Part shown: positions 1 to 62,542 of the stretch, piece by piece
Position numbering within the stretch: position 1 is the first letter of the stretch
Layout of the letters: every line of letters begins with the position of its first letter
NCBI GenBank assembly: GCA_019322375.1
Contig: JAHWIP010000035.1
Coordinates: 1 to 62,542, forward strand
DNA from: Candidatus Woesearchaeota archaeon
GTDB taxonomy: Archaea > Nanobdellota > Nanobdellia > Woesearchaeales > SM23-78
DNA: 62,542 nt
Reading direction: 5' to 3'
Made by a program: the position numbers and the translations under genes
Notes under the pieces: generated by a model
Seen by the model: only the letters and a program-made list of their open reading frames with translations
Databases searched by the model: none
What the model was told of the DNA's origin: nothing

Positions 1-1955
1 ATCAAAGCATGATGTGCAACCTAACCCTTGATGGCTCCCTGCTAATCAACAACACACCTGTAAACAATAATTCAGAATACTCAACAACAGCCACCAACCT
101 CTCAGAAGGAACACACTACTGGAATGTTACTTGCTGGGATGAAGCTAATAACATCAACACAAGTGAAACAAGAAGCTTTAATGTGTATATAGCGCCTGTT
201 GTGGTTCTTGTAAATCCACCAAATGGCAATGTAACTAATAACCAGAGTCAGATTTTTTACTTTAATGTGAGTGATGAGACAGGCATATTTAACTGCTCAC
301 TCATCCTTAACAATGCAGTCAATGATACCAAGAATAACTCTGAGATAACCAATAATGCAACCAATAATTTCACAATCACCTTAGGAGAAGGTTTTTACAA
401 TTGGAGTGTGAGATGCTATGATAATACCAGCTTAAAGATAGAAGGTAATTCTGAGACTTGGAATATAACCATAGACCTTACTGCTCCTTATCCAAGCATA
501 ACAACAGCTAATTATTCTTGGTTTAACACTACCACTCCTGCCATTAATTTCATAATAACAGATAATTTTGCAGACCCAATTAATTATACCTTCTATATTA
601 ATAACAGTGCAAATGCTAGTGGAGCAGTTAATAATAACACTCCAAGCAGTGATAACTTACAAGACCTAGGCAGTAATGCAAGTTTCAGAGTGGTGCTACA
701 AGGAACAGACGAAGCAGGTAACTCAAGAAACAGTTCAAGCATAATCATATATGTTGATACTGTAAAGCCAAACATTAACTTATCAGCACCAAGTCCTGGA
801 GAGCAGTTTAACATAAGTACAGTGCAATTCAATTTCACAGCCACAGACAAAATGGCACCATACATGATGTGCAACCTTTCTATCAGCAATGGAATGTATG
901 AGTATAACATTAATGCAACCAACGGCGCTTTACAGAACATTACTAAAGGCGGCTTTGAATCAGGAGCTTATTATTGGAATGTGACCTGTGTTGACCGTGC
1001 AGGTAACAGAAACACTAGTGTAACATGGAACTTCACAATAATGGCTCCTGACCTTGTGATAACCAGCGGAAACATATCATTCAATGATACTTCTCCTGAA
1101 GAAGGAACAAACATAACCATGTATGCAAATGTGTACAACCTGGGAGGAGGAGTTGCTTATAATGTAACTGTACAGTTCTGGAAAGGAGATCCAGATAGCG
1201 GAGGCACACAGATTAATGGTAATAAAACCATAAGTGCGCTTAGTAATGGAGCCAACTTCACTCTTAATATCACCTATAACACAAGCATAGGGAATAATAA
1301 TATCTTTGTGGTGGTTGATCCGCCCTTAGCTACTAATGGAAGCATTGACGAGGAGAATGAGAGCAACAATAAGGATAACAACTCTTTCCTTGTGAGCCTG
1401 TACCATGTGTACGCAGGCAACACCACAGCAGTTATTGACATGGAAAAGCAGAGCATAAACATCTCTATGTATCAATGGAATGTTAGCAATGCAAGCGGAA
1501 GCAACCTGTTTGTAACCGATATAGAAGCCAGCCCTGACTTTAATAATCTGCAGGCGATTAGCAGGGATACAAGCAACAATTCTGTGGGTGATGATTTTGA
1601 GGAAATAGACACAGCCATCAGCTCAACCAATTATTCCGACTCTGTTAATAATACTTACACCATTAATGGAAACCCAATAGCAACCAGAACCTTTGTATCA
1701 TTTTCCAAAGTAATAAACAATGTCCCAATAATCAACAGCACCAACACCAGCAACTTCCAGACAGGCATAATTTGGGATAAGAGTGATGGAAATAATGAAT
1801 ACAATGGAACCCAAGACCTGCTGTTTATAACAGAGATTAACAAGCAAAAACAGGGCAGCCAAGGCATATATGACTTTGAGATAAAAGTACCTGCGTTGCT
1901 CAGAAACTATAATGCTGCTGGAACAAGCGTGGCATTTTATGCTGAGATAAAATGA
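1..1955 (+). CDS. C-terminal part of a giant secreted surface adhesin, 5'-truncated by the window edge: Ig-like repeats, CARDB-like domain, family-A C-terminal module
   Basis: The frame is open to position 3, and the first Met lies inside a repeated '..YMMCNLS..' module. CARDB-like stretch 'PDLVITSGNISF...VVVDPPLATNGSIDEENESNN'. The last ~185 aa align with the small family-A proteins and end 'YDFEIKVPA...VAFYAEIK'. N-x-S/T sequons are very dense. Confidence 0.85.
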   Translation, partial: QSMMCNLTLDGSLLINNTPVNNNSEYSTTATNLSEGTHYWNVTCWDEANNINTSETRSFNVYIAPVVVLVNPPNGNVTNNQSQIFYFNVSDETGIFNCSLILNNAVNDTKNNSEITNNATNNFTITLGEGFYNWSVRCYDNTSLKIEGNSETWNITIDLTAPYPSITTANYSWFNTTTPAINFIITDNFADPINYTFYINNSANASGAVNNNTPSSDNLQDLGSNASFRVVLQGTDEAGNSRNSSSIIIYVDTVKPNINLSAPSPGEQFNISTVQFNFTATDKMAPYMMCNLSISNGMYEYNINATNGALQNITKGGFESGAYYWNVTCVDRAGNRNTSVTWNFTIMAPDLVITSGNISFNDTSPEEGTNITMYANVYNLGGGVAYNVTVQFWKGDPDSGGTQINGNKTISALSNGANFTLNITYNTSIGNNNIFVVVDPPLATNGSIDEENESNNKDNNSFLVSLYHVYAGNTTAVIDMEKQSINISMYQWNVSNASGSNLFVTDIEASPDFNNLQAISRDTSNNSVGDDFEEIDTAISSTNYSDSVNNTYTINGNPIATRTFVSFSKVINNVPIINSTNTSNFQTGIIWDKSDGNNEYNGTQDLLFITEINKQKQGSQGIYDFEIKVPALLRNYNAAGTSVAFYAEIK

Positions 1956-2126
1956 GAGTGAATAAGAAGTGGGTTGCATTAAAAAACTAAAAGAACATAT
2001 AGAAAGGTTATCCAAAAAATAAAAAATTTATCCCGTTCCTTTTTCTCGTCGAGAAACGTTTAACAACATTTAAAAACTAAAATATATATACAAATTAACG
2101 TAAAGAAAACAACGCGAGAATGAAGG

Positions 2127-3191
2127 ATGAAAAAAGGCTTGGGTAAAAAAACTGATGAAAAAAAACCAGAATCCTTCTTTACTGCTAGTGGCAAGGAGAT
2201 AAGAAGTTTAAAAGAACTAAAAGATTATCTAAAAAAAATAGATGAAACAGAATTTTCTCACCACATCACAGAAGAGAAGAATGATTTTGAGAATTGGATA
2301 AGGCACTCTTTAAAGAATCATAAACTCGCAGATTTTCTTAGAAAAAAGAAAACCAAAGAGGACACTATACAAATAATTGATTATTTCTTGATTAAAAAAG
2401 AGCTTGAAAATCCTGAATCAGAACTAAGAAAGGAAAAAAAAGAAGAAATTCCTTCTATAGAAACTATTAAGGTAGGAGTGCCAGGGTTTGATGAGTTAAT
2501 AACCAATGGCATTCCTAAAGGGAGCTCTATTCTTTTAAGCGGAGGTCCTGGAACTGGCAAAACAACCTTCTGCCTTCAAGTTGTAAAACAGGCTGCTGAA
2601 AATAAAGAAAAATGTCTTTACCTGACCTTTGAAGAAGGGGTGGTGGAATTAAAGCAGCATATGAAGAATTATGGATGGGACCCTGTCAAAGTTGAGAAAG
2701 AAGGTAATCTACTAATAAAGAAAATGAAGCCTTTTGAGCTAAGCAGGTCTGTTGAAGCCCTTCTTGCTAAGGCTAGTGGTGAGTTAACAATAGAGCTTAA
2801 TGAAGTAGAAGGAATCATCCCAAAAGGTTTTAAGCCTGATAGGATAATCTTAGACTCCTTATCTGCTGTTGCTGCTGCTTTCACAGACAAAGAAGAAGGC
2901 TATAGGATTTATATTGAACAATTATTCTCTCTGTTTAAAAGGATAGGAGCAACCTCTTTCCTCATAACAGAAATTGAGCAGGAAGCCCGTAAATATAGTA
3001 GGAGTGGTGTTGAAGAGTTCTTAGCAGATGCAGTATTTGTATTTTATAACATACGTAGGAAGAATGTGAGACAAAATGCTCTGGAAATCCTGAAAATAAG
3101 AGGAACCAAGCACCAGAAAAAAATAGTTCCTTTCAAGATAATCTCGAACCAAGGGATAATTGTTTACCCACAAGAAGAAGTATTTACCTGA
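2127..3191 (+). CDS. KaiC/RadA-like (RecA-superfamily) ATPase with an extra ~55-aa N-terminal module
   Basis: 'GVPGFDELITNGIPKGSSILLSGGPGTGKTTF' contains the Walker A. 'RIILDSLS' is Walker B-like. The layout is typical of single-domain KaiC-like proteins. The N-terminal module 'FFTASGKEIRSLKELKDYLKKIDETEFSHHITEEKNDFENWI' recurs at the C-terminus of ORF 23956-24957. Confidence 0.85.
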   Translation: MKKGLGKKTDEKKPESFFTASGKEIRSLKELKDYLKKIDETEFSHHITEEKNDFENWIRHSLKNHKLADFLRKKKTKEDTIQIIDYFLIKKELENPESELRKEKKEEIPSIETIKVGVPGFDELITNGIPKGSSILLSGGPGTGKTTFCLQVVKQAAENKEKCLYLTFEEGVVELKQHMKNYGWDPVKVEKEGNLLIKKMKPFELSRSVEALLAKASGELTIELNEVEGIIPKGFKPDRIILDSLSAVAAAFTDKEEGYRIYIEQLFSLFKRIGATSFLITEIEQEARKYSRSGVEEFLADAVFVFYNIRRKNVRQNALEILKIRGTKHQKKIVPFKIISNQGIIVYPQEEVFT

Positions 3192-3202
3192 TATCATACC
3201 AA

Positions 3203-6200
3203 ATGTCAAAGAATGTTAAAGAAAAAATTTTTAATAGAAAAACAGGCTATAACATCCTAATCATTCTACTTATAGGAACTATAGGAGCACTTCTTATCAT
3301 GCCCTTAATCTATGTCTATGCACTGACAGGAAATTATTCAACAACATCTCCTTTTAGCTGCGGTTCAAACTGTAACAATGGTTATGAGCTTTCGGGTCAT
3401 AATGCCACCTATTGCTATAATAATCCTGTTGATTGTTACAACACAATCGATGAGTGCAGAGATGGAACAAATGATGGATTTGAATTCGTCAACAACATTT
3501 ATGTTCAAAGCCTGAACGGGACCAATTTTACAGGAAACCATACAATAAACGTAACTGTGGAGTTTGATTGTGACAGTGACGGTGACACGATTACTATTTC
3601 TTATCATAACGGAACAAGCTTCAGAGTAATACAAGATGACACCTGCTCTGTTTCTGCTCTTGTAAACAAGACTTATAGTTTTGTACTGGATGAGACTGAG
3701 GGTAACCACACTGTAAGGGCAGCAATTGTGTATATGGGCGGAACCCAGATGATTTGCGGGTATAGCTACGACACAACTTTCTCAGACACAGATGACGTTA
3801 CTTTCTTTGTATATCAAGGACCAGACACTGAAAACCCACAAGTGTTGGGGGTTAGCCCGGTCTCAGGAACAGCATACAATCAGAGCTATGGCTTAGCCAT
3901 AACAATATCTGCGAATGTTACTGATAATGAAAATGTTAGCAATGTGCAAGCCTTGGTTGAATGGGAGTCTTATAACTATACTTTGAATCTTAGTTTTGAC
4001 AGTGGGACCCTTTACTCGGGTAACTTTACAAACATTACTGAGCTAACCCGTTATAATGTGACAATCCTAGCTAATGATACATCTAATAATATGAACAACA
4101 CAGAAATCACGTATTTCACAATAAACTCTACAACCAATATCACGATTACAGCCCCAAGCAACAAGCAAGTTCTCCCTTATGAAGATACAAATTTGAGATT
4201 TACAATAGATTATGGTTATAATACAGATACAGCGATGTACTCTTTTGATGGTGGAGCAAATATAACTGTTAATGATAAATTGAGTGTGGCCTTCACACAG
4301 TCAGATCAAAATGGCACAATAGGAGAACCAGATAATGTGTATGACAATCTTTCCATGTCCTTTAAGCCAAATGAAAACATGAGCATAGAAATCGTTTCTC
4401 TTAATCTTAAAAGAAATGGTTCAGGAACCAATGACTCCAAAGTTCAGATAAGAACAAATAATGGAGGAAAACCTTCTAACACAATCCTTGCTTCTGGTAA
4501 TGTAACAAACACTTCTGTTTCTATAAATTACACTTCTATTAACATAACCCTTAACACCACGATTAACCTTACTGTGAACACAACTTACTGGTTATTCCTA
4601 ACACCAAACGGCTCAACAACAGATTTTTATACCTGGGAAGCAAGCAATGATGGCTTGTACTCAGACGGCAACTACAGCAACAACAACAGCCTTGATCTTT
4701 TATTTGTTGTTTATGACCAGTATAAATACAACACGATCATTACAAATGTTTCAAAGGGGGTGCACCGACTAATAGTTTATGCCAACAGCACAAGCATGAG
4801 TTCAATAAAATCACAATTAATCCAGTTTGAAGTTGATAATAAGTCCCCAAGCATAGGAACAATCACATATTCTCCAAACACCCCTGCTAACGTAGATCCA
4901 AATGTATTGATAAATGTAAGTGTAAATGTTTCTGATGAAGTTGAAATTTCACAGGTTCTGCTTCAGTACAAGCAAAGCAATGGGAGTAGCTTTACAAATA
5001 CAAGTATGCAAAACATATCAGGGCTTTACAATGGGAATTTCACACCAGACTCTGAGAACAACTGGACTTTTAGAATTTATGCAAGGGACAGCTCAAATAA
5101 CACAGCTTACTCAGACAACACTACCATAAATGTTTCCTATGAGTACTTATGGAACAGCACCCTCTCTAACTTTAATACTACCTCAGCATTTCTTGACACT
5201 AACACAAGTGTTGGTAACATAACTATTAATAATACAGCAGATATTAATCTCACTATTAATATATCTAAAACAAGTTCCACTGTGCCAAGCATATACTTCA
5301 ATAATACAGAAGGAAGCTTAGTGTTTAATGTTAGCCCTGGAAGTACAACTATTATTGAAGTAATAGCCACAGGACAGAGTATTGAATCAGAACAAACAGT
5401 CGGAATAAGGATTGATCCAAGTCAATCAAATGCAAACCCAGATTACTTGTCTACTAATTTCACTTTAATATCATATGTTTCAGGGCCTTACTTGGATGTT
5501 GACATCTCAGAGTATGACTCTACAGTTACCCAGGGCCAGACAAGAGTGACATTAACAGCAGCCATAATTAATGTAGGTAATGAAACTGCTAATAATGTGA
5601 GTGCTTACTGGACTCTTCCAAGCAGATGGACTCCTAAGACAAATATTACTAGTAACTATACCACTCTGAGTGTTGGACAACAAGTAAGCTTTACAAGATA
5701 TGTTGATATTGACTCTGATGCAGCCACTGGCACTCAGACCATAAGAATTGATGTGAATTGTTCAGAAGGAAAAGATGATTATGAGCAGAGAAGCATAAGT
5801 GTTAATAGCAGTGGCGAGGGAGGAGAAGAAACCCCCAGGTCTGGTAGTGGAGGAGGGGGAGGCATAATTCCTTCTAAAACAACCAGGCTAGAGATTAGTA
5901 CTTCAGAGGAAGTAGAGATTGAAAGAGGAGCAAACCAGACCATTACAGGAATTCTGAGTAATACTGGCGATACAGATTTAGAAAACTTAAGTATGCTTCT
6001 TGAAGGATTTCCATTAGTACATTATAAAATAGAACCTGACTTCTTGAGTAAGTTAAGAGCAAATACCAGCAAATCCTTTTCCTTATTCATAAACATTCCT
6101 GAATACTTTGGAAGTGGCAAACATAATGCTGTCCTTGTTATAAAAGCCTTGGCTGAGAGTGCGTGGAAGGAGTTCAGCAGAGATATAACAATTATTGTTA

Positions 6201-7093
6201 TTACTGATGACAAAACTCAGGCTTCTGAGTGCTTTGAAAAAGCTGGATTAAAGATAGATGAATTAGTAAGCACGAGAATGGGTACCACAAAATTAAGCCA
6301 AAGACTAGATGAGGCTAAAAGGAATTATAATAGCAAGAATTATGGAGATGCAAATAATCTTTGCAAAGAAATATTAAAAGAAGCAGAGCTTGCTATGAAT
6401 GTAAAAGAACAAATAGATTCTATTAATAATGCCTACTCTGGCTTAGGAAGAGAGATTCCTGAATTCAGTGAGTTGATAAAACTTACGCAAGAGGCTTTTG
6501 AGCGTGAGGATTATGGATTAGCAAGCAGAAGGATAGAGCAAGCAGGGCTTTTGCTTAGCATGAAAGAGAAAGAAGTACAGCAGACCCTAGCCTACAAGTG
6601 GGGGCTGATAAGAAAGTATTGGAAGGAAATAATCATGGTATTAGTACTTATAATCATAATAGGAATACTTACTTATACATCTACAAGTCTTAGCTTTGTA
6701 TCAAAGAGATTTAGAGCATTGAAAGAGCATGAAGATGTTGTGAGAAAAAAGATAAAACAAGTGCAAAGAAAATATTTTGTTGAAAAATTGGTGCCGTCAA
6801 GGCTTTATGAAAAGGAGATGGAGCTCCATAGAAGTGCACTAGCGAATATTGAGAGCCAGAAAACTAATCTAAAGCTTAAAAAATTAAGGTTGGAAAGAAG
6901 GAATACTCTTGAAGAGCTGGAAAAAGCAGAACAAGAAGCCGAGGCAGGCAAAAAAGAGCTTCAGACAAGATACTTTGTTGAGAAATCAATTGACAAGAAG
7001 ACTTTTAAGAGGCTAACATTAGGCTTTGACAGAATATTACAGGATATTAAGAGAAGAATTGCATTAAAGAAAAGAAAAAGAGGTGAAAAGTGA
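3203..7093 (+). CDS. 1296-aa membrane-anchored surface glycoprotein (N-terminal signal/anchor, beta-sandwich ectodomains, C-terminal TM, coiled-coil cytoplasmic tail)
   Basis: N-terminal hydrophobic segment 'ILIILLIGTIGALLIMPLIYVYA'. Sequon-rich Ig/CARDB-like ectodomain. TM 'IIMVLVLIIIIGILTYT' near the C-terminus, followed by a K/E-rich tail with two 'R(K/Y)YFVEK' motifs. Confidence 0.8.
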   Translation: MSKNVKEKIFNRKTGYNILIILLIGTIGALLIMPLIYVYALTGNYSTTSPFSCGSNCNNGYELSGHNATYCYNNPVDCYNTIDECRDGTNDGFEFVNNIYVQSLNGTNFTGNHTINVTVEFDCDSDGDTITISYHNGTSFRVIQDDTCSVSALVNKTYSFVLDETEGNHTVRAAIVYMGGTQMICGYSYDTTFSDTDDVTFFVYQGPDTENPQVLGVSPVSGTAYNQSYGLAITISANVTDNENVSNVQALVEWESYNYTLNLSFDSGTLYSGNFTNITELTRYNVTILANDTSNNMNNTEITYFTINSTTNITITAPSNKQVLPYEDTNLRFTIDYGYNTDTAMYSFDGGANITVNDKLSVAFTQSDQNGTIGEPDNVYDNLSMSFKPNENMSIEIVSLNLKRNGSGTNDSKVQIRTNNGGKPSNTILASGNVTNTSVSINYTSINITLNTTINLTVNTTYWLFLTPNGSTTDFYTWEASNDGLYSDGNYSNNNSLDLLFVVYDQYKYNTIITNVSKGVHRLIVYANSTSMSSIKSQLIQFEVDNKSPSIGTITYSPNTPANVDPNVLINVSVNVSDEVEISQVLLQYKQSNGSSFTNTSMQNISGLYNGNFTPDSENNWTFRIYARDSSNNTAYSDNTTINVSYEYLWNSTLSNFNTTSAFLDTNTSVGNITINNTADINLTINISKTSSTVPSIYFNNTEGSLVFNVSPGSTTIIEVIATGQSIESEQTVGIRIDPSQSNANPDYLSTNFTLISYVSGPYLDVDISEYDSTVTQGQTRVTLTAAIINVGNETANNVSAYWTLPSRWTPKTNITSNYTTLSVGQQVSFTRYVDIDSDAATGTQTIRIDVNCSEGKDDYEQRSISVNSSGEGGEETPRSGSGGGGGIIPSKTTRLEISTSEEVEIERGANQTITGILSNTGDTDLENLSMLLEGFPLVHYKIEPDFLSKLRANTSKSFSLFINIPEYFGSGKHNAVLVIKALAESAWKEFSRDITIIVITDDKTQASECFEKAGLKIDELVSTRMGTTKLSQRLDEAKRNYNSKNYGDANNLCKEILKEAELAMNVKEQIDSINNAYSGLGREIPEFSELIKLTQEAFEREDYGLASRRIEQAGLLLSMKEKEVQQTLAYKWGLIRKYWKEIIMVLVLIIIIGILTYTSTSLSFVSKRFRALKEHEDVVRKKIKQVQRKYFVEKLVPSRLYEKEMELHRSALANIESQKTNLKLKKLRLERRNTLEELEKAEQEAEAGKKELQTRYFVEKSIDKKTFKRLTLGFDRILQDIKRRIALKKRKRGEK

Positions 7094-8439
7094 AAATAAG
7101 AACCTCAACTAAAATCTTTGTAATCCTAATATTCCTCAGCTTAGCCTTAAACCTTTCTTTAGCAAAGGAAGAGCAAGAACTAAGATCAGAGCTTCTCAAA
7201 TTAAATAATGTAAAAGAAGAGATGACAAATTCTGATACGGATGTAAGCAGGGTTGATGATTTGATTACAGAGGGTTTTTTGTATTTTAATAACAAGGATT
7301 ATAACAAAACCAAAGAAGTAATATCATCTATTTATAAGCTGAGAAATGATGCTCTTAATGCCCAAAGTGAGCTTTCTGTTGTTAACCAGCTATACCTTGA
7401 TGTTAAGGAAAGAAATATTACTCTAGTTAACGCTACCAGCATAAAGATTGAATGGGACTTGGATTATGCTAAGAGAGAGTTTGATAAAGAGAATTATGAA
7501 GGTGCTTTGAAAAGATTAGCAAAGATAAAGAAAGCACTTCTCTACAGTATTAATAATGAGTATAACTATCTTAATGCTTCTCTCTTAGCACTTGAAGAAA
7601 AAATAAATTCATTAAAACTAAGCAAATCTAGGATAACAACATTAAAGAGCTTGCTGTCAGAGGCTTTAGGAACTGGAGGGCTCAGGGAGCTTGAAATTAT
7701 TAAACAAGAAGCTGGAGTTTTGAATAAAAGCCTTGTGTATTACAAAGAAATAAAGCTTGCCATCCCTATTCTGAAGGGCAAAAACCTTTCTGCTCAGAGA
7801 ATAAATGATGGGCTTAATGCTGCTAAGCTTGACCTGGACTTTGCTGATTATGAGTCTGCTTTTAACAAGCTTGAAAGCCTTAAAGCCCTTACTGAGAAGG
7901 GTATTTTCTTAGAAGATGAAATTAGTGAACTTGAGAAGAATCTTGCAGATGAAAAAGCCAAGCAGAGAATTGACATAACAGAAGCAGAATCCTTTCTTAA
8001 AGAAGCACAATATGAGCTTACTGTTGGCAATTATGAGACTGCTGAGCAAAAGCTGTTAAATGCAAGGGATAGCTATGAGAGTTTAAAAGCAGAACTATTA
8101 ATTAAAAAAGCAGGCCTAAAGAGCTTTGGATTTAGTCTAAAAGAATTCATTAAGAGAAACTGGCCATATGTATTATTAATAATTTTTATAATCCTGGTTG
8201 TGCTTAAGTTCACATCTCATATTTGGGTACTTGGTATTCAAAGAAAAAGGCTTGCAAGACTGAAGAAAGAGCTCAATATTAATGAAAATATGGTGCAAGA
8301 ACTTCAGAGAAATTACTTTGTTCATAAGAAAATGTCAAGGGAAAACTATGATAAATCTTATGAATCTTTGCAAGAAAAAACTGTAAATTTAAAAGAAAAA
8401 ATATCCCTATTTAATAAAAAGGTTAAAAAAGGCGAATAA
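7090..8439 (+). CDS. Secreted coiled-coil/helical-repeat protein with C-terminal TM and short cytoplasmic tail
   Basis: GTG start overlaps the upstream stop (GTGA). Signal peptide 'KIFVILIFLSLALNLSLA'. Repeated helical motif '(D/N)Y..A...L'. TM 'WPYVLLIIFIILVVL'. The tail carries 'RNYFVHK', paralogous to the tail of 3203-7093. Confidence 0.7.
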   Translation: MKIRTSTKIFVILIFLSLALNLSLAKEEQELRSELLKLNNVKEEMTNSDTDVSRVDDLITEGFLYFNNKDYNKTKEVISSIYKLRNDALNAQSELSVVNQLYLDVKERNITLVNATSIKIEWDLDYAKREFDKENYEGALKRLAKIKKALLYSINNEYNYLNASLLALEEKINSLKLSKSRITTLKSLLSEALGTGGLRELEIIKQEAGVLNKSLVYYKEIKLAIPILKGKNLSAQRINDGLNAAKLDLDFADYESAFNKLESLKALTEKGIFLEDEISELEKNLADEKAKQRIDITEAESFLKEAQYELTVGNYETAEQKLLNARDSYESLKAELLIKKAGLKSFGFSLKEFIKRNWPYVLLIIFIILVVLKFTSHIWVLGIQRKRLARLKKELNINENMVQELQRNYFVHKKMSRENYDKSYESLQEKTVNLKEKISLFNKKVKKGE

Positions 8440-8476
8440 GCTTTAATTGAATATAAACTCAAAAAAATGGAAAAAA

Positions 8477-9004
8477 ATGAATTTAGTAGATGAAATAAAA
8501 AACAGGCAAATCGTGCTAATGGTTTTTCCAAAAGCACAGTATATGAATAAATTAATTGAGATTATTAGAGCAGTTGATACGGTTTCTAATAAGATTTGTT
8601 ATGTTAGCTTGAACAAGCCTTACAACAGTATAATAGATAATCTTAAAGCAAATAACATAAGTATTGAGAAGTACTTTTTTATTGATGTATTAACCAGCAC
8701 TGTAAAGACTCCTGAACCTGTTGATAATTGCGAGTTCGTACAGTCACCAAGTGCATTAACAGATATAAGCCTAGCATTTACAAAAGCAATGCAGGAGAAG
8801 GGATGTGATAATGCCTTATTTGACGCAATCTCAACCCTCATGATATACCAAGATACTGGTGAGATTATCAAGTTTACCCAGAACATGATGACCAAGACAA
8901 GAGTTGCTAATGTGAAGTCAGTATATATAGCCTTAAAAGAAGACAGTGAAGAGCTTGTGAAGGATTTGACTATGTTTGTGGATGGAGTTGTTGAGCTAAG
9001 TTAA
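8477..9004 (+). CDS. KaiC/RecA-like fold protein lacking a P-loop (degenerate ATPase-like signalling module), paralog of 14958-15506
   Basis: Aligns over its full length with 14958-15506 ('ICYVSLNKPY..', 'F(F/I)FIDV', 'FD(A/T)ISTL(M/L)(I/V)YQ', 'VY(I/V)(A/V)LKE'). It has a Walker-B-like strand but no GxxxxGK(S/T). I chose the ATG at 8477 over the TTG at 8447 because it matches the paralog's N-terminus. Confidence 0.65.
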   Translation: MNLVDEIKNRQIVLMVFPKAQYMNKLIEIIRAVDTVSNKICYVSLNKPYNSIIDNLKANNISIEKYFFIDVLTSTVKTPEPVDNCEFVQSPSALTDISLAFTKAMQEKGCDNALFDAISTLMIYQDTGEIIKFTQNMMTKTRVANVKSVYIALKEDSEELVKDLTMFVDGVVELS

Positions 9005-9092
9005 GTTATTATTTTATTCTAACAGCAAGTTTTTTATATCCAGACTAATTCTAATTCTTAAAGGGGTGGGAATGTAGGGAAAGGATGCAACA

Positions 9093-11591
9093 ATGATAGA
9101 AGACATTCTCAAAAAAGAGGATAAACTCTCACCTGGGCGTGTTCTAGGAGATAGGTATAAGATAATTGAGGAGATTGGCCGAGGAGGAATGGCACATGTT
9201 TATTCTGCTCATGATAAAAAACTCAAGAGAGTGGTTGCACTAAAAGTTCTTGATAAGAAATTTTACATGGATGAAGAGTATGTTAAAAGATTCAAAAGAG
9301 AGGCTGAGTCCATAGCCAGACTAGACCATCCAAATATTGCTGATGTGTATGACATTGATGAGCTTGATAATAGACTTTATATATCAATGAAATATATTGA
9401 GGGAAAGAGTCTTGATAAAATCATAGAGAAACACAAGGGCTTCTTTGACAAAGAAACAGTATGCAAGGTTGGACAGAAACTTCTTGATGCACTAGCATAT
9501 GCACACATTCAAGGAATTATTCATCGTGATATAAAACCTAGTAATGTGATGATTACAGGAGATGTTGGCCTTACAGGGAAGTGGGACCTTAAAATCCTGG
9601 ATTTTGGTATTGCAAAAATAGTAGATGATGAAACAATTCATACCCAACTAACACAGTACGACACAAGACTGGGCACACCTGAATATATGTCTCCTGAACA
9701 GATTGATGGTGAGGAAACAACTGGAAAAGAGGACGTATGGTCAACATCTGTTGTTCTTTATGAAATGCTTACAAACGGTAGACTGCCATTTGGAATTGTA
9801 AGGGAGATGAAGTATACAAAAAAGACAAAACAAATAGCAGTAGGACAATTAAAAGGACCTAGAAGTATAAACAGCCAGATACCTAAGAATTTAGAAGATA
9901 TAATTTTAAAAGGGCTTGAGAGAGAGATAGATAAAAGATATGATGCAAAGGAAATGCTTGAGGATATAAACAAATCCCTTAATCAAGAAAAATTTGTTGT
10001 TAATGGAAGTAAAGAAAGAAGGGCTGAAGTGTATGGGAAAAAAAGGGGTCTAAAACTAGCAATAGGTGTAGGAATATTATCTGTTCTTCTTGCAACAGGA
10101 GGATGGTTTTGGATAAACAGATATAAAGATATTGGCTCACTAATGCCTGTGGTTAAAGAAATGGAAAAAGCCGAGATTAACAATATGGAGGAGATTGTTC
10201 CTTATTTAAAGAATTACTATCCAAGACTTAGTAAAAGATTAGAGTGGTTTTTTAATAAAGATTTCAGTAAAAGAATAGAGAAGGAAAGACTAAGGATAGA
10301 AAAAGAAAAGCAAGAACCAGGAAAAAAATCTCCAGAGATCTATCCAGTAGGTACTTATACAGCTGATGGATACTTGGGAAAATTTATTTACCTTACAGGA
10401 GAGAGCACTACTGCAGGAGAGATAGTTCCTTTTCTTTACTATCTATATGATGATACCACGAGAAGAGCAAAGAATGAAAAAGATGCTGGAAAAAGATCAA
10501 AATTTGAAAGAAAGGGAAAAGAGATTTTGGATGACATCATGTTTTGCGCTTCTAATCTTTATTTTGCAGAGTACAGTGATACAGCAAGTGGTAGTTCAAT
10601 TAGTGATAGGACTGCACTAGCCGTACACCGATTCCATCCTCCTTGTGCTGAGTTTGTTCAAAGCCTGAAAAAGGACCACCCGCTTATTTATAACGAAAGG
10701 AAAGATGAGATTAAACAAATAGTTGATAATCATGCTAAAGCAATAAAAATGGCTGTTGAATATACACTTAGAAACACCATACAAAAGATAAAAACCTTTC
10801 GTGTGGACGATGTAAGAAATAATCCCAGTACTTGGAATGATAGCGAGTTTGCACTTTTGTTATGTGATGGATTCAGATTGCATGATGTCCAGAGTCAGGT
10901 GCTTTCATCATACGATTACTTAGGAAACAAGACAAGTAACATGTATGAGTTTCTTGAGCTAATAATAAATGAAGCCAAGATAAAGTTTGATAAACTTGCA
11001 ATGCAAGAATCATGGAGGCAAATAGCGTCTAATAATGAGTACTTCGGATTTATGAAAGGTCATGTTCATAGAAAAAAACTTATTCAAGACCTGAAAACAG
11101 GAGAAGAAACCAAGTTTGGGAATAATGAAATATTCCAAAGAAATCTAGAAAACTTATTTAACTCAAGTAACATGTCGAGGTCGGAATTTCTTAATTATCT
11201 ATCAAAGATTGAAAAGAGACTTAATCAAGAAATTCAGATGCTGGGTGAGTTTGGAATACGTCAAGCATTTGATTCACCAAAACCATCTTATTTTCTAATA
11301 GAAAGGAATGGTAATCCTCTGAGTATTTATCATCTTGGATATTTATTAGGATTAAATGCTGTCTATGACAAACCTGATTACAGAGGAATCAGAAAGGATG
11401 ATGTTGATTCATATATTTTTAAAACTATTCTTACTAGAAATCACGTAGTAAAGAATTTAGGCAGGTTCCGTGGCTTTTTCAAGAATACAATTCCTTGGAT
11501 AGATCATGAAGGTTCTATAGGAGGAACCAACATAGCTTTTGGCAGGAGCATTTACAAGCGTATTAGAGGAATTGCTTATGAAGGTTACTGA
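9093..11591 (+). CDS. Hanks-type Ser/Thr protein kinase with one TM and a ~470-aa C-terminal domain of unknown function
   Basis: 'GRGGMAHVY', 'VALKVL', 'HRDIKPSNVM', 'DFGIAK' and 'GTPEYMSPEQ'. TM 'LAIGVGILSVLLATGGWFWI'. I do not recognise the remainder. Confidence 0.85.
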   Translation: MIEDILKKEDKLSPGRVLGDRYKIIEEIGRGGMAHVYSAHDKKLKRVVALKVLDKKFYMDEEYVKRFKREAESIARLDHPNIADVYDIDELDNRLYISMKYIEGKSLDKIIEKHKGFFDKETVCKVGQKLLDALAYAHIQGIIHRDIKPSNVMITGDVGLTGKWDLKILDFGIAKIVDDETIHTQLTQYDTRLGTPEYMSPEQIDGEETTGKEDVWSTSVVLYEMLTNGRLPFGIVREMKYTKKTKQIAVGQLKGPRSINSQIPKNLEDIILKGLEREIDKRYDAKEMLEDINKSLNQEKFVVNGSKERRAEVYGKKRGLKLAIGVGILSVLLATGGWFWINRYKDIGSLMPVVKEMEKAEINNMEEIVPYLKNYYPRLSKRLEWFFNKDFSKRIEKERLRIEKEKQEPGKKSPEIYPVGTYTADGYLGKFIYLTGESTTAGEIVPFLYYLYDDTTRRAKNEKDAGKRSKFERKGKEILDDIMFCASNLYFAEYSDTASGSSISDRTALAVHRFHPPCAEFVQSLKKDHPLIYNERKDEIKQIVDNHAKAIKMAVEYTLRNTIQKIKTFRVDDVRNNPSTWNDSEFALLLCDGFRLHDVQSQVLSSYDYLGNKTSNMYEFLELIINEAKIKFDKLAMQESWRQIASNNEYFGFMKGHVHRKKLIQDLKTGEETKFGNNEIFQRNLENLFNSSNMSRSEFLNYLSKIEKRLNQEIQMLGEFGIRQAFDSPKPSYFLIERNGNPLSIYHLGYLLGLNAVYDKPDYRGIRKDDVDSYIFKTILTRNHVVKNLGRFRGFFKNTIPWIDHEGSIGGTNIAFGRSIYKRIRGIAYEGY

Positions 11592-11606
11592 ATAAAATAA
11601 AAAAAC

Positions 11607-11639
11607 AAAATTTCTAATGAAATTTTGAATATTTTTTTT
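11607..11639. terminator. AT-rich hairpin and T8 run between convergent genes
   Basis: AAAATTTC-TAAT-GAAATTTT followed by TTTTTTTT. Oligo-T runs are also present on the other strand. Confidence 0.35.
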
Positions 11640-11678
11640 AAAAAAGTAAAAAAAATAAAATAAAAAAATTTGTTCTAC

Positions 11679-11897
11679 TTAACCACCTCCATGACACCCA
11701 GGGTCAACCACTGGATCACAAAACCAGGATCCACCATGACATCCAGGGTCAACCACTGGATCACAGAAAGATGTGCTTTCTGCAAAATCCATTTCTGTCA
11801 TTACGCCTGCATTATCGTGTGCCAGCAGGACTCCGCCTACACCTAATACCAGGGCGCAGACTAATAGAGCTATAGCTACAACTACTAATTTATTCAT
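11679..11897 (-). CDS. Small secreted Cys/His-rich peptide with a tandem 15-aa repeat (FCDPVVDPGCHGG x2)
   Basis: Signal peptide 'MNKLVVVAIALLVCALVLGVGGVLLA'. SD 'GGGGTGA' lies 4 nt upstream of the ATG. The gene is visibly more GC-rich than its AT-rich flanks. The C-terminus consists of two near-identical repeats. Confidence 0.6.
   Translation of the reverse strand: MNKLVVVAIALLVCALVLGVGGVLLAHDNAGVMTEMDFAESTSFCDPVVDPGCHGGSWFCDPVVDPGCHGGG
11691..11765 (-). repeat. Two 30-nt near-identical units, period 45 nt, encoding FCDPVVDPGCHGG
   Basis: 11691-11720 and 11736-11765 differ at one position. Confidence 0.9.
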
Positions 11898-11955
11898 ATT
11901 TTCACCCCCATATTGGGACGAAAAAGATGGGGTTTTATTTAAATTCCACTAAAAG

Positions 11956-11988
11956 AATAGGATAAATTTTGACTTTTTTTATCCTATT
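11956..11988. promoter_or_regulatory. Perfect 11-bp inverted repeat (AATAGGATAAA N11 TTTATCCTATT) between divergent genes
   Basis: Read directly from the sequence. It lies between the peptide gene (minus) and ORF 12051 (plus), so it is not a terminator for either. Confidence 0.45.
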
Positions 11989-12050
11989 ATTGAAGTTTAA
12001 AAATAAGATATGCAAAGATTTATAATAAAAAATAATATTACTTTAATTGA

Positions 12051-13556
12051 ATGGTAAAGAAAAAGATACTAAAGCAGCAGTTAAATGAGAAAGATAAACA
12101 AATAAAAAAATTAGAAGAAATAACTAAGAAGTACAAAAAAGAGGCTATTGCCAACAAAGCAGAAGCTGAAGCAAACAAATCACAATTAGAAAAGCAAGTT
12201 ATTATTAACAAGGAACAGGAAGAGCAAATAAAAAAGTATGAGGAAGAACTAGGTATAGAATCCGAAGAAGGAAAAGTAACAACAATAATTGGTCGCCTGT
12301 CCAAAGCAAGCCATTATCTTTTTGACACAGAAGACACAAAAATCTTTCACAAAGCAGCACCCTATCTAAGAAAAAGCATTAAATTAGATCAACAGAAAAA
12401 AGTAAGATTAGACAACGGATACCAAAAAAAAGAGATCTTGGTGTTCTTATGCACTCCAAGAGATGGAAAAACAGTAATTAGACTTAACAGACCTAGAGAA
12501 AAAGAAAGAATCAAACAAGAACTAAGTATAGAAAACGCGCTTCTTATGGAGTACCCAAACGCAATGATGGCAAATGCGGTATACAAAATATACGAGCTGA
12601 TAACTCAAGATAAAAAAAATAATCCGCAAATAGAAATCCCGAATCTTTGTGAAAAAAAACAAGCAGAGGAATTCCTTTTAGAAAAGGTAGTGCCGACCTC
12701 AGACTTGACCCCTGACGGTTTGTTCAGCCTTTTTCATTTGATAGAAAAAAGAGACTTCCCTGAACACATAAAAAAAGCAATTATAGGTCCTCTTATTAAA
12801 AAACAACTTAGAGACATCGCATACCTAAGAACAAAAAATTATCAATTTGATAAAAGACTAATAATTGATTCTTCACATGGAAAAAAAATGCTTGATGTTT
12901 ATGATGAAGCAAAAATATCTTTAACACTTGAAGAAAATAGGAAAATTAAGGAAATAGGAGAACTTATTGATGAAAGAGCCTTCTATAACTTTGTAGATAG
13001 TGCTTCTTGGAATTCCATCAGTCATAAATATCTTGTAGATAATTACTTAGTGAAGAAAGTGCTTTCGCCGGATTTTATTTTAGATCATAAAGAACTAGAA
13101 GAACTTGTAAACAAACACGTATATCGAATTGACCTTGACAAAATGGTAAGGATGACCTTCCCATCAGACGATGCGATACACACATTAGAATGGCCAGTAC
13201 CAATATTAACTCTAAGAGAGAGGACTGAATATGAACAATATTTTGTTGAAAAGCTTTCTGAACATGGAGAAGATATAGAACATTACTGGGACTTTAGAGC
13301 ATTAGAAGGTTTCTATAGACACATAAGAATGTGGTTCTTTTACAGACGAAATCCAGAAAATTACCCAGACCCTGGAGATTCATACAAACAGCACCATTTG
13401 GACATGTCTTTTTATAGCCTTTACATACACACTTTTGAAAGAGAACCACCCCAAAAAGAGGCGATCAACACAGATCTTAAAAAGGGCTTAGAGTTAATGA
13501 TGCATTCCAACTGTAGACCCCAGGCAATCGAATATCCTATTAATTATGCTAAATAG
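12051..13556 (+). CDS. Hypothetical 501-aa cytoplasmic protein with an N-terminal K/E coiled coil
   Basis: Long uninterrupted ORF with protein-like composition. No motif that I recognise. Confidence 0.6.
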   Translation: MVKKKILKQQLNEKDKQIKKLEEITKKYKKEAIANKAEAEANKSQLEKQVIINKEQEEQIKKYEEELGIESEEGKVTTIIGRLSKASHYLFDTEDTKIFHKAAPYLRKSIKLDQQKKVRLDNGYQKKEILVFLCTPRDGKTVIRLNRPREKERIKQELSIENALLMEYPNAMMANAVYKIYELITQDKKNNPQIEIPNLCEKKQAEEFLLEKVVPTSDLTPDGLFSLFHLIEKRDFPEHIKKAIIGPLIKKQLRDIAYLRTKNYQFDKRLIIDSSHGKKMLDVYDEAKISLTLEENRKIKEIGELIDERAFYNFVDSASWNSISHKYLVDNYLVKKVLSPDFILDHKELEELVNKHVYRIDLDKMVRMTFPSDDAIHTLEWPVPILTLRERTEYEQYFVEKLSEHGEDIEHYWDFRALEGFYRHIRMWFFYRRNPENYPDPGDSYKQHHLDMSFYSLYIHTFEREPPQKEAINTDLKKGLELMMHSNCRPQAIEYPINYAK

Positions 13557-14411
13557 ATAAGAATATAAAGGTTTCTCACTAGAGTTAAACTTGGTTTCTA
13601 AAAGTTTTTGTTTTAGAGATTTAATACTGCTTCTCATCTTGAGCAGTTCTTTATCAGAGTAATTATAAAAAAAATGATAATATTTCTCAAACAAATCATT
13701 TATTTGAAAATATGTATCTTGAACAGCAGGGCTTATTTTATAAGTCGGTTTATTAAGAATGATAGTGATAATATCTCGATAATCATCGCATATGCTCTCA
13801 AGAAGCCAGACTATAAGATAAGTGTATATTGTTTTGTCGTCCTTATAGGGTTTCTTATTAAGCAGTCTTTGACAGTAGTTAGTTAGCTTGTTATTTGTTT
13901 TCTCAAGAATCAATAGCTCTTTTAGATTATCTTTTCTGCCTTTCTTTATTTCTTCCAAGCTGTTCTTTGCAAGTGAGAGTGAAACCAGAAAGGTTCTTCG
14001 TATCAAGACATTAAGTTCTGATGGATGGTCTCCGGAAACAGCTTTTACAATGCAGATATTGCCTTTTTGTTCTATTATTTCATAGCCCATAAGCATAGAA
14101 TTAATCCTCTCCTGAACTATTTTTACTGTTTCGGGGTTCTTAAAAACGATTTCTATTTCATCATACCCTGTTTTATGCAGCATAGACATTATGCTATGTA
14201 TAGCTCCCCAGTTAGTATCTGAGAAATCAACTTTTGTCTTCTTAGTTAAAAGATGTTCTTCACCTAGGTAAACTGTGAGAACATTCCCTTCATCATCAAC
14301 ATTAAGTTCATCACCTTTCATTACATTATTATTTTTAACCCATTTTGACGGCAGAGAAACTGTTAGTGTTGACGGTCCATGCAGAATGACTTTTCTTTTA
14401 ATATGAATCAC
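13494..14411 (-). CDS. AbrB/SpoVT-domain plus PhoU-like domain regulator (archaeal phosphate-uptake-regulator type)
   Basis: 'RKVILHGPSTLTVSLPSKWVKNN' is a swapped-hairpin AbrB motif, followed by a helical PhoU-like body. The ORF-track N-terminus (to 14510) runs through a TTTATATA box at 14438-14445, so a GTG at 14411 (or an ATT just after it) is the more likely start. Confidence 0.7.
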   Translation of the reverse strand: MIHIKRKVILHGPSTLTVSLPSKWVKNNNVMKGDELNVDDEGNVLTVYLGEEHLLTKKTKVDFSDTNWGAIHSIMSMLHKTGYDEIEIVFKNPETVKIVQERINSMLMGYEIIEQKGNICIVKAVSGDHPSELNVLIRRTFLVSLSLAKNSLEEIKKGRKDNLKELLILEKTNNKLTNYCQRLLNKKPYKDDKTIYTYLIVWLLESICDDYRDIITIILNKPTYKISPAVQDTYFQINDLFEKYYHFFYNYSDKELLKMRSSIKSLKQKLLETKFNSSEKPLYSYLFSIINRIFDCLGSTVGMHH

Positions 14412-14437
14412 CTCCTTTAAAAGCAAGAAAAGGTCCT

Positions 14438-14445
14438 TATATAAA
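14438..14445 (-). promoter_or_regulatory. TATA box (TTTATATA) of the AbrB-PhoU gene
   Basis: Lies 26 nt upstream of the GTG at 14411, inside the ORF-track N-terminal extension. Confidence 0.5.
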
Positions 14446-14595
14446 TATCTTTCTAAAAATATACATATACACATAATGTGATAAAAAAGTATATATAATT
14501 GATTTAACAAATATTTATCCTGAAACTTATTTGAAGGTTAAAAAAACAATTAATTTATCCAAAACACATTTAAAATGGGATGAAGGCGGGAGCAA

Positions 14596-14946
14596 ATGGG
14601 AAGTATTCTTAGCTCAAGAAGAGAGAAAGACAAAGTAATTATTGAAGCCTCTCTTGACCATGAAGAACTAGTCCAGTTAAAAGGAGAAATAGATAATGTT
14701 CATCTTTTCTCAGAAGAAGTCGCTGATTTAAGAACCAATATCTCAAGAAGAGGAAAAAATGAAGCTACTAAATACTTTCTAATACCCAGACACCTGAGAA
14801 AGGATTTGAGTATAAGAGAACCTGTGAGTTGTCAAAGAATAAACACTCCTGACAAAGCAATCTTTGTGTATGTTGTTAATAAAAATGTCTTTTATGGAGT
14901 ACAAAAGATAAAAAAGAATAACAGCTTAAAGGGTGTTGAGACATAG
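14596..14946 (+). CDS. Hypothetical 116-aa protein
   Basis: ORF with an upstream purine-rich SD-like 'GGCGGGAG'. It directly precedes the P-loop-less KaiC-like gene. No recognised motif. Confidence 0.45.
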   Translation: MGSILSSRREKDKVIIEASLDHEELVQLKGEIDNVHLFSEEVADLRTNISRRGKNEATKYFLIPRHLRKDLSIREPVSCQRINTPDKAIFVYVVNKNVFYGVQKIKKNNSLKGVET

Positions 14947-14957
14947 GTTGAATAAAA

Positions 14958-15506
14958 ATGGAGTTATTATCTCAGATGAGTGATAATAAGTTTGTTCTTG
15001 TACTTCTTCAAAGCAAAAACTATGCAGATGTTTTGTACAAGGTTATTGGAAAAGTAAATAAAAATAAATTCAATATATGCTATGTCTGCCTCTCAAAACC
15101 CTACGCCGATGTAATTGAAGAACTTAAAAATGAGAAAATAAATTATGAGCACTTTATATTCATAGATGTTGTTAGCAGCCTCCATTATAAGTTAAAACCA
15201 ATAAAAAACTGCATATTTATTCCAGGTCCTGACAACCTCGAGGATCTAATGAAAGCTGTAAAAAAAGCTATAAATAAATATAGATGTGAAGCAGTGATAT
15301 TTGATACAATTTCAACCCTATTAGTATATCAGCAGACTCACTCAATCGTCAAATTTACTCATGAGCTGATAATGGACAAAAATCAAGAAACAGTTAACAA
15401 GATTTATGTAGTCCTTAAAGAAAAAGGTCTTTATAAGGATGAAAGTAGAAAATTAGTAAATGACCTTAACCTATTTGCAGATAAGATAATTGATATAAAG
15501 GATTGA
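14958..15506 (+). CDS. KaiC/RecA-like fold protein lacking a P-loop, paralog of 8477-9004
   Basis: Collinear similarity to 8477-9004. No Walker A. Sits directly upstream of a receiver-domain gene. Confidence 0.65.
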   Translation: MELLSQMSDNKFVLVLLQSKNYADVLYKVIGKVNKNKFNICYVCLSKPYADVIEELKNEKINYEHFIFIDVVSSLHYKLKPIKNCIFIPGPDNLEDLMKAVKKAINKYRCEAVIFDTISTLLVYQQTHSIVKFTHELIMDKNQETVNKIYVVLKEKGLYKDESRKLVNDLNLFADKIIDIKD

Positions 15507-15555
15507 AAAGAAGGTAAAAAAGAATAAAGTCATTAAATATGAAAATAATGTGAAA

Positions 15556-15930
15556 ATGGCAAGAACAATAATGATTGTGGATGATGAACCGCACATGATA
15601 GAACTTGAAAAAGCCATCCTAGAAGCAGAGGGTTTTAAGACAATAAGTGCTTTTAATGGTGAGCAAGCATTAAAACTTCTTGAGAAGATCAAGCCAGACC
15701 TTGTAGTCTTGGACATGATGATGCCTGATATGTCTGGACGAGAGGTGTGTGAAAATATAAGAAAGAACCCTAAAACCAAGAATCTAAAAGTAATATTTGT
15801 AACAGTAGCCAGGTTCTCAGAAGTAGGAAAGGATAAGCTCAAAAATATGAATGTACTTGATTATATAACTAAACCTTTTAATAATGACGAACTTGTCTTT
15901 AGGATAAATAAAGTATTAAGAGTAAAGTAA
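15556..15930 (+). CDS. Stand-alone response-regulator receiver (CheY-like)
   Basis: 'IMIVDDEPHM', 'DLVVLDMMMPDMSG', 'KVIFVT' and 'DYITKPF'. The ATG at 15556 is preferred over the GTG at 15550. Confidence 0.85.
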   Translation: MARTIMIVDDEPHMIELEKAILEAEGFKTISAFNGEQALKLLEKIKPDLVVLDMMMPDMSGREVCENIRKNPKTKNLKVIFVTVARFSEVGKDKLKNMNVLDYITKPFNNDELVFRINKVLRVK

Positions 15931-15934
15931 GAAA

Positions 15935-18169
15935 TTACTTTGATTTAGTTGTTTTCTTTAATTTTTTTGTCAACTCAGGTTTTCTTATTTTTGTTTCTCT
16001 TCCAACTTTCTTAAACACCCTTAATTCCTCCTCGCCTTTAGCAGGACCCTTAACAGGCAAGGTAAAACTAAAAGCAGAGCCTTTACCGGGTTTAGACTTA
16101 ACCCGCATCTCCCCACCCAAAGCTCCAACCACACCTTTACATATGGCAAGACCCAGACCACTACCCACAGTCTTCCTTGTATAAGAGGAGTCAACCTGAT
16201 AGAACCTTTCAAAGATCTTGCTAAAATGCTTTTCTGCAATACCAATGCCACTATCCTTAACTATGAACAAAACATTATTGCTAGATTTATAAGCAGAAAC
16301 CACAATTTTCCCTCCTCTTCTAGGCGTGTATTTAATAGCATTATTAACCAGATTAGTCAATATTTGAAACAATCTACTTTTATCAGTGTTAATATATTGG
16401 GGGATATTATTAGCAACATTTGCTTTAAGCACGATCCCTTTTTTAGCAGCCAACAAGTATAGCTCCTTAACAAGCTCCTTAAACACATTCTTAATGCTCA
16501 CCCTCTCAAAAAAGAACTTCATTGTTCCAAGGTCAAGCTTTGAAAGGTCAAAGATGTCATCAATATGCTTCTTAAGCCTTTCAGTATCTTCTAATATGAT
16601 CTTTAAATAATTATCTCTCTGCCGAACATTAGAGGCAATCTTTTTTTTCTGCAAAAGGCTTGCAAAGCCATGAATTGAGGCAAGAGGGGTTTTTAGCTCA
16701 TGAGCAGTTATGGATATGAACTCATTCTTGTACTTATCTACTCTTCTTAATTCAACATTTGCTTTTTCCAACTCCTTGTTAAGCCTTAAGAGTTCTTTCT
16801 GAGACTTTTCAAGCTCCTTTTTTGAAAGATTAACATCCTCAAGCATGTTAAGAATAGCTGTTCTTGTCTTCTCAAGCTCCTTGACCTTTTGGTTAAGCTC
16901 TTTTGTTCTCTTTTCTACCAGGACTTCTAGTTCTTTTTCGTGCTGTCTTATCTTTACATGGGATTGTTTTAAATCCCCAGTCATCTTACTAAAAGCAGAA
17001 GCAAGCTCGCCTATTTCATCTTTTGACTTAATCTCTATTTTTGTATCCAGCTCGCCTTTGCCAATCTTAACAGAAGCGTCTCTTAAGTGTGTTATTGGCC
17101 TTGAAATAGAGATTGAAATTAGAATACTGAGTGTGACAGCAACTATTAGTGAGATCACCAACAGGATTAATATACTATTTCTTAAGTTGATTACTGGAGC
17201 AAATATTTCTTCTGTGTCATACTCTACTACCAAAACCCAGTCTAAGCCCTTAAAATCTTTATAACCTTTTGAATGAGCATAAGCAAATAATTCTTCTCCT
17301 TCACCAGGCTCATCACCCATAGCAATAAAATAATCTGTATGTTCTCCTGCTAAGAAATGAGTTAACAACTCATCATAAACATTCTCAAAAAATTCAAATT
17401 CTTTGGTTGAATAAATAAACTTTCCTTCCTTATTTAATAATTTAAAATGCATTGTTTTATGTTCTGCATGCATTCCACTTGATTCTAATTCTTTTATTAT
17501 ATTAATTACTTCTTCAATATTTAGAACAACTTTCATAACACCAATAAAATTTCCATTCTCATCATCAATCCTTATCCCAACATCAGTAGAATAAACCCCC
17601 GCACTTCTATCGTACTCAATATCTGCTATATACAAACCATCTCTTTTTGCATTTTGCCACCACTCTTCATCATCTTGTCTGTAATCAGAAGTTTTTCCTG
17701 TCTGAGCAACATTGACACCATACTTGTTTGTTACAAAAACTTCACCAAAAACCCTATACCCATATTTTTCTTCATAAAAATTCATTCTTTCTCTCAGCCG
17801 CTGGGATAATACATTATTAATTAACTTCTCCATAAAAGGAGTTATTTCTTCTTTTGGTGCAGAAATCCATTTCTGATCCTCTTCATTAATATACCTTTGT
17901 ATATTATCCAATTTTTCAAATTCTTGGTTGCAAGATAAAATTGTTTCCTTTAACCTTGGATTTGTATGAGTATATGCCTCCCATCTCTCGATTCTGTTAA
18001 AAATATCCCTATCTATTTTATCCAACATTTCAACAGCTAAAGCTATAGAACTTTCTCCAATGGATTTTTGTAATGCTTTTTGACTTGTAGTAATAGAAAA
18101 ATGAGTCATGATCCCAACTAAAAAAATAACTCCAAAAAACCCAAGAAGCAATTTTTGAGATATTTTCAT
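15935..18169 (-). CDS. Sensor histidine kinase (TM, Cache-like ectodomain, TM, HAMP, coiled coil, HisKA, HATPase_c)
   Basis: H-box 'SITAHELKTPLASI'. N-box 'NLVNNAIKYT'. 'DSGIGI' and 'GSGLGLAI'. Cache-like 'DYRQDDEEWWQNA...IGVMKVV'. SD 'GGAAGGT' lies upstream. Confidence 0.9.
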   Translation of the reverse strand: MKISQKLLLGFFGVIFLVGIMTHFSITTSQKALQKSIGESSIALAVEMLDKIDRDIFNRIERWEAYTHTNPRLKETILSCNQEFEKLDNIQRYINEEDQKWISAPKEEITPFMEKLINNVLSQRLRERMNFYEEKYGYRVFGEVFVTNKYGVNVAQTGKTSDYRQDDEEWWQNAKRDGLYIADIEYDRSAGVYSTDVGIRIDDENGNFIGVMKVVLNIEEVINIIKELESSGMHAEHKTMHFKLLNKEGKFIYSTKEFEFFENVYDELLTHFLAGEHTDYFIAMGDEPGEGEELFAYAHSKGYKDFKGLDWVLVVEYDTEEIFAPVINLRNSILILLVISLIVAVTLSILISISISRPITHLRDASVKIGKGELDTKIEIKSKDEIGELASAFSKMTGDLKQSHVKIRQHEKELEVLVEKRTKELNQKVKELEKTRTAILNMLEDVNLSKKELEKSQKELLRLNKELEKANVELRRVDKYKNEFISITAHELKTPLASIHGFASLLQKKKIASNVRQRDNYLKIILEDTERLKKHIDDIFDLSKLDLGTMKFFFERVSIKNVFKELVKELYLLAAKKGIVLKANVANNIPQYINTDKSRLFQILTNLVNNAIKYTPRRGGKIVVSAYKSSNNVLFIVKDSGIGIAEKHFSKIFERFYQVDSSYTRKTVGSGLGLAICKGVVGALGGEMRVKSKPGKGSAFSFTLPVKGPAKGEEELRVFKKVGRETKIRKPELTKKLKKTTKSK

Positions 18170-18563
18170 TTTTTACCTTCCAGTTCCCTAATTTTCTTCT
18201 TCAACTCAACCAGTATAGATTCCCTATCCCCGCAAGTTTATGGAATTTTTCAAACTCCTCTGTTCTCTTCCTGATCTCTTCCTTTGACTTCTTGCGCTCA
18301 GCAACATTCTCTCTAAGAACCCTTCTCTTTATCATAAACTGACCTCTTTTTCTAACAAAATACTATGTTCTTACATTTAATATATCTCTTTACTTACAGA
18401 TTTTTTAACCTAACGCTAAAGTTGGGATAAACGCGTATTATTAACTCTCAGGTAATGCGCGTCTAAGCAGAAAGTTTTTAAACTCCAAATATCAAGATTA
18501 ATCTCAAGAGGAAAAGGGTGAGTGATTTTTACTTGCTCAAATATATATCCGCGCTGAGCAACG

Positions 18564-21500
18564 ATGGACACTAACAAATTATTAGAAATAATCTTATTCA
18601 TTTTCTTCTTACCAATCAAGATAATTCTATCTATTTTTACCTCTACTTTCTCCTCTATTTCGTTTTTCTCCTCTATTTCACCCAAAATTAATCACTTCGC
18701 TCATATTTTTTCATTTAAGGGCTGCGCCCTGCCTAGCTCAGCGTGGAAAACTTTGCGAAAGGGCGCAGTCTCTTTTTTATTTTTAATAATCCTGATTCTA
18801 TTGGTAACTTTAACCATAGCAACTCCTCAAATATCAACAGATAAGACAGAGTATGTTTCTGGAGAAAAAGTAATGATTAGTATAAACAATGCAGCAAATG
18901 ATTCTGTTTTAAAAATCATAGTGGATGATAATATTTACAGATTCATAGGAGGGTTAAACCATAAAATGGAATTTATACCAATAACCACAGGAGAACACTT
19001 TGTCAGTCTTGAATATGATACTAATAAGGAAGTGAAAAGTAGTTTTACAGTAAATCCTGCAGCAGAAACTCAAGTTGATAATAATCTAATCCAAACGGAG
19101 AATAATTTAATTGAAGCTGACAACAATCCAATCCAAGCTGATGATAATCTGATACAGCAAACCCACGGTCCAAGCATCACAGAGGCAGAGGTGCAAAAAC
19201 CAACAATTGTTAATCTAAATGAAATGCAAGAAGCAGAAGGTATAAGCATAAGCAAGGATTGGCTTGTAATAAAAAACCATCAACAAGAAGTGGTTGATAA
19301 AGAGCTTGCCTTATATGATTTCAACTTAGGAGTAAGCTATAAAACAATTGATAATGCAACCCACAATCCAGTCGGACCCTATGACACTGAAGTAAAAATT
19401 GATAATCACCCAATAAAAAAGATATTGTTCAGAAATCTTGAGGCAAAAGGAACAGAAAGTATTGAGTTAAGAATAGATGATTTAACAGACAATACAGAAA
19501 AAACTGGACAAGACAGCAAGCAATTCTATGTAATAGACCCAACCAGCCTTAACTTTACCAAAGCCTATGTAACAGTAACTGCTAAAGGAGAGAGCTTAAG
19601 AAAATGTAAAGACTGGAACTACACAACCCAAACCTGCTTTGGAACATGGGAGTATGTAATGGACATAACACCTGGCCAAAATTATACATTTTTGCTCACA
19701 CCAGAAGACCCTGCTTATAATGAGACCAGCCATGATGCAGATGACTGCTATGATGAGTCAGCAACAGCAGCATGTTCAGGAGCTCAGGTAACAGCAATAA
19801 GTGCTGATGGAGGAACAACTTATCAATTTGATAAAAGTATAGGAGAACCTATAAGAGTAAGCTTCTCAAATGAGTCATCAACCATAGATACCATAGTAGA
19901 GTGTACTGTTTATGTGAATGGTTACGACAGTGAAGGAAACAACTGGACTTTGCAACTAGGAAACTGGTCAACAAGCACTTGGGATGATGCAGGAACAGAA
20001 CAAACCGCACCAAGCCCTGAAGGCACCATAAGCTGGGATTGTACTAATCATTTTGGAACAAGCAATGATGATGCATTGTTTGACGACTTTGCTGTGAGAA
20101 TAAGTACAAATGACAGAGGAAGACCAGCAACTGCTTATATTGATCATGTATATGTCGTAATAAATTTTTCAATACCAGACACCCAAGCCCCTTATTACTC
20201 AGGCATTGTAGCTAGTCCATCAAGCCCAGCAACCTACAGCCCAACAGGAAGTTACCAGTTCAACACAACATGGCAAGACAATGAAGAAGTAAACACCACA
20301 TGGATAGAACACAACTTCACAGGAACAAGGTGGAACTACACCACAACAGGAAACAGCGGAAACATATATTATTACAACTATGGAAACATAGCAGCGGGTA
20401 GCTATGCATGGAAAATGCACGCAAACGACACAGCAGGAAACACCAACAGCAGCATGCCATGGCAAACATATATAGTAAACAAATCCAGCAGTGAAGTAAA
20501 CCTACTACTAAATGGAACTGATAATAACTTTACTATCAATAACTCTGGCAGTGTTAACATCACAGGAATGCTTATAACAGGACAAGGAAACATAACCATT
20601 TATGAACAAGGCATTCAGATTGCTTATGGCCCAAGCCCTCAAACAAGCATAAGAAGTTATAGCACACCAGGATATTACAACATAACTTTAGTGTATCAGG
20701 CAACCCAGAACTACACAACCAATAGAGAAACACATTTTGTAATAATACAAGATACAATACCCCCAGGCCCTGTTACTAATCTTAATGAGACTAAAACAAA
20801 CGAGACATGGATTCTCTGGAACTGGAGCAACCCTGGTGATGCTGACTTTGACCATGTAGAGATCTGGATTAATGGAACCTTTGAAACTAACACAACAGCT
20901 GAGTACTACAATAAGAGTGGTTTGTTTTCAGATAAAAGCTATGAAATACAAATAAGAAGTGTGGATAACTGGACAACACCTAACAAAGGATATTTTGTGA
21001 ATGACACAGCAACAACTCAGTCAAGCATAGATATTACACCGCCAATAATAACCAATATACAGAACACAAGCATAACAGATAGCTCAGCAACAATAACATG
21101 GGATACTGATGAGATAGCAACAAGTGTTGTGAAATACGGGACAAACCCAGGCAGCTATATCCATAACATAACCAATATTAGTTTGACCACAAATCACTTA
21201 GTCGTATTAACAGGATTAGACCCTAGCACAACTTATTACTATGTTGTTAATAGCAGTGATGCAGCAGGTAATAGTAATCAGAGTACAGAATATAACTTTA
21301 CAACCCAAGCTGACCAGACACCCCCTTACTACGACAATATCACTGCAAGTCCTTCAAGCCCAGCAACCTACAGCCCAAGCGGAACTTACCAGTTCAACAC
21401 CACATGGCAGGACAATGAAGCAGTAAACACCACATGGATAGAACACAACTTCACAGGAACAAGGTGGAACTACACCACAACAGGAAACAGCGGAGATATA

Positions 21501-23885
21501 CATTATTATGATTATGGACCAATAGGGGCAGGAAATTATGCATGGAAAATGCACTCAAACGACACCGCAGGAAATATAAATAGCACCATGCCATGGCAAA
21601 ACTACAAAATAAACAAAAGCAACAGCCAAGTAAACCTACTACTAAACGGAACAGATGGAAACTATAGTATTAATGAAAGCCAGAGTGTTAATATAACTGG
21701 GATAATTGTAACAGGACAAGGAAACTTAAGCTTATATCAAAATGGAACTCTTATTAGCCAAGGACCAAGTCCTTTAACAAACACAACTACTTATTATGCA
21801 CCTGGCACTTGGAATCTAAGTGCGGTATATGAAGCAACTCAGAACTATACAAGCAGCAGAGAAACACATTTCATAACAGTAAATGATACAAGAGCACCAT
21901 GGGTAACTCTTATAGACCCTCCAAATGAAGGTATTGATTATGATGGAGACGTAATATTCAAGTTCAATGTGAATGATACAGGTGCTGTTCAGAACTGTTC
22001 CTTATACATCAATGATACATATAACCAGGAAAAAGAAATCTTAACTAAAGGCGAGAACACTTTTACTGTTAATAATCTTGGAAACGGCAACTACACTTGG
22101 TATGTTAATTGCACTGATTATTTGAATAATACAAATATAAGTGTAACATGGAACTTTACAATAGAAATCAATGAGTACTTTCCAACCCTAACGCCTGTTA
22201 GTTGTTCAGATGATAGTGGAGGATGCACTGCAAGTAATCTGAACAACACACCAGAGACATGGGAAGAACATGGCACTCTAGAAAAAGGAAGTGGGCAAAG
22301 CAATTATGTGTATGTAAACCTTAGCCAGGCAAGCATACCGTTAGGAAGCACCATCCACTGGATGTATATTTTTTATGATAAATATCAGGAAACAACAGAG
22401 GGTTTTCTAAGACTTATGTGGAGGAATGGAAGCACAAATAATGTAACCATATGCAATGTTAATTTTGCAAATGCAACTCTTTATGCTCATGATTCTGTAA
22501 ATTGTAGCTTTACAAATGACACAATGCCAAGTTTAAGCCAATTAAACAATGGTCTTGAAATAATAGTTGAATTCTATTATTCAGGAAGTGCCTCAGGAAA
22601 AGATTATGGAACAGATGAAACATACATTAACCTGAAATATACAAAGGACGTGACTCCGCCAACAATAGAGCTAGTAGGGCCAAGCACTTATCACAGACCA
22701 GGAGAGGTTAACTTTACATATATCCCAACAGATAAAAATTTAGTTAACTGCACATTATATGGAGACTTTAATGGAACATGGGGACCAAATGAAACAGACA
22801 ATGCCGTGGTGTCAGGAGAAAAAGAAAACTTTCTCATAAACCTCACCGAAGGATTCTATACATGGAACGTGCACTGCTATGATATAGCTAATAATTCTGC
22901 ATTTGATGAAATAGGAGGGCCTTATAATGATGGAAACTATACTGTGAATATAACTAATCCAGACTTAATAGTAAGCCAGATAGAATTTAATGTCACTAAC
23001 AGTGAAGCAAAAGAAGGAATGAACATAACCATAAACGCAACCATTCTAAACCAAGGAAATGTTAATGTTACAGAAACCTTTAAAGTGCAGTTTTTTCTAG
23101 GAGACCCTGACAGCGGAGGCACTCAAATTAATGGCAACCAAACAATCATAGGGCTTAAGGTTAGTGAAAGCAAAACAGTAAATGTAACCTGGATTATAGA
23201 TAGTGGGGGGCCTAAAAATATATATGTAATAGTAGACCCTCCTCTTGCAACAAATGGAAGTGTTAAAGAAACAAGAGAGGATAATAACAAGAATAACAAG
23301 ACTCTGCATGTTCCTGCATACAACTACTTTTATGGAAAGGTGGAGGGTAATATTTACCTTGCCAGTTTTGAGGACTACTCATTCTACTACTACCTCAACA
23401 TTAGCAATACATCAGGAAACATCCTTGTTACCGACGAGGAAAGCAGCATAAGCTTTGGTTCGCTTCAAGCCATAGGAAGGGATACAAGCAACAACCCCGC
23501 CCCCAATGATTTTAATGATACAGACCAGGCCTTGAACATGACAAGCTATAATGATTCAATAAGATGGGTATACACCTCAGACACAGACACTCCAATAGCA
23601 ACCACAAGCATGACTCTTTACACCATGACAATCAACAACATCCCTATAATCAACAGCACCAATACAACCAACTTCCAGACAGGCATAATCTGGGATAAGA
23701 GTGATGGAAACACAGAGTACAACGGAACCCAGGACTTATTGTTTGTAACAGAAATCAGCAAGGGAAAACAAGGAGCTTATGGAATATATGATTACGAGAT
23801 AAGAGTGCCAGCAAACCTAAAAAATTATATAGCAACAGGGAGCGATGTAGTCTTTTACTGGGAGATTACAGAAATTATTGGTTAA
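18564..23885 (+). CDS. 1773-aa giant secreted adhesin (shared N-terminal head, duplicated Ig modules, two FN3 domains, CARDB-like domain, family-A C-terminal module)
   Basis: FN3-like 'ITWDTDEIATSVVKYG...LDPSTTYYY'. CARDB-like 'PDLIVSQIEF...VIVDPPLATNGSVKETREDNN'. Ends 'YDYEIRVPA...VVFYWEI'. The first ~60 codons are low-complexity; an in-frame TTG at 18753 would give a clean signal peptide 'RKGAVSFLFLIILILLVTLTIA', so the true start is uncertain. Confidence 0.85.
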   Translation: MDTNKLLEIILFIFFLPIKIILSIFTSTFSSISFFSSISPKINHFAHIFSFKGCALPSSAWKTLRKGAVSFLFLIILILLVTLTIATPQISTDKTEYVSGEKVMISINNAANDSVLKIIVDDNIYRFIGGLNHKMEFIPITTGEHFVSLEYDTNKEVKSSFTVNPAAETQVDNNLIQTENNLIEADNNPIQADDNLIQQTHGPSITEAEVQKPTIVNLNEMQEAEGISISKDWLVIKNHQQEVVDKELALYDFNLGVSYKTIDNATHNPVGPYDTEVKIDNHPIKKILFRNLEAKGTESIELRIDDLTDNTEKTGQDSKQFYVIDPTSLNFTKAYVTVTAKGESLRKCKDWNYTTQTCFGTWEYVMDITPGQNYTFLLTPEDPAYNETSHDADDCYDESATAACSGAQVTAISADGGTTYQFDKSIGEPIRVSFSNESSTIDTIVECTVYVNGYDSEGNNWTLQLGNWSTSTWDDAGTEQTAPSPEGTISWDCTNHFGTSNDDALFDDFAVRISTNDRGRPATAYIDHVYVVINFSIPDTQAPYYSGIVASPSSPATYSPTGSYQFNTTWQDNEEVNTTWIEHNFTGTRWNYTTTGNSGNIYYYNYGNIAAGSYAWKMHANDTAGNTNSSMPWQTYIVNKSSSEVNLLLNGTDNNFTINNSGSVNITGMLITGQGNITIYEQGIQIAYGPSPQTSIRSYSTPGYYNITLVYQATQNYTTNRETHFVIIQDTIPPGPVTNLNETKTNETWILWNWSNPGDADFDHVEIWINGTFETNTTAEYYNKSGLFSDKSYEIQIRSVDNWTTPNKGYFVNDTATTQSSIDITPPIITNIQNTSITDSSATITWDTDEIATSVVKYGTNPGSYIHNITNISLTTNHLVVLTGLDPSTTYYYVVNSSDAAGNSNQSTEYNFTTQADQTPPYYDNITASPSSPATYSPSGTYQFNTTWQDNEAVNTTWIEHNFTGTRWNYTTTGNSGDIHYYDYGPIGAGNYAWKMHSNDTAGNINSTMPWQNYKINKSNSQVNLLLNGTDGNYSINESQSVNITGIIVTGQGNLSLYQNGTLISQGPSPLTNTTTYYAPGTWNLSAVYEATQNYTSSRETHFITVNDTRAPWVTLIDPPNEGIDYDGDVIFKFNVNDTGAVQNCSLYINDTYNQEKEILTKGENTFTVNNLGNGNYTWYVNCTDYLNNTNISVTWNFTIEINEYFPTLTPVSCSDDSGGCTASNLNNTPETWEEHGTLEKGSGQSNYVYVNLSQASIPLGSTIHWMYIFYDKYQETTEGFLRLMWRNGSTNNVTICNVNFANATLYAHDSVNCSFTNDTMPSLSQLNNGLEIIVEFYYSGSASGKDYGTDETYINLKYTKDVTPPTIELVGPSTYHRPGEVNFTYIPTDKNLVNCTLYGDFNGTWGPNETDNAVVSGEKENFLINLTEGFYTWNVHCYDIANNSAFDEIGGPYNDGNYTVNITNPDLIVSQIEFNVTNSEAKEGMNITINATILNQGNVNVTETFKVQFFLGDPDSGGTQINGNQTIIGLKVSESKTVNVTWIIDSGGPKNIYVIVDPPLATNGSVKETREDNNKNNKTLHVPAYNYFYGKVEGNIYLASFEDYSFYYYLNISNTSGNILVTDEESSISFGSLQAIGRDTSNNPAPNDFNDTDQALNMTSYNDSIRWVYTSDTDTPIATTSMTLYTMTINNIPIINSTNTTNFQTGIIWDKSDGNTEYNGTQDLLFVTEISKGKQGAYGIYDYEIRVPANLKNYIATGSDVVFYWEITEIIG
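20184..20760 (+). repeat. First copy of a ~190-aa module duplicated within the 1773-aa gene
   Basis: 'YYSGIVASPSSPATYSPTGSYQFNTTWQDNEEVNTTWIEHNFTGTRWNYTTTGNSG...' recurs 1134 nt downstream. A 72-nt run is identical (20289-20360 = 21423-21494). Confidence 0.9.
21318..21894 (+). repeat. Second copy of the ~190-aa duplicated module
   Basis: See 20184-20760. The two copies are separated by two FN3-like domains. Confidence 0.9.
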
Positions 23886-23955
23886 GCCAGAAAACATAAA
23901 TTTTAAATACTAATAAGAACCAAGAAAAAATAGGAGACAGAAAAAGGAAAAAGAG

Positions 23956-24957
23956 GTGGGTGATATTATAAGGAAGAAAAAGAGCAAAGTAAAGGATTTC
24001 TTTAAACATAGCAAAAAAATGGTGCAAGCACCAAAAGAATTACCAGAGATAGGAGTAAAGACATCACAAACTCATCTTGTGCCTCCAAAACAACAAGAGA
24101 TGACACAAACACCTCAAAAAAGTATAGAACCAGAACCCCCATCCCCCCAAGAAAAACCCAAAAAAGAACTTAAGCTGCCACAGATAGAACCTTCTGCATT
24201 ACAAGAAAAAAGCCAAGCAGCTTTGCCAAAAGATGTGAGCATTCATGAGGATGACCTAAAACAATTTGAAGAAGCAATTAATAACATAAACATAGACATG
24301 GTACACACAGATGCACCAGCTCTGCACAGTCCTAGCACTGAAAAGGAAGCAGATTATTACAAACCTTCAGAAATGGGCGAAGGCTATTTCTCAGAAATAG
24401 AGCACTACGTAAAAAACAAGAATGTAAAAGAAATAATAGATGATATACTCAAAAAGGATTTTTTAACCAGCATGAAAGACTATCATGATACAAAAGCCCA
24501 GGGAAAACCTTTTTACCTGCACGAACATGACCTAAAACACAAACTCAAGAAAAAGATGAATCATCTTAGAAAGCTAGAAGAAGAATGGCATAACCTAAAG
24601 ATGCAAATAGAGGACAAAGAAAGAAAAAAGAAAGAAGCAGAAAAAGGAATAGACCATGAAAGCCAGGAACTAAAAGAACTGTTCAGGCAGGTAAAGATAA
24701 ATCATTTGCTTGAGCAACAAGCACCAAAAGAACATTATTTCAAGCTTAAAAACGGGCAAGAGCTTAAGAGTCTTAATGACCTGAGAAAAGCCCTGGAATA
24801 TATATCAGACGATGAGTTCAACCACCACATGAATCCAGAGAAAAACGACTTTGCATCCTGGGTCAAAGAAGCCCTTCAGAACCAGGAGTTATACGAAAAA
24901 ATAAAAGATGCAAAGAATAAGGAAGAGCTGCAAGAAGCACTACAGAATCCTTTTTAG
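23956..24957 (+). CDS. Cytoplasmic P/Q/E-rich and coiled-coil protein ending in the same ~55-aa module that heads the KaiC-like ATPase
   Basis: C-terminus 'YFKLKNGQELKSLNDLRKALEYISDDEFNHHMNPEKNDFASWV' aligns with residues ~17-60 of ORF 2127-3191. No signal peptide. The start (GTG 23956 or ATG 24019) is uncertain. Confidence 0.65.
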   Translation: MGDIIRKKKSKVKDFFKHSKKMVQAPKELPEIGVKTSQTHLVPPKQQEMTQTPQKSIEPEPPSPQEKPKKELKLPQIEPSALQEKSQAALPKDVSIHEDDLKQFEEAINNINIDMVHTDAPALHSPSTEKEADYYKPSEMGEGYFSEIEHYVKNKNVKEIIDDILKKDFLTSMKDYHDTKAQGKPFYLHEHDLKHKLKKKMNHLRKLEEEWHNLKMQIEDKERKKKEAEKGIDHESQELKELFRQVKINHLLEQQAPKEHYFKLKNGQELKSLNDLRKALEYISDDEFNHHMNPEKNDFASWVKEALQNQELYEKIKDAKNKEELQEALQNPF

Positions 24958-24992
24958 AAATATAAATAATCTAAGATAAAAAAGAAGTTTCT

Positions 24993-25754
24993 TTAATTGC
25001 TTATCTCTGCATAAAAGTAATAAGTAGTCCCTGGGCCTGTGGAATTCTCAGCAACAATCAACTGGAAGTCATAAGTAACATTGGTGCCAGAAGCATTATT
25101 ATCAAAACCCCATGCATCCTGGTCAATAAAAGTATGGTAGATTAAGTTTGTGTTATCATACAGCAGAATCTCTTGGAAATAAGCAGACTCGCTTATGGTT
25201 TGAGCACTGCCATTCACATAAGTGGCTGTGCTAGGGCAAGTGCCATTAGCAATAGTACCAATCGATGTGGAAGTATTGATTTCTTTGTGAATAGTATAAT
25301 TAAAAGTATTATTAATATTATCTGAGGCCCCACTGCTCATTCCAAAAAAAGTATTTTCAGAAGTAAGAATAGTATCATTAGCACACTTAAGATTATCCCA
25401 AGCAACACTATCATTCCTGCTAGCATAAATATTGCCTGTAAAACCAGAACTATTTATAACCCACTCATAAATGCTCCAGCCGTCTGAATCCCTTAAAACA
25501 AGAGCACCAGTAATGTTTCCTACATAAGCTTTCCAAGCATTATTTTGTTGAGTAACATCAAGAGTGACTGTGGTTATTGTCCCTCCATCATCAGCCCTGC
25601 CTTCAGGAGTAACACTATATGTCTCTGTACTTAGATTAGTGACATCAGCACCCTGCGGGTCTGCACTGCTAAAATTAGCAATCATAAAAATAAGGTAAAT
25701 AGCTAAACCTAATATAAGAAAAGGATACTTTAGCTTATTACTAACTTTCTTCAC
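24993..25754 (-). CDS. Family-A small secreted protein A1 (subtype 'AWKAYVGN.TG')
   Basis: Signal peptide ending 'FSSA|DPQGA'. C-terminus 'YDFQLIVAEN...TTYYFYAEISN'. A GTG at 25754 sits 3 nt after SD 'GAGGTGAT', so the ORF-track ATG at 25772 is probably upstream of the real start. Confidence 0.8.
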   Translation of the reverse strand: MKKVSNKLKYPFLILGLAIYLIFMIANFSSADPQGADVTNLSTETYSVTPEGRADDGGTITTVTLDVTQQNNAWKAYVGNITGALVLRDSDGWSIYEWVINSSGFTGNIYASRNDSVAWDNLKCANDTILTSENTFFGMSSGASDNINNTFNYTIHKEINTSTSIGTIANGTCPSTATYVNGSAQTISESAYFQEILLYDNTNLIYHTFIDQDAWGFDNNASGTNVTYDFQLIVAENSTGPGTTYYFYAEISN

Positions 25755-25795
25755 TGCATCACCTCGTTGCAAGCATCATAAAAATATAAATAAAA

Positions 25796-25815
25796 AACAG
25801 GGCAAAAACCCTGTT
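25796..25815 (-). terminator. Hairpin plus T-run after A2
   Basis: The minus strand reads GAACAGGGTTTTTGCCCTGTTTTTT (7-bp stem, then T6). The A1 TATA-like region follows immediately. Confidence 0.45.
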
Positions 25816-25827
25816 CTTTTTCTCTGT

Positions 25828-26610
25828 TTATTCTATCTCTGCCCAAAAAAAGTATGTTGTTGTTGTGTCTTCAAAACCGTCCTGACCATTCTCTGCTACT
25901 AATAACTGGAAGTCATGGGTTTCGTTGTCAAAACCTATGATATCAGTGTTGTTGTTATCATCATTGTTCTCTATGATTGTTGTGAAAAGAAGGATGTCCT
26001 GGTCGGTTAGCAAGATATTCTCAAAGTTATCACTCACTTGCTGTAAGCCATACTGGTAAGTATTCGTGGCCACACAAGTACCTGTGGATGATATGTTTAC
26101 TGTGCCTACAAAAAAGTTCTTGTCCAAACTGCCTGTAAAGGTTTCATTAATGCCATCCTCGTCATCATCCTCAATACCAAACCAGCCTTCTGCTGCATCA
26201 ACATCAAAATTACCATTACTACCATCATGATGAAAACACCTGATACCAGTCCAGTTCACACTATTATTTATAGAGGCATAGATCTCTCCTTTTGGTTCAT
26301 TCGTAGTCCAGTTGTAAAACACATAACCATAAACATCCTCTAATGTTAAGATACCTGAGATCTCTCCATAGTAGCCCTGCCATGCCTTGGTTGTGGCTAT
26401 TGCTGTAAGATTAATCTCTGTTACATTACCTGCTTCTGCGCTTATGTTGGCAGGTTGATAACTAGATAGGTTTGGTCTTGATGAGTCAATATAATCTATA
26501 CTCCTTACTCCATATGGCACATCAGAGTCTGCCCATACAAACACTGTCAGTAGACTAAAAACAGCTAGAAAGCCTAATATAAGTATAGTTGTGCTTATTT
26601 TCTTTTTCAT
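25828..26610 (-). CDS. Family-A small secreted protein A2 (subtype 'W.G.YGE.SG')
   Basis: The ATG at 26610 is preceded by 'GGTGAT' and gives signal peptide 'MKKKISTTILILGFLAVFSLLTVFVWA'. The ORF-track extension to 26703 runs into a TATA box. C-terminus 'HDFQLLVAEN...TTYFFWAEIE'. Confidence 0.8.
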   Translation of the reverse strand: MKKKISTTILILGFLAVFSLLTVFVWADSDVPYGVRSIDYIDSSRPNLSSYQPANISAEAGNVTEINLTAIATTKAWQGYYGEISGILTLEDVYGYVFYNWTTNEPKGEIYASINNSVNWTGIRCFHHDGSNGNFDVDAAEGWFGIEDDDEDGINETFTGSLDKNFFVGTVNISSTGTCVATNTYQYGLQQVSDNFENILLTDQDILLFTTIIENNDDNNNTDIIGFDNETHDFQLLVAENGQDGFEDTTTTYFFWAEIE

Positions 26611-26702
26611 ACTATCACCGTTGCAAGTTTTTTTAGTTTTAAGTGCAAGCTTAAGGTTTTTGGTTAATATAAACCAAATTAATATACTAATAGGTATACC
26701 CA

Positions 26703-26717
26703 TATATAAATGTTTCG
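26703..26717 (-). promoter_or_regulatory. Archaeal BRE/TATA promoter (CGAAACA-TTTATATA) upstream of A2
   Basis: The minus strand reads CGAAACATTTATATA. The same 15-mer occurs at 38141-38155, with one substitution at 30123-30137. Confidence 0.6.
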
Positions 26718-26747
26718 GTTTGGGGGTTTTTTAAAGAAAAAACAAAT

Positions 26748-27686
26748 TTATGGGCTCTCAGCAGCAAAAACTACTGTTCCATTACAAACTCCAAACGGGT
26801 TTGTAGTGAGATTAATATGAAGCCTCCAATAAGTAGAATTAACCATGTAAACACTAGGCTGGGTTTGCTTTTCAACTGTAAGAGCAGGAACAATCACAGG
26901 ACTTCCTGTTACTGATGTCATATCAGCATAAAGTGCAGTAGAGTTAAGACTATACCTCTCATTAGGCAAGGTTAGGTTTCTTTGTTCACAAACCATGGCC
27001 AGACCAGCATATAATACCTCATTTTCTCCTCCAAAACCATAAACACTCACATTAATAGGGACATTGCCAAAATTAGTAACATTAGCCTCAATAAGGTCAG
27101 ACGTGTTTGTTACAGGCAGATTACCAAAATCAATCACATCAGTAACATTCAAGGCTAGCAGAGCAGAGATTGTGGCATTATTATAATCATTATCAGTAGA
27201 GCCATAACTATCATTCACAGTAACATTTGCTTCCCAAGTGCCATTAACAGCATAATACCATACATCAAAGGCACAAGTCCAATTAACATAATATCCACTT
27301 ACAGCCCCTGACTGGTTACAGCTAGTATTAGTATAATGAGAATTATTATTATCAGGATCACTTGATTCATTTGTATAATAATAAAAAGTACCATTTATAA
27401 GATTAACATCTCCTCCTCCATTATAATCACGAATTTCAACCAAACAACTCACAGTGTAAGTGCTTCCTGCAGTCAGGGTGATGGCTGTTCCATTATTACA
27501 AGTAATATTAAGAATTTCAGGGTAAGAGTTAGTAACATTTACTGTTGTGCGCACACTCACATTCTCATAATTACCACTAGGACCCCAGCTAGTCACAGGA
27601 ATGCCTTTAAAAACTAGGAATAAAATTAATAAAAGAAAGCCTGCTAGAAAAATCTTCTTTTTATGACTAATAACTAACGAAGTCAT
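26748..27686 (-). CDS. Family-B secreted two-domain protein B1
   Basis: The ATG at 27686 is preceded by 'GAAGGAGAAG'. After the signal peptide come 'WGPSGNYENVSVRTTVNVT' and 'NVTNFGNVPINVSVYGFGGENEVLYAGLAMVCEQRNLTLPNERYS'. Ends 'CNGTVVFAAESP'. Close paralog of 37111-38049. Confidence 0.8.
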   Translation of the reverse strand: MTSLVISHKKKIFLAGFLLLILFLVFKGIPVTSWGPSGNYENVSVRTTVNVTNSYPEILNITCNNGTAITLTAGSTYTVSCLVEIRDYNGGGDVNLINGTFYYYTNESSDPDNNNSHYTNTSCNQSGAVSGYYVNWTCAFDVWYYAVNGTWEANVTVNDSYGSTDNDYNNATISALLALNVTDVIDFGNLPVTNTSDLIEANVTNFGNVPINVSVYGFGGENEVLYAGLAMVCEQRNLTLPNERYSLNSTALYADMTSVTGSPVIVPALTVEKQTQPSVYMVNSTYWRLHINLTTNPFGVCNGTVVFAAESP

Positions 27687-27739
27687 AACTTCTCCTTCTG
27701 CCAATAATTTGATCATAATAAAAACACCAAAAATTATTT

Positions 27740-28495
27740 TTATGTCCCTAATTCTAAGTAAAAAAAGTACTGGGTTCCTGTGCCTGAACGGTTCTCAGGG
27801 ATGATAGCCTGGAAATCATAGGTAGTAGTATTGTCAAACCCTACCCTGTTATTGTTTATAATTGAGGTATACACCATGTTTATGCCGTCATGCAGTGCTA
27901 CCTCTTGGAAAACTGCGCTAGGACTAGGAGTTTGAACAGTGTCATTTACCCATAAGGCTATAGCATAGCATGTGTTCTCTCCAAGATTATTTTCTCCTAC
28001 AACCAGGGCTGAGTGGTTTGTAGCATTAAAAGTACCATTAACATTATCAGTGGCTGTGCTAGACAAGCCAAAAAAGGTATTGTCTGCACTCATCTCTGTA
28101 AGAGTAGCACAGGTTATTGCTCCACTACTAAAATTAAGCGAATCATTCCTTGAAATATAAACCTCTCCATCAACAGAAGTACCTATAGGCCATTCATAAA
28201 TACTAAAATTATTTGAGCTTTTTAACACATAGGTTCCTGTAACATTCCCAACATATGCTTTCCAAGCATCATTCTGCTGCTCAAGGTCCAGAACCAAGGT
28301 TATAATCTCTCCACCATCATCAGTCCTGCTATCAGGGGTTGTATTAGGTCCTGTATCAACACTAGGGGCTCCTGAGACTGTTGCTCCTTGAGGAATAGCA
28401 TTGGCAAGATATAATGATAAGCCACAGAGCACTAAGGTTACTGCTAAGTATAATAATAAAATTCCAGATTTTTTTGCTTGTGACTTATTATTCAT
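27740..28495 (-). CDS. Family-A small secreted protein A3 (subtype 'AWKAYVGN.TG')
   Basis: Signal peptide ending 'LANA|IPQGA'. C-terminus 'YDFQAIIPEN...TQYFFYLELGT'. Confidence 0.8.
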   Translation of the reverse strand: MNNKSQAKKSGILLLYLAVTLVLCGLSLYLANAIPQGATVSGAPSVDTGPNTTPDSRTDDGGEIITLVLDLEQQNDAWKAYVGNVTGTYVLKSSNNFSIYEWPIGTSVDGEVYISRNDSLNFSSGAITCATLTEMSADNTFFGLSSTATDNVNGTFNATNHSALVVGENNLGENTCYAIALWVNDTVQTPSPSAVFQEVALHDGINMVYTSIINNNRVGFDNTTTYDFQAIIPENRSGTGTQYFFYLELGT

Positions 28496-28560
28496 TTTCC
28501 TTGCCTCTATCTATTTCACCCTATTTTACTTCTTCACTCTCATCTTTTTCCTTTACTGGT

Positions 28561-29289
28561 TTAGCTTAGCTCAATGAAAAAGTACAGTGTGGTTGTTCCT
28601 ACAGTTTCTGATTCCCCTACTAAGAGCTGGAAGTCATGGGTATTGGTGTCAAAACCTTGTTCAGTGTCATTTATCAGGGTTGTATAAACTGGGTATCCGT
28701 TTGAGTCTGTTAGCAGTATCTGGTAAAATGCGTCTGTAGATGGAGCACTGTTAACATAGGTGTTTGTGCTGTTACAACCACTAATGCCTGATACTGTTCC
28801 AACATTAAAAGATGGGTGGTTATTATTGCTATATGTTCCTGCAATATCATCTGGGTCAGTGCCTGCTGTAATCCCAAGGGACCCTTCAATAGCAGTTATT
28901 TCTGCAGCATTGGCGCATCCGATTCCACTCCAGTTTAGAGTACTGGCATTAGATGCAAACACCTCTCCTTCTGGTGGGCCTATACCTGACCAGTCATAGA
29001 ACACATTGCCACTGCTGTCTCCTAAGGTAAGGTTGCCTGATACCTCTCCGTAGAAACCAGCCCAATGGTTTGTTATGGCTTGTCCAGATATGTTCATCTC
29101 AGTTACATTACCTGCCTGGACTGCTGTGCTCTGGGAGGATGTGAAATTAGTAAGGTTAGCTCTGCTTGTGTCACCCACATCAATATTTGTTGCTCCCTGC
29201 ACTCCAAAGACAGAAGTTATCCCTGCATAGAGCAATCCCAAAACTATCATTGCCAAAACTGCTTTTTTTGCATATCTATTATATTTCAT
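28561..29289 (-). CDS. Family-A small secreted protein A4 (subtype 'W.G.YGE.SG')
   Basis: SD 'GAGGTGA' lies upstream. Signal peptide 'AVLAMIVLGLLYAGITSVFG'. Contains 'HWAGFYGEVSGNLTL'. C-terminus 'HDFQLLVGES...TTLYFFIELS'. Confidence 0.8.
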   Translation of the reverse strand: MKYNRYAKKAVLAMIVLGLLYAGITSVFGVQGATNIDVGDTSRANLTNFTSSQSTAVQAGNVTEMNISGQAITNHWAGFYGEVSGNLTLGDSSGNVFYDWSGIGPPEGEVFASNASTLNWSGIGCANAAEITAIEGSLGITAGTDPDDIAGTYSNNNHPSFNVGTVSGISGCNSTNTYVNSAPSTDAFYQILLTDSNGYPVYTTLINDTEQGFDTNTHDFQLLVGESETVGTTTLYFFIELS

Positions 29290-29303
29290 TTTACCTCTTC
29301 ACC

Positions 29304-29966
29304 TCACGTGGTTTTTTTATTTGAATTATCCTCCATTTTCTCCTCTTCTCGAGGAGTTATTAGATTTGAAGGATCATAAAGCACATAGAACTTAGAAGCT
29401 GGATTGTTAAGGAGTTTCTTGAACTCAGACTTTGTCTTTACATTAAAGAAAACTGTTTTTGAAACTCCTTCTGGGTTTTTTATTAAACTCTTCCTTAATT
29501 CTTTTTTTAATTCCAAAACATCTGAGATTACTAGTAGATTAATTTCATTAGATTTCCCAAGGTCAAGCAGAATTACATCGATTTTATTTATGTATTCCTC
29601 TATATACCAGAATGCTTTTTCAAGATAGTAGTGGAGTTTGGGATTGTCAAGAAACCAGATTTTAAGTATTACTTTATTGTACTCAGATAACTTGTGAAAC
29701 TTTTTTTCTACAAAGTCCTGGGTGCTTGCTATTAAGAAAGAATGATTTCCAGCCAGAGAGTAGAGCAGCCTGGGCTGCCCTTTGTCCCTGTTGGAAATCC
29801 TTTTGCTCTGAACAAGACCAGCCATCTCAAGAAGTCGTAGTTGCTGGCTTATGTTTGCAACAGAGGTGTTGGAAAGTTTTGCCAGCTGCAGCGGGGACTT
29901 GCTTCCTGAAGAGAGTATCTTCAGGATATCCCATTTAGAGGCCGTAAACAAAGTTTCTTGTTCCAT
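29304..29966 (-). CDS. ArsR-type winged-helix regulator with an unknown C-terminal domain; first gene of the A4-A3-B1 unit
   Basis: 'KWDILKILSSGSKSPLQLAKLSNTSVANISQQLRLLEMAGLVQSKR...PRLLYSL' is a classic ArsR/SmtB-like wHTH. Its stop is 14 nt before the A4 start. Confidence 0.7.
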   Translation of the reverse strand: MEQETLFTASKWDILKILSSGSKSPLQLAKLSNTSVANISQQLRLLEMAGLVQSKRISNRDKGQPRLLYSLAGNHSFLIASTQDFVEKKFHKLSEYNKVILKIWFLDNPKLHYYLEKAFWYIEEYINKIDVILLDLGKSNEINLLVISDVLELKKELRKSLIKNPEGVSKTVFFNVKTKSEFKKLLNNPASKFYVLYDPSNLITPREEEKMEDNSNKKTT

Positions 29967-30078
29967 TTTGTTTTTTTTATGCTTGCAACGGTGTTGATCA
30001 TAAACACAATTCCTACCGTTTTTAGACGACAGGAATTGTTTAAAGGCTTCCAGTAGCGAATCTCTATTTTTTGTTACC

Positions 30079-30098
30079 TTGGTATACTTTTTGGTATA
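30079..30098. promoter_or_regulatory. Direct repeat TTGGTATA-N4-TTGGTATA at the predicted transcription start of the ArsR-like operon
   Basis: Copies at 30079-30086 and 30091-30098, immediately downstream (minus strand) of the TATA at 30123-30130. Confidence 0.4.
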
Positions 30099-30122
30099 AC
30101 AAAATCTAAATAACCATACTTG

Positions 30123-30137
30123 TATTTAAATGTTTCG
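30123..30137 (-). promoter_or_regulatory. BRE/TATA promoter (CGAAACA-TTTAAATA) for the ArsR-like/A4/A3/B1 unit
   Basis: The minus strand reads CCGAAACATTTAAATA, ~155 nt upstream of the ATG at 29966. This implies a long 5' leader. Confidence 0.55.
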
Positions 30138-30336
30138 GTTTTTAGTTAACTACTGTACTTAATCAGATTATGAATTAAGAAAATAAAGAAAATACACTAA
30201 TTAATTAAAAACTGAATTAGAGGGCTACAGGGCTTAAAAAAGCAGAATTTAAAAAATGTGCTGACAGGGAAATAAAAAGATTCATTGCTCGCTCACTAAA
30301 CGCTCGCAAGGAAAAAACTAAAAAGAAAAAATTTGC

Positions 30337-31092
30337 TCAGCCCAGCTCTGCATAGAAATAATAAGTTGTTGATGTTTCTGTAGGGTCATCAGGAACTATG
30401 ATTTGGAAGTCATAATTAGCCAAATCAAAGCCCTGTTGATTGTTTTCTAAGATAGTTATAAACACCATGTTGGTTCCATCAAACATAAGGATTTCTTGAA
30501 AGCTTGCATCTTCGCCAGGGGCTTGGGATGTATCATTAACATAAGTAGCTATAGCATAGCAAGTGCTGTTATCAACTGTGCCTGTTCCTCCTATTACAAA
30601 TGATTTATGGGTTGACTCATTAAAGGTGTTGCTAATACTGTCATCACTGCTGGAATTGATGTTTAACAAGGTCTCCTCTGAAGAGATATCCCCGGCATCT
30701 GCACAAACCACAGAGCTAAAGTTAACAGAGTCATTCCTTGAAACATATACCTCTCCTTGAACTGTAGTCAGTGTCCAATCATATATTGTAAAGTTGTTGG
30801 AGTTATCAAGGGTCATTTTTCCTGATATGTTCCCGACATAAGCCTTCCATTTACTCGTCTGGGAAGTAACATTGAGCAACAAAGTTGTAAATGACCCTCC
30901 TGCAGCAGTATGAGAGTCTGCTGTTCTTACACTAGCAGTTTCTGTTTGATTGGATGTAATCGTTGCGCCTTGTGGTGCTGCCAAAACCAGGCTTTTATTT
31001 ACAAAGAATGCAAAAGTTAATATTAAAATGAGTAGGAAAATAATGCTTACCTTCTTGGTTACACTAATTACATTATTATTTTTTATATTCAT
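30337..31092 (-). CDS. Family-A small secreted protein A5 (subtype 'AWKAYVGN.TG')
   Basis: Signal peptide ending 'VLAA|PQGA'. Contains 'KWKAYVGNISG'. C-terminus 'YDFQIIVPDD...TTYYFYAELG'. The start overlaps the upstream regulator gene by 17 nt. Confidence 0.8.
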   Translation of the reverse strand: MNIKNNNVISVTKKVSIIFLLILILTFAFFVNKSLVLAAPQGATITSNQTETASVRTADSHTAAGGSFTTLLLNVTSQTSKWKAYVGNISGKMTLDNSNNFTIYDWTLTTVQGEVYVSRNDSVNFSSVVCADAGDISSEETLLNINSSSDDSISNTFNESTHKSFVIGGTGTVDNSTCYAIATYVNDTSQAPGEDASFQEILMFDGTNMVFITILENNQQGFDLANYDFQIIVPDDPTETSTTYYFYAELG

Positions 31093-31606
31093 CTTTTTTA
31101 TCTTTACCTAACTTTTTTTTGGCTCTTGAACAAACAGTCCAGATTGTTCTTGGGTCCTTGTTGAGTAAGCGTGCAATCTCAGAGTATTTCATGCCAAGAT
31201 TCCTTAGAAACTGTGCTAATGCTTCTAGTGTGCTGATTCTTCTGTCTTTAAAGATGCTAACAGGGATTTGTACTTCTGTTTCCTCAAATAAAAAGGCTTT
31301 TTTCTTTTCTATAGATTTGTAAGTAAGCCATGTTGCTCTAGGATCTCTATTTAGAAGTAATGCTATTTGCTTGTTGCTTTTGTTAAGGTTCTCTTTTAGG
31401 TATTTTACAATTGTTTGTAAAGGAGTTAGTTTGTTCTGAAAAATCGTGCTTGGCAGATATATCTCATCTTCGTATTTCAGGCTTAGGTAAGATACCGAGG
31501 GTATATCAATATCTTTATGCTCCTCAAGAATATAACTAGAAATCTTTTGACTAGATATATTGTACTTTAGTTTATCCCTGCTTATATAAAATTCCCTTTT
31601 TTCCAT
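31076..31606 (-). CDS. Tandem-HTH DNA-binding protein (two sigma70-region-4/LuxR-like repeats)
   Basis: Internal duplication: '..TPLQTIVKYLKENLNKSNKQIALLLNRDPRATWLTYKSIEKK' and '..STLEALAQFLRNLGMKYSEIARLLNKDPRTIWTVCSRAKKK'. TATA-to-ATG spacing suggests a leaderless transcript. Confidence 0.65.
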   Translation of the reverse strand: MEKREFYISRDKLKYNISSQKISSYILEEHKDIDIPSVSYLSLKYEDEIYLPSTIFQNKLTPLQTIVKYLKENLNKSNKQIALLLNRDPRATWLTYKSIEKKKAFLFEETEVQIPVSIFKDRRISTLEALAQFLRNLGMKYSEIARLLNKDPRTIWTVCSRAKKKLGKDKKDEYKK

Positions 31607-31614
31607 TGAATAAT

Positions 31615-31704
31615 CTTATTTTGTAAGTATTTATTTATAAATTTTATGATTTTTTCCTTATTTTGTATGTCATTTGTAAGTATTTTTATCTTATTTTGTA
31701 AGTA
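31615..31704. promoter_or_regulatory. Direct repeats CTTATTTTGTA(A/T)GTA in a divergent intergenic region (candidate operator array)
   Basis: Identical 15-mers at 31615-31629 and 31690-31704. A variant lies at 31657-31670, plus CATTTGTAAGTA at 31671-31682. Copy 1 sits between the TATA-like box and the ATG of the tandem-HTH gene. Confidence 0.5.
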
Positions 31705-31797
31705 ATAATTTAAGAATGTTTAAAAAGAAAAAAGATAAAATACAAAACAAAAGGTTTAAATAGAACAAACAAAAAAGAAGAAGATAAAGGAAGAGGG

Positions 31798-33591
31798 TTG
31801 GAAGTGGTCAGAACAAGAAACAATTTTACAAGAATCTTATTCCTATCTATACTGAGCCTGGTTATAGTTTTTAACTCTGTTTTAGCTCAACCAGACCACC
31901 TCATATCCAACTCAGCAGACTGGAGAGATGTTTACTCTACAGTGATATATGCAAACCTTTTGGGGGTGTCCTCCCACTTCTTAACCAGCACACCCCACGG
32001 CCCAATACTACTTTATGAAATACCCAAAACCAAGCAAAACATACAAATAATAACCTCTGCTGATAAACCTTTTGTTGTTGGATATGAATCTTTTATCAGG
32101 GGTCGGGGGTATGAAAACCCTGAAGAACTAATATTTGATGAAGCAAATCTTGAACTGGCCGAAAGATTGCCTAGTATTAATAAGTATATAGTAATTGATG
32201 ATTCTTATGGTTATAATGCAATCGCTGTTGCTCCTTTTGCTGTAAAAGCAAAATACTATGTGTTGCTTGCAGATGACAGGAACATAGGAGATGTTGATGA
32301 CTTCTTAAGCACAAAAAACGTGGATGATATGATAATATACGGGCATGTTGATAGGGAAGTAAGAAGCGCCCTTGTTAAATATAATCCTGAGATAATAAAC
32401 AGTGAGACAGGCAGCAGATTTGAAAATAATATGATGATAGTAGACAAGTTCTCTGAGATAGGAAGCATAAAACAGGTGATTCTAACAAACGGTGAGTTTA
32501 TAGAGGCAAGCATGATGAGCGGAAAAGAGCCTGTTTTGTTCATAGGAAGAAACAATGTGCCTGCTGAAATAGAAGAGTACATAAAAAATAGGGACATAGA
32601 AATAGGCGTTCTTATTGGCAACGAGCTGATAGGTACAGCAACTGCTATAAGAAGGCAGGTAGGGATTAGTGTGTTTGTTAAGTTTGCAAGAGGATCCAGA
32701 GTTCCAGGAGGCACAATTAATCCTGTCGAAGACCTGGATAGGTTTCCAATGCCAAGTTACCAGTTAAGCATGAGCATTCAATCAATAGATTATAACAAAG
32801 CCACTGGCAGTCTGGAAGTTACATATAATAATAATGTTGACCTTGCAACTTACTTCAAATCAACTATTACTATAAAAAATGCTGCAGGTGAAACCCTTGC
32901 GGTTGTGGGTGATGAAAATACTGTGTTTATTGACGGCGGCGAGACCAAAACCATTGTTTATGAAGTTGACTTATCTGAAGCAGAAAATACAGAAAACCTG
33001 ACTGGCGAAATATACACTATCTACGGAGAGTCAAAAACATCATTGGAAAACGCTCTGAGTGGAGATTTCAAAATAAATATAATCACAGTTTTAGATGATG
33101 CAGAGATTGAAATAACAGATTTGGTTTATGATAAAAGCAGAGGAAGATTCCTGGTTACCATTGAAAACATCGGCAAGGTTGATGTTTATGTTGATGTAGA
33201 ATTAGTAGATTTGTGGTTTGATGGAGAATACATCACTGTGAGTGCTGATGATATTGAAAAAATAGGTGTTGGCAAGAAAAAGACAATTCCAATAAAAATT
33301 AAACTAGAGGAAGAGGATTTGGAGGATAAAAGAAATGAGGAAATAACAGTGCGTGGTGTTTACGGAGAAAGAAAACATGCTCTTGTGAAAAGCAAGACCC
33401 GTACTTTTAAACTTAGGCTCAAGAAAGCAGTAACTTGGTGGTATATACCTATCATCATTGTTGTAGTTATAATAATCCTCCTCTTACTATTGCTCTTATT
33501 AAAAAGAAGGAAAAAGAAATGCCCCAGGTGCAGAACAAAGAATGATAAGAATGCTGCTCATTGTAAGAAGTGCGGGCATTCATTACGATAG
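31798..33591 (+). CDS. 597-aa surface protein: signal peptide, three alpha/beta repeats (cell-wall-binding-repeat-2-like), beta-sandwich domains, TM, cytoplasmic zinc ribbon
   Basis: Signal 'ILFLSILSLVIVFNSVLA'. Threefold repeat pattern ('DWRDVYSTVIYANLLG..', 'GYNAIAVAPFAVKAKYYVLL..', 'FIEASMMSGKEPVLFIG..'). TM 'WWYIPIIIVVVIIILLLLLLLL'. C-terminal 'CPRCRTKNDKNAAHCKKCGH'. The domain naming is tentative. Confidence 0.7.
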   Translation: MEVVRTRNNFTRILFLSILSLVIVFNSVLAQPDHLISNSADWRDVYSTVIYANLLGVSSHFLTSTPHGPILLYEIPKTKQNIQIITSADKPFVVGYESFIRGRGYENPEELIFDEANLELAERLPSINKYIVIDDSYGYNAIAVAPFAVKAKYYVLLADDRNIGDVDDFLSTKNVDDMIIYGHVDREVRSALVKYNPEIINSETGSRFENNMMIVDKFSEIGSIKQVILTNGEFIEASMMSGKEPVLFIGRNNVPAEIEEYIKNRDIEIGVLIGNELIGTATAIRRQVGISVFVKFARGSRVPGGTINPVEDLDRFPMPSYQLSMSIQSIDYNKATGSLEVTYNNNVDLATYFKSTITIKNAAGETLAVVGDENTVFIDGGETKTIVYEVDLSEAENTENLTGEIYTIYGESKTSLENALSGDFKINIITVLDDAEIEITDLVYDKSRGRFLVTIENIGKVDVYVDVELVDLWFDGEYITVSADDIEKIGVGKKKTIPIKIKLEEEDLEDKRNEEITVRGVYGERKHALVKSKTRTFKLRLKKAVTWWYIPIIIVVVIIILLLLLLLLKRRKKKCPRCRTKNDKNAAHCKKCGHSLR

Positions 33592-33621
33592 ATAGGATAA
33601 GGAAACAAAAAAGAAGAAATA

Positions 33622-33690
33622 AAAGCTCCCTATTGCTTTTGAGGAAAAAGGGGGAGGGTGGTTAATAAGAATTAACCAATAGGGAGCTTT
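33622..33690. other. Nested stem-loop: perfect 14-bp outer stem plus 8-bp inner stem (bidirectional terminator or small structured RNA)
   Basis: AAAGCTCCCTATTG (33622-33635) pairs with CAATAGGGAGCTTT (33677-33690). The inner stem is TGGTTAAT/ATTAACCA. The left arm carries a purine-rich bulge GAGGAAAAAGGGGGAGGG. It lies between convergent genes. Confidence 0.45.
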
Positions 33691-33719
33691 CCTCTTCTAA
33701 TCATGACAAATCATGAGTA

Positions 33720-34139
33720 TTATTTTTTTTTGAAGGCAAATGGTCTTGGTGGTTTTCTAAGTTCTTGCAACCACATTAAGCCTATTCTCATCATATTCTT
33801 GTTAAACTTCTCGCTTATCTTGTAGGTTTTCTTGTACAAGTCATAATCTATTAGGCCCATTGTTTTCATTGGAGTCAGGATTCTGTCATAAAACTGTCTT
33901 TTATTATATGAGATTTTGGTCTTTTTCTTTACACCCAGTCTTTCATCTGCCAGAGCTTCTACTTCTATGCCTTCATGCAGGGCTGTTGCAAACATTGACA
34001 TCTCTGTTTTACCTATCTCCCCTTCTTTGTTCTTCATCTCTTCTATGAGCATCTTTGCTACTATCACTTGCTGTTTTGTAGCAAAAATGATTTCATATAT
34101 ATTTTCAGGTAGGTTGTATTGGTCAAATAGGATTACCAT
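33720..34139 (-). CDS. Hypothetical 139-aa protein, possibly winged-helix
   Basis: BRE/TATA (ACGAAAGATTTATATA) ends 23 nt upstream of the ATG, consistent with a leaderless transcript. 'FYDRILTPMKTMGLIDYD..KKTYKIS' looks wHTH-like. Weak call. Confidence 0.5.
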   Translation of the reverse strand: MVILFDQYNLPENIYEIIFATKQQVIVAKMLIEEMKNKEGEIGKTEMSMFATALHEGIEVEALADERLGVKKKTKISYNKRQFYDRILTPMKTMGLIDYDLYKKTYKISEKFNKNMMRIGLMWLQELRKPPRPFAFKKK

Positions 34140-34162
34140 AATCCATACATATACATTACTAG

Positions 34163-34178
34163 TATATAAATCTTTCGT
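34163..34178 (-). promoter_or_regulatory. BRE/TATA promoter of 33720-34139
   Basis: The minus strand reads ACGAAAGATTTATATA, with 23 nt to the ATG at 34139. Confidence 0.55.
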
Positions 34179-34271
34179 TTCGTATACTTTTTTGTATATT
34201 AAAAAAGTGGATAAATAAGTAAAAAAATAAGTAAATTTAAATATTTTGAGTTCAAAATATAATAAAAGAGC

Positions 34272-34439
34272 ATGGAATTCAGAAGAAAACTCTATAGTCG
34301 GGGAAGCAGCTATGAGACAACAATACCCATGCCCTTATTATTCTCACTTGATAAAAACAAGAAACACGAAGTAGTCTTTGTGTTTGACCCAGATTCAGAT
34401 AAATGGTTCATAAAAATAGAACAAGAAAAAGAAAAATGA
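34272..34439 (+). CDS. Unannotated 55-aa AbrB/SpoVT-like small DNA-binding protein
   Basis: Not in the ORF track (under 60 aa). Translates to 'MEFRRKLYSRGSSYETTIPMPLLFSLDKNKKHEVVFVFDPDSDKWFIKIEQEKEK'. 'R.L..RG.SY..TIP' resembles the swapped-hairpin AbrB motif. Its stop overlaps the downstream ATG as ATGA. Confidence 0.5.
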   Translation: MEFRRKLYSRGSSYETTIPMPLLFSLDKNKKHEVVFVFDPDSDKWFIKIEQEKEK

Positions 34440-35113
34440 ATAAGAAAAACAGAAAAACAGAGGAAGTCTTAATTTTAGTAACAGTCCTCTTGCTCCTGAC
34501 TCTTAGCATGATAGTGTTTAACAAAGTTCTTCCAGTCTCTTTTGAATCAATAACAGGAAAGGTTGTGACAAGAGTTAATATTACTCAGCCTCCTGTTGTT
34601 AATTGTAGCTTCACTCTTTATAATGGGCTTAACTTGGTGTCATTCTTTTGCATACCCAACATGATATCACCAACAGATGTAGTTGGTTCGCTTTCAAATT
34701 TAGAAGGTGTTTTTGATTATCAAGAAGGCAATAGTGATGCATGGACCATCTATAATCCAAACTTACCAAGCTTTGTGGTTCAAGATTTGACAATCATGAG
34801 CAGAACAGAGGGTTATTGGATTAGAATGAGAGCAAACGAAAATTTCTTTTTAGACGGGAGAGTCAGACTTCCAAACAACATTCTTCTTGTTCCTGGCTGG
34901 AACCTAGCAGGTTATCCAACAAATCAGATTAAACTGGTTAATCAGTCATTCAGTTCAATTGATGGCAATTTTACAGAAGTACGAACTTATAACGCATCAA
35001 GTGGGAGCTTTATTAGCTATGTCCCTGGTGTTGGAGGAGCTCTTACTCAGACAGAGCCTTATTATGGTTATTGGATTAATGCTACAGTGAGCGAGGTGTG
35101 GGTTGTTGATTAG
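34436..35113 (+). CDS. Secreted/anchored ~225-aa protein with two 'G(W/L)NL..(Y/F).P ... GYWI' modules
   Basis: The ATG at 34436 (ATGA coupling with the small ORF) gives 'MNKKNRKTEEVLILVTVLLLLTLSMIVF'. Repeats include 'NGLNLVSFFCIP...EGYWIRM' and 'PGWNLAGYPTN...YYGYWINA'. Confidence 0.65.
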   Translation: MNKKNRKTEEVLILVTVLLLLTLSMIVFNKVLPVSFESITGKVVTRVNITQPPVVNCSFTLYNGLNLVSFFCIPNMISPTDVVGSLSNLEGVFDYQEGNSDAWTIYNPNLPSFVVQDLTIMSRTEGYWIRMRANENFFLDGRVRLPNNILLVPGWNLAGYPTNQIKLVNQSFSSIDGNFTEVRTYNASSGSFISYVPGVGGALTQTEPYYGYWINATVSEVWVVD

Positions 35114-37097
35114 CAAAAAAAAAGATTTGGTTTCAAAGAGAAGCGTGGTTTTGATGTGTGTGCTTATGCTTTTATTTTTATTCATAATCCTTACACCTAA
35201 CTTTGTTTCTGCTCTGCCATCTTTGCCAACAGAGTTCTATGGAGTAATAAGGGATTATAATGCTAATGCATCTGCAGGGGAACTTGTAAGAGCCTATGAT
35301 AGTGGCGGCACTCTTTGTGGTTCATTTACAATTGTTAATGATGGTTTTTATGGCTCACTTACTTGTGCAGGGGATGACCCTGAAACAAGTACTGATGAAG
35401 GCGCTACTGCTGGAGAAAACATAAGCTTTAGGTATAAAGGAGGGTTTACAACAGTAATGGGAAATAACACCTGGGGTTATGGTGTTTTCCAGTATGTAAA
35501 TCTGACTTATCCAGTTGTCTATTGTGGTGATTGGTTTTGTGATTCCTGGTATGAGGATTATTACAGTTGCCCTGAGGACTGTCCGCTTTGGAATGGCAGC
35601 ATAAATATAAGTATTAATATATCTGAAGGCGGAGAAGGCGGAGACGGTGGAGGAGAAGGTGGAGGAGGTGCAGAAAGTAGAGGGGCACTTGGCATGATGC
35701 CTAACTTTTACTTAAACTATACAGGGCTGGATATTACTGGGGTGGAAGATCTTGGATTTATATGTCAGGAGAGCTGGGTGTGTGGTAACTGGTCTGAGTG
35801 CAGGATTGATGAATTTCAGAACAGGACTTGTATTGATAGGAATGACTGTGGCACTTTTGAGAACAAGCCTCCTGAGATTCAGAAATGTGTCTATACTCCT
35901 ACTTGCTTTGACAGTGTTAAGAATGGTTTAGAAGAAGGGGTCGATTGCGGAGGTTTATGCCCTCCTTGTATTACTTGTTATGACGGCATACAGAACTGCC
36001 ATGACGGACTATGCGAAGAAGGAACAGACTGCGGAGGACCATGTCCATCTTGTCCTACTTGTTATGATGGTAAACAGAACTGCCATGACGGACTATGCGA
36101 AAACGGAATAGACTGCGGAGGGCCATGCGAGAAAAAATGCCCAGGAATACAAATAGCAATCCCTGGTCTTGTGTGTAAAAAAGATTTTAATCCTTTATCA
36201 AATCAAAGCATTTTCTTCTTTATCCTCATTCTTCTGCTAATCTTAGGAGACATAGTTTATTCCAAGAAGAAGATTGATGATATTAAGGAAAAGAAAAAGC
36301 TGAGTGATATCAAAAGAGCCAGAGCAATATTGTCTATTAGAAGGAGAATGTATTTGTTCATTTTCATAACCATATTGATATCAATTATCTTGTACTTGTA
36401 TTATTACTTTTTTATAATGTGTGAGGTAGAGTACAGGTTCTTATGGCTCTTATTGTTATTATTATTCATAAGTCCAATAATTATTCATAAAATAATGAAG
36501 TATATTGAGTATACTGAAAAGAAAAGATTAAACAAACTCAGAGCTCTGCTGGATACACATTATAAACAAATAGAGAATCTTGTCAGGATTGAGAATGAGA
36601 ATTTAATAGAGTTAGAACAAGAGATTGCTGATGAGTTGTACAGGCTGCTAGAAAACCCAGAATACAAAGAGAAAGAAGAAGAGGTTTCTGAAGAAATAAA
36701 AGTTTTAAAAGACGTTTATAAAGAGCTTGTGTTCCTTTACTCAAAATACAAGGAAAGGCAAAATCCTATAGATAAGGAAAGAATCCTTTGTGATGATGTT
36801 TACAAGCTTATTGAAGAGGAGAGGTATAGATATCTTATTCAAAATGATCCTAGGCTTAAAAGTATCGTTACTAAGCTAAAACTTCTCTACAAACAATATG
36901 AGGAAAAACAGAAATTATATGATGAGATGGACAAGATTGAGGAGTCTAAGTATGAATTAGAGCATGAGTTAAAAAGGGGTAAAAGAGGGGCAAATCAGGA
37001 AACAGAAGAGGAGAAGGAAGAAAGTAAAGAAGATGAAGAGGAAAAAGAAAAAAACAGAAGAAATAAAAAAATAAATGAAAAAAATATTCAGATTTAA
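35103..37097 (+). CDS. 664-aa membrane protein: signal peptide, 'PTEFYG' beta domain, Gly/Glu linker, Cys-rich repeats, three TMs, acidic coiled-coil tail
   Basis: 'LPSLPTEFYGVIRDYNANASAGELVRAYDSGGTLCG...DEGATAGENISF'. Three 'C(Y/F)D..(Q/K)N...E(E/N)G.DCGG.C' repeats. Hydrophobic segments are followed by a K/E-rich C-terminus. Confidence 0.7.
   Translation: MLISKKKDLVSKRSVVLMCVLMLLFLFIILTPNFVSALPSLPTEFYGVIRDYNANASAGELVRAYDSGGTLCGSFTIVNDGFYGSLTCAGDDPETSTDEGATAGENISFRYKGGFTTVMGNNTWGYGVFQYVNLTYPVVYCGDWFCDSWYEDYYSCPEDCPLWNGSINISINISEGGEGGDGGGEGGGGAESRGALGMMPNFYLNYTGLDITGVEDLGFICQESWVCGNWSECRIDEFQNRTCIDRNDCGTFENKPPEIQKCVYTPTCFDSVKNGLEEGVDCGGLCPPCITCYDGIQNCHDGLCEEGTDCGGPCPSCPTCYDGKQNCHDGLCENGIDCGGPCEKKCPGIQIAIPGLVCKKDFNPLSNQSIFFFILILLLILGDIVYSKKKIDDIKEKKKLSDIKRARAILSIRRRMYLFIFITILISIILYLYYYFFIMCEVEYRFLWLLLLLLFISPIIIHKIMKYIEYTEKKRLNKLRALLDTHYKQIENLVRIENENLIELEQEIADELYRLLENPEYKEKEEEVSEEIKVLKDVYKELVFLYSKYKERQNPIDKERILCDDVYKLIEEERYRYLIQNDPRLKSIVTKLKLLYKQYEEKQKLYDEMDKIEESKYELEHELKRGKRGANQETEEEKEESKEDEEEKEKNRRNKKINEKNIQI
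35901..36140 (+). repeat. Three tandem Cys-rich repeats (72 + 84 + 84 nt) in the 664-aa gene
   Basis: 'TCFDSVKNGLEEGVDCGGLCPPCI', 'TCYDGIQNCHDGLCEEGTDCGGPCPSCP' and 'TCYDGKQNCHDGLCENGIDCGGPCEKKC'. The last two units are near-identical at DNA level. Confidence 0.85.
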
Positions 37098-37110
37098 TAT
37101 TTAGATTTTT

Positions 37111-38049
37111 TTACGGCACTTCTGCTGCAAACACCACTGTCCCATTACACTCACCAAAGGGGTTGGTTGTCACATTTACATGAAGCCTCCAGTAAGTAGC
37201 ATTAATTACTTGCTGACTATCATTTGTTTGTTGTATTACTGTTAAACCAGCAATGTGTGTGGCTGAACCTGTTACTGATGTCATATCAGCATAAAGTTCA
37301 GTTGAGTTGATGCTATATCTTTCATTAGGTAATGTTAGGTTTCTTTGTTCACAAACCATGGCCAGACCAGCATATAATATCTCATCTTCCCCTCCAAAAC
37401 CATAAACACTCACATTGATATTCATGTTCCCAAAGTTTGTAACATTAGCTGAAGGAGGGGGATTTGAAGTATATGTGTCTCCTACTGCCATGTTACCAAA
37501 ATCAATAAGTTCTGTGACATTCAGAGCATATAAGGTGTTTATGCTGGCATTACCAGTGCCTGTATCTGTCATATTATAATCATCAATCACAGTAAAATTA
37601 CCTATCCAGGTGCCATTATTGGCATAGTATAACAAATCAAATGCGCAGGTCCAATTAGTGTAATAACTGTTTGTATTATTCTCTGTACAAGTTGAATTAG
37701 CATAATGCGTGTTATTATCATCAGGGTCGCTTGATTCATTCAGGTAATAGTAAAAAGTTCCATTGGTATTGTTAATCTCACTACCACCATTATAATCCCT
37801 TATTTCAATCAAACAGGTTATGGTTTGAGTGCTGCCTGGACTGAGATCAATAGCTGCATCATTATTGCAAGTTACATTAAGAACCTCTGGATATGCTTGT
37901 GTTACATTTACTGTTGTGCGTACACTTACATTCTCATAATTACCACTAGGACCCCAGCTTAGGACTGATGGCAGAATGTTATAGAAATAGAGTATGAAGA
38001 TGAGAAGTAATACTACTATTATTGCCTGGGTTTTATTTTTACTTTGCAT
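37111..38049 (-). CDS. Family-B secreted two-domain protein B2
   Basis: Collinear with B1 ('WGPSGNYENVSVRTTVNVT', 'NVTNFGNMNINVSVYGFGGEDEILYAGLAMVCEQRNLTLPNERYS', ends 'CNGTVVFAAEVP'). I count about 23 N-x-S/T sequons in the mature ~270 aa. Confidence 0.8.
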   Translation of the reverse strand: MQSKNKTQAIIVVLLLIFILYFYNILPSVLSWGPSGNYENVSVRTTVNVTQAYPEVLNVTCNNDAAIDLSPGSTQTITCLIEIRDYNGGSEINNTNGTFYYYLNESSDPDDNNTHYANSTCTENNTNSYYTNWTCAFDLLYYANNGTWIGNFTVIDDYNMTDTGTGNASINTLYALNVTELIDFGNMAVGDTYTSNPPPSANVTNFGNMNINVSVYGFGGEDEILYAGLAMVCEQRNLTLPNERYSINSTELYADMTSVTGSATHIAGLTVIQQTNDSQQVINATYWRLHVNVTTNPFGECNGTVVFAAEVP

Positions 38050-38135
38050 TGTTAACTAGTCTCTACTTTACTTTTTACTATTAATTCAGTTCATTACAAG
38101 CACATTAGTATAGGTTTATGTATATCTGTAGCATA

Positions 38136-40943
38136 TCAAGTATATAAATGTTTCGCTTCAACAGTTTTTTTTATCTCCTCAGACAGGGTGTTCATCTCAA
38201 GGTTAGCCTTTAACCTGTCTTTTAACCTTAAATTAATGCGATTATAAAAAAGAAGAGCAAGAGAATACTGCTCATAAGCAGCCCTAATATCATTGCGCTC
38301 CAGCCCTTCATAAGCTCTTTGGATAAAAACAAAAAGGGTGTCTAAGCCTGATTTTGAATCAGAAACCATTGTTTTTTCATTAAAAATAAGAGCAGATTTT
38401 TTCCCTGGAATCTTTGCCTTTTCCAATGCCTCTTTTTCCTGCTTGTCTATCCTTGTCATAATTTCCTTTTCATAGCCATGCTCTGTTTTTAAAAAGATAA
38501 AATAATAGATTAAAAGACCAATCAGGATTATAATCCCAAGCGGTATCAAAACAAATTTTGTTAATGCGAACTCTTTATCCTCGCCAGCAACAGCTTCACC
38601 AGTAATCTGGCTTGATGAAGTTAGGTTTTCCTCTGAAAGAGTGTTTAGAAATTCGTCAATATCATAGAGCAGGATTGTCTTTATTGTCTGCAGTTGGTTC
38701 AGGTCTTTTTTATTAAATGTTGTGTATTTTATTTCAGAGTTTTCTAAGTCCCTTAAAAACCAAAGCGCGCCAATGGCATTGAGCTCTGCAGGGGTGTTTC
38801 TGAAGGTTATTTCTGATATCTTAATAACATCTTTAGGAATAATCTCCTGGATAAGCACACCCTCCAGCCCCTCGGGTAAGAGGATTGTTTCTCTTATTAA
38901 AGTTATTCTCTCATCCTCTTTGTACTCATATTCTATTTCATAGCTTATTATTTCCTGGAGAATTCTTATTTCTTCTTGTAGCTTCTTTGTTCTTGTGTAA
39001 TACTCTGTTTTTTGCTCTTTTGTTAAGGCTTTATTCTTAAAATACTCCTCGATTGCTCTTTGTAACAAGTTTTCCTCAGTTACTTGTTCGTTTTGTATCT
39101 TGTTTCTTACTCTCACTTCCTTTATTATGTCTTTTTCATATTCTTCTATTTTTGCATCTATTATCTCTGCTTTTGTGTCTAACTCTTCTTTTGACAGCTT
39201 GGTCTCACGATAGGTTTTGAGTTCTCCAATAAGGGTCCTTATCTGGCTCTTAATTTCCCTCAGCTTGCTCACAAGTTCTTGTTCATTAATTATGTGTAAT
39301 AAATCTGAGTCTGTTGTTGCTTCCAGTTCTGCAATCTTTACTTCAAGGTCCTGCACTTTTCTTTCTAACTGATTTATTTTGTTGTTTATTATCAGTAGGA
39401 GTTCAGGCTCTTGTTTAAATCCTGGCGAAGCATTCTGGAACTCTGTCATTATAAATTTTTCTTCTGAAAGCAGGCCTTCATTACCTGCTTGGTCCACAGC
39501 ACTCAGTCTGTAGAAATAGCCTATTTTGTTGATAACATCTGCATCTTGATAAGGGTTCACCTCTGTTATGGTCTTAAAATCTGATTTATCTGTTTTCCCT
39601 GTGGTTGACCTGTAGATGTTAAAATGATGTGTTTTCTCTCCTTCATAGTCCCATGAAAGCTTTATTTTGTTATTCTCATTGAACAGTCTAAGTGATCTGG
39701 GCTCAGACGGGGGATTGGTGTCTACCAAGACTAGTTTCCCACTGGTAATCTCAGTGCCTGTCATTCCTTTTGCGTCTTTTCCCTGATACAAGAATTCTGC
39801 TGCATGTTCTCCTGAATTTTCAGGGATTATTAAGTAGCCCTCCCAGTTCTCTGAGCTTCCTTCAAGAGGTATGTTTATTTGTTTATTACTATACCTTAAT
39901 TTCAGGCTAGGTGCCTGGCTTAAGGGTTCTGATGCCAAAAGATTTACTTCATAGGTTCCTTGTCTTAATGCTTTATAGCTGCTGTTCCTGTGTATGTCTA
40001 TTGATATTGTTGGAGGGAAATTCAGCTCTATGTTGATTGTTATGGGCGGATCATTATAATTACCCAGCAGGTCCTTACAGCTTACATAGTAGGTGTTTAT
40101 TCCTTGTATCAAGGTTAGTGGTTGCTCATGAAGGGTTGCTCCTGTTGTTTGGAATTGGTTATACAGGCTATCATAATCCTGGTTGGTCTTATCCCACCTG
40201 CATGTTGCTATCTCATTGGTATTAAAGCTTAGAGTGATTTGTTCCTGGGTTAGGGTGCCTGTTGGTTTTATACCTGATATTCCTGGAGAACTTGTATCTA
40301 TTGTGAAGTTTATGGCTTGGCTTTGCCCTATGTTGTCTTCAAAATCTTTGCACCTCACATACAGGGTGTGTTCTCCATCCCCGAACATTCTGAGTTTGGT
40401 ATGCTCCTCTCCTTCTCCGCTTAGTCCAAAAGTCATTGAATCATAGCTAACATCTACTTCATCATATTTGCATGTACAGTTTTCATTTGTTATTGCTTTT
40501 AGTTCTATAAGATTGTAATCCAGAAGTCCTTGGGGCTGGGTTTCTATTATCTCTGGAGGTGTTGTGTCTTGAACTACAAAGATGTTAGTGTAGTTCTGAG
40601 TTTCATTTAATGAATCTGTTGCATATATCTTATAAGTGTTGGTTCCTTTGTTTAATGGCACCCAGGAATAGGCATAAACAGAGCCCTCGCCTTCCACGGT
40701 GTGGTTTTGCCCATCAAATTCTATGAATGCCTGTGCTATTGTAGTGTTGTTTGTGTTGCTTGTTATGTTAAGGGTTATTGTTTGTATTCCAGTGTATTCC
40801 AGGGGATTTGTTTGGCTTATCAGCTGTATCTGGGGCATTGCCCAGCTTATTTTTAATGTTAACAGGAGAGGGATTAGTAAAAGGATTATAAGAGTGATTA
40901 ATTCTTTTGTTCTCTTTTTGTTTTGTTTTGTTTTTTTAGTCAT
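38136..40943 (-). CDS. 935-aa membrane-anchored surface protein (Ig-like 'C.C...C.D' modules, FN3, long extracellular coiled coil, TM, cytoplasmic helical tail)
   Basis: Signal 'LITLIILLLIPLLLTLKISWA'. Modules 'NCTCKYDEVDVSYDSM...YVRCKDFEDN' and 'ATCRWDKTNQDYDSL...YVSCKDLLGN'. FN3-like 'PSEPRSLRL...YFYRLSAVDQAGNEG'. TM 'FVLIPLGIIILIGLLIYYFIFL'. Confidence 0.8.
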   Translation of the reverse strand: MTKKTKQNKKRTKELITLIILLLIPLLLTLKISWAMPQIQLISQTNPLEYTGIQTITLNITSNTNNTTIAQAFIEFDGQNHTVEGEGSVYAYSWVPLNKGTNTYKIYATDSLNETQNYTNIFVVQDTTPPEIIETQPQGLLDYNLIELKAITNENCTCKYDEVDVSYDSMTFGLSGEGEEHTKLRMFGDGEHTLYVRCKDFEDNIGQSQAINFTIDTSSPGISGIKPTGTLTQEQITLSFNTNEIATCRWDKTNQDYDSLYNQFQTTGATLHEQPLTLIQGINTYYVSCKDLLGNYNDPPITINIELNFPPTISIDIHRNSSYKALRQGTYEVNLLASEPLSQAPSLKLRYSNKQINIPLEGSSENWEGYLIIPENSGEHAAEFLYQGKDAKGMTGTEITSGKLVLVDTNPPSEPRSLRLFNENNKIKLSWDYEGEKTHHFNIYRSTTGKTDKSDFKTITEVNPYQDADVINKIGYFYRLSAVDQAGNEGLLSEEKFIMTEFQNASPGFKQEPELLLIINNKINQLERKVQDLEVKIAELEATTDSDLLHIINEQELVSKLREIKSQIRTLIGELKTYRETKLSKEELDTKAEIIDAKIEEYEKDIIKEVRVRNKIQNEQVTEENLLQRAIEEYFKNKALTKEQKTEYYTRTKKLQEEIRILQEIISYEIEYEYKEDERITLIRETILLPEGLEGVLIQEIIPKDVIKISEITFRNTPAELNAIGALWFLRDLENSEIKYTTFNKKDLNQLQTIKTILLYDIDEFLNTLSEENLTSSSQITGEAVAGEDKEFALTKFVLIPLGIIILIGLLIYYFIFLKTEHGYEKEIMTRIDKQEKEALEKAKIPGKKSALIFNEKTMVSDSKSGLDTLFVFIQRAYEGLERNDIRAAYEQYSLALLFYNRINLRLKDRLKANLEMNTLSEEIKKTVEAKHLYT
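38141..38155 (-). promoter_or_regulatory. BRE/TATA promoter for B2, embedded in the last codons of the 935-aa gene
   Basis: The minus strand GAAGCGAAACATTTATATACTTGA both encodes '..EAKHLYT*' and contains CGAAACATTTATATA. Confidence 0.55.
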
Positions 40944-41008
40944 GTTTCTAATTAAGTTGTGGCGTTCTGAGGGTTTTTTCTAGCTTCATTGATTATGCCT
41001 GTGATGGG

Positions 41009-41164
41009 TTAGGGTTTAATCTTGGCTAGAACTCCTTTGTCTTTGTCTATCTCTTTGGCTATTGCTTTTGCGAGGTAGTCGTTTAAGGTCATGCCCTTCA
41101 GAACGCTGATAATTTTTGCCTTTGCATGCACATTCTTGTCTATTTTTATGTGGACTGCTTTCAT
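41009..41164 (-). CDS. Unannotated 51-aa ribbon-helix-helix (CopG/Arc-like) protein
   Basis: Not in the ORF track. Translates to 'MKAVHIKIDKNVHAKAKIISVLKGMTLNDYLAKAIAKEIDKDKGVLAKIKP'. The pattern (beta strand 'VHIKID', two helices) fits RHH. SD 'GAGGTTGAT' lies 2 nt before the ATG. The gene ends 65 nt upstream of the 935-aa gene. Confidence 0.5.
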   Translation of the reverse strand: MKAVHIKIDKNVHAKAKIISVLKGMTLNDYLAKAIAKEIDKDKGVLAKIKP

Positions 41165-41395
41165 TTATCAACCTCGCTTTATGGTTTTCAAGCTAGTTCT
41201 TGTTTATTATAAACCGCAAAGTTTAAATATTTTTCTATCTTTATATTAAAATATTTTACTTATTAAAGTAAGTTAATGGATTTTTAAGAGGAATATATGA
41301 TTTAGAAAGATTTATATAGAGTCAATGACGAGAAAATATAAGGAAAAACAGGATTAAAAAAGGATTAAATCATAAAAACAAAAAAAGACAGGTGG

Positions 41396-42649
41396 GTGGT
41401 TTTGGACAGACAGGGTATTGGCAAATCAAGTGTTTTATTAACTATACTACTTGTGATAATGTTTTTCTTGCTCAGCTCAAATATGGCTGAAGCCACTGTA
41501 ATAGGAGCAAATAAAGGAATTGTTAATTTTAAGAACGTGCTAAAGAATGGCTATGCCCAAGAACTCGTAACTTTGACAACTGACACTGATTTTAATCTCA
41601 GCATTACATATAAAGTTGAAGGAGAAATTACTGACTGGGTAAGAATAGAGCCCCCTGACCAACCATTCTTTATTAAAAAAGACAATCCTTATACTGTGGC
41701 TGTCATAGTTGAGCCTCCAGAAGATGCAAAGAACCAGGAGTACTCAGGTTCTGTAAGATTTCTTACAGGCGCTCTTGCAGGACCAGGGGGCCAGTTTGGA
41801 ACAGCTGTTAGAGCTGCTATTAATATCCGCCTGGGAGCAGAGATTACTGGCCAGGAGATTGTAAGTTGTAGTGCAGCTGGTTTTCAGCTGGAAGATGTGG
41901 AAGAAGGATATCCATTGGAGTTCTATGCTGTTATAAACAATCAGGGTAATGTACGTTTAAAACCTGAGTTCATCTTAGAGTTTTGGAACCAGGATCAGTC
42001 TGAGTTGGTTGAGACTTTTCGTTTTACTGTTAATGAGAGCATCCTGCCAACAGTGCAGAAAAGAATATTTCACTCCTTAGAGCACGACCTGGACATAGGC
42101 CAGTACTGGGTTAAGATAAGCACGCCTATGTGCGGGGCTGCTGGATCTGATTTTTTAACAGCGAGTGTGATTGAACGAGGAGGTGTGAGTGATAAAGGAG
42201 AACTCATAAAGATTGAAAATGAACCCTGGGTGAAAGCAGGGGACATTGTTCCAATAGATGCGGTTTTCAGGAACACGGGCACAAGAGTTGTAAGCGCCAA
42301 GTTCAAGGGCACTATTAGCTCTGGTGATGAGATTTTCAAGATTATTGACACCGACCCCCTGGATGTTATACCTGGGGAAACTGTTAATCTAAGAACTTAT
42401 TTCAATCCTGTGCAAGAAGGACAGTACATGATAAAAGGCAGGGTGCTGTACAACAAGAAGCTGACCTTTGAGAAGGGTTCTGTGCTTAATGTTAACCCTT
42501 CTGGCGAACCGCCTGGTATTGGAAAAGCATTTGGCTGGAGCACTATCCTAATAATTTTGGCAGTTGTGATAATCATACTTATCATCCTTGTTGCAAGGAA
42601 AAGGAAACAGGTGTTGAGAAAAAGAACAAGACGCAGACCCAGATTTTAG
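41396..42649 (+). CDS. 417-aa surface protein with beta-sandwich domains, C-terminal TM and a basic tail
   Basis: Signal 'VLLTILLVIMFFLLSSNMAEA'. TM 'WSTILIILAVVIIILIILVA' followed by 'RKRKQVLRKRTRRRPRF'. Lies 46 nt upstream of the 2745-aa gene on the same strand. Confidence 0.7.
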   Translation: MVLDRQGIGKSSVLLTILLVIMFFLLSSNMAEATVIGANKGIVNFKNVLKNGYAQELVTLTTDTDFNLSITYKVEGEITDWVRIEPPDQPFFIKKDNPYTVAVIVEPPEDAKNQEYSGSVRFLTGALAGPGGQFGTAVRAAINIRLGAEITGQEIVSCSAAGFQLEDVEEGYPLEFYAVINNQGNVRLKPEFILEFWNQDQSELVETFRFTVNESILPTVQKRIFHSLEHDLDIGQYWVKISTPMCGAAGSDFLTASVIERGGVSDKGELIKIENEPWVKAGDIVPIDAVFRNTGTRVVSAKFKGTISSGDEIFKIIDTDPLDVIPGETVNLRTYFNPVQEGQYMIKGRVLYNKKLTFEKGSVLNVNPSGEPPGIGKAFGWSTILIILAVVIIILIILVARKRKQVLRKRTRRRPRF

Positions 42650-42695
42650 GTTGTATGATTATTTAATTTAATTAATTATTTTTGGAGTGGTGTAG

Positions 42696-45600
42696 ATGCA
42701 TAAACAGGTGTTGATACTAAGCATTCTTATAACTATATTCCTAGCCTTGCATTCTATGATTATTACAGGCCAAACATCACTTCCTCCACTATCTACCGAT
42801 AAAAATGTTTATGAAGTTGAGGAGACTGTTGAGGTAAGTGTTAATATTGAACCGGAAGGGTATGCTCTCTACGAACTGGTTATCTCTGCAGTTAACAACA
42901 GCTATACTTACAAGGGGGATTATAATCCTGTCATGTTCTTCTATCCTACAGAAGAAGGTATCTACACCATTGCCCTGGTTGAGAAATCAACCAGGGCTAT
43001 TTTTTATTCTGTGTCCTTTGAGGTTATTCCAAGAGAAAGAAGTGGCATTCTTAGGATAGAAGGCGAGTTTACTGAAGAAGATATGCTGACAGAACCTATT
43101 TTAACAGAGCCAGCAATTGTAGTACAACCAACAGAACCTATTGAAGCAACAGCTTCTATCTCAACTGATAAAACAGAGTATATACAAGGAGAACCTGTGC
43201 GTGTATTCTTGAACTTAGATGGGCTTAGTGAGGAAAATATTAACTTATATCATTCATTCAATGGAATCTCACAAAGGTACATGGGTGATTTAAAATACAT
43301 TGTTTTTATACCTGAAGGAATAGGGCTTCATGAACTAATATTGGAAGATAAGAATGACAATCTTGTTTATGTTTATAGTTTTGAAGTCAAGCCAGGATTT
43401 GATGAAAAAATCATAAAAGTTCTTGACAGCAAGGGCTTTGAAGAAGACAGTGATGTCAAGGTTTATGATGAAGAACAAGGGTTTGCTTCTTTAGAAATAA
43501 CTCCCAGACCGAAAATTTTGAAAAAAATAAATCTAATGAAAGTAAAAGTTGGTTCTAATTTAAAGATGGGTGTTGAAGAAGTTGCTAAAGAAAAAATTAA
43601 TATTAAGCAAAGAAATGTTATAAAGGCCTTTGCTCTAGACCCATCGGGCTTGAATTTTACTAATGGAACAGCAACAGGTGTAGCTATTGGCAGCGAATTA
43701 TGGAAATGTAAAGATTGGGACTTTGCAACTCAACAATGCCTTGGAACTTGGCAGAAAATAATGGACTTAGTGCCTGGTAAGGAATATGAAATAATTATCA
43801 CGCCTGATGACCCTGGCTATGCAGAAACAGGTATTGCCAGCATTAATACTAAGAAACCAATTTATCATCCTAATGAAACAGCAGAAATAACTATTGTAGT
43901 GCTGGATACAGCAGGACATTTGGTTTCTGGCGCAGATGTTTATCTTAATATTACTGACCAAAACAATATTGTTTCTTCTTTTTCAACTTCAAACAATGAC
44001 ATTATCGAGACACAGCCAGGGATTTATAAAACGAATTTTTCAAATACAGCTTTAGAAGGCAATTATTCAATGGTTGTAAGAGCAATAGGAAGCAATGTTA
44101 ATAGCACCATGCTCTCATACTTTACTGTTAAATCATACTATGAGTTTGACATTATCAGGGATGTGCCTGTTACAACAGACCCTTGGCTTGGAGTGTTTGA
44201 TTCAAGCATTAGGATTATATCTTTCACTGGTGCCTTGAGTTTTAATTTCACAGAAGTTCTGCCAGCCAACTTCACTATTGGCAGTCATGGCGGTGCAAGG
44301 AGAACAGAGCAGAACGGAAAAATATATCTAACTTGGACTAATTTGAATAATAATTCTGTTGTTAGTTATTCTGCAAGGCCTCCCTTAGTCACTCCTGAGC
44401 TTTATGAACTTGGACCTTCATATATAAACTATTCATCAAGAATCTTTTATGAAGCAAGGTCTTGGTATTTAGCAGTTGACCCAACCACTTATTATGACCC
44501 TGATTCTAATGTTACTATTGGCTGGGATGAGGGTACAGGAACAGATGGGTTTGCTGAAATAGACAATGGAGTAAGACAGCCAGACACCACTGGAATAACA
44601 GCGGATTATGTGGCTGATTACACTCAAAACGCCGATGGTATTTCTGAGTTTGGATTTCCAGCTATCACTCAGACACCTTATAACATCACATTATGGGTTT
44701 ATACAGAAACAGAAAGTAGTTGTTTTTATACTTTTTACCTGCAGCAAAACGGAACAACAAGGTGCTCGCGCGCTATTGGTACTGGAACAACAGCTAATTG
44801 GTACTTTTGTAACTGGACTAATCCAACAGGAGATTTATCAAATTTAACAATAGAACTCAGTACTGTTTCTAAAGGCTCAGGAGCACATTCAACCTGCTAT
44901 GTTTATGAAGCCTATCTTGAAGTTGATTATAATAACCCTCCAAATGTTACCAGTCTTATTTATCCCCCCAATGGTGCTAATCTTTCATCAGGAACAAACA
45001 TTGATTTTAACTTCACTGTGACTGACCAAGAAACACCTATTGCTAACTGTACTTTATGGGGTAACTTTAGTGGAACATGGGCTGCCAACAAGACAGTTTA
45101 TAATGTTGCTAATAACACAGAGACAAACATAACCATTACTGTGCCTGATGGTAGTTATATCTGGAATATTAATTGTACTGATACATTTGGTGATTCTGAT
45201 GTGTATGAGACCAACTATAGCTTTAGGGTTGACACTATTTATCCAGCAATTAATTATTCAACAGGAACAGAAGAGAATGATACGTATTTTAACAGAAACT
45301 GGATATATGTGAATGTGAGTGTTAATGAAACTAATGAAAAAAATATTACTTTCAGATTATACAACACTAGCGGAGAAGTTAACATCACAACTTACACAAC
45401 ACCTGATTATGATATTAACTTTACTGACCTGAATTCTAATATGGAGTACTGGTACAATGTTACTGTGTGTGACCAGTTTGGCTGGTGCAATTCTACTGAA
45501 ACAAGAAAAATAACCCTTGATTCTGTTTATCCAACAATCAATTATTCTAGTGGAACAGAAGAGAATGATACTTACTTCAGCAGAACATGGATTTTTGTGA

Positions 45601-48600
45601 ATGTAACAGCCAATGATACAAACGAAAAAAACATAACCTTTAGGTTGTATAATACATCAGGTCCAGTCAATATAACAACCTACACAACCCCAGTAAGAGA
45701 AATAAACTTCACGAATTTATATCCTGACATGCAGTACTGGTACAATGTAACCATAAGAGATTTGGCAGGTAATGAGAACACAACTTTGACTTATAAGCTT
45801 ACTCTTGATAATACTTATCCTACTATTAATTATTCTACTGGTATAGAAGCCAATGATTCATATGTTAACAGGAACTGGATATATGTAAATGTTACAGCCA
45901 ATGATACTAATGAAAAAAATATTACTTTCAGATTGTATAATACATCAGGTCCAGTCAATATAACAACCTACACAACCCCAGTAAGAGAAATAAACTTCAC
46001 GAATTTATATCCTGACATGCAGTACTGGTACAATGTTACCATTATTGATGAGGTTGGGTTTTCAAATTCCACTGTTACTTACAAGATAACTTTGGACTCA
46101 ACATACCCCTGGATAAACCTGTCTGCACCTGATAATGACACTTTTATTAATTATGAACTTGTTGAGTTCAACTACACCCCTATTGATACTTCTCTTGATG
46201 CTTGTATATTATATGGAAACTTTACAGGAGCAGGTTTTGGTCCTAATGAAACAGAGAACAATCCTGTTAATGGAAGCATTAACACTTTTGGACCTTTGAA
46301 TCTTAGTGATGGCAGGTACATATGGAATGTCTGGTGTAATGATTCTGCTGCTAACTCTAATTTTAGTCAATATAATTATACTGTTAAGGTTGACACCCAA
46401 AGCCCTGTTATTAGTAATTGGAATACCAATGGCACTACTTTTTCAATCAATGAATATATCTGTCTTAATGTTAGTGTTACTGACAGCTTTGCAGGTGTGC
46501 ACACTGTTTATGCTGAGCTTGAAGACCCAAACACTGATGTTGAAAATGTTTCTTTGCTTGATGATGGCAGTGGATGTGATGCTGTTGGTGGGGATAATGT
46601 TTATTCAAAATCTTATTATCTTGAATTCGGTGGAAACTATACCTGGCTGAACACCCATGCAAATGATTCTGCAGGTAACTGGCAGCACAATGTTACTAAT
46701 CTGAAATGGAATGTTACAGCAGTTGGGAGCATGACTGTAGTCATGGTTTATCCTTCTTCTGATATTGAGATTAATGAGTCAGAATATAATTATGAATACC
46801 AGCAAACCTGTAATGTTAGTTGTGATGCAGGGGGTATTAATTGTGAGAATGTTACTTTGTTTGCTGAGTATAACCCGGATGTGTTTAAATACATAAACAC
46901 AACAACCACTGACTTAATTAATGATGAGGATAACTTTAGTTGTGGAGATCTGACTGCTGGAGGAGCTCCTTGCAGCCATACCTTTAATATAACCTCTGGC
47001 AGTGATTCTGGCAATAACACTTGGCTTATTAGATGCAGTGTGGTTTCTGATAATGTTGGTGCTTTTGTATCTTCAGAAGTAAACCTGACTATTAATGACC
47101 ATCCTTATGCTAATTTTACTTATCCAACAAATAATACTTGGCTTGTTGGTGTTGAGATGCTTAATGCCTCTGCAAGCTTTGATTCTGATGGAAGCATAAC
47201 TAATTATTTGTTTGAGTATGATAATAATACTGCTTTTAGTTCTTCAAGCACAATTTGTAATGGTGCGGATGTTAACTGCACTTGGAATACAAGCCAACAA
47301 GACCAGTGTGAAAACAACTCAATGTCATGCTACTTGCGGGTTACTGTTACTGATGATGATGGACTTACCAACAGCACATATATTGTTATTGGGTTTGACA
47401 CCCTAGGACCAACAGTAATCCTTTGTTTGCCAAGGAACTTTGAGAATATTAGCTCAGACTTATTTACAGTGAATGCCACTCCAACTGATAATGAATCAGG
47501 CGTGGACACAGTAATTTTTGAGTACAGACAGAACAACTCTGATACCTGGCACTTTGCATGTGATGATAATAGAAGCCCTATTTATGATTGCGAATGGAAC
47601 CTCACAAACCTAACTGATGGCAACACATATGAATTCAGGGCTTATGCAAATGATAGCAAAGGAAACATTGGAAACTATGATAATCATACAAATATAACAA
47701 TTGATAGAACAGGCCCTGTTATTTATCTTGAAAATCCTATTGATGGTGCTAATGTCACAAACAATACAGTAATTTTCTATTATAATGCTAGTGATGCAAC
47801 AAGCACTCTTGCTAATTGCTCTCTTGTGATTGATGGTAGCATTGTTAATACAACAGACAATCCTGCAGAGAATATCACTCTTAACTTTACTTATAATCTT
47901 AGTGATGGCTCATATAACTGGAGTGTTAACTGCACAGACCTGCTTGGTAATAAGAATAGTTCAGAGATAAGAGAAATAAATATTGACACTGCTGGTCCTG
48001 TTTCTGTTCTTGACAGACCGCCTAACTCAAGCTTTGTTACTGGTTCAAGCTATACTGTTAATGCCAGTGTTAGTGATTCTGGGCTTGCTGATGTTGACAG
48101 TGCCATATTTGAGTACAGACAGAATAGCACTGCTTCTTGGAACTTGATTTGCATAGATAACAGAAGCCCGATTTATGATTGCGAATGGGACACAACTGTT
48201 TTACCAGATGGAGATGAATATGAAGTAAGGGTGTATGCAAATGATACTTGGGGTAATGTTGGAGGCTTTGATGTGCATGTCAACATAACAATTGATAATA
48301 ATAATCCATCACTTACTTTGGTTTCTCCAGAGGATGATTATATTGATACTGATGGTGACCTGGTGTTTGTTTATCAAGTAACAGACATATCTCCTATTGC
48401 TAACTGCATCTTAATAATAAATGATGAGTTAAACCAGACTAATAATTCTGTTCAAAGAGGTATTAACCAGTACTTCTACTTATATGGCAGAGAGGATGGG
48501 ACTCAACTTAACTGGAGCATTAACTGCACAGACCAGGTTGGCTTGATTAATGCCAGTGAAACCAGGAACATAACTGTTAGTATTAGTGCTGATATGAATC

Positions 48601-50933
48601 TTAATCTAACCATGAACAAGTCAAGTTATTTTGCAGGTGAAACAGCTGTTATAACTAATAATGTTACAGACACAGGTAATAATCCTATTAGCGATGTTGA
48701 TGTTAGCACAGCAGTTGTGTTTGCAAACACCACTGTTCCTTGGTGGAATGGTTCTTGGCAAAGAAGAAAACCCATCACTCTTAGCAGTGCATCTGATTTA
48801 ACCAATGCAATAGTTGAGGTTAATATAACTGGGCTTGATAACAATATATCTGATTGTGAGAATGAGATTAGAATTGTGAGGTTTGATTCTAGCAATGTGT
48901 TAACCTCTGTTAACAGAACAATTGTTAGTGGTGATGATTCAACTTATTGTGTTGCTTGGTTCAGAGCAAATATGTCTGCTGGTGTTAATAACACTGAGTA
49001 CATGGCTTATTATAATAATTCTGGCGCTAGTGATCCAAATAATAATGAGACAAGAAGAACAACCAACACAACAAAAACAGCATTGGGTGGAAGCATATTT
49101 GGTCCTTTATATGATACAACAGATGGAAGTTATTCTGATACCACAAGTGACAACAGTGCTTACTATGCTGTTGGAAGAGACAACAGTCCGCCTACAGGTC
49201 AGCAATTGAATGCTTATATAAATCTTAGTTACAACTTATCTGATTTAGGTGCTTCTGAATCAGACCTTGTATCTCTTAACTTTACTATTAATTATTGTCA
49301 TTCAGATGATATAGCTGCTCCTATTACTTGTGGTGGTGCTATTGGAGCAGGAAGTGCTGGAACAGCTTATGTTGAGCTTTATGACTTTGATGCTTCTGGA
49401 TGGGACCCTGGATTTGACACAATAACCCAGGATATTAATGATGCTGGTGAGAACACTGATACATATATTGAAACAGATACTCTTGATGATTATGTTGATA
49501 ACACAACAAGCATACTCTGGGTGCGTTATGAAACAGATATTGGAGGCTTGGATAAGTGGGATGATGCATCTTTTGCTCTTGACTATGCAATCCTAAATGT
49601 TTATTATAAGCAAGAGGTTTACACAGGGCTTGAAAGTATTGGTGAAACTCAGCTTGTGATTGCCAGCAACTCATCTCAAACAGATTTCCAAGGATTATGG
49701 ATTTGGAACTGGGACACATCTGGACAGCAAGCAGGCAACTATTCTGCTGTTTCTCTTGCAAGCAAAACAGGTTATAATAATAATTATGATTATTACTGGT
49801 TTGAAATAGAAATTGATAACACCGGCCCTGTATCTGTTCTTGACAGGCCCCAGAATGATAGCATTATAAATGCTCTTCTTGACGGCTACATCTACACAGT
49901 TAATGCCAGTGTTACTGATGCAGGTATTGGCAAAATAGATACTGTTACTTTCCTGTATCGCTATAACAGCACAGACACATGGAAAATCATTTGCAATGAT
50001 AGTGATGGAAGCGCTCCTTTTGAGTGTGACTGGAACCTGACAGGGCTTAGCAATGGCAATGATTATGAAGTAAGGGTTTATGCAAATGATACCGCAGGTA
50101 ATGTTGGGGATAATGATACTCATGTAAACATTTCTATAATAACAGAGCCTGTGAATATAATCTTTATAATCGTGGATGATGATGTTACTCTTCCCTTGGA
50201 CCAAATTGATTTAAATGCAGGCAGTACTAAAACTGTTTACTGCAATATAACTGTGAATCATCCTGATGACTATACAAGCATTGAGGGTGTGAATGCTACT
50301 TTTTACTCTACAACAACCACTTATGATGCTGCTGATAATAACAGAACTCATTATACAAATAGCAGCTGCTTGTTTTTGACAGGTGGAGGGCAGAGTGCTG
50401 ATTACCAATGCATCTTCAATGTCTGGCACTATGCAATTAATGGTTCTTGGAACTGCACAGCTTTTACATGGGATAATTATTCTACTGACAATGCTACAGA
50501 TAACACCACCATGAACCAATTGTTTGCTCTTAACATCTCAACAAGTGTTATTGATTACACAGACCTGCAGCCAAACCAGACCTCACCTAATGTGACAGTT
50601 AACATAAGCAATGTTGGTAACATGCCCATGAACATATCTGTGTATGGTTTTGGAGGAGAAGATGAAATATTAGGTGATGGTCTTTCAATGATATGCCAGA
50701 TAAACAACATCAGTGTTGGTTTTGAAAGATTCTCAACCAGCAGTACTGATGATTATGGCTCAAAAACTGCTTTGTCATCAACAGAACAAGACCTTGGCTT
50801 AACCATAGACCCAAAAACAAGTCCTGGTGATATAAGAATTAACTCTACTTACTGGCAGTTCATGGTGCCACCAGAAGAACATGCTTTTGGAGAGTGCAAT
50901 GGAAGCGTTGTGTTTGTGGCAGAGAGTCCTTGA
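42696..50933 (+). CDS. 2745-aa giant secreted adhesin (head shared with the 1773-aa protein, many Ig-like modules, 3x96-aa tandem repeat, DUF2341/LamG-like region, family-B C-terminal domain)
   Basis: SD 'GGAGTGGTG' precedes the ATG. Signal 'VLILSILITIFLALHSMIITG'. 'WWNGSWQRRKPITL...IRIVRFD...YCVAWFRAN...EYMAYYNNSGA' resembles DUF2341. The last ~260 aa align with B1/B2 and end 'CNGSVVFVAESP'. Confidence 0.85.
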   Translation: MHKQVLILSILITIFLALHSMIITGQTSLPPLSTDKNVYEVEETVEVSVNIEPEGYALYELVISAVNNSYTYKGDYNPVMFFYPTEEGIYTIALVEKSTRAIFYSVSFEVIPRERSGILRIEGEFTEEDMLTEPILTEPAIVVQPTEPIEATASISTDKTEYIQGEPVRVFLNLDGLSEENINLYHSFNGISQRYMGDLKYIVFIPEGIGLHELILEDKNDNLVYVYSFEVKPGFDEKIIKVLDSKGFEEDSDVKVYDEEQGFASLEITPRPKILKKINLMKVKVGSNLKMGVEEVAKEKINIKQRNVIKAFALDPSGLNFTNGTATGVAIGSELWKCKDWDFATQQCLGTWQKIMDLVPGKEYEIIITPDDPGYAETGIASINTKKPIYHPNETAEITIVVLDTAGHLVSGADVYLNITDQNNIVSSFSTSNNDIIETQPGIYKTNFSNTALEGNYSMVVRAIGSNVNSTMLSYFTVKSYYEFDIIRDVPVTTDPWLGVFDSSIRIISFTGALSFNFTEVLPANFTIGSHGGARRTEQNGKIYLTWTNLNNNSVVSYSARPPLVTPELYELGPSYINYSSRIFYEARSWYLAVDPTTYYDPDSNVTIGWDEGTGTDGFAEIDNGVRQPDTTGITADYVADYTQNADGISEFGFPAITQTPYNITLWVYTETESSCFYTFYLQQNGTTRCSRAIGTGTTANWYFCNWTNPTGDLSNLTIELSTVSKGSGAHSTCYVYEAYLEVDYNNPPNVTSLIYPPNGANLSSGTNIDFNFTVTDQETPIANCTLWGNFSGTWAANKTVYNVANNTETNITITVPDGSYIWNINCTDTFGDSDVYETNYSFRVDTIYPAINYSTGTEENDTYFNRNWIYVNVSVNETNEKNITFRLYNTSGEVNITTYTTPDYDINFTDLNSNMEYWYNVTVCDQFGWCNSTETRKITLDSVYPTINYSSGTEENDTYFSRTWIFVNVTANDTNEKNITFRLYNTSGPVNITTYTTPVREINFTNLYPDMQYWYNVTIRDLAGNENTTLTYKLTLDNTYPTINYSTGIEANDSYVNRNWIYVNVTANDTNEKNITFRLYNTSGPVNITTYTTPVREINFTNLYPDMQYWYNVTIIDEVGFSNSTVTYKITLDSTYPWINLSAPDNDTFINYELVEFNYTPIDTSLDACILYGNFTGAGFGPNETENNPVNGSINTFGPLNLSDGRYIWNVWCNDSAANSNFSQYNYTVKVDTQSPVISNWNTNGTTFSINEYICLNVSVTDSFAGVHTVYAELEDPNTDVENVSLLDDGSGCDAVGGDNVYSKSYYLEFGGNYTWLNTHANDSAGNWQHNVTNLKWNVTAVGSMTVVMVYPSSDIEINESEYNYEYQQTCNVSCDAGGINCENVTLFAEYNPDVFKYINTTTTDLINDEDNFSCGDLTAGGAPCSHTFNITSGSDSGNNTWLIRCSVVSDNVGAFVSSEVNLTINDHPYANFTYPTNNTWLVGVEMLNASASFDSDGSITNYLFEYDNNTAFSSSSTICNGADVNCTWNTSQQDQCENNSMSCYLRVTVTDDDGLTNSTYIVIGFDTLGPTVILCLPRNFENISSDLFTVNATPTDNESGVDTVIFEYRQNNSDTWHFACDDNRSPIYDCEWNLTNLTDGNTYEFRAYANDSKGNIGNYDNHTNITIDRTGPVIYLENPIDGANVTNNTVIFYYNASDATSTLANCSLVIDGSIVNTTDNPAENITLNFTYNLSDGSYNWSVNCTDLLGNKNSSEIREINIDTAGPVSVLDRPPNSSFVTGSSYTVNASVSDSGLADVDSAIFEYRQNSTASWNLICIDNRSPIYDCEWDTTVLPDGDEYEVRVYANDTWGNVGGFDVHVNITIDNNNPSLTLVSPEDDYIDTDGDLVFVYQVTDISPIANCILIINDELNQTNNSVQRGINQYFYLYGREDGTQLNWSINCTDQVGLINASETRNITVSISADMNLNLTMNKSSYFAGETAVITNNVTDTGNNPISDVDVSTAVVFANTTVPWWNGSWQRRKPITLSSASDLTNAIVEVNITGLDNNISDCENEIRIVRFDSSNVLTSVNRTIVSGDDSTYCVAWFRANMSAGVNNTEYMAYYNNSGASDPNNNETRRTTNTTKTALGGSIFGPLYDTTDGSYSDTTSDNSAYYAVGRDNSPPTGQQLNAYINLSYNLSDLGASESDLVSLNFTINYCHSDDIAAPITCGGAIGAGSAGTAYVELYDFDASGWDPGFDTITQDINDAGENTDTYIETDTLDDYVDNTTSILWVRYETDIGGLDKWDDASFALDYAILNVYYKQEVYTGLESIGETQLVIASNSSQTDFQGLWIWNWDTSGQQAGNYSAVSLASKTGYNNNYDYYWFEIEIDNTGPVSVLDRPQNDSIINALLDGYIYTVNASVTDAGIGKIDTVTFLYRYNSTDTWKIICNDSDGSAPFECDWNLTGLSNGNDYEVRVYANDTAGNVGDNDTHVNISIITEPVNIIFIIVDDDVTLPLDQIDLNAGSTKTVYCNITVNHPDDYTSIEGVNATFYSTTTTYDAADNNRTHYTNSSCLFLTGGGQSADYQCIFNVWHYAINGSWNCTAFTWDNYSTDNATDNTTMNQLFALNISTSVIDYTDLQPNQTSPNVTVNISNVGNMPMNISVYGFGGEDEILGDGLSMICQINNISVGFERFSTSSTDDYGSKTALSSTEQDLGLTIDPKTSPGDIRINSTYWQFMVPPEEHAFGECNGSVVFVAESP
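45240..46103 (+). repeat. Three in-frame tandem repeats of 288 nt (96 aa) inside the 2745-aa gene
   Basis: Units start at 45240, 45528 and 45816 ('YP(A/T)INYS(T/S)G(T/I)E(E/A)ND.Y..R.WI(Y/F)VNV...'). Units 2 and 3 share a 104-nt identical run (45645-45748 = 45933-46036). Confidence 0.9.
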
Positions 50934-50938
50934 TTATT

Positions 50939-51793
50939 TTATTTAAACTTTGCAGCATGCCCTGAACCAAAATATATGGTTACTGTAAGTTTATATTTCT
51001 TTGATAATTGTTTAATTTTATCTTTTGCTTCAGTATAGAACTTGTAGAACTTCCTTTTATTAAAGAAGGTCTCTTTTATTCCAGGTAAAAATTGGGGGTG
51101 GTGTTTTTTAAGCGCTTTTTCTACTCCCACCCAATTATCTCCGGTAGTGTTAAAGCTCTCTGTAAAAATATGACTAACTCCTGTTTTTTTGAATTCTTTA
51201 AACAATGCTTCTACATCTGTGAAAATTGGCCAGTAAGGTCCCATCATTGCCTCTACTTCTATACCTTTATTAACTAATTTTTTCATTGCTTGTAAGCGTT
51301 GCTTTATTGTTGGTGAGTTGGGTTCAACTAATTCCTTCCATTTTTCATCCAGTGTATTAACTGTGAAATTTACATCAATATCTCTAAACTTTTTTAGTAA
51401 GTCAAGATCGCGAAGCACTAAATCAGATTTTGTTAAAATACTAACAGGATTATTATAATTTACTAGAACTCCTAAAATACTCTTTGTAAGTTCATACTTT
51501 TTTTCAATTGGCTGATAAGGGTCTGTAACAGTGCCAATAAAGATTCGTTCACCTTTATACCTTGATGAATGCATTTGTTTTTCAAGAACTTTAGCAATGT
51601 TTATTCTTGCATCAACAAAAGAACCCCATTTTTCAGAATGCCCTGTAAATCTTTTCATGAACCTTGCATAACAATAAGCACATGCATGGCCACAACCAAC
51701 ATAAGGATTAATTGCCCATCCTCCTCCAGGAAAACCACATTTTCCAATTGCAGATTTGCATTGGATCTCTTGTATTCTTGTATTAGCTGTCAT
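50939..51793 (-). CDS. Radical SAM protein (SplB/'DNA repair photolyase' COG1533-like)
   Basis: 'NPYVGCGHACAYCYARF' carries the CxxxCxxC cluster motif in the context typical of this subfamily. The ATG at 51793 overlaps the end of the XPD gene. Confidence 0.8.
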   Translation of the reverse strand: MTANTRIQEIQCKSAIGKCGFPGGGWAINPYVGCGHACAYCYARFMKRFTGHSEKWGSFVDARINIAKVLEKQMHSSRYKGERIFIGTVTDPYQPIEKKYELTKSILGVLVNYNNPVSILTKSDLVLRDLDLLKKFRDIDVNFTVNTLDEKWKELVEPNSPTIKQRLQAMKKLVNKGIEVEAMMGPYWPIFTDVEALFKEFKKTGVSHIFTESFNTTGDNWVGVEKALKKHHPQFLPGIKETFFNKRKFYKFYTEAKDKIKQLSKKYKLTVTIYFGSGHAAKFK

Positions 51794-53666
51794 TAGCAAA
51801 AAACCCCTCTATCATCTTCTCGTAAAGCAGGGTGGCTTTTATATTCCAGCTTGGAGGGAAGCATCTGTTGTAGTTTTTCCAGGTGTAGCGTTCGTCGAGA
51901 AATATGATGACTCCTTTGTCTGTCTCGCTTCTTATGCATCTGCCTGCGCTTTGGAGTGCTCTGTTGAATGCTGGAAACAAGTATCCATAATCCCAGCCCT
52001 TTTTGAATTTTTCATCATAGTACTTGATTAAGGCCTGGGTTTCCAGATCTGGCCGCTGAAGCGGGAGCCCTACAATTATAACTCCTTTTAGAAAATCCCC
52101 TGGCAGGTCTACTCCTTCTCCAAAATTGCCTCCTATCACTCCGAGCAGGACTGCTCCTACATTTTTGTATCCTTTAAAGGCTTCTAGGAATTCTAGTTTT
52201 TCTTTTTTTGAAAACTTCTGCTTTTCTACAAACACTGGTTTTTCTGATAGCTTTGAGAAGTGCTTGTTAACATCATCTCTTAATAAATAACTTGGAAAAA
52301 ACACTGCTGTGTTGCCTGGTATCTTATTGGTTGCTCTTACAACGATTTCTGCTATTTCCCTGTATTGTTCTTCGCTTCTGGTCTCATATTTGGTGCTTGT
52401 TCTTGGAATGATTATATTGAGCTTGTTCTTTTCTGGGAAAGGAGATTTGTAACTCTCTTCATCTGCTGTGTCAAACCCCAGTACTTCTTTGTACATGCTG
52501 GTCGGGCTAAGGGTTCCTGACATTAGTATGGTTGAGTAGGCTGAGCGTATCACATCTCGAGTCATTAGGCTGGGGTCAAGGCATCTGTACTGTATTACTA
52601 TTATTTCCTCTCCTCTCAGGCTCAGGCTTTTTGTTAGTATTCTTGTAAATCCTTTATCATCTCCTTGCCATGCTTCTAGAAAAGCAGCTACTGTTCCTAA
52701 TGAGGATTGTTTTTGCTCTTCCCTTATAATATCTGCTAAAAAGCTCATGTCTGACACTATTTCATCATAATCAGTAATTTCTTTTATCTCTTCTATTAAT
52801 TGATCTCTGCTTACATAGGTTTCATCTGCAACATTGTCTGCCAGCTCCCAGAGTTTTTTCTCAAGCACTGTTAGGGTTTCTTCTATTTGTTCTTTACCTC
52901 TTTTTTTCACTTCCTCCCTTGCCCTTCTAATTGTGTTTGTGCTTATTCTGTGGCTTGCAAGGTCTTTTACTCTTTCAGGCAGATTGTGTCCTTCATCAAT
53001 AATAATGATTATCTTGCTGAGTTCTTTTCCTGTTCTGCTAAGAAAAGTCTCTCTTATATAAGAATTAAATAGATAATAATAGTCTCCTATGATCACTCTT
53101 GATTCCTTTGCTATTAATAATGCTACTTCATATGGGCACACTCCTTGCTCTGTGCTTTTCTCAACCACGCTCCCTGTGTCTGTCTTGTTATCTTTTTTAA
53201 GCTGGCTAACCAGTTCCTTAGCTTGTTTTGAAGCCTCGCCTTTCTCTCTTATTTTTGTATAGAATTCGCATAATTCATCTTCTTTAATTTTTTTACAGTA
53301 CTCTGCAAACTCTCTTGGATACAATTTATTAATGCCTGGCTGCAGACAGAGCCATTTCTTGCCAATTATATCTACAACTGTAAATTTAAGCTTGTATATC
53401 TGTTTTATCTGATTAACAGTTTCCATTGCCAGTTTGTGCTGGGTGTGGCGCGAGGTAAGAAAGAACACTGTTAAATCTTTTTTTAAAGCCTCATGTATGC
53501 TTGGTCCAAGAGCTGCAGCTGTTTTGCCAAGCCCAGTAGGTGCATGTGCTATCAGGTTTTGCTGGCCTGTCACTGTACTATTTATCTTTCTAATCAGTTC
53601 ATCCTGTATAGGCCTGACTTCATCATGAGGAAAATACATATTTCTGAACTCCTCTAGTAAAGCCAT
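51783..53666 (-). CDS. xpd: XPD/Rad3-family Fe-S DNA helicase
   Basis: Walker A 'AHAPTGLGKT'. DEAH box 'IIIDEGHNL'. Four Cys in the Fe-S insertion ('WLC', 'EYC', 'ELC', 'GVCPYE'). C-terminal 'QS(A)GRCIR' motif VI. Confidence 0.9.
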   Translation of the reverse strand: MALLEEFRNMYFPHDEVRPIQDELIRKINSTVTGQQNLIAHAPTGLGKTAAALGPSIHEALKKDLTVFFLTSRHTQHKLAMETVNQIKQIYKLKFTVVDIIGKKWLCLQPGINKLYPREFAEYCKKIKEDELCEFYTKIREKGEASKQAKELVSQLKKDNKTDTGSVVEKSTEQGVCPYEVALLIAKESRVIIGDYYYLFNSYIRETFLSRTGKELSKIIIIIDEGHNLPERVKDLASHRISTNTIRRAREEVKKRGKEQIEETLTVLEKKLWELADNVADETYVSRDQLIEEIKEITDYDEIVSDMSFLADIIREEQKQSSLGTVAAFLEAWQGDDKGFTRILTKSLSLRGEEIIVIQYRCLDPSLMTRDVIRSAYSTILMSGTLSPTSMYKEVLGFDTADEESYKSPFPEKNKLNIIIPRTSTKYETRSEEQYREIAEIVVRATNKIPGNTAVFFPSYLLRDDVNKHFSKLSEKPVFVEKQKFSKKEKLEFLEAFKGYKNVGAVLLGVIGGNFGEGVDLPGDFLKGVIIVGLPLQRPDLETQALIKYYDEKFKKGWDYGYLFPAFNRALQSAGRCIRSETDKGVIIFLDERYTWKNYNRCFPPSWNIKATLLYEKMIEGFFANDS

Positions 53667-53711
53667 GATAGAATGAGGAAACTAAAGGGTTATTTAAAGG
53701 TATTTGTAACC

Positions 53712-54443
53712 TTACCTTTTCTTTATCCTTCTCTTCTCCAACTCCTTTTTATATCTCTGGAACAATGAACTGCTTTTCTTACCTGCTTGCTCCTTGGCCT
53801 TTTTAGTGGCTCTCTGGGTTTTTTCTCTGAACCTGCCCATTGCTGTGTGCGCTTTTTTAACCCTGGCTTCCCAGTCCAAAGAATAATCTCTAAGAACATG
53901 ATGAACTTTCTTGATAGTTGCTCCATAGGTATTGAAGTAAGTGATAACCCTGAGGTCTTTCACTCTCTTATGATCTGGTGCTTCATCTGGATAGCCAAAA
54001 GCCAGGATTGCCTGAGGTCTTGCAGTTTGAGGAATGTCAAGGATTTCCCTTAGTTTTTCCTCATCAAAAGCACCAACCCAGGTTCCTCCTAAGCCAAGAG
54101 CATGAGCTGCTAACAGCATGTTCTCAGCAGCTGCTGCACAGTTCTGAACAGTGTAAAGCCTTTGCCCTCTTAAGCCGTAATGCAGTTCTGTGTGCTCAGG
54201 GTCAGAGCAGACAACAATCAGGAAAGCAGCATTTTGAACGCACTCCTGTTTAAGACTGTACTCGCACATCTTTTCCATCAAATCCTTGTCATCAACAACT
54301 ATGAATTTCCAGTCCTGAACATTGCCGCTGCTAGGAGCCAAAGAACCCGCCTCTACTATAGTCATGATTGTTTCAAAATCAACAGGAACATTAAGAAACC
54401 TTCTGATACTCCTGCGCGTGCTTATGCATTCAATAGCATCCAT
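53712..54443 (-). CDS. Nitroreductase-family flavoprotein with a basic C-terminal extension
   Basis: 'ISTRRSIRRF' and 'SGNVQDWKFIVV'. The ATG at 54443 follows SD 'GGAGGGGG'. The ORF-track extension to 54524 is unlikely to be real. Confidence 0.8.
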   Translation of the reverse strand: MDAIECISTRRSIRRFLNVPVDFETIMTIVEAGSLAPSSGNVQDWKFIVVDDKDLMEKMCEYSLKQECVQNAAFLIVVCSDPEHTELHYGLRGQRLYTVQNCAAAAENMLLAAHALGLGGTWVGAFDEEKLREILDIPQTARPQAILAFGYPDEAPDHKRVKDLRVITYFNTYGATIKKVHHVLRDYSLDWEARVKKAHTAMGRFREKTQRATKKAKEQAGKKSSSLFQRYKKELEKRRIKKR

Positions 54444-54496
54444 GTTACCCCCTCCTTGTCTTGTGAAAATGTTATTATTTTTAATGATTGTTATTT

Positions 54497-55033
54497 TTAA
54501 TGCTTTTTTATCTTGGTACCGCACCTCATACAGTATCTTGCATAATCATAATGCCTGGTTTTGCAAGCAGGGCAGGCTATTATACTCATGTGCGGCGGGT
54601 GTTGCTGTGGTGTTGCTCTGTGCACCTCGTGCTGTCCTCGCATATGGCTTACTTCATGATGCGGTGTTCTATGAGTATGCTGGCGTTGAGCTTGATGATG
54701 GATTTGATGTGTCTGAGGCGCTGATTGTTGTGCTTGATGATGAGAGGCCTGGTGCTGAGGTTGTTGAGTTTGAGGATGCACTACATGTTGGTGTCCTCGT
54801 TGTTCTGTATTAACATATGCTGGTTGATTCATCTTCTTTTGCTTTGGATGTTTGTCATCTTTCCTAAAAACAGCTTTAAACACATATTTACCAATGCCTA
54901 TTAATATGAACAATATACCAACATAAAGAAAAACTAGTAAGGGTTTGGCTCCCTCGCTGTCCTTTATGAGCTGAGAAGCCAATATCATTATTATGCCAAG
55001 GATTACATAAACCCAGCCAGGAATAGGTGCCAT
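54497..55033 (-). CDS. Membrane protein with a His/Gln-rich linker and C-terminal zinc ribbon
   Basis: Two N-terminal hydrophobic helices. A ~70-aa H/Q/P-rich, locally GC-rich segment. Ends 'CPACKTRHYDYARYCMRCGTK'. Confidence 0.6.
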   Translation of the reverse strand: MAPIPGWVYVILGIIMILASQLIKDSEGAKPLLVFLYVGILFILIGIGKYVFKAVFRKDDKHPKQKKMNQPAYVNTEQRGHQHVVHPQTQQPQHQASHHQAQQSAPQTHQIHHQAQRQHTHRTPHHEVSHMRGQHEVHRATPQQHPPHMSIIACPACKTRHYDYARYCMRCGTKIKKH

Positions 55034-55083
55034 GATTATTTCTTAAGATTCAGGGTTTTAATATTTTTTGCATTTAGCAGTAT

Positions 55084-55452
55084 TCAGAAAGTAGAAGCTA
55101 GCCGAATTATTGTAAGAATAATGCCTAAGGCTATAATTATAACAATTATAAGCATTATTATTCTTGCTTTTTTAGAGAAAGGTCCTCTGTCTGCAAATGT
55201 TGGTTGAAAAGAAGGGTTAAAATTAATTGGTTGGTCAGGAAGTTTAGCAGCTTCTTCTGGCGGTATTTCAGGAAATAAAGGGCCTTGAAACCCGCAGGTT
55301 TGGCAAACAAAGTTTGGGCTTAAAGCCTGCCATCTGCCGAAGCCTACCATTCCTCTGGATTTTACTTTCTTGCTCTTGCATTTTGGACAGATTTTTACCC
55401 ATTGTACTTTTGGTTCTCTAGGCTTTTTAGATTTGTTTGCTTTTTTGAACAT
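55084..55452 (-). CDS. Small zinc-ribbon protein with a C-terminal TM
   Basis: 'CPKCKSKK...CQTCGF' and TM 'IIMLIIVIIIALGIILTIIRL'. The ATG at 55452 lies 21 nt after 'TTTTATAAATA', suggesting a leaderless transcript. Confidence 0.55.
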   Translation of the reverse strand: MFKKANKSKKPREPKVQWVKICPKCKSKKVKSRGMVGFGRWQALSPNFVCQTCGFQGPLFPEIPPEEAAKLPDQPINFNPSFQPTFADRGPFSKKARIIMLIIVIIIALGIILTIIRLASTF

Positions 55453-55534
55453 ATAATAGTACAAAGATTTTTTTATTTATAAAATTGTTCTTTTTTCCAA
55501 AAACATTTTATACTACAACAACCTACTCCTGGAT

Positions 55535-55696
55535 ATGACTGATGAATTATTTGGAAAAAAGAAAAAAAAGAAAGAGGAGCTTTTCAAAGATTTAGATGTT
55601 GATTTAGACTCAGACCTTCCTGTGCACGAGAAGTTTGTGGATGAGAAAGGATTAAGAGAGATGAAGGGTAAGAAAAAGAAACAAAGAAGGGTTTGA
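55535..55696 (+). CDS. Possible 53-aa highly charged small protein (unannotated)
   Basis: The ATG is ~23 nt downstream of 'ACATTTTATAC'. Translates to 'MTDELFGKKKKKKEELFKDLDVDLDSDLPVHEKFVDEKGLREMKGKKKKQRRV'. No homology argument is available. Confidence 0.3.
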   Translation: MTDELFGKKKKKKEELFKDLDVDLDSDLPVHEKFVDEKGLREMKGKKKKQRRV

Positions 55697-55698
55697 AT

Positions 55699-56442
55699 TT
55701 ATTTCTTTGCACTCTTCCAAACTGTTTCAAAGTATTTCTTGAAGTTCTTTGATATTTCTTTTGAATGAATCAAATATGCAAGGGGTTTTTCTGTCCACGA
55801 TGTGATTAAAACCTTGTCCTGATAGATATCCACCATTGAGGGAAGTGGAAAGTCTACAAATCTTAAATCCATGAAGCTTGGAGGTTTTTCAAAATCTTTT
55901 GATTTCTGGTATTCGCGTGTGCCCACCCCTCTTAGCTTTATCCCTAGTTTCTTGTAGTAATGAAAAGCCTGTTTATAGAACAGGTTCTGTAGTTTAAAGT
56001 GTTCTTTGTCATATATGTAGAAGAAGAGCAACTGGTCTTTCCTAGTATTATTTTCTAATAATCGTTCATAAGCTGTTTTTACTCCTTTAAAGCCTTCAAA
56101 GATTTCTGCTTCTTGCTCAACATCGGGAATGCCTGCTTTTCTAAGGCCAGGTATTAGTGCTTTTAGTATTGTTCTGTTTTGTTGTAGCTCTTGCTCTTGC
56201 TTGTCTAAATAATCACTCAGCCTTGTCGGCGGCACAGCATTAAAGTATTTTGTTTTCTCTTTTAACACATAACTTGCCAGTCCTTTTTCTATTAGTCTTT
56301 GGAGTATTGAGTATACCTTAGAGTTTGCTACTTTTGCTTTTTTTATTATCGGTCCTACTGTTGAAGAACCTAGTCTTAGCAATGCAAGGTATACTTTTGC
56401 CTCTCCTTCTGTTAATCCCAGTTTTATTAATTCTTCTTTCAA
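55699..56442 (-). CDS. TrmB-family transcriptional regulator
   Basis: 'LGLTEGEAKVYLALLRLGSSTVGPIIKKAKVANSKVYSILQRLIEKGL' is the TrmB N-terminal wHTH. The apparent start codon is TTG. Confidence 0.8.
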   Translation of the reverse strand: MKEELIKLGLTEGEAKVYLALLRLGSSTVGPIIKKAKVANSKVYSILQRLIEKGLASYVLKEKTKYFNAVPPTRLSDYLDKQEQELQQNRTILKALIPGLRKAGIPDVEQEAEIFEGFKGVKTAYERLLENNTRKDQLLFFYIYDKEHFKLQNLFYKQAFHYYKKLGIKLRGVGTREYQKSKDFEKPPSFMDLRFVDFPLPSMVDIYQDKVLITSWTEKPLAYLIHSKEISKNFKKYFETVWKSAKK

Positions 56443-56500
56443 TTTATACCCCCTTAGGGGGAGTTAAGTTTTAAATAGTTTTTGGTTTTGCCACGTTGAG

Positions 56501-56794
56501 ATGAAGAACAACCATAGATTCAAGGATTTGGCAATTAGAGGAGCATACGCCGTAATAGCGATATTGTCATACCAAGTAGGAACGTGCATTGGAGACTTCT
56601 TTGTAAAGCAACAAAAAACACTGGAGCCAGGATACCCAGTTCCGCACGAAGTAAGAATCAATTACTGTGACTTAAATAATGATGGAACGCATGAGACTAG
56701 GCTAACACATAAGGGCAAATCATATCTCTTAAAACTTGATGAAAAAAAGAACTTGGTACTTGAAGCGTATAAAATTAATCACAATAAAAAATAA
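56501..56794 (+). CDS. Hypothetical 97-aa protein with one hydrophobic segment
   Basis: ORF directly upstream of the solute-binding protein gene. No recognised motif. Confidence 0.4.
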   Translation: MKNNHRFKDLAIRGAYAVIAILSYQVGTCIGDFFVKQQKTLEPGYPVPHEVRINYCDLNNDGTHETRLTHKGKSYLLKLDEKKNLVLEAYKINHNKK

Positions 56795-56801
56795 TTAGGG
56801 A

Positions 56802-57941
56802 ATGAAAATGAAACTAAGCACGATAATAACCATTGCAATAATGGTTTTACTAATAACAGGCTGCACAAGTGCACCTGCAGGTGAAGTTGTAAAAGAAAAA
56901 CAAGAAGTCATCAAAATAGGCGCAATCCTATCATTAACAGGGCCTGCTGCTGTCTGGGGGGAAAGCGGAAGGCAGGGAATAGAACTTGCTGTGTCTGATG
57001 TTAATGCAAAAGGAGGGATTAATGGGAAAAAACTTGTTGTTGTTTATGAGGATGATGGAACAGATTCAAAGCAAGCAGTAACTGCTTTTCATAAACTTGT
57101 CTCAACCGACAAAGTTTCTGCAATAATAGGGGGGACATGGGATTTTAACTACAATGCCATTGCTCCTCTTGCAGAGACTTACAAAATAACTCTTTTTACT
57201 CCTCAAAATCTAAAAGCCGAGGGGCTGGTTATAAATGATTACACTTTTGTAATGCGCCCTGACTTAAGAAAATTAACTTGGGTTTTGGAAGATGAGATAA
57301 AAAACAATAATATTAAGAGAGCTGCAATTATAAGATATGTTTCTTCTTTTGGACAAGCACTTTCTTATGGGATGCAGGACATAATGCAAAAAACCGGCGG
57401 CGAGCTTGTTCTTGATGAACAATATAACACTATTGGTTCAAATGATTTTTTGACAATGGTTACCAAAGTCAAGAACTCAAAAGCAGAAGCTTTATTCATT
57501 GATATGATGGACACTGATATTGTGAATTTAATAAAAAGAACAAGAGAACAAGGCCTTGACATCAAGATTTTCAGTCATAGCACTGTTGAAGACGGACTTG
57601 TGAATCCTGACGTTGATAATTCTTTATACAATGGTATTGTTTATTTTGACTGGGACACCCCCCCATCTGAAGAGTTTAGAACCAAATTCAGAGAAAAGTA
57701 TGAAGTAGAGCCTTCCCGCTCAACAGACGGAGCTTATGACAGCGTAATGATTATTGCTGAAGCATTTTCAGAGATTAGTGATAAGGCAAGAATTAATGAA
57801 TACATACAAACCCATTCTTTCAAAACAATTAATGGAGAAATAACTTTCAAAGACAATGTAGTTAACACAAGGATTGTGTTTGTAAAGAAAGTTGTTAATG
57901 GAAAAGTAGAAATCATAAGTAAAAAAGAAATCATAACTTAA
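56802..57941 (+). CDS. ABC-transporter substrate-binding lipoprotein (LivK / branched-chain amino-acid type)
   Basis: Lipobox-like 'LLITGCTS'. 'IKIGAILSLTGPAAVWGESGRQGIELAVSDVNAKGGINGKKLVVVYEDDGTD' is typical of this family. Confidence 0.85.
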   Translation: MKMKLSTIITIAIMVLLITGCTSAPAGEVVKEKQEVIKIGAILSLTGPAAVWGESGRQGIELAVSDVNAKGGINGKKLVVVYEDDGTDSKQAVTAFHKLVSTDKVSAIIGGTWDFNYNAIAPLAETYKITLFTPQNLKAEGLVINDYTFVMRPDLRKLTWVLEDEIKNNNIKRAAIIRYVSSFGQALSYGMQDIMQKTGGELVLDEQYNTIGSNDFLTMVTKVKNSKAEALFIDMMDTDIVNLIKRTREQGLDIKIFSHSTVEDGLVNPDVDNSLYNGIVYFDWDTPPSEEFRTKFREKYEVEPSRSTDGAYDSVMIIAEAFSEISDKARINEYIQTHSFKTINGEITFKDNVVNTRIVFVKKVVNGKVEIISKKEIIT

Positions 57942-57950
57942 AATTATTTC

Positions 57951-59225
57951 CTATTTCTTCTTTCCAATAACTTTTATCCCACCCATGTAATGCCTTAATG
58001 CCTTTGGAATTGTTATGCTGCCATCCTTGTTCTGATGGTGCTCTAGGATTGCCACCATTATTCTTGAGGTTGCCAGAGCTGTGTTGTTAAGGGCATGAAC
58101 CACTTCTCTTCTTCCCTGCCTGTCAAGTTTTATGTTTAAGTCTCTTACCTGGTAGTCTGTGCAGTTGCTCAGGCTCATTACTTCTCCGTAATTCTTGGTC
58201 GTTGGCCTCCACACCTCGATGTCTGCGCTCTTGGTTTTCCATGGCGCCAGGTCTCCTGAGCACATCTCTAGCACACGGTAAGGCAAGTCAAGTTTTTGCA
58301 TTATTTCCTCTGAGTTTTTCAAGAGCTCATCATACATCTTGTATGAATCTTCTGGAACGCAGAGAATCACCTGCTCTACTTTGTTGAACTGATGGGTTCT
58401 CCAAAGCCCTTTTTCATTTATGCCATGGCTTCCAATTTCTCTTCTAAAGCACATGCTGTATGAGTACACTTTTTTTGGCAGGTCTTTTTCTAGAAAGGTT
58501 GTTCCTATGTATCTTGCTAGTAATGCATATTCTGTTGTTCCTATCAGCGCCAGGTCTTCATCTTTTATTTCATAGATAGTATTTGCAAACTCTTGTGTGT
58601 CAAGGCTTGCTGAAAGTATTGGTTTTTTTAGCATTAATGGTGTTTCAATATAATGATACCCTTTTTTTTGCATAAAATCAAGTGCAAAGCGGATAAGAGC
58701 CTGGTTTAAAAGACCTAATTCTCCTTCTAAGAAGTAGAATCCATGGCCTGATGTTTTTGCACTTGCCTCAAAATCAGCAATACCCAATTCTTCGCAGATT
58801 TGAACATGGTTTTTGATTGGAAAATCAAACTTTGGAAGCTTGCCCCATTTCTTTATTACCTTGTTTTCTTTTTCATTTTTGCCAATAGGAACTGACTCAT
58901 GAATGATGTTGGGTATTTTGGGAAGCAAGGAGAGCATCTGCTTTTCAATCTTTACTTGTTTTTCTTCTGCTTTTTTTATATCTCCAGGAATACTCTTTGC
59001 TTTTTTAACCAAAGCCTTAACATTCTTGCCTGCTTTCTTAGCCTTGTTAATTTCCTCACTTATCTTGTTTCTCTCATGGCGCAGAGTGTCAATCTTTGCT
59101 CTTAGTTTTCTCCACTCAGCATCTGTTTTTAAGAAATCATCAACTACCTTTGGGTCTTGGAACTTCTTCTTCAGGTTTTTTTTGATTAAGTCAGGGTTTT
59201 CGCGTATGAACTTGATATCGAGCAT
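57951..59225 (-). CDS. serS: Seryl-tRNA synthetase
   Basis: 'MLDIKFIRENPDLIKKNL', an N-terminal coiled-coil arm and class II motifs ('FRREIGSHG', 'GLWRTHQFNKVE', 'LNNTALATSRIMVAILE'). Confidence 0.95.
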   Translation of the reverse strand: MLDIKFIRENPDLIKKNLKKKFQDPKVVDDFLKTDAEWRKLRAKIDTLRHERNKISEEINKAKKAGKNVKALVKKAKSIPGDIKKAEEKQVKIEKQMLSLLPKIPNIIHESVPIGKNEKENKVIKKWGKLPKFDFPIKNHVQICEELGIADFEASAKTSGHGFYFLEGELGLLNQALIRFALDFMQKKGYHYIETPLMLKKPILSASLDTQEFANTIYEIKDEDLALIGTTEYALLARYIGTTFLEKDLPKKVYSYSMCFRREIGSHGINEKGLWRTHQFNKVEQVILCVPEDSYKMYDELLKNSEEIMQKLDLPYRVLEMCSGDLAPWKTKSADIEVWRPTTKNYGEVMSLSNCTDYQVRDLNIKLDRQGRREVVHALNNTALATSRIMVAILEHHQNKDGSITIPKALRHYMGGIKVIGKKK

Positions 59226-59320
59226 TTTCAGGATATGAATAGGCTTGTATGTTTAAATATTTTGCTGTGTTTTGGCTTTAGTCAAAATGCTCAAAAATCT
59301 ATTGATTTTTGTTGTAAAAT

Positions 59321-61204
59321 TTAAGAACTCCCTCTTATCTCCAGCTTTTCTCCTGCCTGCACTGCTTTTAGAATGATTCTGCCTATTTTGTTGAACTTGA
59401 TTATCTTGATTATGCTTTTTCTTGAGGCAGTCGCGCTTAACAAGTAGTCTTCTCCTACATATACGTCTACTTCTTTGAATGCATGTTCAGGGCTTAATCT
59501 TATCAATATGTTTTTTTTATCAATCTTTACCTGATATGGAATTGTGTCTGTTCTTTCTTCTCTTTTGACGTGTTGCTTGTTGCTTTTCTGTGCTCCTTCA
59601 ACAACATCAATGCTCACTCCTAGCTTGTGTTCTATTTCTTCTATTGTTCTTCCATTCCTTCCTATAAGCCTTGCTTTTTGTCCAAGAGGAACATACACCC
59701 TGCACCTGTTATCTGAGAGCATTTCTGCTTCTGCTTTTTTAACATATCTTTTTATCTCGTTCTTAATGGTTTCTTGTGCTAGTTTTTGTGTGGGAGAGGT
59801 GTATTCTGCTTTTACAGGTATAACAACTGTTTGCTCTCCATAAGTATAGATTTCGAATTCTAGTCTGCCTGTGTTAAAATCATTAACAATAACAACAGGC
59901 CTTGCCAAGTCTGCTTCTGTCATGCCACTAGGAACTTTTACTTCCATGTTAAGAGAAAAAATTCTATCAATTGCTCCATTGGTTATGAATATAACTGTGT
60001 CCACAATATGAGGTATTACTCCTAGCTCTATCCTCCCTATGAATCTCTGGATTGCATCTATAGGTTTTGTTGCATGAATCACTCCTACCATTCCTACACC
60101 GCTAAGTCTTAAATCTGAGAATAATCTAAAATCCTCTGTGTTTCTCATCTCATCAAAAATAGTGTAATCAGGCCTGCTAAGCAACAAGATGTCATGTATC
60201 TCATGACTGCTTCCATAATTCATAGAGTATTGGGTTACTTCGTCGCTAAGCGTGAGGTCGCGCGGAGATTCAATTGTTTTGATTACCTTGTTTTTTTTCA
60301 AGTAATGTTCTGCTAGTGCTTGTGCAAAAGTGGTTTTTCCATGGCCAGGCGCGCCGGCTATCAATATGCCTTCTGCTTTTTCATCAATACGTTTTTGTAT
60401 TTTTTCATTAAGCTCATACTCATTAAGAGTAAGTTTTTTGATAGGATGAACAGCTGTTATCTCATACCCATCTGCAAAAGGCGGACGCGTTATCACAATT
60501 CGAAATGTGCTCAGCTGGATAATGGTTGAGCCTCTTCTATCAGATTCAATAAATCCATCAGTTCTAGAGCTGGCTTCTTCTGTTATTGCTTTTGCAAGTT
60601 CTTTAACACCTTCTCTGTCAAGTTTTTCCTTGGCTATCTCAATGTATCTCCATTCTCCTGGCCTGCCTTTTTTTGCTTTTATTGAGCACTCCTCTTTTAT
60701 ATGAACACTCATAGTTGTTTTATCAAAGTATTTCTCAAGAACAAAAGGTTTTTCTTCTTGCTCAAATTCATACAAAATGATATTAATGCCTTTGCTTTCT
60801 GCAACTAGACTCTGGACTTTGTCAGCAGTCACCAGAGTTGCTTTTTCCTGAGCAGCCAAATGCCTGATAACAGAATCAATCTCGCCAGATTTAGCATGCT
60901 TAATCTCAAACTCACTTGGTCTTTTGCCCTTGAACAAAACTCTAAACCTGAATTTTTTGCCTAGCTCTCTGAGCTTTTTAATTTCTTCTAACCCAAGATA
61001 CCCTGTTTCCCTGTTCCTGTTAGCCTGGCTTTCCAACTCAGCCATAACAGTCTCATGAATAATGATAGTGCTAGGGTTGAGTTTTCTCTTCTCAATCTTC
61101 TTAGAAAGCAAACCCTCTATAATTATGCTGGTGTCAGGAACCAGTCTTAGAACTCTTGTTCCAGTCTTTTTAACAGTCTTTCTAGTGATTTTTTTCTTTA
61201 TCAT
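59321..61204 (-). CDS. PIN domain - PilT-like ATPase - KH domain protein (archaeal COG1855 type)
   Basis: N-terminal PIN-like 'LVPDTSIIIEG'. Walker A 'GAPGHGKTTF'. C-terminal KH-like 'LIGRNGRTIEEIEHKLGVSIDV'. The ATG at 61204 ('MIKKKITRK') is preferred. Confidence 0.85.
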   Translation of the reverse strand: MIKKKITRKTVKKTGTRVLRLVPDTSIIIEGLLSKKIEKRKLNPSTIIIHETVMAELESQANRNRETGYLGLEEIKKLRELGKKFRFRVLFKGKRPSEFEIKHAKSGEIDSVIRHLAAQEKATLVTADKVQSLVAESKGINIILYEFEQEEKPFVLEKYFDKTTMSVHIKEECSIKAKKGRPGEWRYIEIAKEKLDREGVKELAKAITEEASSRTDGFIESDRRGSTIIQLSTFRIVITRPPFADGYEITAVHPIKKLTLNEYELNEKIQKRIDEKAEGILIAGAPGHGKTTFAQALAEHYLKKNKVIKTIESPRDLTLSDEVTQYSMNYGSSHEIHDILLLSRPDYTIFDEMRNTEDFRLFSDLRLSGVGMVGVIHATKPIDAIQRFIGRIELGVIPHIVDTVIFITNGAIDRIFSLNMEVKVPSGMTEADLARPVVIVNDFNTGRLEFEIYTYGEQTVVIPVKAEYTSPTQKLAQETIKNEIKRYVKKAEAEMLSDNRCRVYVPLGQKARLIGRNGRTIEEIEHKLGVSIDVVEGAQKSNKQHVKREERTDTIPYQVKIDKKNILIRLSPEHAFKEVDVYVGEDYLLSATASRKSIIKIIKFNKIGRIILKAVQAGEKLEIRGSS

Positions 61205-61287
61205 AGTTAAACTCCAGACTGGCAAGAACAAAGAATTAGTTAGGGTTTATAAAGGTTGTTGCAATAATATATCTAATAAAGAAAAAA

Positions 61288-61488
61288 CTACTTCAACTTC
61301 CTCTTCATCTCTCCCAGCAACTTATTGGTCTTTTTTATCTCATTAAGCATCTGGGTTGTTATCTCTTTGACTTTGCTTTGCTTCCAGTTCAGGTACATCA
61401 TGTAGATGTTGAAGGCTAATACTATGAAGTAAGTTATAAGCATTACCACCAAGGATGTGCCTGCTAGTTCAGGGGTTAGTTCTATCAT
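61288..61488 (-). CDS. Small 66-aa membrane protein
   Basis: One TM ('SLVVMLITYFIVLAFNIYMMYL'). A TATA-like 'TTTAAAAG' lies ~25-30 nt upstream of the ATG. Confidence 0.4.
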   Translation of the reverse strand: MIELTPELAGTSLVVMLITYFIVLAFNIYMMYLNWKQSKVKEITTQMLNEIKKTNKLLGEMKRKLK

Positions 61489-61525
61489 TTTAACTTAGAG
61501 AGGGAGTTTGTTCTTTTAAATGTTT

Positions 61526-62296
61526 TTATGATTTATTTTTAAAGGAAAATTTTGCTCTTTTCCAAAGGACTTCAAACTGTTTTTTATAGAGATCTGCTAC
61601 TTCTTCGCTTTGTATCCTTATTACCAATGGTTTTAATGTAAATATATAATAAACCATCTTATTTCCATATATAGAATGTACAACATTATTATTGAAGTAT
61701 TCTTTAGGAAGAATCTTCGCTTTTACATAAGGATGCTTGGTTATCTTTTTTCCTTGTGCATAAAGCTGTCTTGAAGGAATCTTGTGTTTTCTTCTTAAAT
61801 TCCAGAATCTTTTCCAGACATATTCAGGGACAGATTTAGTAAATTCTTTTTCTGAGAAAGAATTCATCACAAGGATTTCTTTGTATTTTTTCTCTACTCC
61901 GTCTTTTATTGTGTCATTTAAGATATATTTTACCCCTTCTAATCCTTCATATATTTCAACTGTTGATGTTGTTAGTTCTTGCGTTTGTTTTAAAAATTCT
62001 ACTCTCTTTTTTAATTCTTCTTTTTGTTGTTTTATTTTTTCTTGTTTTTCATCCAAATAGTTAATTATGTTATCAGGATCTGTTATTCTATATACTCTTA
62101 TTTTTCCTTTGGTTATATAATTAACAAAGCCTTTACCAAGCAGGCTGTTTAGTGAATCATACACATGAGACCTAGATATGCGTGTGTGTCTTGCTATATC
62201 ATAAGCTTTTGCTTCTATGAGTTTCATCAAAATTAAGTATATCTCTGCCTCGTTGTTTGTTAATCCAACAGCAATTAAATCTGATTTATTGAGCAT
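61526..62296 (-). CDS. TrmB-family transcriptional regulator (second copy)
   Basis: 'VGLTNNEAEIYLILMKLIEAKAYDIARHTRISRSHVYDSLNSLLGKGF'. The promoter 'CGAAACATTTAAAAATA' ends ~23 nt before the ATG. Confidence 0.8.
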   Translation of the reverse strand: MLNKSDLIAVGLTNNEAEIYLILMKLIEAKAYDIARHTRISRSHVYDSLNSLLGKGFVNYITKGKIRVYRITDPDNIINYLDEKQEKIKQQKEELKKRVEFLKQTQELTTSTVEIYEGLEGVKYILNDTIKDGVEKKYKEILVMNSFSEKEFTKSVPEYVWKRFWNLRRKHKIPSRQLYAQGKKITKHPYVKAKILPKEYFNNNVVHSIYGNKMVYYIFTLKPLVIRIQSEEVADLYKKQFEVLWKRAKFSFKNKS

Positions 62297-62318
62297 ATCT
62301 AATTAGATGTTGATTGTT

Positions 62319-62334
62319 ATTTTTAAATGTTTCG
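62319..62334 (-). promoter_or_regulatory. BRE/TATA promoter of the TrmB gene 61526-62296
   Basis: The minus strand reads CGAAACATTTAAAAAT. The ATG lies ~23 nt downstream. Confidence 0.55.
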
Positions 62335-62542
62335 TCCTTTTAAAGGACGAATAAAATTAATATACTTCCTCTTATCGCTACATCTAAGGGGTAAAATAAT
62401 GAAGAGGGACAGATAAAAATGAACCTCCCCGCCCTAAAGGGCGAGGTATCACTTAAGCAAAGGAAGTAACTTTCCTTTGTTGTACAAAATTCCAAGAACC
62501 TTGGGATGATGCGATATAATGCTGAATAGTCTCAGCAGTGAC

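What the first reader, a model, noticed from the sequence alone, without database searches (positions are those of the whole stretch)
2127..3191. Conserved synteny: each family-A-tailed giant is followed by a gene carrying the same ~55-aa module, once fused to a KaiC-like ATPase
'FFTASGKEIRSLKELKDYLKKIDETEFSHHITEEKNDFENWIRHSL' (nt ~2172-2337) heads the KaiC-like ATPase downstream of giant 1. 'YFKLKNGQELKSLNDLRKALEYISDDEFNHHMNPEKNDFASWVKEAL' (nt 24733-24903) ends the cytoplasmic coiled-coil protein downstream of giant 2. Both proteins lack signal peptides. From memory the motif pattern (F...G....SL.(E/D)L...L..I....F.HH....NDF..W) resembles the DUF5752-type module, but I cannot verify this. A cytoplasmic ATPase and scaffold repeatedly linked to secreted giants hints at a dedicated regulatory or export-associated partner.
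Basis: partly seen in the sequence, partly recalled or inferred. Interest (0 to 1): 0.65.

Follow-up and report, generated by a model that had tools for sequence, protein, structure and literature searches.

The report
OrfY-type module on two cytoplasmic proteins
Two cytoplasmic proteins of an uncultured marine-sediment archaeon share an ~80-residue domain of unknown function (Pfam DUF5752, the fold of Thermoproteus OrfY). The domain is very common in tiny symbiotic archaea and bacteria, mostly next to glycogen genes, but here and in relatives it has been recruited to the inner side of two gene clusters for giant surface proteins.

Summary
ORF 2127..3191 is an N-terminal ~80-aa module fused to a single-domain KaiC-type ATPase. 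ORF 23956..24957 ends in the same module (38% identity, E 4e-13). Neither protein has a hydrophobic segment.

It is not specific to giants. An exhaustive search finds about 4,800 protein clusters, and 42 of 75 genome loci place it in alpha-glucan (glycogen) gene clusters. Seventeen of 75 loci link it to giant surface-protein clusters.

The KaiC fusion belongs to a conserved operon with the downstream membrane giant 3203..7093, not with the upstream family-A giant. In one relative the module sits on that giant's cytoplasmic tail and KaiC lacks it.

Protein 2 does follow family-A giants consistently: 8 of 9 informative metagenome loci, plus more distant MAGs.

The biochemical role is inferred. 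I favour a regulatory or pairing input domain acting at the cytoplasmic face. Interest is moderate.

The parts
2127..3191 (+). Gene for a 354-aa cytoplasmic protein: N-terminal OrfY-type module, ~20-aa charged linker, single-domain KaiC-type ATPase
   Evidence: ORF. Pfam PF06745 at 177.5 bits and DUF5752 at 19.6 bits. No hydrophobic segment. Orthologues at 66-76% identity in L002-L005.
2160..2402 (+). Module copy 1 (aa 12-92): beta-hairpin plus five helices, one repeat of the OrfY/DUF5752 fold
   Evidence: HMM envelope. AF2 model with pLDDT 91.8. Foldseek best and only meaningful hit is 4cso_D, TMq 0.60, prob 0.85. The conserved residues F6, G11, L20, F32, H35, K40, N41, D42, F43 and W46 are all kept.
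2466..3179 (+). KaiC/RecA-superfamily ATPase domain (aa 114-351). Walker A GGPGTGKT at nt 2541-2564, TFEE at nt 2625-2636, Walker B IILDS at nt 2844-2858.
   Evidence: Pfam. PDB hits to KaiC at E 4.8e-59 and to the single-domain PH0186 at E 4.5e-37. Motif positions.
3203..7093 (+). 1296-aa bitopic surface giant: N-terminal hydrophobic segment, ~1100-aa outer part with a NEW3 domain, TM at aa 1135-1153, ~140-aa cytoplasmic tail (nt 6662-7090) with two [KR]YFVEK repeats. It starts 11 nt after the KaiC gene.
   Evidence: The L063 homologue (36-43% identity) carries the module at its cytoplasmic C-terminus.
7090..8439 (+). 449-aa bitopic membrane protein whose cytoplasmic tail shares the YFV-K motif with the giant. 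It overlaps the giant's stop codon by 4 nt.
   Evidence: Conserved after the giant in L002-L005 and L063.
8447..9004 (+). 185-aa KaiC-like protein without a Walker A motif (DUF7504-like), a probable non-catalytic partner
   Evidence: Pfam DUF7504 at 25.7 bits and KaiC at 18 bits. Sequence read directly. Conserved at 74-81% in L002, L003 and L005 and at 51% in L063.
9093..11591 (+). 832-aa Hanks-type Ser/Thr protein kinase with one hydrophobic segment; follows the operon in L002, L003 and L005
23956..24957 (+). Gene for the 333-aa cytoplasmic protein 2: N-terminal PKELP motif (aa 26-30), low-complexity stretch, conserved helical region, C-terminal module
   Evidence: Orthologues P0044 (82%), P0054 (69%), L066 (40%), L011 (33%) and L031 (29%).
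24361..24720 (+). Conserved helical region of protein 2 (aa 136-255): three short helices and one 64-residue helix; defines a family of about 28 representative clusters
   Evidence: AF2 model with pLDDT 85.8. Family defined by phmmer/hmmsearch.
24724..24954 (+). Module copy 2 (aa 257-333)
   Evidence: HMM score 96.7 bits. In the AF2 model it superposes on 4cso_A/B/D at 2.1-3.1 A over ~80 columns, prob 0.82-0.90.
9..1955 (+). C-terminal 648 aa of family-A giant 1 (cut by the window start); no C-terminal TM segment
   Evidence: 76% identical to the L003 giant that also precedes a module-KaiC gene.
18564..23885 (+). Family-A giant 2 (1773 aa): hydrophobic segments only at the N-terminus, CARDB/Big_13/fn3 domains, family-A tail
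24993..31092 (-). Block of secreted small paralogues of the family-A tail (259, 291, 251, 242 and 251 aa), a 322-aa protein and an ArsR-type HTH protein. It is convergent with protein 2 and conserved with it in other genomes.
31798..33591 (+). 597-aa bitopic protein with a short cytoplasmic zinc-ribbon tail; a conserved member of the family-A cluster
   Evidence: The weak ArlF/G similarity is far below cut-off.
38136..40943 (-). 935-aa bitopic giant (TM at aa 798-816). Its homologue in L018 (29% identity over 690 aa) carries the module on its cytoplasmic tail.
14958..18169 (.). Second Walker-A-less KaiC-like gene (14958..15506 +), a response-regulator receiver (15550..15927 +) and a dCache-HAMP histidine kinase (15935..18169 -). 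The trio recurs beside the KaiC/giant operon in L004 and L063.

Best explanation
The shared segment is a single ~80-aa repeat of the OrfY/DUF5752 fold. This is a cytoplasmic accessory domain that is abundant in DPANN archaea and CPR bacteria. Its commonest home is alpha-glucan (glycogen) gene clusters, but it has been recruited several times to the cytoplasmic components of giant surface-protein systems. In this window it marks the cytoplasmic member of two different conserved clusters.

(1) Gene 2127..3191 fuses the module to an intact single-domain KaiC-type ATPase. It is the first gene of the operon KaiC / bitopic NEW3 giant (3203..7093) / 449-aa bitopic protein with the same tail motif / Walker-A-less KaiC-like protein, followed by a Ser/Thr kinase. 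In a relative the module sits on the giant's cytoplasmic tail and KaiC lacks it. I therefore infer that KaiC, the module and the tails form one complex at the inner face of the membrane. I read this as a KaiC-centred signalling unit, not an export machine.

(2) Gene 23956..24957 puts the module at the end of a protein with a long helix. It is a fixed member of the family-A cluster: giant, protein 2, small secreted paralogues, two HTH proteins and a bitopic zinc-ribbon protein.

Mechanism (inferred, about 0.35). The module is a regulatory input domain of the CBS/ACT kind. It often works in pairs and has an invariant His-x4-Lys-Asn-Asp-Phe-x2-Trp patch. That patch would bind a common cytoplasmic ligand, most plausibly a sugar-derived metabolite given the glycogen and trehalose contexts, or a second module. 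Binding would then modulate the attached ATPase, enzyme or scaffold.

What is shown: identity, topology, operon membership and synteny (about 0.9). What is inferred: the ligand and the output. The overall confidence of 0.55 blends these two levels.
For: Identity:
- DUF5752 hits in both proteins at 19.6 and 16.2 bits.
- 71 of 81 homologues match PF19027, and two-module homologues pass its threshold.
- The module profile hits both repeats of OrfY/4CSO, E 6.7e-8.
- AF2 models have pLDDT 91.8 and 85.8, and 4CSO is the only credible structural match.

Abundance and context:
- 4,804 clusters at E<=1e-3.
- Of 75 loci, 42 are glycogen-type, with GT4/5, GH57, glycogen synthase, GDE, GH15, PfkB or FBA as neighbours. 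The module is also fused to GH57 and to transketolase.
- 17 of 75 loci are surface-giant clusters. ORFs of >=950 aa make up 4.5% of genes within two genes of a module gene and 0.95% of genes farther away (odds ratio 5, p 2.7e-4).

Operon:
- Gaps of 11, -4 and 7 nt separate the operon genes, against 171 nt after the upstream giant.
- The order KaiC, giant, 449-aa, small KaiC is kept in L002-L005.
- In L063 KaiC lacks the module and the giant's tail carries it after its TM segment.
- L018, L017 and L034 also carry modules on the cytoplasmic tails of giants.
- The ATPase motifs are intact.

Protein 2 synteny.

Pairing: 31 of 75 loci have tandem or adjacent modules, and OrfY has two repeats.

Invariant polar patch: H35 90%, K40 87%, N41 95%, D42 94%, W46 98%.
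Against: - No biochemical datum exists for any member. No paper mentions DUF5752 or 4CSO, and the literature search for OrfY with trehalose found nothing on it.
- The conserved residues could be purely structural (helix N-cap and core). I could not inspect model coordinates.
- 39 of 75 loci show only a single module, so pairing is not universal.
- The 80 genome loci were retrieved with one peptide pattern and ranked by similarity to the window's modules. The class fractions are therefore a biased sample, and the loci are not phylogenetically independent.
- The L063 argument rests on one genome. In L034 the giant is cut by the contig end.
- No transcript data exist for the operon boundaries; only DNA runs from marine sediment were found.
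Confidence: 0.55

Rival explanations
1. One reading: the module is the hallmark of dedicated regulatory or export-associated partners of secreted family-A giants. On this view both window proteins serve the giant encoded upstream of them.
For: Both family-A giants in the window are followed by a module gene. Protein 2 follows a family-A giant in 8 of 9 informative metagenome loci and in L066, L074, L011 and L095. L002 and L003 also have a family-A giant before module-KaiC.
Against: Most module genes lie in glycogen clusters with no giant nearby. L004 keeps module-KaiC and the downstream operon without a family-A giant. L063 and L034 keep KaiC with the NEW3 giant. Family-A giants have no cytoplasmic portion. 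KaiC-type ATPases are not secretion ATPases, and there is no T2SSE, VirB11 or SecA-type signature in the gene. The window's two modules are not each other's nearest relatives.
Confidence: 0.15
2. The module is only a homo- or hetero-dimerisation (docking) unit. The two window proteins pair through it, joining the KaiC operon to the family-A cluster, with no ligand involved.
For: OrfY holds two repeats in one chain. 31 of 75 loci have tandem or adjacent module genes, typically one gene with a C-terminal module next to one with an N-terminal module. The window has exactly two single-copy module proteins.
Against: 39 of 75 loci have a single module within about 10 kb. The two window genes are 21 kb apart in separately conserved clusters, and each occurs without the other in other contigs (L004, L005 and L083-L093). 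Only 62 kb of the genome is visible, so other copies may exist.
Confidence: 0.15
3. The module is a DNA-binding domain, as suggested by the depositors' label 'transcription factor' for OrfY. The window proteins would then be a DNA-associated KaiC/RadA-like ATPase and a transcription regulator of the family-A cluster.
For: The PDB molecule name of 4CSO is 'ORFY PROTEIN, TRANSCRIPTION FACTOR'. Small stand-alone module genes sit inside metabolic operons, as local regulators often do. The module is fused to KaiC/RecA-type and HerA/FtsK-type ATPases, families that include DNA-handling enzymes.
Against: Modules are on average acidic to neutral: mean net charge -1.4, median pI 6.1, and only 26% have pI above 8. 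They are fused to GH57, to transketolase and to the tails of membrane giants. No HTH, wHTH or RHH fold match was found; the only other Foldseek hits are insignificant (E>4). The family-A cluster already has two HTH proteins.
Confidence: 0.1
4. The similarity is chance or compositional (Lys/Glu-rich helical segments), and the synteny is a single local duplication.
For: Both proteins are rich in charged residues. The two giants are paralogues.
Against: Pairwise E is 4e-13. Profile scores exceed 90 bits. Thousands of homologues share an invariant motif. The models are confident and agree with 4CSO. The modules lie at different distances from the giants' stop codons, in unrelated proteins. Each module clusters with orthologues in other genomes.
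Confidence: 0.01

Closest known systems
OrfY of Thermoproteus tenax (PDB 4CSO) / Pfam PF19027 DUF5752
   Same: Same sequence family and fold. The module profile matches both repeats of OrfY (E 6.7e-8). Both AF2 models superpose on 4CSO (prob 0.82-0.90; 2.1-3.1 A over ~80 columns for module 2). The NDF-x2-W motif is shared. From my own memory, not checked here: orfY lies with the trehalose synthase gene treT. That would fit the alpha-glucan context seen in 42 of 75 loci.
   Different: OrfY and the Pfam model hold two repeats in a 208-216-aa stand-alone protein. The window proteins hold one repeat each, fused to a KaiC ATPase or to a long-helix protein, and score below the Pfam threshold. The function of OrfY is itself untested as far as I could find.
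Archaeal single-domain KaiC-like ATPases (PH0186/2ZTS, PH0284/2DR3, SSO2452/2W0M). From my own knowledge of Makarova, Galperin and Koonin 2017 (mBio 8:e01959-17, not readable here), these were proposed as signal-transduction hubs.
   Same: Single RecA-like domain with Walker A, a TFEE pair and Walker B. It is encoded beside a Ser/Thr kinase, a histidine kinase, a receiver domain and degenerate KaiC-like proteins.
   Different: It falls below the cut-offs of every named NCBIfam KaiC subfamily (KaiC_arch_3: 124.6 against 249 bits). It carries an OrfY-type N-terminal module. It is coupled to two bitopic surface proteins with a shared cytoplasmic tail motif. I have not seen that arrangement described.
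ArlH (FlaH), the KaiC-like ATPase of the archaellum
   Same: KaiC-like single-domain ATPase acting at the cytoplasmic face of a surface structure. There is weak similarity (50 bits). Some module proteins elsewhere carry FlaC_arch, and the 597-aa protein has a faint ArlF/G-like stretch.
   Different: 50 bits against a 215-bit cut-off. No ArlB, ArlI or ArlJ genes are in the window. It is not a member.
CBS / ACT-type small regulatory modules (functional analogy only)
   Same: Small cytoplasmic domain, often in tandem pairs. It is fused to unrelated enzymes, ATPases and membrane-protein tails, or encoded alone inside operons. A 4xCBS protein follows the giant and the 454-aa gene in the L063 operon.
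   Different: No sequence or fold relationship. Ligand binding by the module has not been shown.

Membership tests
Pfam PF19027 DUF5752 (OrfY-like) | Score at or above the Pfam gathering threshold (23 bits) | tested here: not met
   19.6 bits (aa 19-72) and 16.2 bits (aa 288-320), matching only profile positions ~14-84 of 208. The model spans two repeats. Two-repeat homologues reach 33-48 bits. The shortfall reflects half-length coverage, not lack of homology.
Pfam PF19027 DUF5752 (OrfY-like) | Profile-level homology to the founding protein OrfY (4CSO) | tested here: met
   A 93-sequence module profile that includes both window copies hits 4CSO at E 6.7e-8, with both repeats aligned on the NDF-x2-W motif. 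71 of 81 homologues match PF19027 at E<=1e-3.
Pfam PF19027 DUF5752 (OrfY-like) | Same three-dimensional fold as OrfY | tested here: met
   Module 1 model (pLDDT 91.8): 4cso_D with TMq 0.60, prob 0.85, and no other hit with E<4. Module 2 within the protein 2 model: 4cso_A/B/D with prob 0.82-0.90 and rmsd 2.1-3.1 A over 78-80 columns. Foldseek E-values are weak (0.3-1), as expected for an 80-aa domain.
Pfam PF19027 DUF5752 (OrfY-like) | Two tandem repeats in one stand-alone ~210-aa chain | tested here: not met
   Each window protein has one repeat. A relaxed HMM search finds no cryptic second copy.
KaiC / RecA-superfamily ATPase (PF06745) | Pfam match above threshold, plus Walker A, a catalytic Glu pair and Walker B | tested here: met
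   177.5 bits against 26.6. KaiC structures at E 4.8e-59. GGPGTGKT at aa 139-146, TFEE at aa 167-170, IILDS at aa 240-244.
Circadian KaiC proper | Two tandem KaiC domains (~500 aa) with kaiB/kaiA partners | tested here: not met
   There is a single domain. NF006799 scores 146.8 against a 408-bit cut-off, and TIGR02655 scores 109.6 against 546. No KaiB or KaiA was found among the neighbours scanned.
ArlH (archaellum KaiC-like ATPase) | NCBIfam equivalog score, plus archaellum genes nearby | tested here: not met
   NF052589 scores 50 bits against a 215-bit cut-off. No archaellin, ArlI or ArlJ is in the window.
   Only KaiC/RecA-type matches are significant; VirB11 is at E 5e-4 and 19 bits against 250. 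No translocon genes are adjacent.
Known anti-phage defence systems (PADLOC) | Specific match of operon proteins to a defence-system model set | tested here: not met
   There are only generic P-loop hits for KaiC (mad8, 27 bits) and generic kinase-domain hits for the Ser/Thr kinase (PD-T4-6). The giant, the 449-aa protein, the small KaiC-like protein and protein 2 have no hits.

The most novel reading that the evidence does not exclude
The OrfY-type module is a cytoplasmic sensor of carbon-storage or sugar status. In genome-reduced episymbionts (DPANN, CPR) it is wired both to glycogen enzymes and, through KaiC- and HerA-type ATPases and the cytoplasmic tails of bitopic giants, to the attachment surface. 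The cell's energy state would then control, from the inside, the giant adhesin-like proteins it uses to hold on to hosts. The KaiC / NEW3-giant / 449-aa / pseudo-KaiC / kinase operon would be a previously undescribed transmembrane signalling machine.
Probability: 0.12. Interest if true: 0.8.

Novelty: new variant of a known kind. Interest (0 to 1): 0.45.

Why it matters
DUF5752/OrfY is a catalogued but functionally blank domain. This analysis shows three things about it. It is one of the commoner accessory domains of DPANN archaea and CPR bacteria. Its main genomic home is glycogen metabolism. It has also been moved repeatedly onto the cytoplasmic side of giant surface-protein systems, including onto their tails and onto KaiC/HerA ATPases.

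Giant surface proteins of these episymbionts are thought to mediate host attachment, yet almost nothing is known about how they are controlled from inside the cell. The operon at 2127..9004 gives a compact, testable candidate: one small ATPase, two tails with a shared motif, one pseudo-ATPase and one kinase. The module also offers a single 80-aa target for ligand screening, which could assign a function to thousands of proteins.

If the module turns out to be a plain structural adaptor, the finding reduces to an annotation improvement.

Tried and rejected
- The word-indexed protein search was nearly blind to this short domain. It returned 1, 1 and 2 hits for the two modules and for a 93-sequence profile. 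The exhaustive representative search was needed.
The genome scan therefore used one narrow pattern from A1, which biases the sample.
- Literature searches found nothing on DUF5752 or 4CSO and nothing on OrfY itself; the only 4CSO text hit was an unrelated 1923 paper. The Makarova 2017 KaiC paper is not held.
The PDB profile search for them found nothing, so the nature of the family-A domain remains open.
- NCBIfam gave no name for protein 2, the giant or the 449-aa protein.
- PADLOC gave only generic kinase and P-loop hits, so a defence-system reading was dropped.
- There are no tRNA or Rfam features in the window.
- No RNA runs contain the locus, so the operon boundaries could not be tested.
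- B-type small module proteins were checked for a cryptic second repeat; none was found in 35 proteins.
- An 80-aa neighbour-joining tree is poorly resolved. I used it only to show that the two window copies are not sister sequences.
Full report
**1. What is at the coordinates**

ORF 2127..3191 (+) encodes 354 aa.

- Residues 114-351 are a KaiC/RecA-type ATPase domain. Pfam PF06745 scores 177.5 bits (E 3.7e-52), and the best PDB sequence match is KaiC at E 4.8e-59. Single-domain archaeal relatives PH0186, PH0284 and SSO2452 also match.
- The catalytic motifs are intact: Walker A GGPGTGKT (aa 139-146), TFEE (aa 167-170) and Walker B IILDS (aa 240-244).

ORF 23956..24957 (+) encodes 333 aa and ends in the same module at aa 257-333.

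- The two copies align at 38% identity over 63 residues, E 4e-13.
- No third copy exists in any frame of the window.
- Neither protein has a hydrophobic segment, so both are cytoplasmic.
The quoted strings are at nt 2175-2312 and 24736-24876.

**2. What the module is**

- Both proteins hit PF19027 just under its threshold (19.6 and 16.2 against 23 bits), and only over the first ~80 of 208 model positions.
- An exhaustive HMMER search of 1.84 billion representatives with a four-sequence profile found 4,804 clusters at E<=1e-3 and 3,159 at E<=1e-10. Many have two or three tandem copies.
- Of 81 longer representatives, 71 match PF19027. Two-copy proteins pass the threshold, and one aligns across model positions 16-189. 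The Pfam model is therefore a tandem of two modules.
- A 93-sequence module profile hits one solved structure, OrfY of Thermoproteus tenax (4CSO, 216 aa), at E 6.7e-8 with both of its repeats aligned.
- AlphaFold2 models are confident. Module 1 has pLDDT 91.8 and folds as a beta-hairpin followed by five helices. Protein 2 aa 136-333 has pLDDT 85.8.
- In both models 4CSO is the only credible Foldseek match (prob 0.82-0.90; 2.1-3.1 A over ~80 columns for module 2).
- The most conserved positions across 124 copies are F6, G11, L20, F32, H35, K40, N41, D42, F43 and W46, at 85-98%.
- I found no paper that mentions DUF5752 or 4CSO, and none on OrfY itself. The depositors' label 'transcription factor' is untested as far as I can tell.

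**3. Where the module occurs**

A scan of one genome per GTDB species used the pattern [EQ]KNDF[EA][NS]W. It found 180 relatives, of which 80 loci were fetched.

- Most records are labelled Woesearchaeota, Nanoarchaeota/Nanoarchaeia, Pacearchaeota or Aenigmatarchaeota.
- Others are co-assembly MAGs labelled 'Methanosarcinales', and some are CPR bacteria.

I called genes in these loci and labelled neighbours by BLAST against Pfam-checked references. Of 75 loci with module genes:

- 42 are alpha-glucan clusters. The typical order is a GT4/GT5 glycosyltransferase, GH57, one or two small module genes, then glycogen synthase, GDE, GH15, PfkB or FBA. In some, the module is fused to the C-terminus of GH57 (Aenigmatarchaeota) or of the transketolase C-subunit.
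- 17 are clusters of giant surface proteins.
- 16 are something else.

ORFs of 950 aa or more make up 4.5% of genes within two genes of a module gene, against 0.95% farther away in the same loci (odds ratio 5.0, Fisher p 2.7e-4). The loci are not phylogenetically independent, and the sample is ranked by similarity to the window's modules.

So the module is ubiquitous and mostly unrelated to surface genes. It nevertheless has a real secondary association with giants, in at least three architectures:
- on KaiC next to a NEW3 giant;
- on the cytoplasmic half of giants of ~1,300 aa that combine CarboxypepD_reg domains with a HerA-type ATPase, together with the small genes next to them;
- on the protein 2 family next to family-A giants.

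**4. The KaiC gene belongs with the downstream giant**

The spacing of the genes points this way.

- The KaiC gene is separated from the upstream family-A giant by 171 AT-rich nucleotides.
- It is packed against the next three genes, with gaps of 11, -4 and 7 nt.

The three downstream genes are:

- a 1,296-aa bitopic protein with an N-terminal hydrophobic segment, a NEW3 domain, a TM segment at aa 1135-1153 and a 140-aa cytoplasmic tail;
- a 449-aa bitopic protein;
- a 185-aa KaiC-like protein without a Walker A motif.

The order module-KaiC, giant, 449-aa, small KaiC (and usually a Ser/Thr kinase) is kept in L002, L003 and L005 at 47-81% identity. It is also kept in the more distant L004 (35-66% for the first three genes), where the small KaiC-like gene lies two genes further on (31-38%) and no family-A giant lies upstream.

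The two membrane proteins share a juxtamembrane tail motif...Q[KR]KYFV.K...Y.K..E.... It occurs twice in the giant and once in the 449-aa protein.

The most telling locus is L063.

- Its giant is homologous (36-43% identity over ~980 aa) and is followed by the 454-aa homologue.
- Its KaiC (61% identity) has no module.
- The giant's cytoplasmic tail is extended and ends in the module at aa 1547-1622, after the TM segment at aa 1262-1280.

A domain that moves between two adjacent gene products is the classic domain-fusion signature of proteins that work as one complex. Other bitopic giants also carry modules after their TM segment: L018, L017 and L034 by the hydropathy scan, and L051 and L057 by homology and module position. 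L018 is a homologue of window gene 38136..40943.

A second Walker-A-less KaiC-like gene, a receiver domain and a dCache-HAMP histidine kinase (14958..18169) recur beside the operon in L004 and L063.

From my own knowledge of Makarova et al. 2017, which I could not read here, this fits the view of archaeal KaiC-like ATPases as signalling hubs. The gene is not ArlH, not a circadian KaiC, not a secretion ATPase and not a recognised defence gene.

**5. Protein 2 really is a fixed companion of family-A giants**

Protein 2 has four parts:
- a short N-terminal motif, PKELP (aa 26-30), that is nearly invariant in its family;
- a low-complexity stretch;
- a conserved helical region with one 64-residue helix;
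- the module.

About 28 of the top-scoring representative clusters share this N-terminal region, usually followed by two modules.

I scanned metagenome contigs with the N-terminal region alone, so the search was independent of the module. It returned 15 loci.

- All 15 proteins end in the module.
- A family-A-tailed giant lies immediately upstream in 8 of the 9 loci that include upstream sequence; L092 is the exception.
- Small family-A paralogues lie downstream in 13 of 15 loci.
- In L083 and L093 the whole 15-kb arrangement of window 18564..33591 is reproduced: giant, protein 2, five small paralogues, the 322-aa protein, two further genes at the positions of the window's two HTH genes, and the 597-aa bitopic protein. 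L091 shows the same arrangement from protein 2 up to the second of those genes; it begins at protein 2 and ends before the 597-aa gene.
- Distant versions at 29-40% identity occur in L066, L095, L096, L011 and L031. L074 has the same gene order (family-A giant, 312-aa protein with a C-terminal module, small paralogue, 597-aa homologue), but its protein shares only the module with protein 2 (22% overall).

Family-A giants have hydrophobic segments only at the N-terminus. A cytoplasmic protein therefore cannot touch the mature giant. Any link must run through regulation, assembly, or the cluster's only proteins with cytoplasmic parts, namely the zinc-ribbon tail of the 597-aa protein and the HTH proteins. 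This last step is inference.

**6. Relationship of the two copies**

In a neighbour-joining tree of 124 modules:

- the KaiC-fused copies (W, L002, L003, L004) group together;
- the protein 2 copy groups with L026 and with the L066 orthologue;
- surface-linked modules are scattered among glycogen-linked ones.

The two window copies are thus separate members of a large family. They are not a recent local duplication, and the recruitment to surface systems looks repeated.

**7. How it most likely works**

Shown:
- the family and fold;
- the cytoplasmic location;
- the operon and cluster membership;
- the movement of the module between KaiC and the giant's tail.

Inferred: the module supplies a function that the membrane-proximal complex needs, whichever subunit carries it.

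Its behaviour is that of a regulatory input domain of the CBS/ACT kind.
- It is fused promiscuously to enzymes, ATPases and tails.
- It is encoded alone inside operons.
- It frequently comes in pairs; 31 of 75 loci have tandem or adjacent copies, and OrfY has two repeats.
- It keeps a polar His/Lys-Asn-Asp/Trp patch that stays invariant although the fusion partners differ.

Given the glycogen context (and, from memory, the treT context of OrfY), I favour a sugar-derived metabolite or a second module as the common binding partner. The output would be modulation of the KaiC ATPase at the tails of the two bitopic proteins. I put this mechanistic step at about 0.35. The identity and system-membership statements I put at about 0.9.

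The last is weakened by the acidic-to-neutral charge of the modules and by the fusions to enzymes. Chance similarity is excluded.

**8. Origin and novelty**

The window has 36% G+C. It carries housekeeping genes (seryl-tRNA synthetase, an XPD-type helicase), so it is chromosomal. It is found in a marine-sediment metagenome. Its closest relatives are MAGs labelled Nanoarchaeia and 'Euryarchaeota SM23-78'. The organism is probably a DPANN-type archaeon, but its taxonomy is not settled.

The module is a known but uncharacterised Pfam family, and KaiC-like ATPases are known. What I have not seen described is threefold:
- the single-repeat fusions;
- the KaiC / bitopic-giant / shared-tail operon with a migrating module;
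- the fixed place of the protein 2 family in family-A clusters.

I rate this a new variant of a known kind, of moderate interest.

Noticed in passing
window 18564..33591; also L083, L091, L093, L066, L074, L011, L095: A conserved ~15-kb 'family-A' cluster. It holds a giant with a family-A tail, protein 2, five secreted ~250-aa paralogues of the tail (mature N-terminus A-x-P-x-G, two conserved Cys, C-terminus DFQLIVPEN...TTYYFYAEL), a 322-aa protein, two HTH proteins and a 597-aa bitopic zinc-ribbon protein. Neither Pfam nor the PDB gives a match for the family-A domain.
   Followed up: partly
window 42696..50933 (aa ~2483-2742), 26748..27716, 37111..38049: The third giant ends in a different tail. 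That tail is homologous to two stand-alone ~320-aa proteins in the window and to L018 and L011 proteins. This is a second 'giant plus small paralogues of its tail' family.
   Followed up: no
window 6662..7090 and 8206..8436; L002-L005, L063: The cytoplasmic tails of the 1296-aa giant and the 449-aa protein share a conserved motif, Q[KR]KYFV.K...Y.K..E. It occurs twice in the giant (aa 1190 and 1256) and once in the 449-aa protein. It is a candidate docking site for the KaiC complex.
   Followed up: partly
window 24031..24045 (protein 2 aa 26-30) and the homologues in alignment A8: A nearly invariant short N-terminal motif, P(K/D)ELP, precedes the disordered region in the protein 2 family. It looks like a short linear interaction motif.
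   Followed up: no
L046, L044, L021, L024, L009 (transketolase); L049, L054, L067, L080, L053 (GH57); L008, L060, L078 and others: In DPANN and CPR glycogen clusters the module is fused to the C-terminus of GH57 and of the transketolase C-subunit. Elsewhere it is encoded as a pair of adjacent small genes, one with a C-terminal and one with an N-terminal module, between GH57 and glycogen synthase, GDE or GH15.
   Followed up: partly
L034 5927..9754; L017, L051, L057, L069, L076: Bitopic proteins of ~1,300 aa combine outer CarboxypepD_reg domains, a mid-chain TM segment, a cytoplasmic HerA/DUF87-type ATPase and one or two modules. They are preceded by a PKD giant of ~1,050-1,100 aa (in L017, L034, L051 and L057) and followed by small module genes and a ~365-aa protein. 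In L034 this cluster lies 5 kb from a KaiC/NEW3-giant pair.
   Followed up: partly
window 14958..18169; L004, L063: A Walker-A-less KaiC-like gene, a stand-alone receiver domain and a dCache-HAMP-HisKA histidine kinase form a trio. The trio recurs next to the KaiC/giant operon in distant relatives.
   Followed up: partly
window 9093..11591: The kinase domain of the 832-aa Ser/Thr kinase scores up to 279 bits on PADLOC PD-T4-6 models. This looks like generic Hanks-kinase similarity, not evidence of a defence role.
   Followed up: no
window 31798..33591 (aa 429-521): There is faint similarity to the archaellum stator proteins ArlG and ArlF (E 3e-4 and 9e-4, about 20 bits against a 110-bit cut-off). 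Three module proteins elsewhere carry FlaC_arch. This may be a distant link to archaellum accessory proteins, or it may be noise.
   Followed up: no
window 59321..61231: A 636-aa protein combines a PIN domain, a T2SSE-like P-loop ATPase and KH domains. It sits next to the seryl-tRNA synthetase and TrmB-family regulators.
   Followed up: no

What the first reader, a model, noticed from the sequence alone, without database searches (positions are those of the whole stretch)
24993..31606. Five paralogous small secreted proteins (family A): candidate subunits of an undescribed archaeal surface assembly
Five minus-strand genes (24993-25754, 25828-26610, 27740-28495, 28561-29289, 30337-31092) encode 240-260 aa proteins. 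Each has a Sec-type signal peptide (three are followed by 'PQGA') and no membrane anchor. They share the motifs W.(A/G)(Y/F)(V/Y)G(N/E)(I/V)(T/S)G and (Y/H)DFQ..(V/I). The extreme C-terminus is invariant in pattern: T.Y(Y/F)F(Y/W/I)(A/L/I)E(I/L). Two subtypes occur as adjacent pairs: the 'W.G.YGE.SG' type is followed by the 'AWKAYVGN.TG' type at 28561/27740 and again at 25828/24993. I do not recognise the family. There is no class-III (type IV pilin/archaellin) signal, and no assembly ATPase, prepilin peptidase or sortase-like gene nearby. Multiple anchorless, sequon-covered, beta-rich paralogs with a conserved terminal strand are what I would expect of self-assembling fibre or lattice subunits, for example by strand complementation.
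Basis: partly seen in the sequence, partly recalled or inferred. Interest (0 to 1): 0.85.

Follow-up and report, generated by a model that had tools for sequence, protein, structure and literature searches.

The report
Uncharacterised secreted surface-module family in Woesearchaeota
Five related genes encode small, sugar-coated, secreted proteins of an undescribed family that sits in a strictly ordered gene cluster conserved across tiny symbiotic archaea (Woesearchaeota), and the same protein module also ends the neighbouring giant surface proteins, so it probably plugs them into a shared cell-surface structure, though no assembly has been shown.

Summary
Five minus-strand genes encode 242-260 aa paralogs (28-45% identity) with a signal-peptidase-I-type signal, no other hydrophobic segment, twice the chance density of N-glycosylation sequons, and a C-terminal motif TTYYFY[VA]E[LI] that lies 0-3 residues from the end in all 265 relatives examined.

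The family has no Pfam, NCBIfam, PDB-sequence or Foldseek match. HHalign against TasA gives 0.1% probability.

Three points are new:
- There are two subtypes, T1 and T2, in five old orthogroups. Gene order is strict across Woesearchaeota/Nanoarchaeota MAGs: [HTH]-T1 and [ArsR]-T2-T1-B, where B is a second secreted family of two Ig/FnIII-like domains.
- The giant proteins in the window end in a divergent A module (HHalign 98.7%) or in a B module. Elsewhere, T2 modules end proteins that carry beta-helix, LamG or S59-autopeptidase regions.
- The giants, like A and B, have no membrane anchor.

The best reading is a heteromeric extracellular scaffold whose module also docks giant adhesin-like proteins. 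Strand complementation is untested: the one AlphaFold pseudo-chain I could run was inconclusive. This is a novel family, but its mechanism is inferred.

The parts
30337..31092 (-). Family A paralog a1, subtype T1 (WKAYVGN). It is paired with the upstream HTH gene, which overlaps it by 17 nt.
   Evidence: Positional orthologs at 69% identity in L003 and L005. The HTH176-T1 pairing is seen 45 times in GTDB loci.
28561..29289 (-). Family A paralog a2, subtype T2 (W.G.YGE). It is the first gene of a T2-T1-B triplet and starts 14 nt after the ArsR-like gene.
   Evidence: ArsR-T2 seen 50 times and T2-T1-B 57 times.
27740..28495 (-). Family A paralog a3, subtype T1. This is the protein modelled. Residues 1-33 are the signal peptide, 34-62 a conserved but poorly ordered N-terminal extension, and 63-251 the beta-rich core.
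   Evidence: AlphaFold model: pLDDT 82, core above 90, residues 33-63 below 50. No Foldseek match in PDB or BFVD.
26748..27716 (-). Family B paralog B1 (322 aa). A secreted, sequon-rich protein of two all-beta Ig/FnIII-like domains, and the third gene of the T2-T1-B triplet.
   Evidence: 421 relatives, none named. Model. Foldseek best hit is RbmA, E 1.6e-5. B is not detectably related to A (HHalign 24%).
25828..26610 (-). Family A paralog a4, subtype T2.
   Evidence: Orthologs at 57-60% identity.
24993..25754 (-). Family A paralog a5, subtype T1 (GTG start; alternative TTG at 25772).
31076..31606 (-). 176-aa cytoplasmic HTH protein (sigma-70 region 4 / HTH_38 type). A conserved partner gene of the first T1 gene.
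   Evidence: Pfam. Present in 28 of 33 loci of 15 kb or more.
29304..29966 (-). 220-aa ArsR/HTH_5-type winged-helix protein. A conserved leader gene of the T2-T1-B unit.
   Evidence: Pfam. 43-76% identity in other loci. Present in 24 of 33 loci.
31798..33591 (+). 597-aa type I membrane protein: signal peptide, about 520 aa outside the cell, a C-terminal TM helix and a cytoplasmic zinc ribbon, with almost no sequons. It is transcribed divergently from the cluster and is a candidate membrane anchor or platform.
   Evidence: 46-68% identity in other loci. Present in 28 of 33 loci. No PDB sequence relative.
23316..23885 (+). Divergent family A module ('G-type') forming the last ~190 aa of the 1773-aa giant protein 18564-23885. 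It directly follows a CARDB domain. It lacks the Cys pair and has no counterpart of A residues 34-70.
   Evidence: HMM match. HHalign of the G-type alignment against family A: 98.7%, E 4.4e-16, 163 columns. CARDB at aa 1465-1578.
1410..1955 (+). Second G-type family A module, at the C-terminus of a giant protein that is cut by the window edge (ORF 9-1955).
37111..38049 (-). Family B paralog B2 (312 aa).
50199..50933 (+). Family B module forming the last ~245 aa of the 2745-aa giant protein 42696-50933.
   Evidence: hmmsearch domain E 3.9e-72, aa 2502-2745.
23956..24957 (+). 333-aa cytoplasmic coiled-coil protein with a weak DUF5752-like C-terminus. It is conserved between the cluster and the giant gene.
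   Evidence: Present in 23 of 33 loci.
34403..37097 (+). Conserved gene pair next to the 597-aa gene: a 236-aa N-terminally anchored or secreted protein, and a 664-aa Cys-rich protein (32 Cys) with TM helices and a cytoplasmic coiled coil.
   Evidence: The 236-aa gene is present in 23 of 33 loci.

Best explanation
Family A, with its partner family B, is the building and docking module of a lineage-specific, heteromeric extracellular structure of Woesearchaeota-type DPANN archaea.

Proposed sequence of events:
1. The five A proteins (three T1, two T2) and the two B proteins are exported by Sec.
2. Signal peptidase I cuts them one residue before a conserved x-P-x-G-A-x-(I/V)-T N-terminus.
3. They are heavily N-glycosylated.
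4. Having no anchor of their own, they are held at the cell surface by binding one another, as a fibre or a lattice. The stoichiometry is suggested by the fixed T2-T1-B gene unit.
5. Giant Ig/CARDB-repeat proteins also lack an anchor. They carry a divergent A module or a B module at their extreme C-terminus and use it to plug into the same scaffold.
6. The conserved 597-aa type I membrane protein is the most plausible link to the membrane.

What is shown: the family, its export-type signal pattern, the absence of an anchor, the module sharing with giants, and the conserved gene order.

What is inferred: that the modules bind each other, and how. The conserved but unstructured N-terminal extension, or the doubly aromatic C-terminal strand, may add to a neighbouring subunit's sheet. 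I give that specific step only about 0.2.
For: - Five paralogs fall into five old positional orthogroups: orthologs share 51-69% identity, paralogs 28-45%.
- Gene order is strict over GTDB loci: T2-T1-B 57 of 62, ArsR-T2 50, HTH176-T1 45.
- In 33 loci of 15 kb or more, B co-occurs in 30, the 597-aa protein in 28 and HTH176 in 28.
- G-type giants occur in 28 fetched loci.
- The module ends 0-3 residues from the C-terminus in 265 of 265 relatives, including 19 long proteins.
- The window's giants end in a divergent A module (HHalign 98.7%) or a B module (E 3.9e-72).
- A, B and the giants have only an N-terminal hydrophobic segment, whereas neighbouring proteins have C-terminal TM helices.
- The signal peptidase I motif is followed by an invariant Gly and a near-invariant Pro at the mature N-terminus. 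That segment is unstructured in the monomer model (pLDDT below 50).
- T2-module fusion proteins carry varied N-terminal regions: beta-helix, LamG, DUF2341. Some carry an S59 autopeptidase-like domain with the HFS motif upstream of the module. That places the A module on the fragment that would be retained after cleavage.
- Sequon density is twice chance.
Against: - No oligomer was predicted or observed. The A+B pseudo-chain gave pTM 0.44, so no confident interface.
- The rise of the N-terminal extension to pLDDT 68-75 in that model may only reflect a deeper alignment.
- The monomer core is modelled as a confident, apparently complete fold that includes the C-terminal strand.
- No known polymer subunit resembles it by Foldseek, Pfam or HHalign, so the assembly reading rests on architecture and context alone.
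- No chaperone, usher, sortase, dedicated signal peptidase or secretion ATPase is in the cluster.
- Everything comes from MAGs. There is no expression, localisation or imaging data.
Confidence: 0.45

Rival explanations
1. The A module is an adhesive, lectin-like binding head, not an assembly unit. Free A proteins would be short secreted or loosely attached binders of host or own-surface glycans. The giants would carry the same head at the end of a long Ig-repeat stalk for host attachment by these presumed ectosymbionts.
For: - The domain is beta-rich, disulfide-stabilised (2 Cys in 197 of 246) and extracellular, with conserved polar residues (D150, T155, H161, D203, D227, Q229, E248) that could form a metal or sugar site.
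- The weak top Foldseek hits are carbohydrate-binding or receptor-binding domains: the CelQ module and adenovirus fibre knobs, E 0.4-2.
- DPANN archaea need host-binding proteins (general knowledge).
Against: - The Foldseek hits are not significant (probability 0.13 or less, TM below 0.25).
- Neither the giants nor A have any anchor. A distal binding head therefore leaves unexplained how any of them stays on the cell.
- Five conserved orthogroups in a fixed T2-T1-B order suggest a stoichiometric complex, not redundant binders.
- The G-type modules have lost the Cys pair yet keep the core and the C-terminal motif.
- In S59-containing fusions the module sits on the C-terminal fragment, with the variable region at the other end.
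Confidence: 0.25
2. The A module is a C-terminal oligomerisation knob, analogous in logic to C1q/TNF heads, the BclA C-terminal domain or the adenovirus fibre knob. It would trimerise or otherwise bundle the giant stalks. The free paralogs would form closed hetero-oligomers such as T2-T1-(B), not open-ended polymers.
For: - The module is always at the extreme C-terminus.
- It occurs both free and on long repeat-rich stalks.
- Paralogs sit in fixed gene order, as for the C1q A/B/C chains (the comparison is from general knowledge).
- Adenovirus and aquareovirus fibre heads recur among the insignificant Foldseek hits.
Against: - There is no significant structural similarity to any such knob.
- It does not explain surface retention of anchorless proteins.
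- No multimer prediction was possible.
Confidence: 0.15
3. A is a distant, unrecognised member of the TasA/AbpA/CanA jelly-roll superfamily. It would polymerise by N-terminal donor-strand complementation without a chaperone, as shown for archaeal bundling pili, threads and cannulae.
For: - It shares a Sec/SPI signal, roughly 20-25 kDa beta-rich glycoprotein subunits, several paralogs per genome, and no chaperone or ATPase in the neighbourhood. The cannula paper describes the same features for CanX, except that its subunit size and multiple homologous subunits are from my own knowledge (PMC12518558).
- The mature N-terminal segment is conserved but not folded in the monomer model.
Against: - The profile search against all PDB sequences, which include the TasA entries 8AUR and 5OF1, found nothing at E up to 10.
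- The top 50 Foldseek PDB rows contain no TasA-superfamily entry, and nothing scored below E 0.37.
- No member of a 50-sequence set hits PF12389 at E up to 1.
- HHalign against TasA gives 0.1%.
- No signal peptidase gene is adjacent.
- In fusion proteins the 'N-terminal' motif is internal.
Confidence: 0.1

Closest known systems
Chaperone-usher pili (Fim/Pap): free pilin subunits plus a tip adhesin built as an N-terminal binding domain fused to a C-terminal pilin domain
   Same: - Several paralogous small secreted subunits are encoded in a fixed order.
- Larger proteins carry the same subunit module at their C-terminus behind an unrelated N-terminal region.
- The G-type modules on the window's giants lack the N-terminal extension, as FimH-type adhesins lack a donor strand.
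   Different: - There is no chaperone or usher, no outer membrane, and no Ig-like pilin fold match.
- Strand exchange is not demonstrated.
- The host is an archaeon.
- T2-type fusions keep the N-terminal motif internally.
TasA superfamily filaments of archaea (AbpA bundling pili, Saci_0406 threads, CanA/CanX cannulae; PMC12518558)
   Same: - Sec/SPI export and beta-rich glycosylated subunits of about 20-25 kDa.
- Multiple paralogs per genome.
- No assembly ATPase or chaperone nearby.
- A conserved N-terminal segment.
   Different: - No sequence, profile or Foldseek similarity.
- No adjacent signal peptidase.
- Partner family B and the strict T2-T1-B gene order have no counterpart.
- The module also ends giant proteins.
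Modular surface-display systems in which a conserved terminal module attaches varied proteins to a scaffold (cohesin-dockerin cellulosomes; SLH or CWB2 anchoring to cell walls)
   Same: A conserved C-terminal module sits on proteins with very different N-terminal regions (beta-helix, LamG, Ig repeats). The free scaffold-side components are encoded together.
   Different: Here the docking module and the free subunits are the same fold, so the logic is homotypic. No dockerin, cohesin, SLH or CWB2 signature is present.
RbmA, the Vibrio cholerae biofilm-matrix scaffolding protein (for family B only)
   Same: A secreted protein of two tandem FnIII/Ig-like domains. It is the best Foldseek match of the A+B model, E 1.6e-5.
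   Different: The similarity is generic to tandem beta-sandwiches; antibody light chains score almost as well. There is no sequence relation.

Membership tests
TasA / Peptidase_M73 superfamily (TasA, AbpA, AbpX, CanX, 0406 thread) | Detectable sequence or profile similarity to PF12389 or to solved members | tested here: not met
   - No PF12389 hit in any of 50 members at E up to 1.
- The profile against all PDB sequences gave 0 hits at E up to 10.
- HHalign against TasA gave 0.1% probability. The TasA sequence used was verified against 8AUR.
TasA / Peptidase_M73 superfamily | Jelly-roll fold superimposable on TasA, AbpA or CanA | tested here: not met
   Foldseek against PDB gave no hit at E 1e-3 or better, and no TasA-superfamily entry in the top 50 rows.
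TasA / Peptidase_M73 superfamily | Sec/SPI signal peptide with an N-terminal donor strand used in trans | tested here: inconclusive
   The SPI-type (-3,-1) motif is present. The N-terminal 29 residues are conserved and unstructured in the monomer model.
TasA / Peptidase_M73 superfamily | Frequent adjacency to a signal peptidase I (SipW-type) gene | tested here: not met
   No Peptidase_S24/S26 hit among the window ORFs of 150 aa or more that were scanned.
Type IV pilins / archaellins | Class III signal peptide, with an N-terminal hydrophobic helix retained as the filament core | tested here: not met
   The conserved cleavage motif lies after the hydrophobic segment (A | x-P-x-G). A roughly 30-residue unstructured linker separates the helix from the globular domain. 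No dedicated class III signal predictor was available.
Type IV pilins / archaellins | Prepilin peptidase, PilB/ArlI-type ATPase and PilC/ArlJ platform genes in the locus | tested here: not met
   None was found in the cluster or its conserved neighbours. The only T2SSE-like hit is a PIN-KH fusion 28 kb away.
Chaperone-usher pili | PapD-like chaperone and usher genes, and an incomplete Ig-like pilin fold | tested here: not met
   There are no such Pfam hits. The A-only model has no Ig-pilin Foldseek match. CsuE and Saf appear only as generic Ig matches of the A+B model.
Sortase / archaeosortase substrates (LPXTG, PGF-CTERM, PEP-CTERM) | C-terminal sorting signal: a motif followed by a TM helix and a basic tail | tested here: not met
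   The proteins end in ...YYFYAEL-x(1-2), with no C-terminal hydrophobic segment.
Archaeal S-layer proteins | Forms the 2-D envelope lattice. There is no universal sequence definition. | not testable with these tools
   The proteins are secreted, glycosylated and beta-rich, which fits an S-layer role. No known S-layer domain is detected. Settling this needs proteomics or cryo-ET.

The most novel reading that the evidence does not exclude
The cluster encodes a previously unseen class of archaeal surface polymer, specific to Woesearchaeota-type DPANN archaea. It would be built without ATPase, chaperone or sortase from T2-T1-B units. The A fold has no solved relative, and B is a tandem Ig-like protein. 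Giant, variable adhesins would be plugged into this polymer through the same A or B module at their C-terminus. In some lineages this would follow Nup98-like (S59) autoproteolysis, which would make the adhesin head detachable. This would be the attachment organelle of these uncultured symbionts.
Probability: 0.3. Interest if true: 0.85.

Novelty: new variant of a known kind. Interest (0 to 1): 0.65.

Why it matters
Woesearchaeota and related DPANN archaea are abundant, uncultured and thought to live attached to hosts, but almost nothing is known about their envelope or attachment structures.

This work defines two unannotated protein families. A has at least 1,324 clusters at 50% identity. B has at least 421 hits among 90%-identity clusters. 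It also defines a strict gene order and a rule: the same modules end the giant surface proteins. Together these give a concrete, testable candidate for that machinery.

It names the targets for multimer modelling, heterologous expression, and proteomics or cryo-ET of enrichments. It also gives a handle, the C-terminal A or B module, for finding surface-displayed proteins in these genomes.

Tried and rejected
1. Known-family assignment. All of the following were negative: Pfam and NCBIfam on the five proteins, Pfam on 50 members individually, the profile against PDB sequences, Foldseek against PDB and BFVD, and HHalign against TasA.

2. Pseudo-homodimer AlphaFold test of strand complementation. 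I concatenated mature sequences of 36 homologs.

3. Block-diagonal T2+T1 alignment. MAFFT places all single-copy homologs in one block unless at most 4 close T2 homologs are used, so I abandoned it.

4. A+B pseudo-chain with a verified block-diagonal alignment. It ran, but gave pTM 0.44, and the tool returns no PAE or coordinates. I therefore cannot tell whether the better-ordered N-terminal extension of A touches B.

5. Homology between A and B. Rejected: HHalign 24%.

6. Viral or capsid origin of the jelly-roll-like domain. There are no BFVD matches, and the context is a chromosomal, lineage-wide cluster.

7. Membrane-anchored (uncleaved signal-anchor) reading of the long N-terminal hydrophobic segment (median 18 residues). 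Considered, but judged less likely because of the strong A-x-A-type motif directly before the conserved mature N-terminus.

8. Literature. No paper links Woesearchaeota to donor-strand systems or describes this family.

9. Search for the S59 'HFS.YS' motif in the window and fetched loci. None found.

Full report
**Observation.** The five minus-strand ORFs are present as described.
- They encode 242-260 aa proteins that align end to end, at 31-45% identity to the first sequence, with 25 invariant columns.
- A family HMM scores them at E 1e-68 to 1e-100 among all window ORFs.
- The quoted motifs are there. The C-terminal pattern as written misses one residue in the 28561 protein.
- The family consensus, from 265 relatives, is T-T-Y-Y-F-Y-[VA]-E-[LI] followed by one or two residues and the stop. 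The module ends 0-3 residues from the protein's C-terminus in every case.
- The start at 25754 is a GTG.

**Export and maturation.** Each protein has one N-terminal hydrophobic segment and no other.
- Across 192 relatives, the residues before a conserved x-P-x-G motif follow the signal peptidase I (-3,-1) rule. Position -1 is Ala in 70% and small in 92%. Position -3 is V, A, T, S or G.
- The mature N-terminus is therefore x-P-x-G-[APV]-x-[IV]-[TS]. The Gly is invariant, although it anchored the search pattern.
- No signal-peptide predictor was available, so cleavage is inferred from this pattern.
- Sequons occur at 3.96 per 100 aa against 1.8 after shuffling. Two cysteines are present in 197 of 246 free-standing members.

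**Structure.** An AlphaFold2 model of the 27740-28495 protein, built on a 50-sequence alignment, has these features:
- a confident beta-rich core (residues 63-249, mostly pLDDT above 90, about 11 strands and two short helices);
- a signal helix;
- an unstructured segment at residues 33-63 (pLDDT below 50), even though that segment contains invariant residues.

Foldseek finds nothing at E 1e-3 or better in the PDB (best 0.37) or in BFVD (best 0.067). The other comparisons were also negative:
- Pfam, NCBIfam and PDB-sequence searches;
- no Pfam family recurring among 50 members;
- HHalign against TasA, whose sequence I verified against 8AUR: 0.1%.

The family is therefore unannotated, and no relative is detectable with these tools.

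**Distribution.**
- The alignment profile finds 288 proteins among 90%-identity clusters and 1,324 clusters at 50% identity. All named hits are 'hypothetical protein'.
- A pattern scan of GTDB species representatives finds 264 relatives. All are on contigs of Woesearchaeota, Nanoarchaeota or Nanoarchaeia MAGs, or on MAGs with evidently generic or wrong labels.

**Gene context.**
- Three loci fetched by exact protein match show the same order as the window: [597-aa gene, divergent] [HTH] [A] [ArsR] [A] [A] [B] [A] [A] [333-aa gene, convergent] [giant].
- Each of the five window genes has its best match at the same position in the other genomes (51-69% identity). Paralogs within a genome share only 28-45%. 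The five genes are therefore old, distinct orthogroups.
- In 33 GTDB loci of 15 kb or more, family B co-occurs in 30, the 597-aa membrane protein in 28, the 176-aa HTH in 28, the ArsR-type HTH in 24, and the 236-aa and 333-aa genes in 23 each.
- After classifying A genes by motif into T1 (WKAYVGN) and T2 (W.G.YG), the order is strict: T2-T1-B in 57 of 62 A-A-B triplets, ArsR-T2 50 times and HTH176-T1 45 times.
- The window has [HTH176-a1(T1)] and [ArsR-a2(T2)-a3(T1)-B1-a4(T2)-a5(T1)]. A second B gene lies at 37111-38049.

**Family B.** B is a second unannotated secreted family with 421 hits.
- It has 7.1-7.7 sequons per 100 aa and six cysteines in each window copy.
- It is modelled as two all-beta domains.
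- Its only structural matches are generic tandem FnIII/Ig proteins, led by RbmA at E 1.6e-5.
- It is not detectably related to A (HHalign 24%).

**Link to the giant proteins.** This is the main new result.
- The family A HMM weakly matches the last ~180 residues of both giants next to the cluster.
- I built an alignment of 31 such 'G-type' C-terminal modules from the window and 28 fetched loci. Against family A it gives HHalign probability 98.7%, E 4.4e-16, over 163 columns, covering A positions 71-250.
- G-type modules end 0-5 residues from the ORF end in 32 of 32 cases. In the window's giant the module follows a CARDB domain directly, and the HHalign match has no counterpart of A residues 34-70. 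By eye, the window's giant module also lacks the Cys pair.
- The 2745-aa giant at 42696-50933 ends in a B module (domain E 3.9e-72).
- Elsewhere, 19 of the 265 relatives are long proteins of 325-2359 aa with the module at the extreme C-terminus. All 18 that the motif classifier could type carry a T2 module.
- Their N-terminal regions vary: right-handed beta-helix/NosD, LamG, DUF2341 and Ig repeats.
- In these fusions the 'mature N-terminal' motif (GP.GA.NITV..SER) is internal.
- Two of them hit the Nup98-type S59 autopeptidase family (one above, one just below its curated cut-off). Most of those inspected carry a conserved V.HFS.YS motif, the Nup98 HF|S cleavage motif, about 330 residues before the C-terminus.
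- No such motif occurs in the window or the fetched loci.

**Anchoring logic.**
- A, B and both complete giants have only an N-terminal hydrophobic segment.
- Several neighbours are type I membrane proteins with C-terminal TM helices: the 597-aa protein, 3203-7093, 7090-8439, 35103-37097, 38136-40943 and 41396-42649.
- The 597-aa protein is more conserved than A (64-68% against the two closer loci) and almost free of sequons.
- Several anchorless, glycosylated proteins share terminal modules, while a conserved membrane protein has none. This fits a model in which A and B modules hold one another, and the giants, at the surface.

**Tests of the assembly mechanism.**
- Alignment constraints prevented a T2+T1 design.
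- A pseudo-chain of a3+B1, with a verified block-diagonal alignment (68 and 40 rows), gave mean pLDDT 79 but pTM 0.44. That is no confident inter-domain arrangement.
- In that model the N-terminal extension of A rose to pLDDT 68-75, with a two-residue beta-bridge at residues 36-37. B's own N-terminus stayed below 50.
I treat this result as inconclusive.
Its four consecutive aromatic residues mean that both faces of the strand are hydrophobic. That is compatible with an interface but does not prove one.

**Comparison with known systems.**
- In logic, the nearest are chaperone-usher pili (free subunits plus an adhesin carrying a subunit domain at its C-terminus) and the chaperone-free TasA-superfamily filaments of archaea (Sec/SPI export, several paralogs, no machinery nearby; PMC12518558).
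- Membership in either is not supported. The defining sequence, fold and accessory-gene features were tested and not met.
- Type IV pilin and sortase-type sorting signals are also absent.

**Verdict.**
- The interpretation as subunits of an undescribed surface assembly is the best available reading (about 0.45), but it rests on architecture and conserved context.
- The specific strand-complementation mechanism is untested (about 0.2).
- The rivals are a lectin-like adhesive head (0.25), a closed oligomerisation knob (0.15) and a hidden TasA-like relative (0.1).
- The family and its gene order are new. The kind of system they most resemble, a secreted-subunit surface structure with module-bearing adhesins, is known.

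Noticed in passing
window 26748-27716 (-), 37111-38049 (-), 50199-50933 (+): A second unannotated secreted family ('B', two Ig/FnIII-like domains, 7-8 sequons per 100 aa). It exists free-standing and also forms the C-terminal module of the 2745-aa giant protein. Its mature N-terminus 'GPSGNYENVSV' shares the P-x-G feature of family A.
   Followed up: yes
proteins P0194, P0201, P0190, P0196, P0214, P0217, P0225 (not in the window): Long proteins ending in a T2-type A module carry a conserved 'V.HFS.YS' motif about 330 aa before the C-terminus. Two of them hit Pfam Nucleoporin2, the Nup98 S59 autopeptidase whose cleavage site is HF|S. This suggests autoproteolytic, non-covalently held surface proteins in DPANN archaea.
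   Followed up: partly
window 2127-3191 (+), 23956-24957 (+), 8447-9004 (+), 14958-15506 (+): A KaiC-family ATPase has an N-terminal segment weakly matching DUF5752. A similar segment ends the 333-aa coiled-coil protein that is conserved beside the giant gene. Two short KaiC-like or DUF7504-like proteins lie nearby. A possible cytoplasmic partner system of the surface genes.
   Followed up: no
window 3203-7093 (+), 7090-8439 (+), 35103-37097 (+), 38136-40943 (-), 41396-42649 (+): Five type I membrane proteins with a signal peptide and one or more TM helices in the C-terminal part; at least three have long cytoplasmic coiled-coil or charged tails. The 664-aa one has 32 cysteines in repeated 'C..G..C..G.DCGGPC' units. 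All lack annotation.
   Followed up: no
window 31798-33591 (+): A 597-aa membrane protein with a C-terminal TM helix and a cytoplasmic zinc ribbon. It is more conserved than the A genes (64-68% against the two closer loci) and almost free of sequons (0.3 per 100 aa), unlike everything around it. By eye, its N-terminal part resembles cell-wall-binding-repeat-2-like sequences, but Pfam did not report this.
   Followed up: partly
window 9093-11591 (+): An 832-aa protein with an N-terminal eukaryotic-type Ser/Thr kinase domain (Pkinase, E 6e-54) and a large uncharacterised C-terminal region. It sits between two surface-protein blocks.
   Followed up: no
loci L008, L009, L014, L072 and others; protein P0049: Several contigs that carry the family are labelled 'uncultured Methanosarcinales', 'Euryarchaeota archaeon SM23-78', 'Saccharibacteria' or 'Bacteroidota'. 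Their gene content matches the Woesearchaeota cluster, so the labels are probably generic or come from mis-binning.
   Followed up: no
window 59321-61231 (-): A PIN + T2SSE-like ATPase + KH domain protein. It is the only secretion-ATPase-like hit in the window, lies 28 kb from the cluster, and does not appear in the gene lists of the three loci fetched with called genes.
   Followed up: partly
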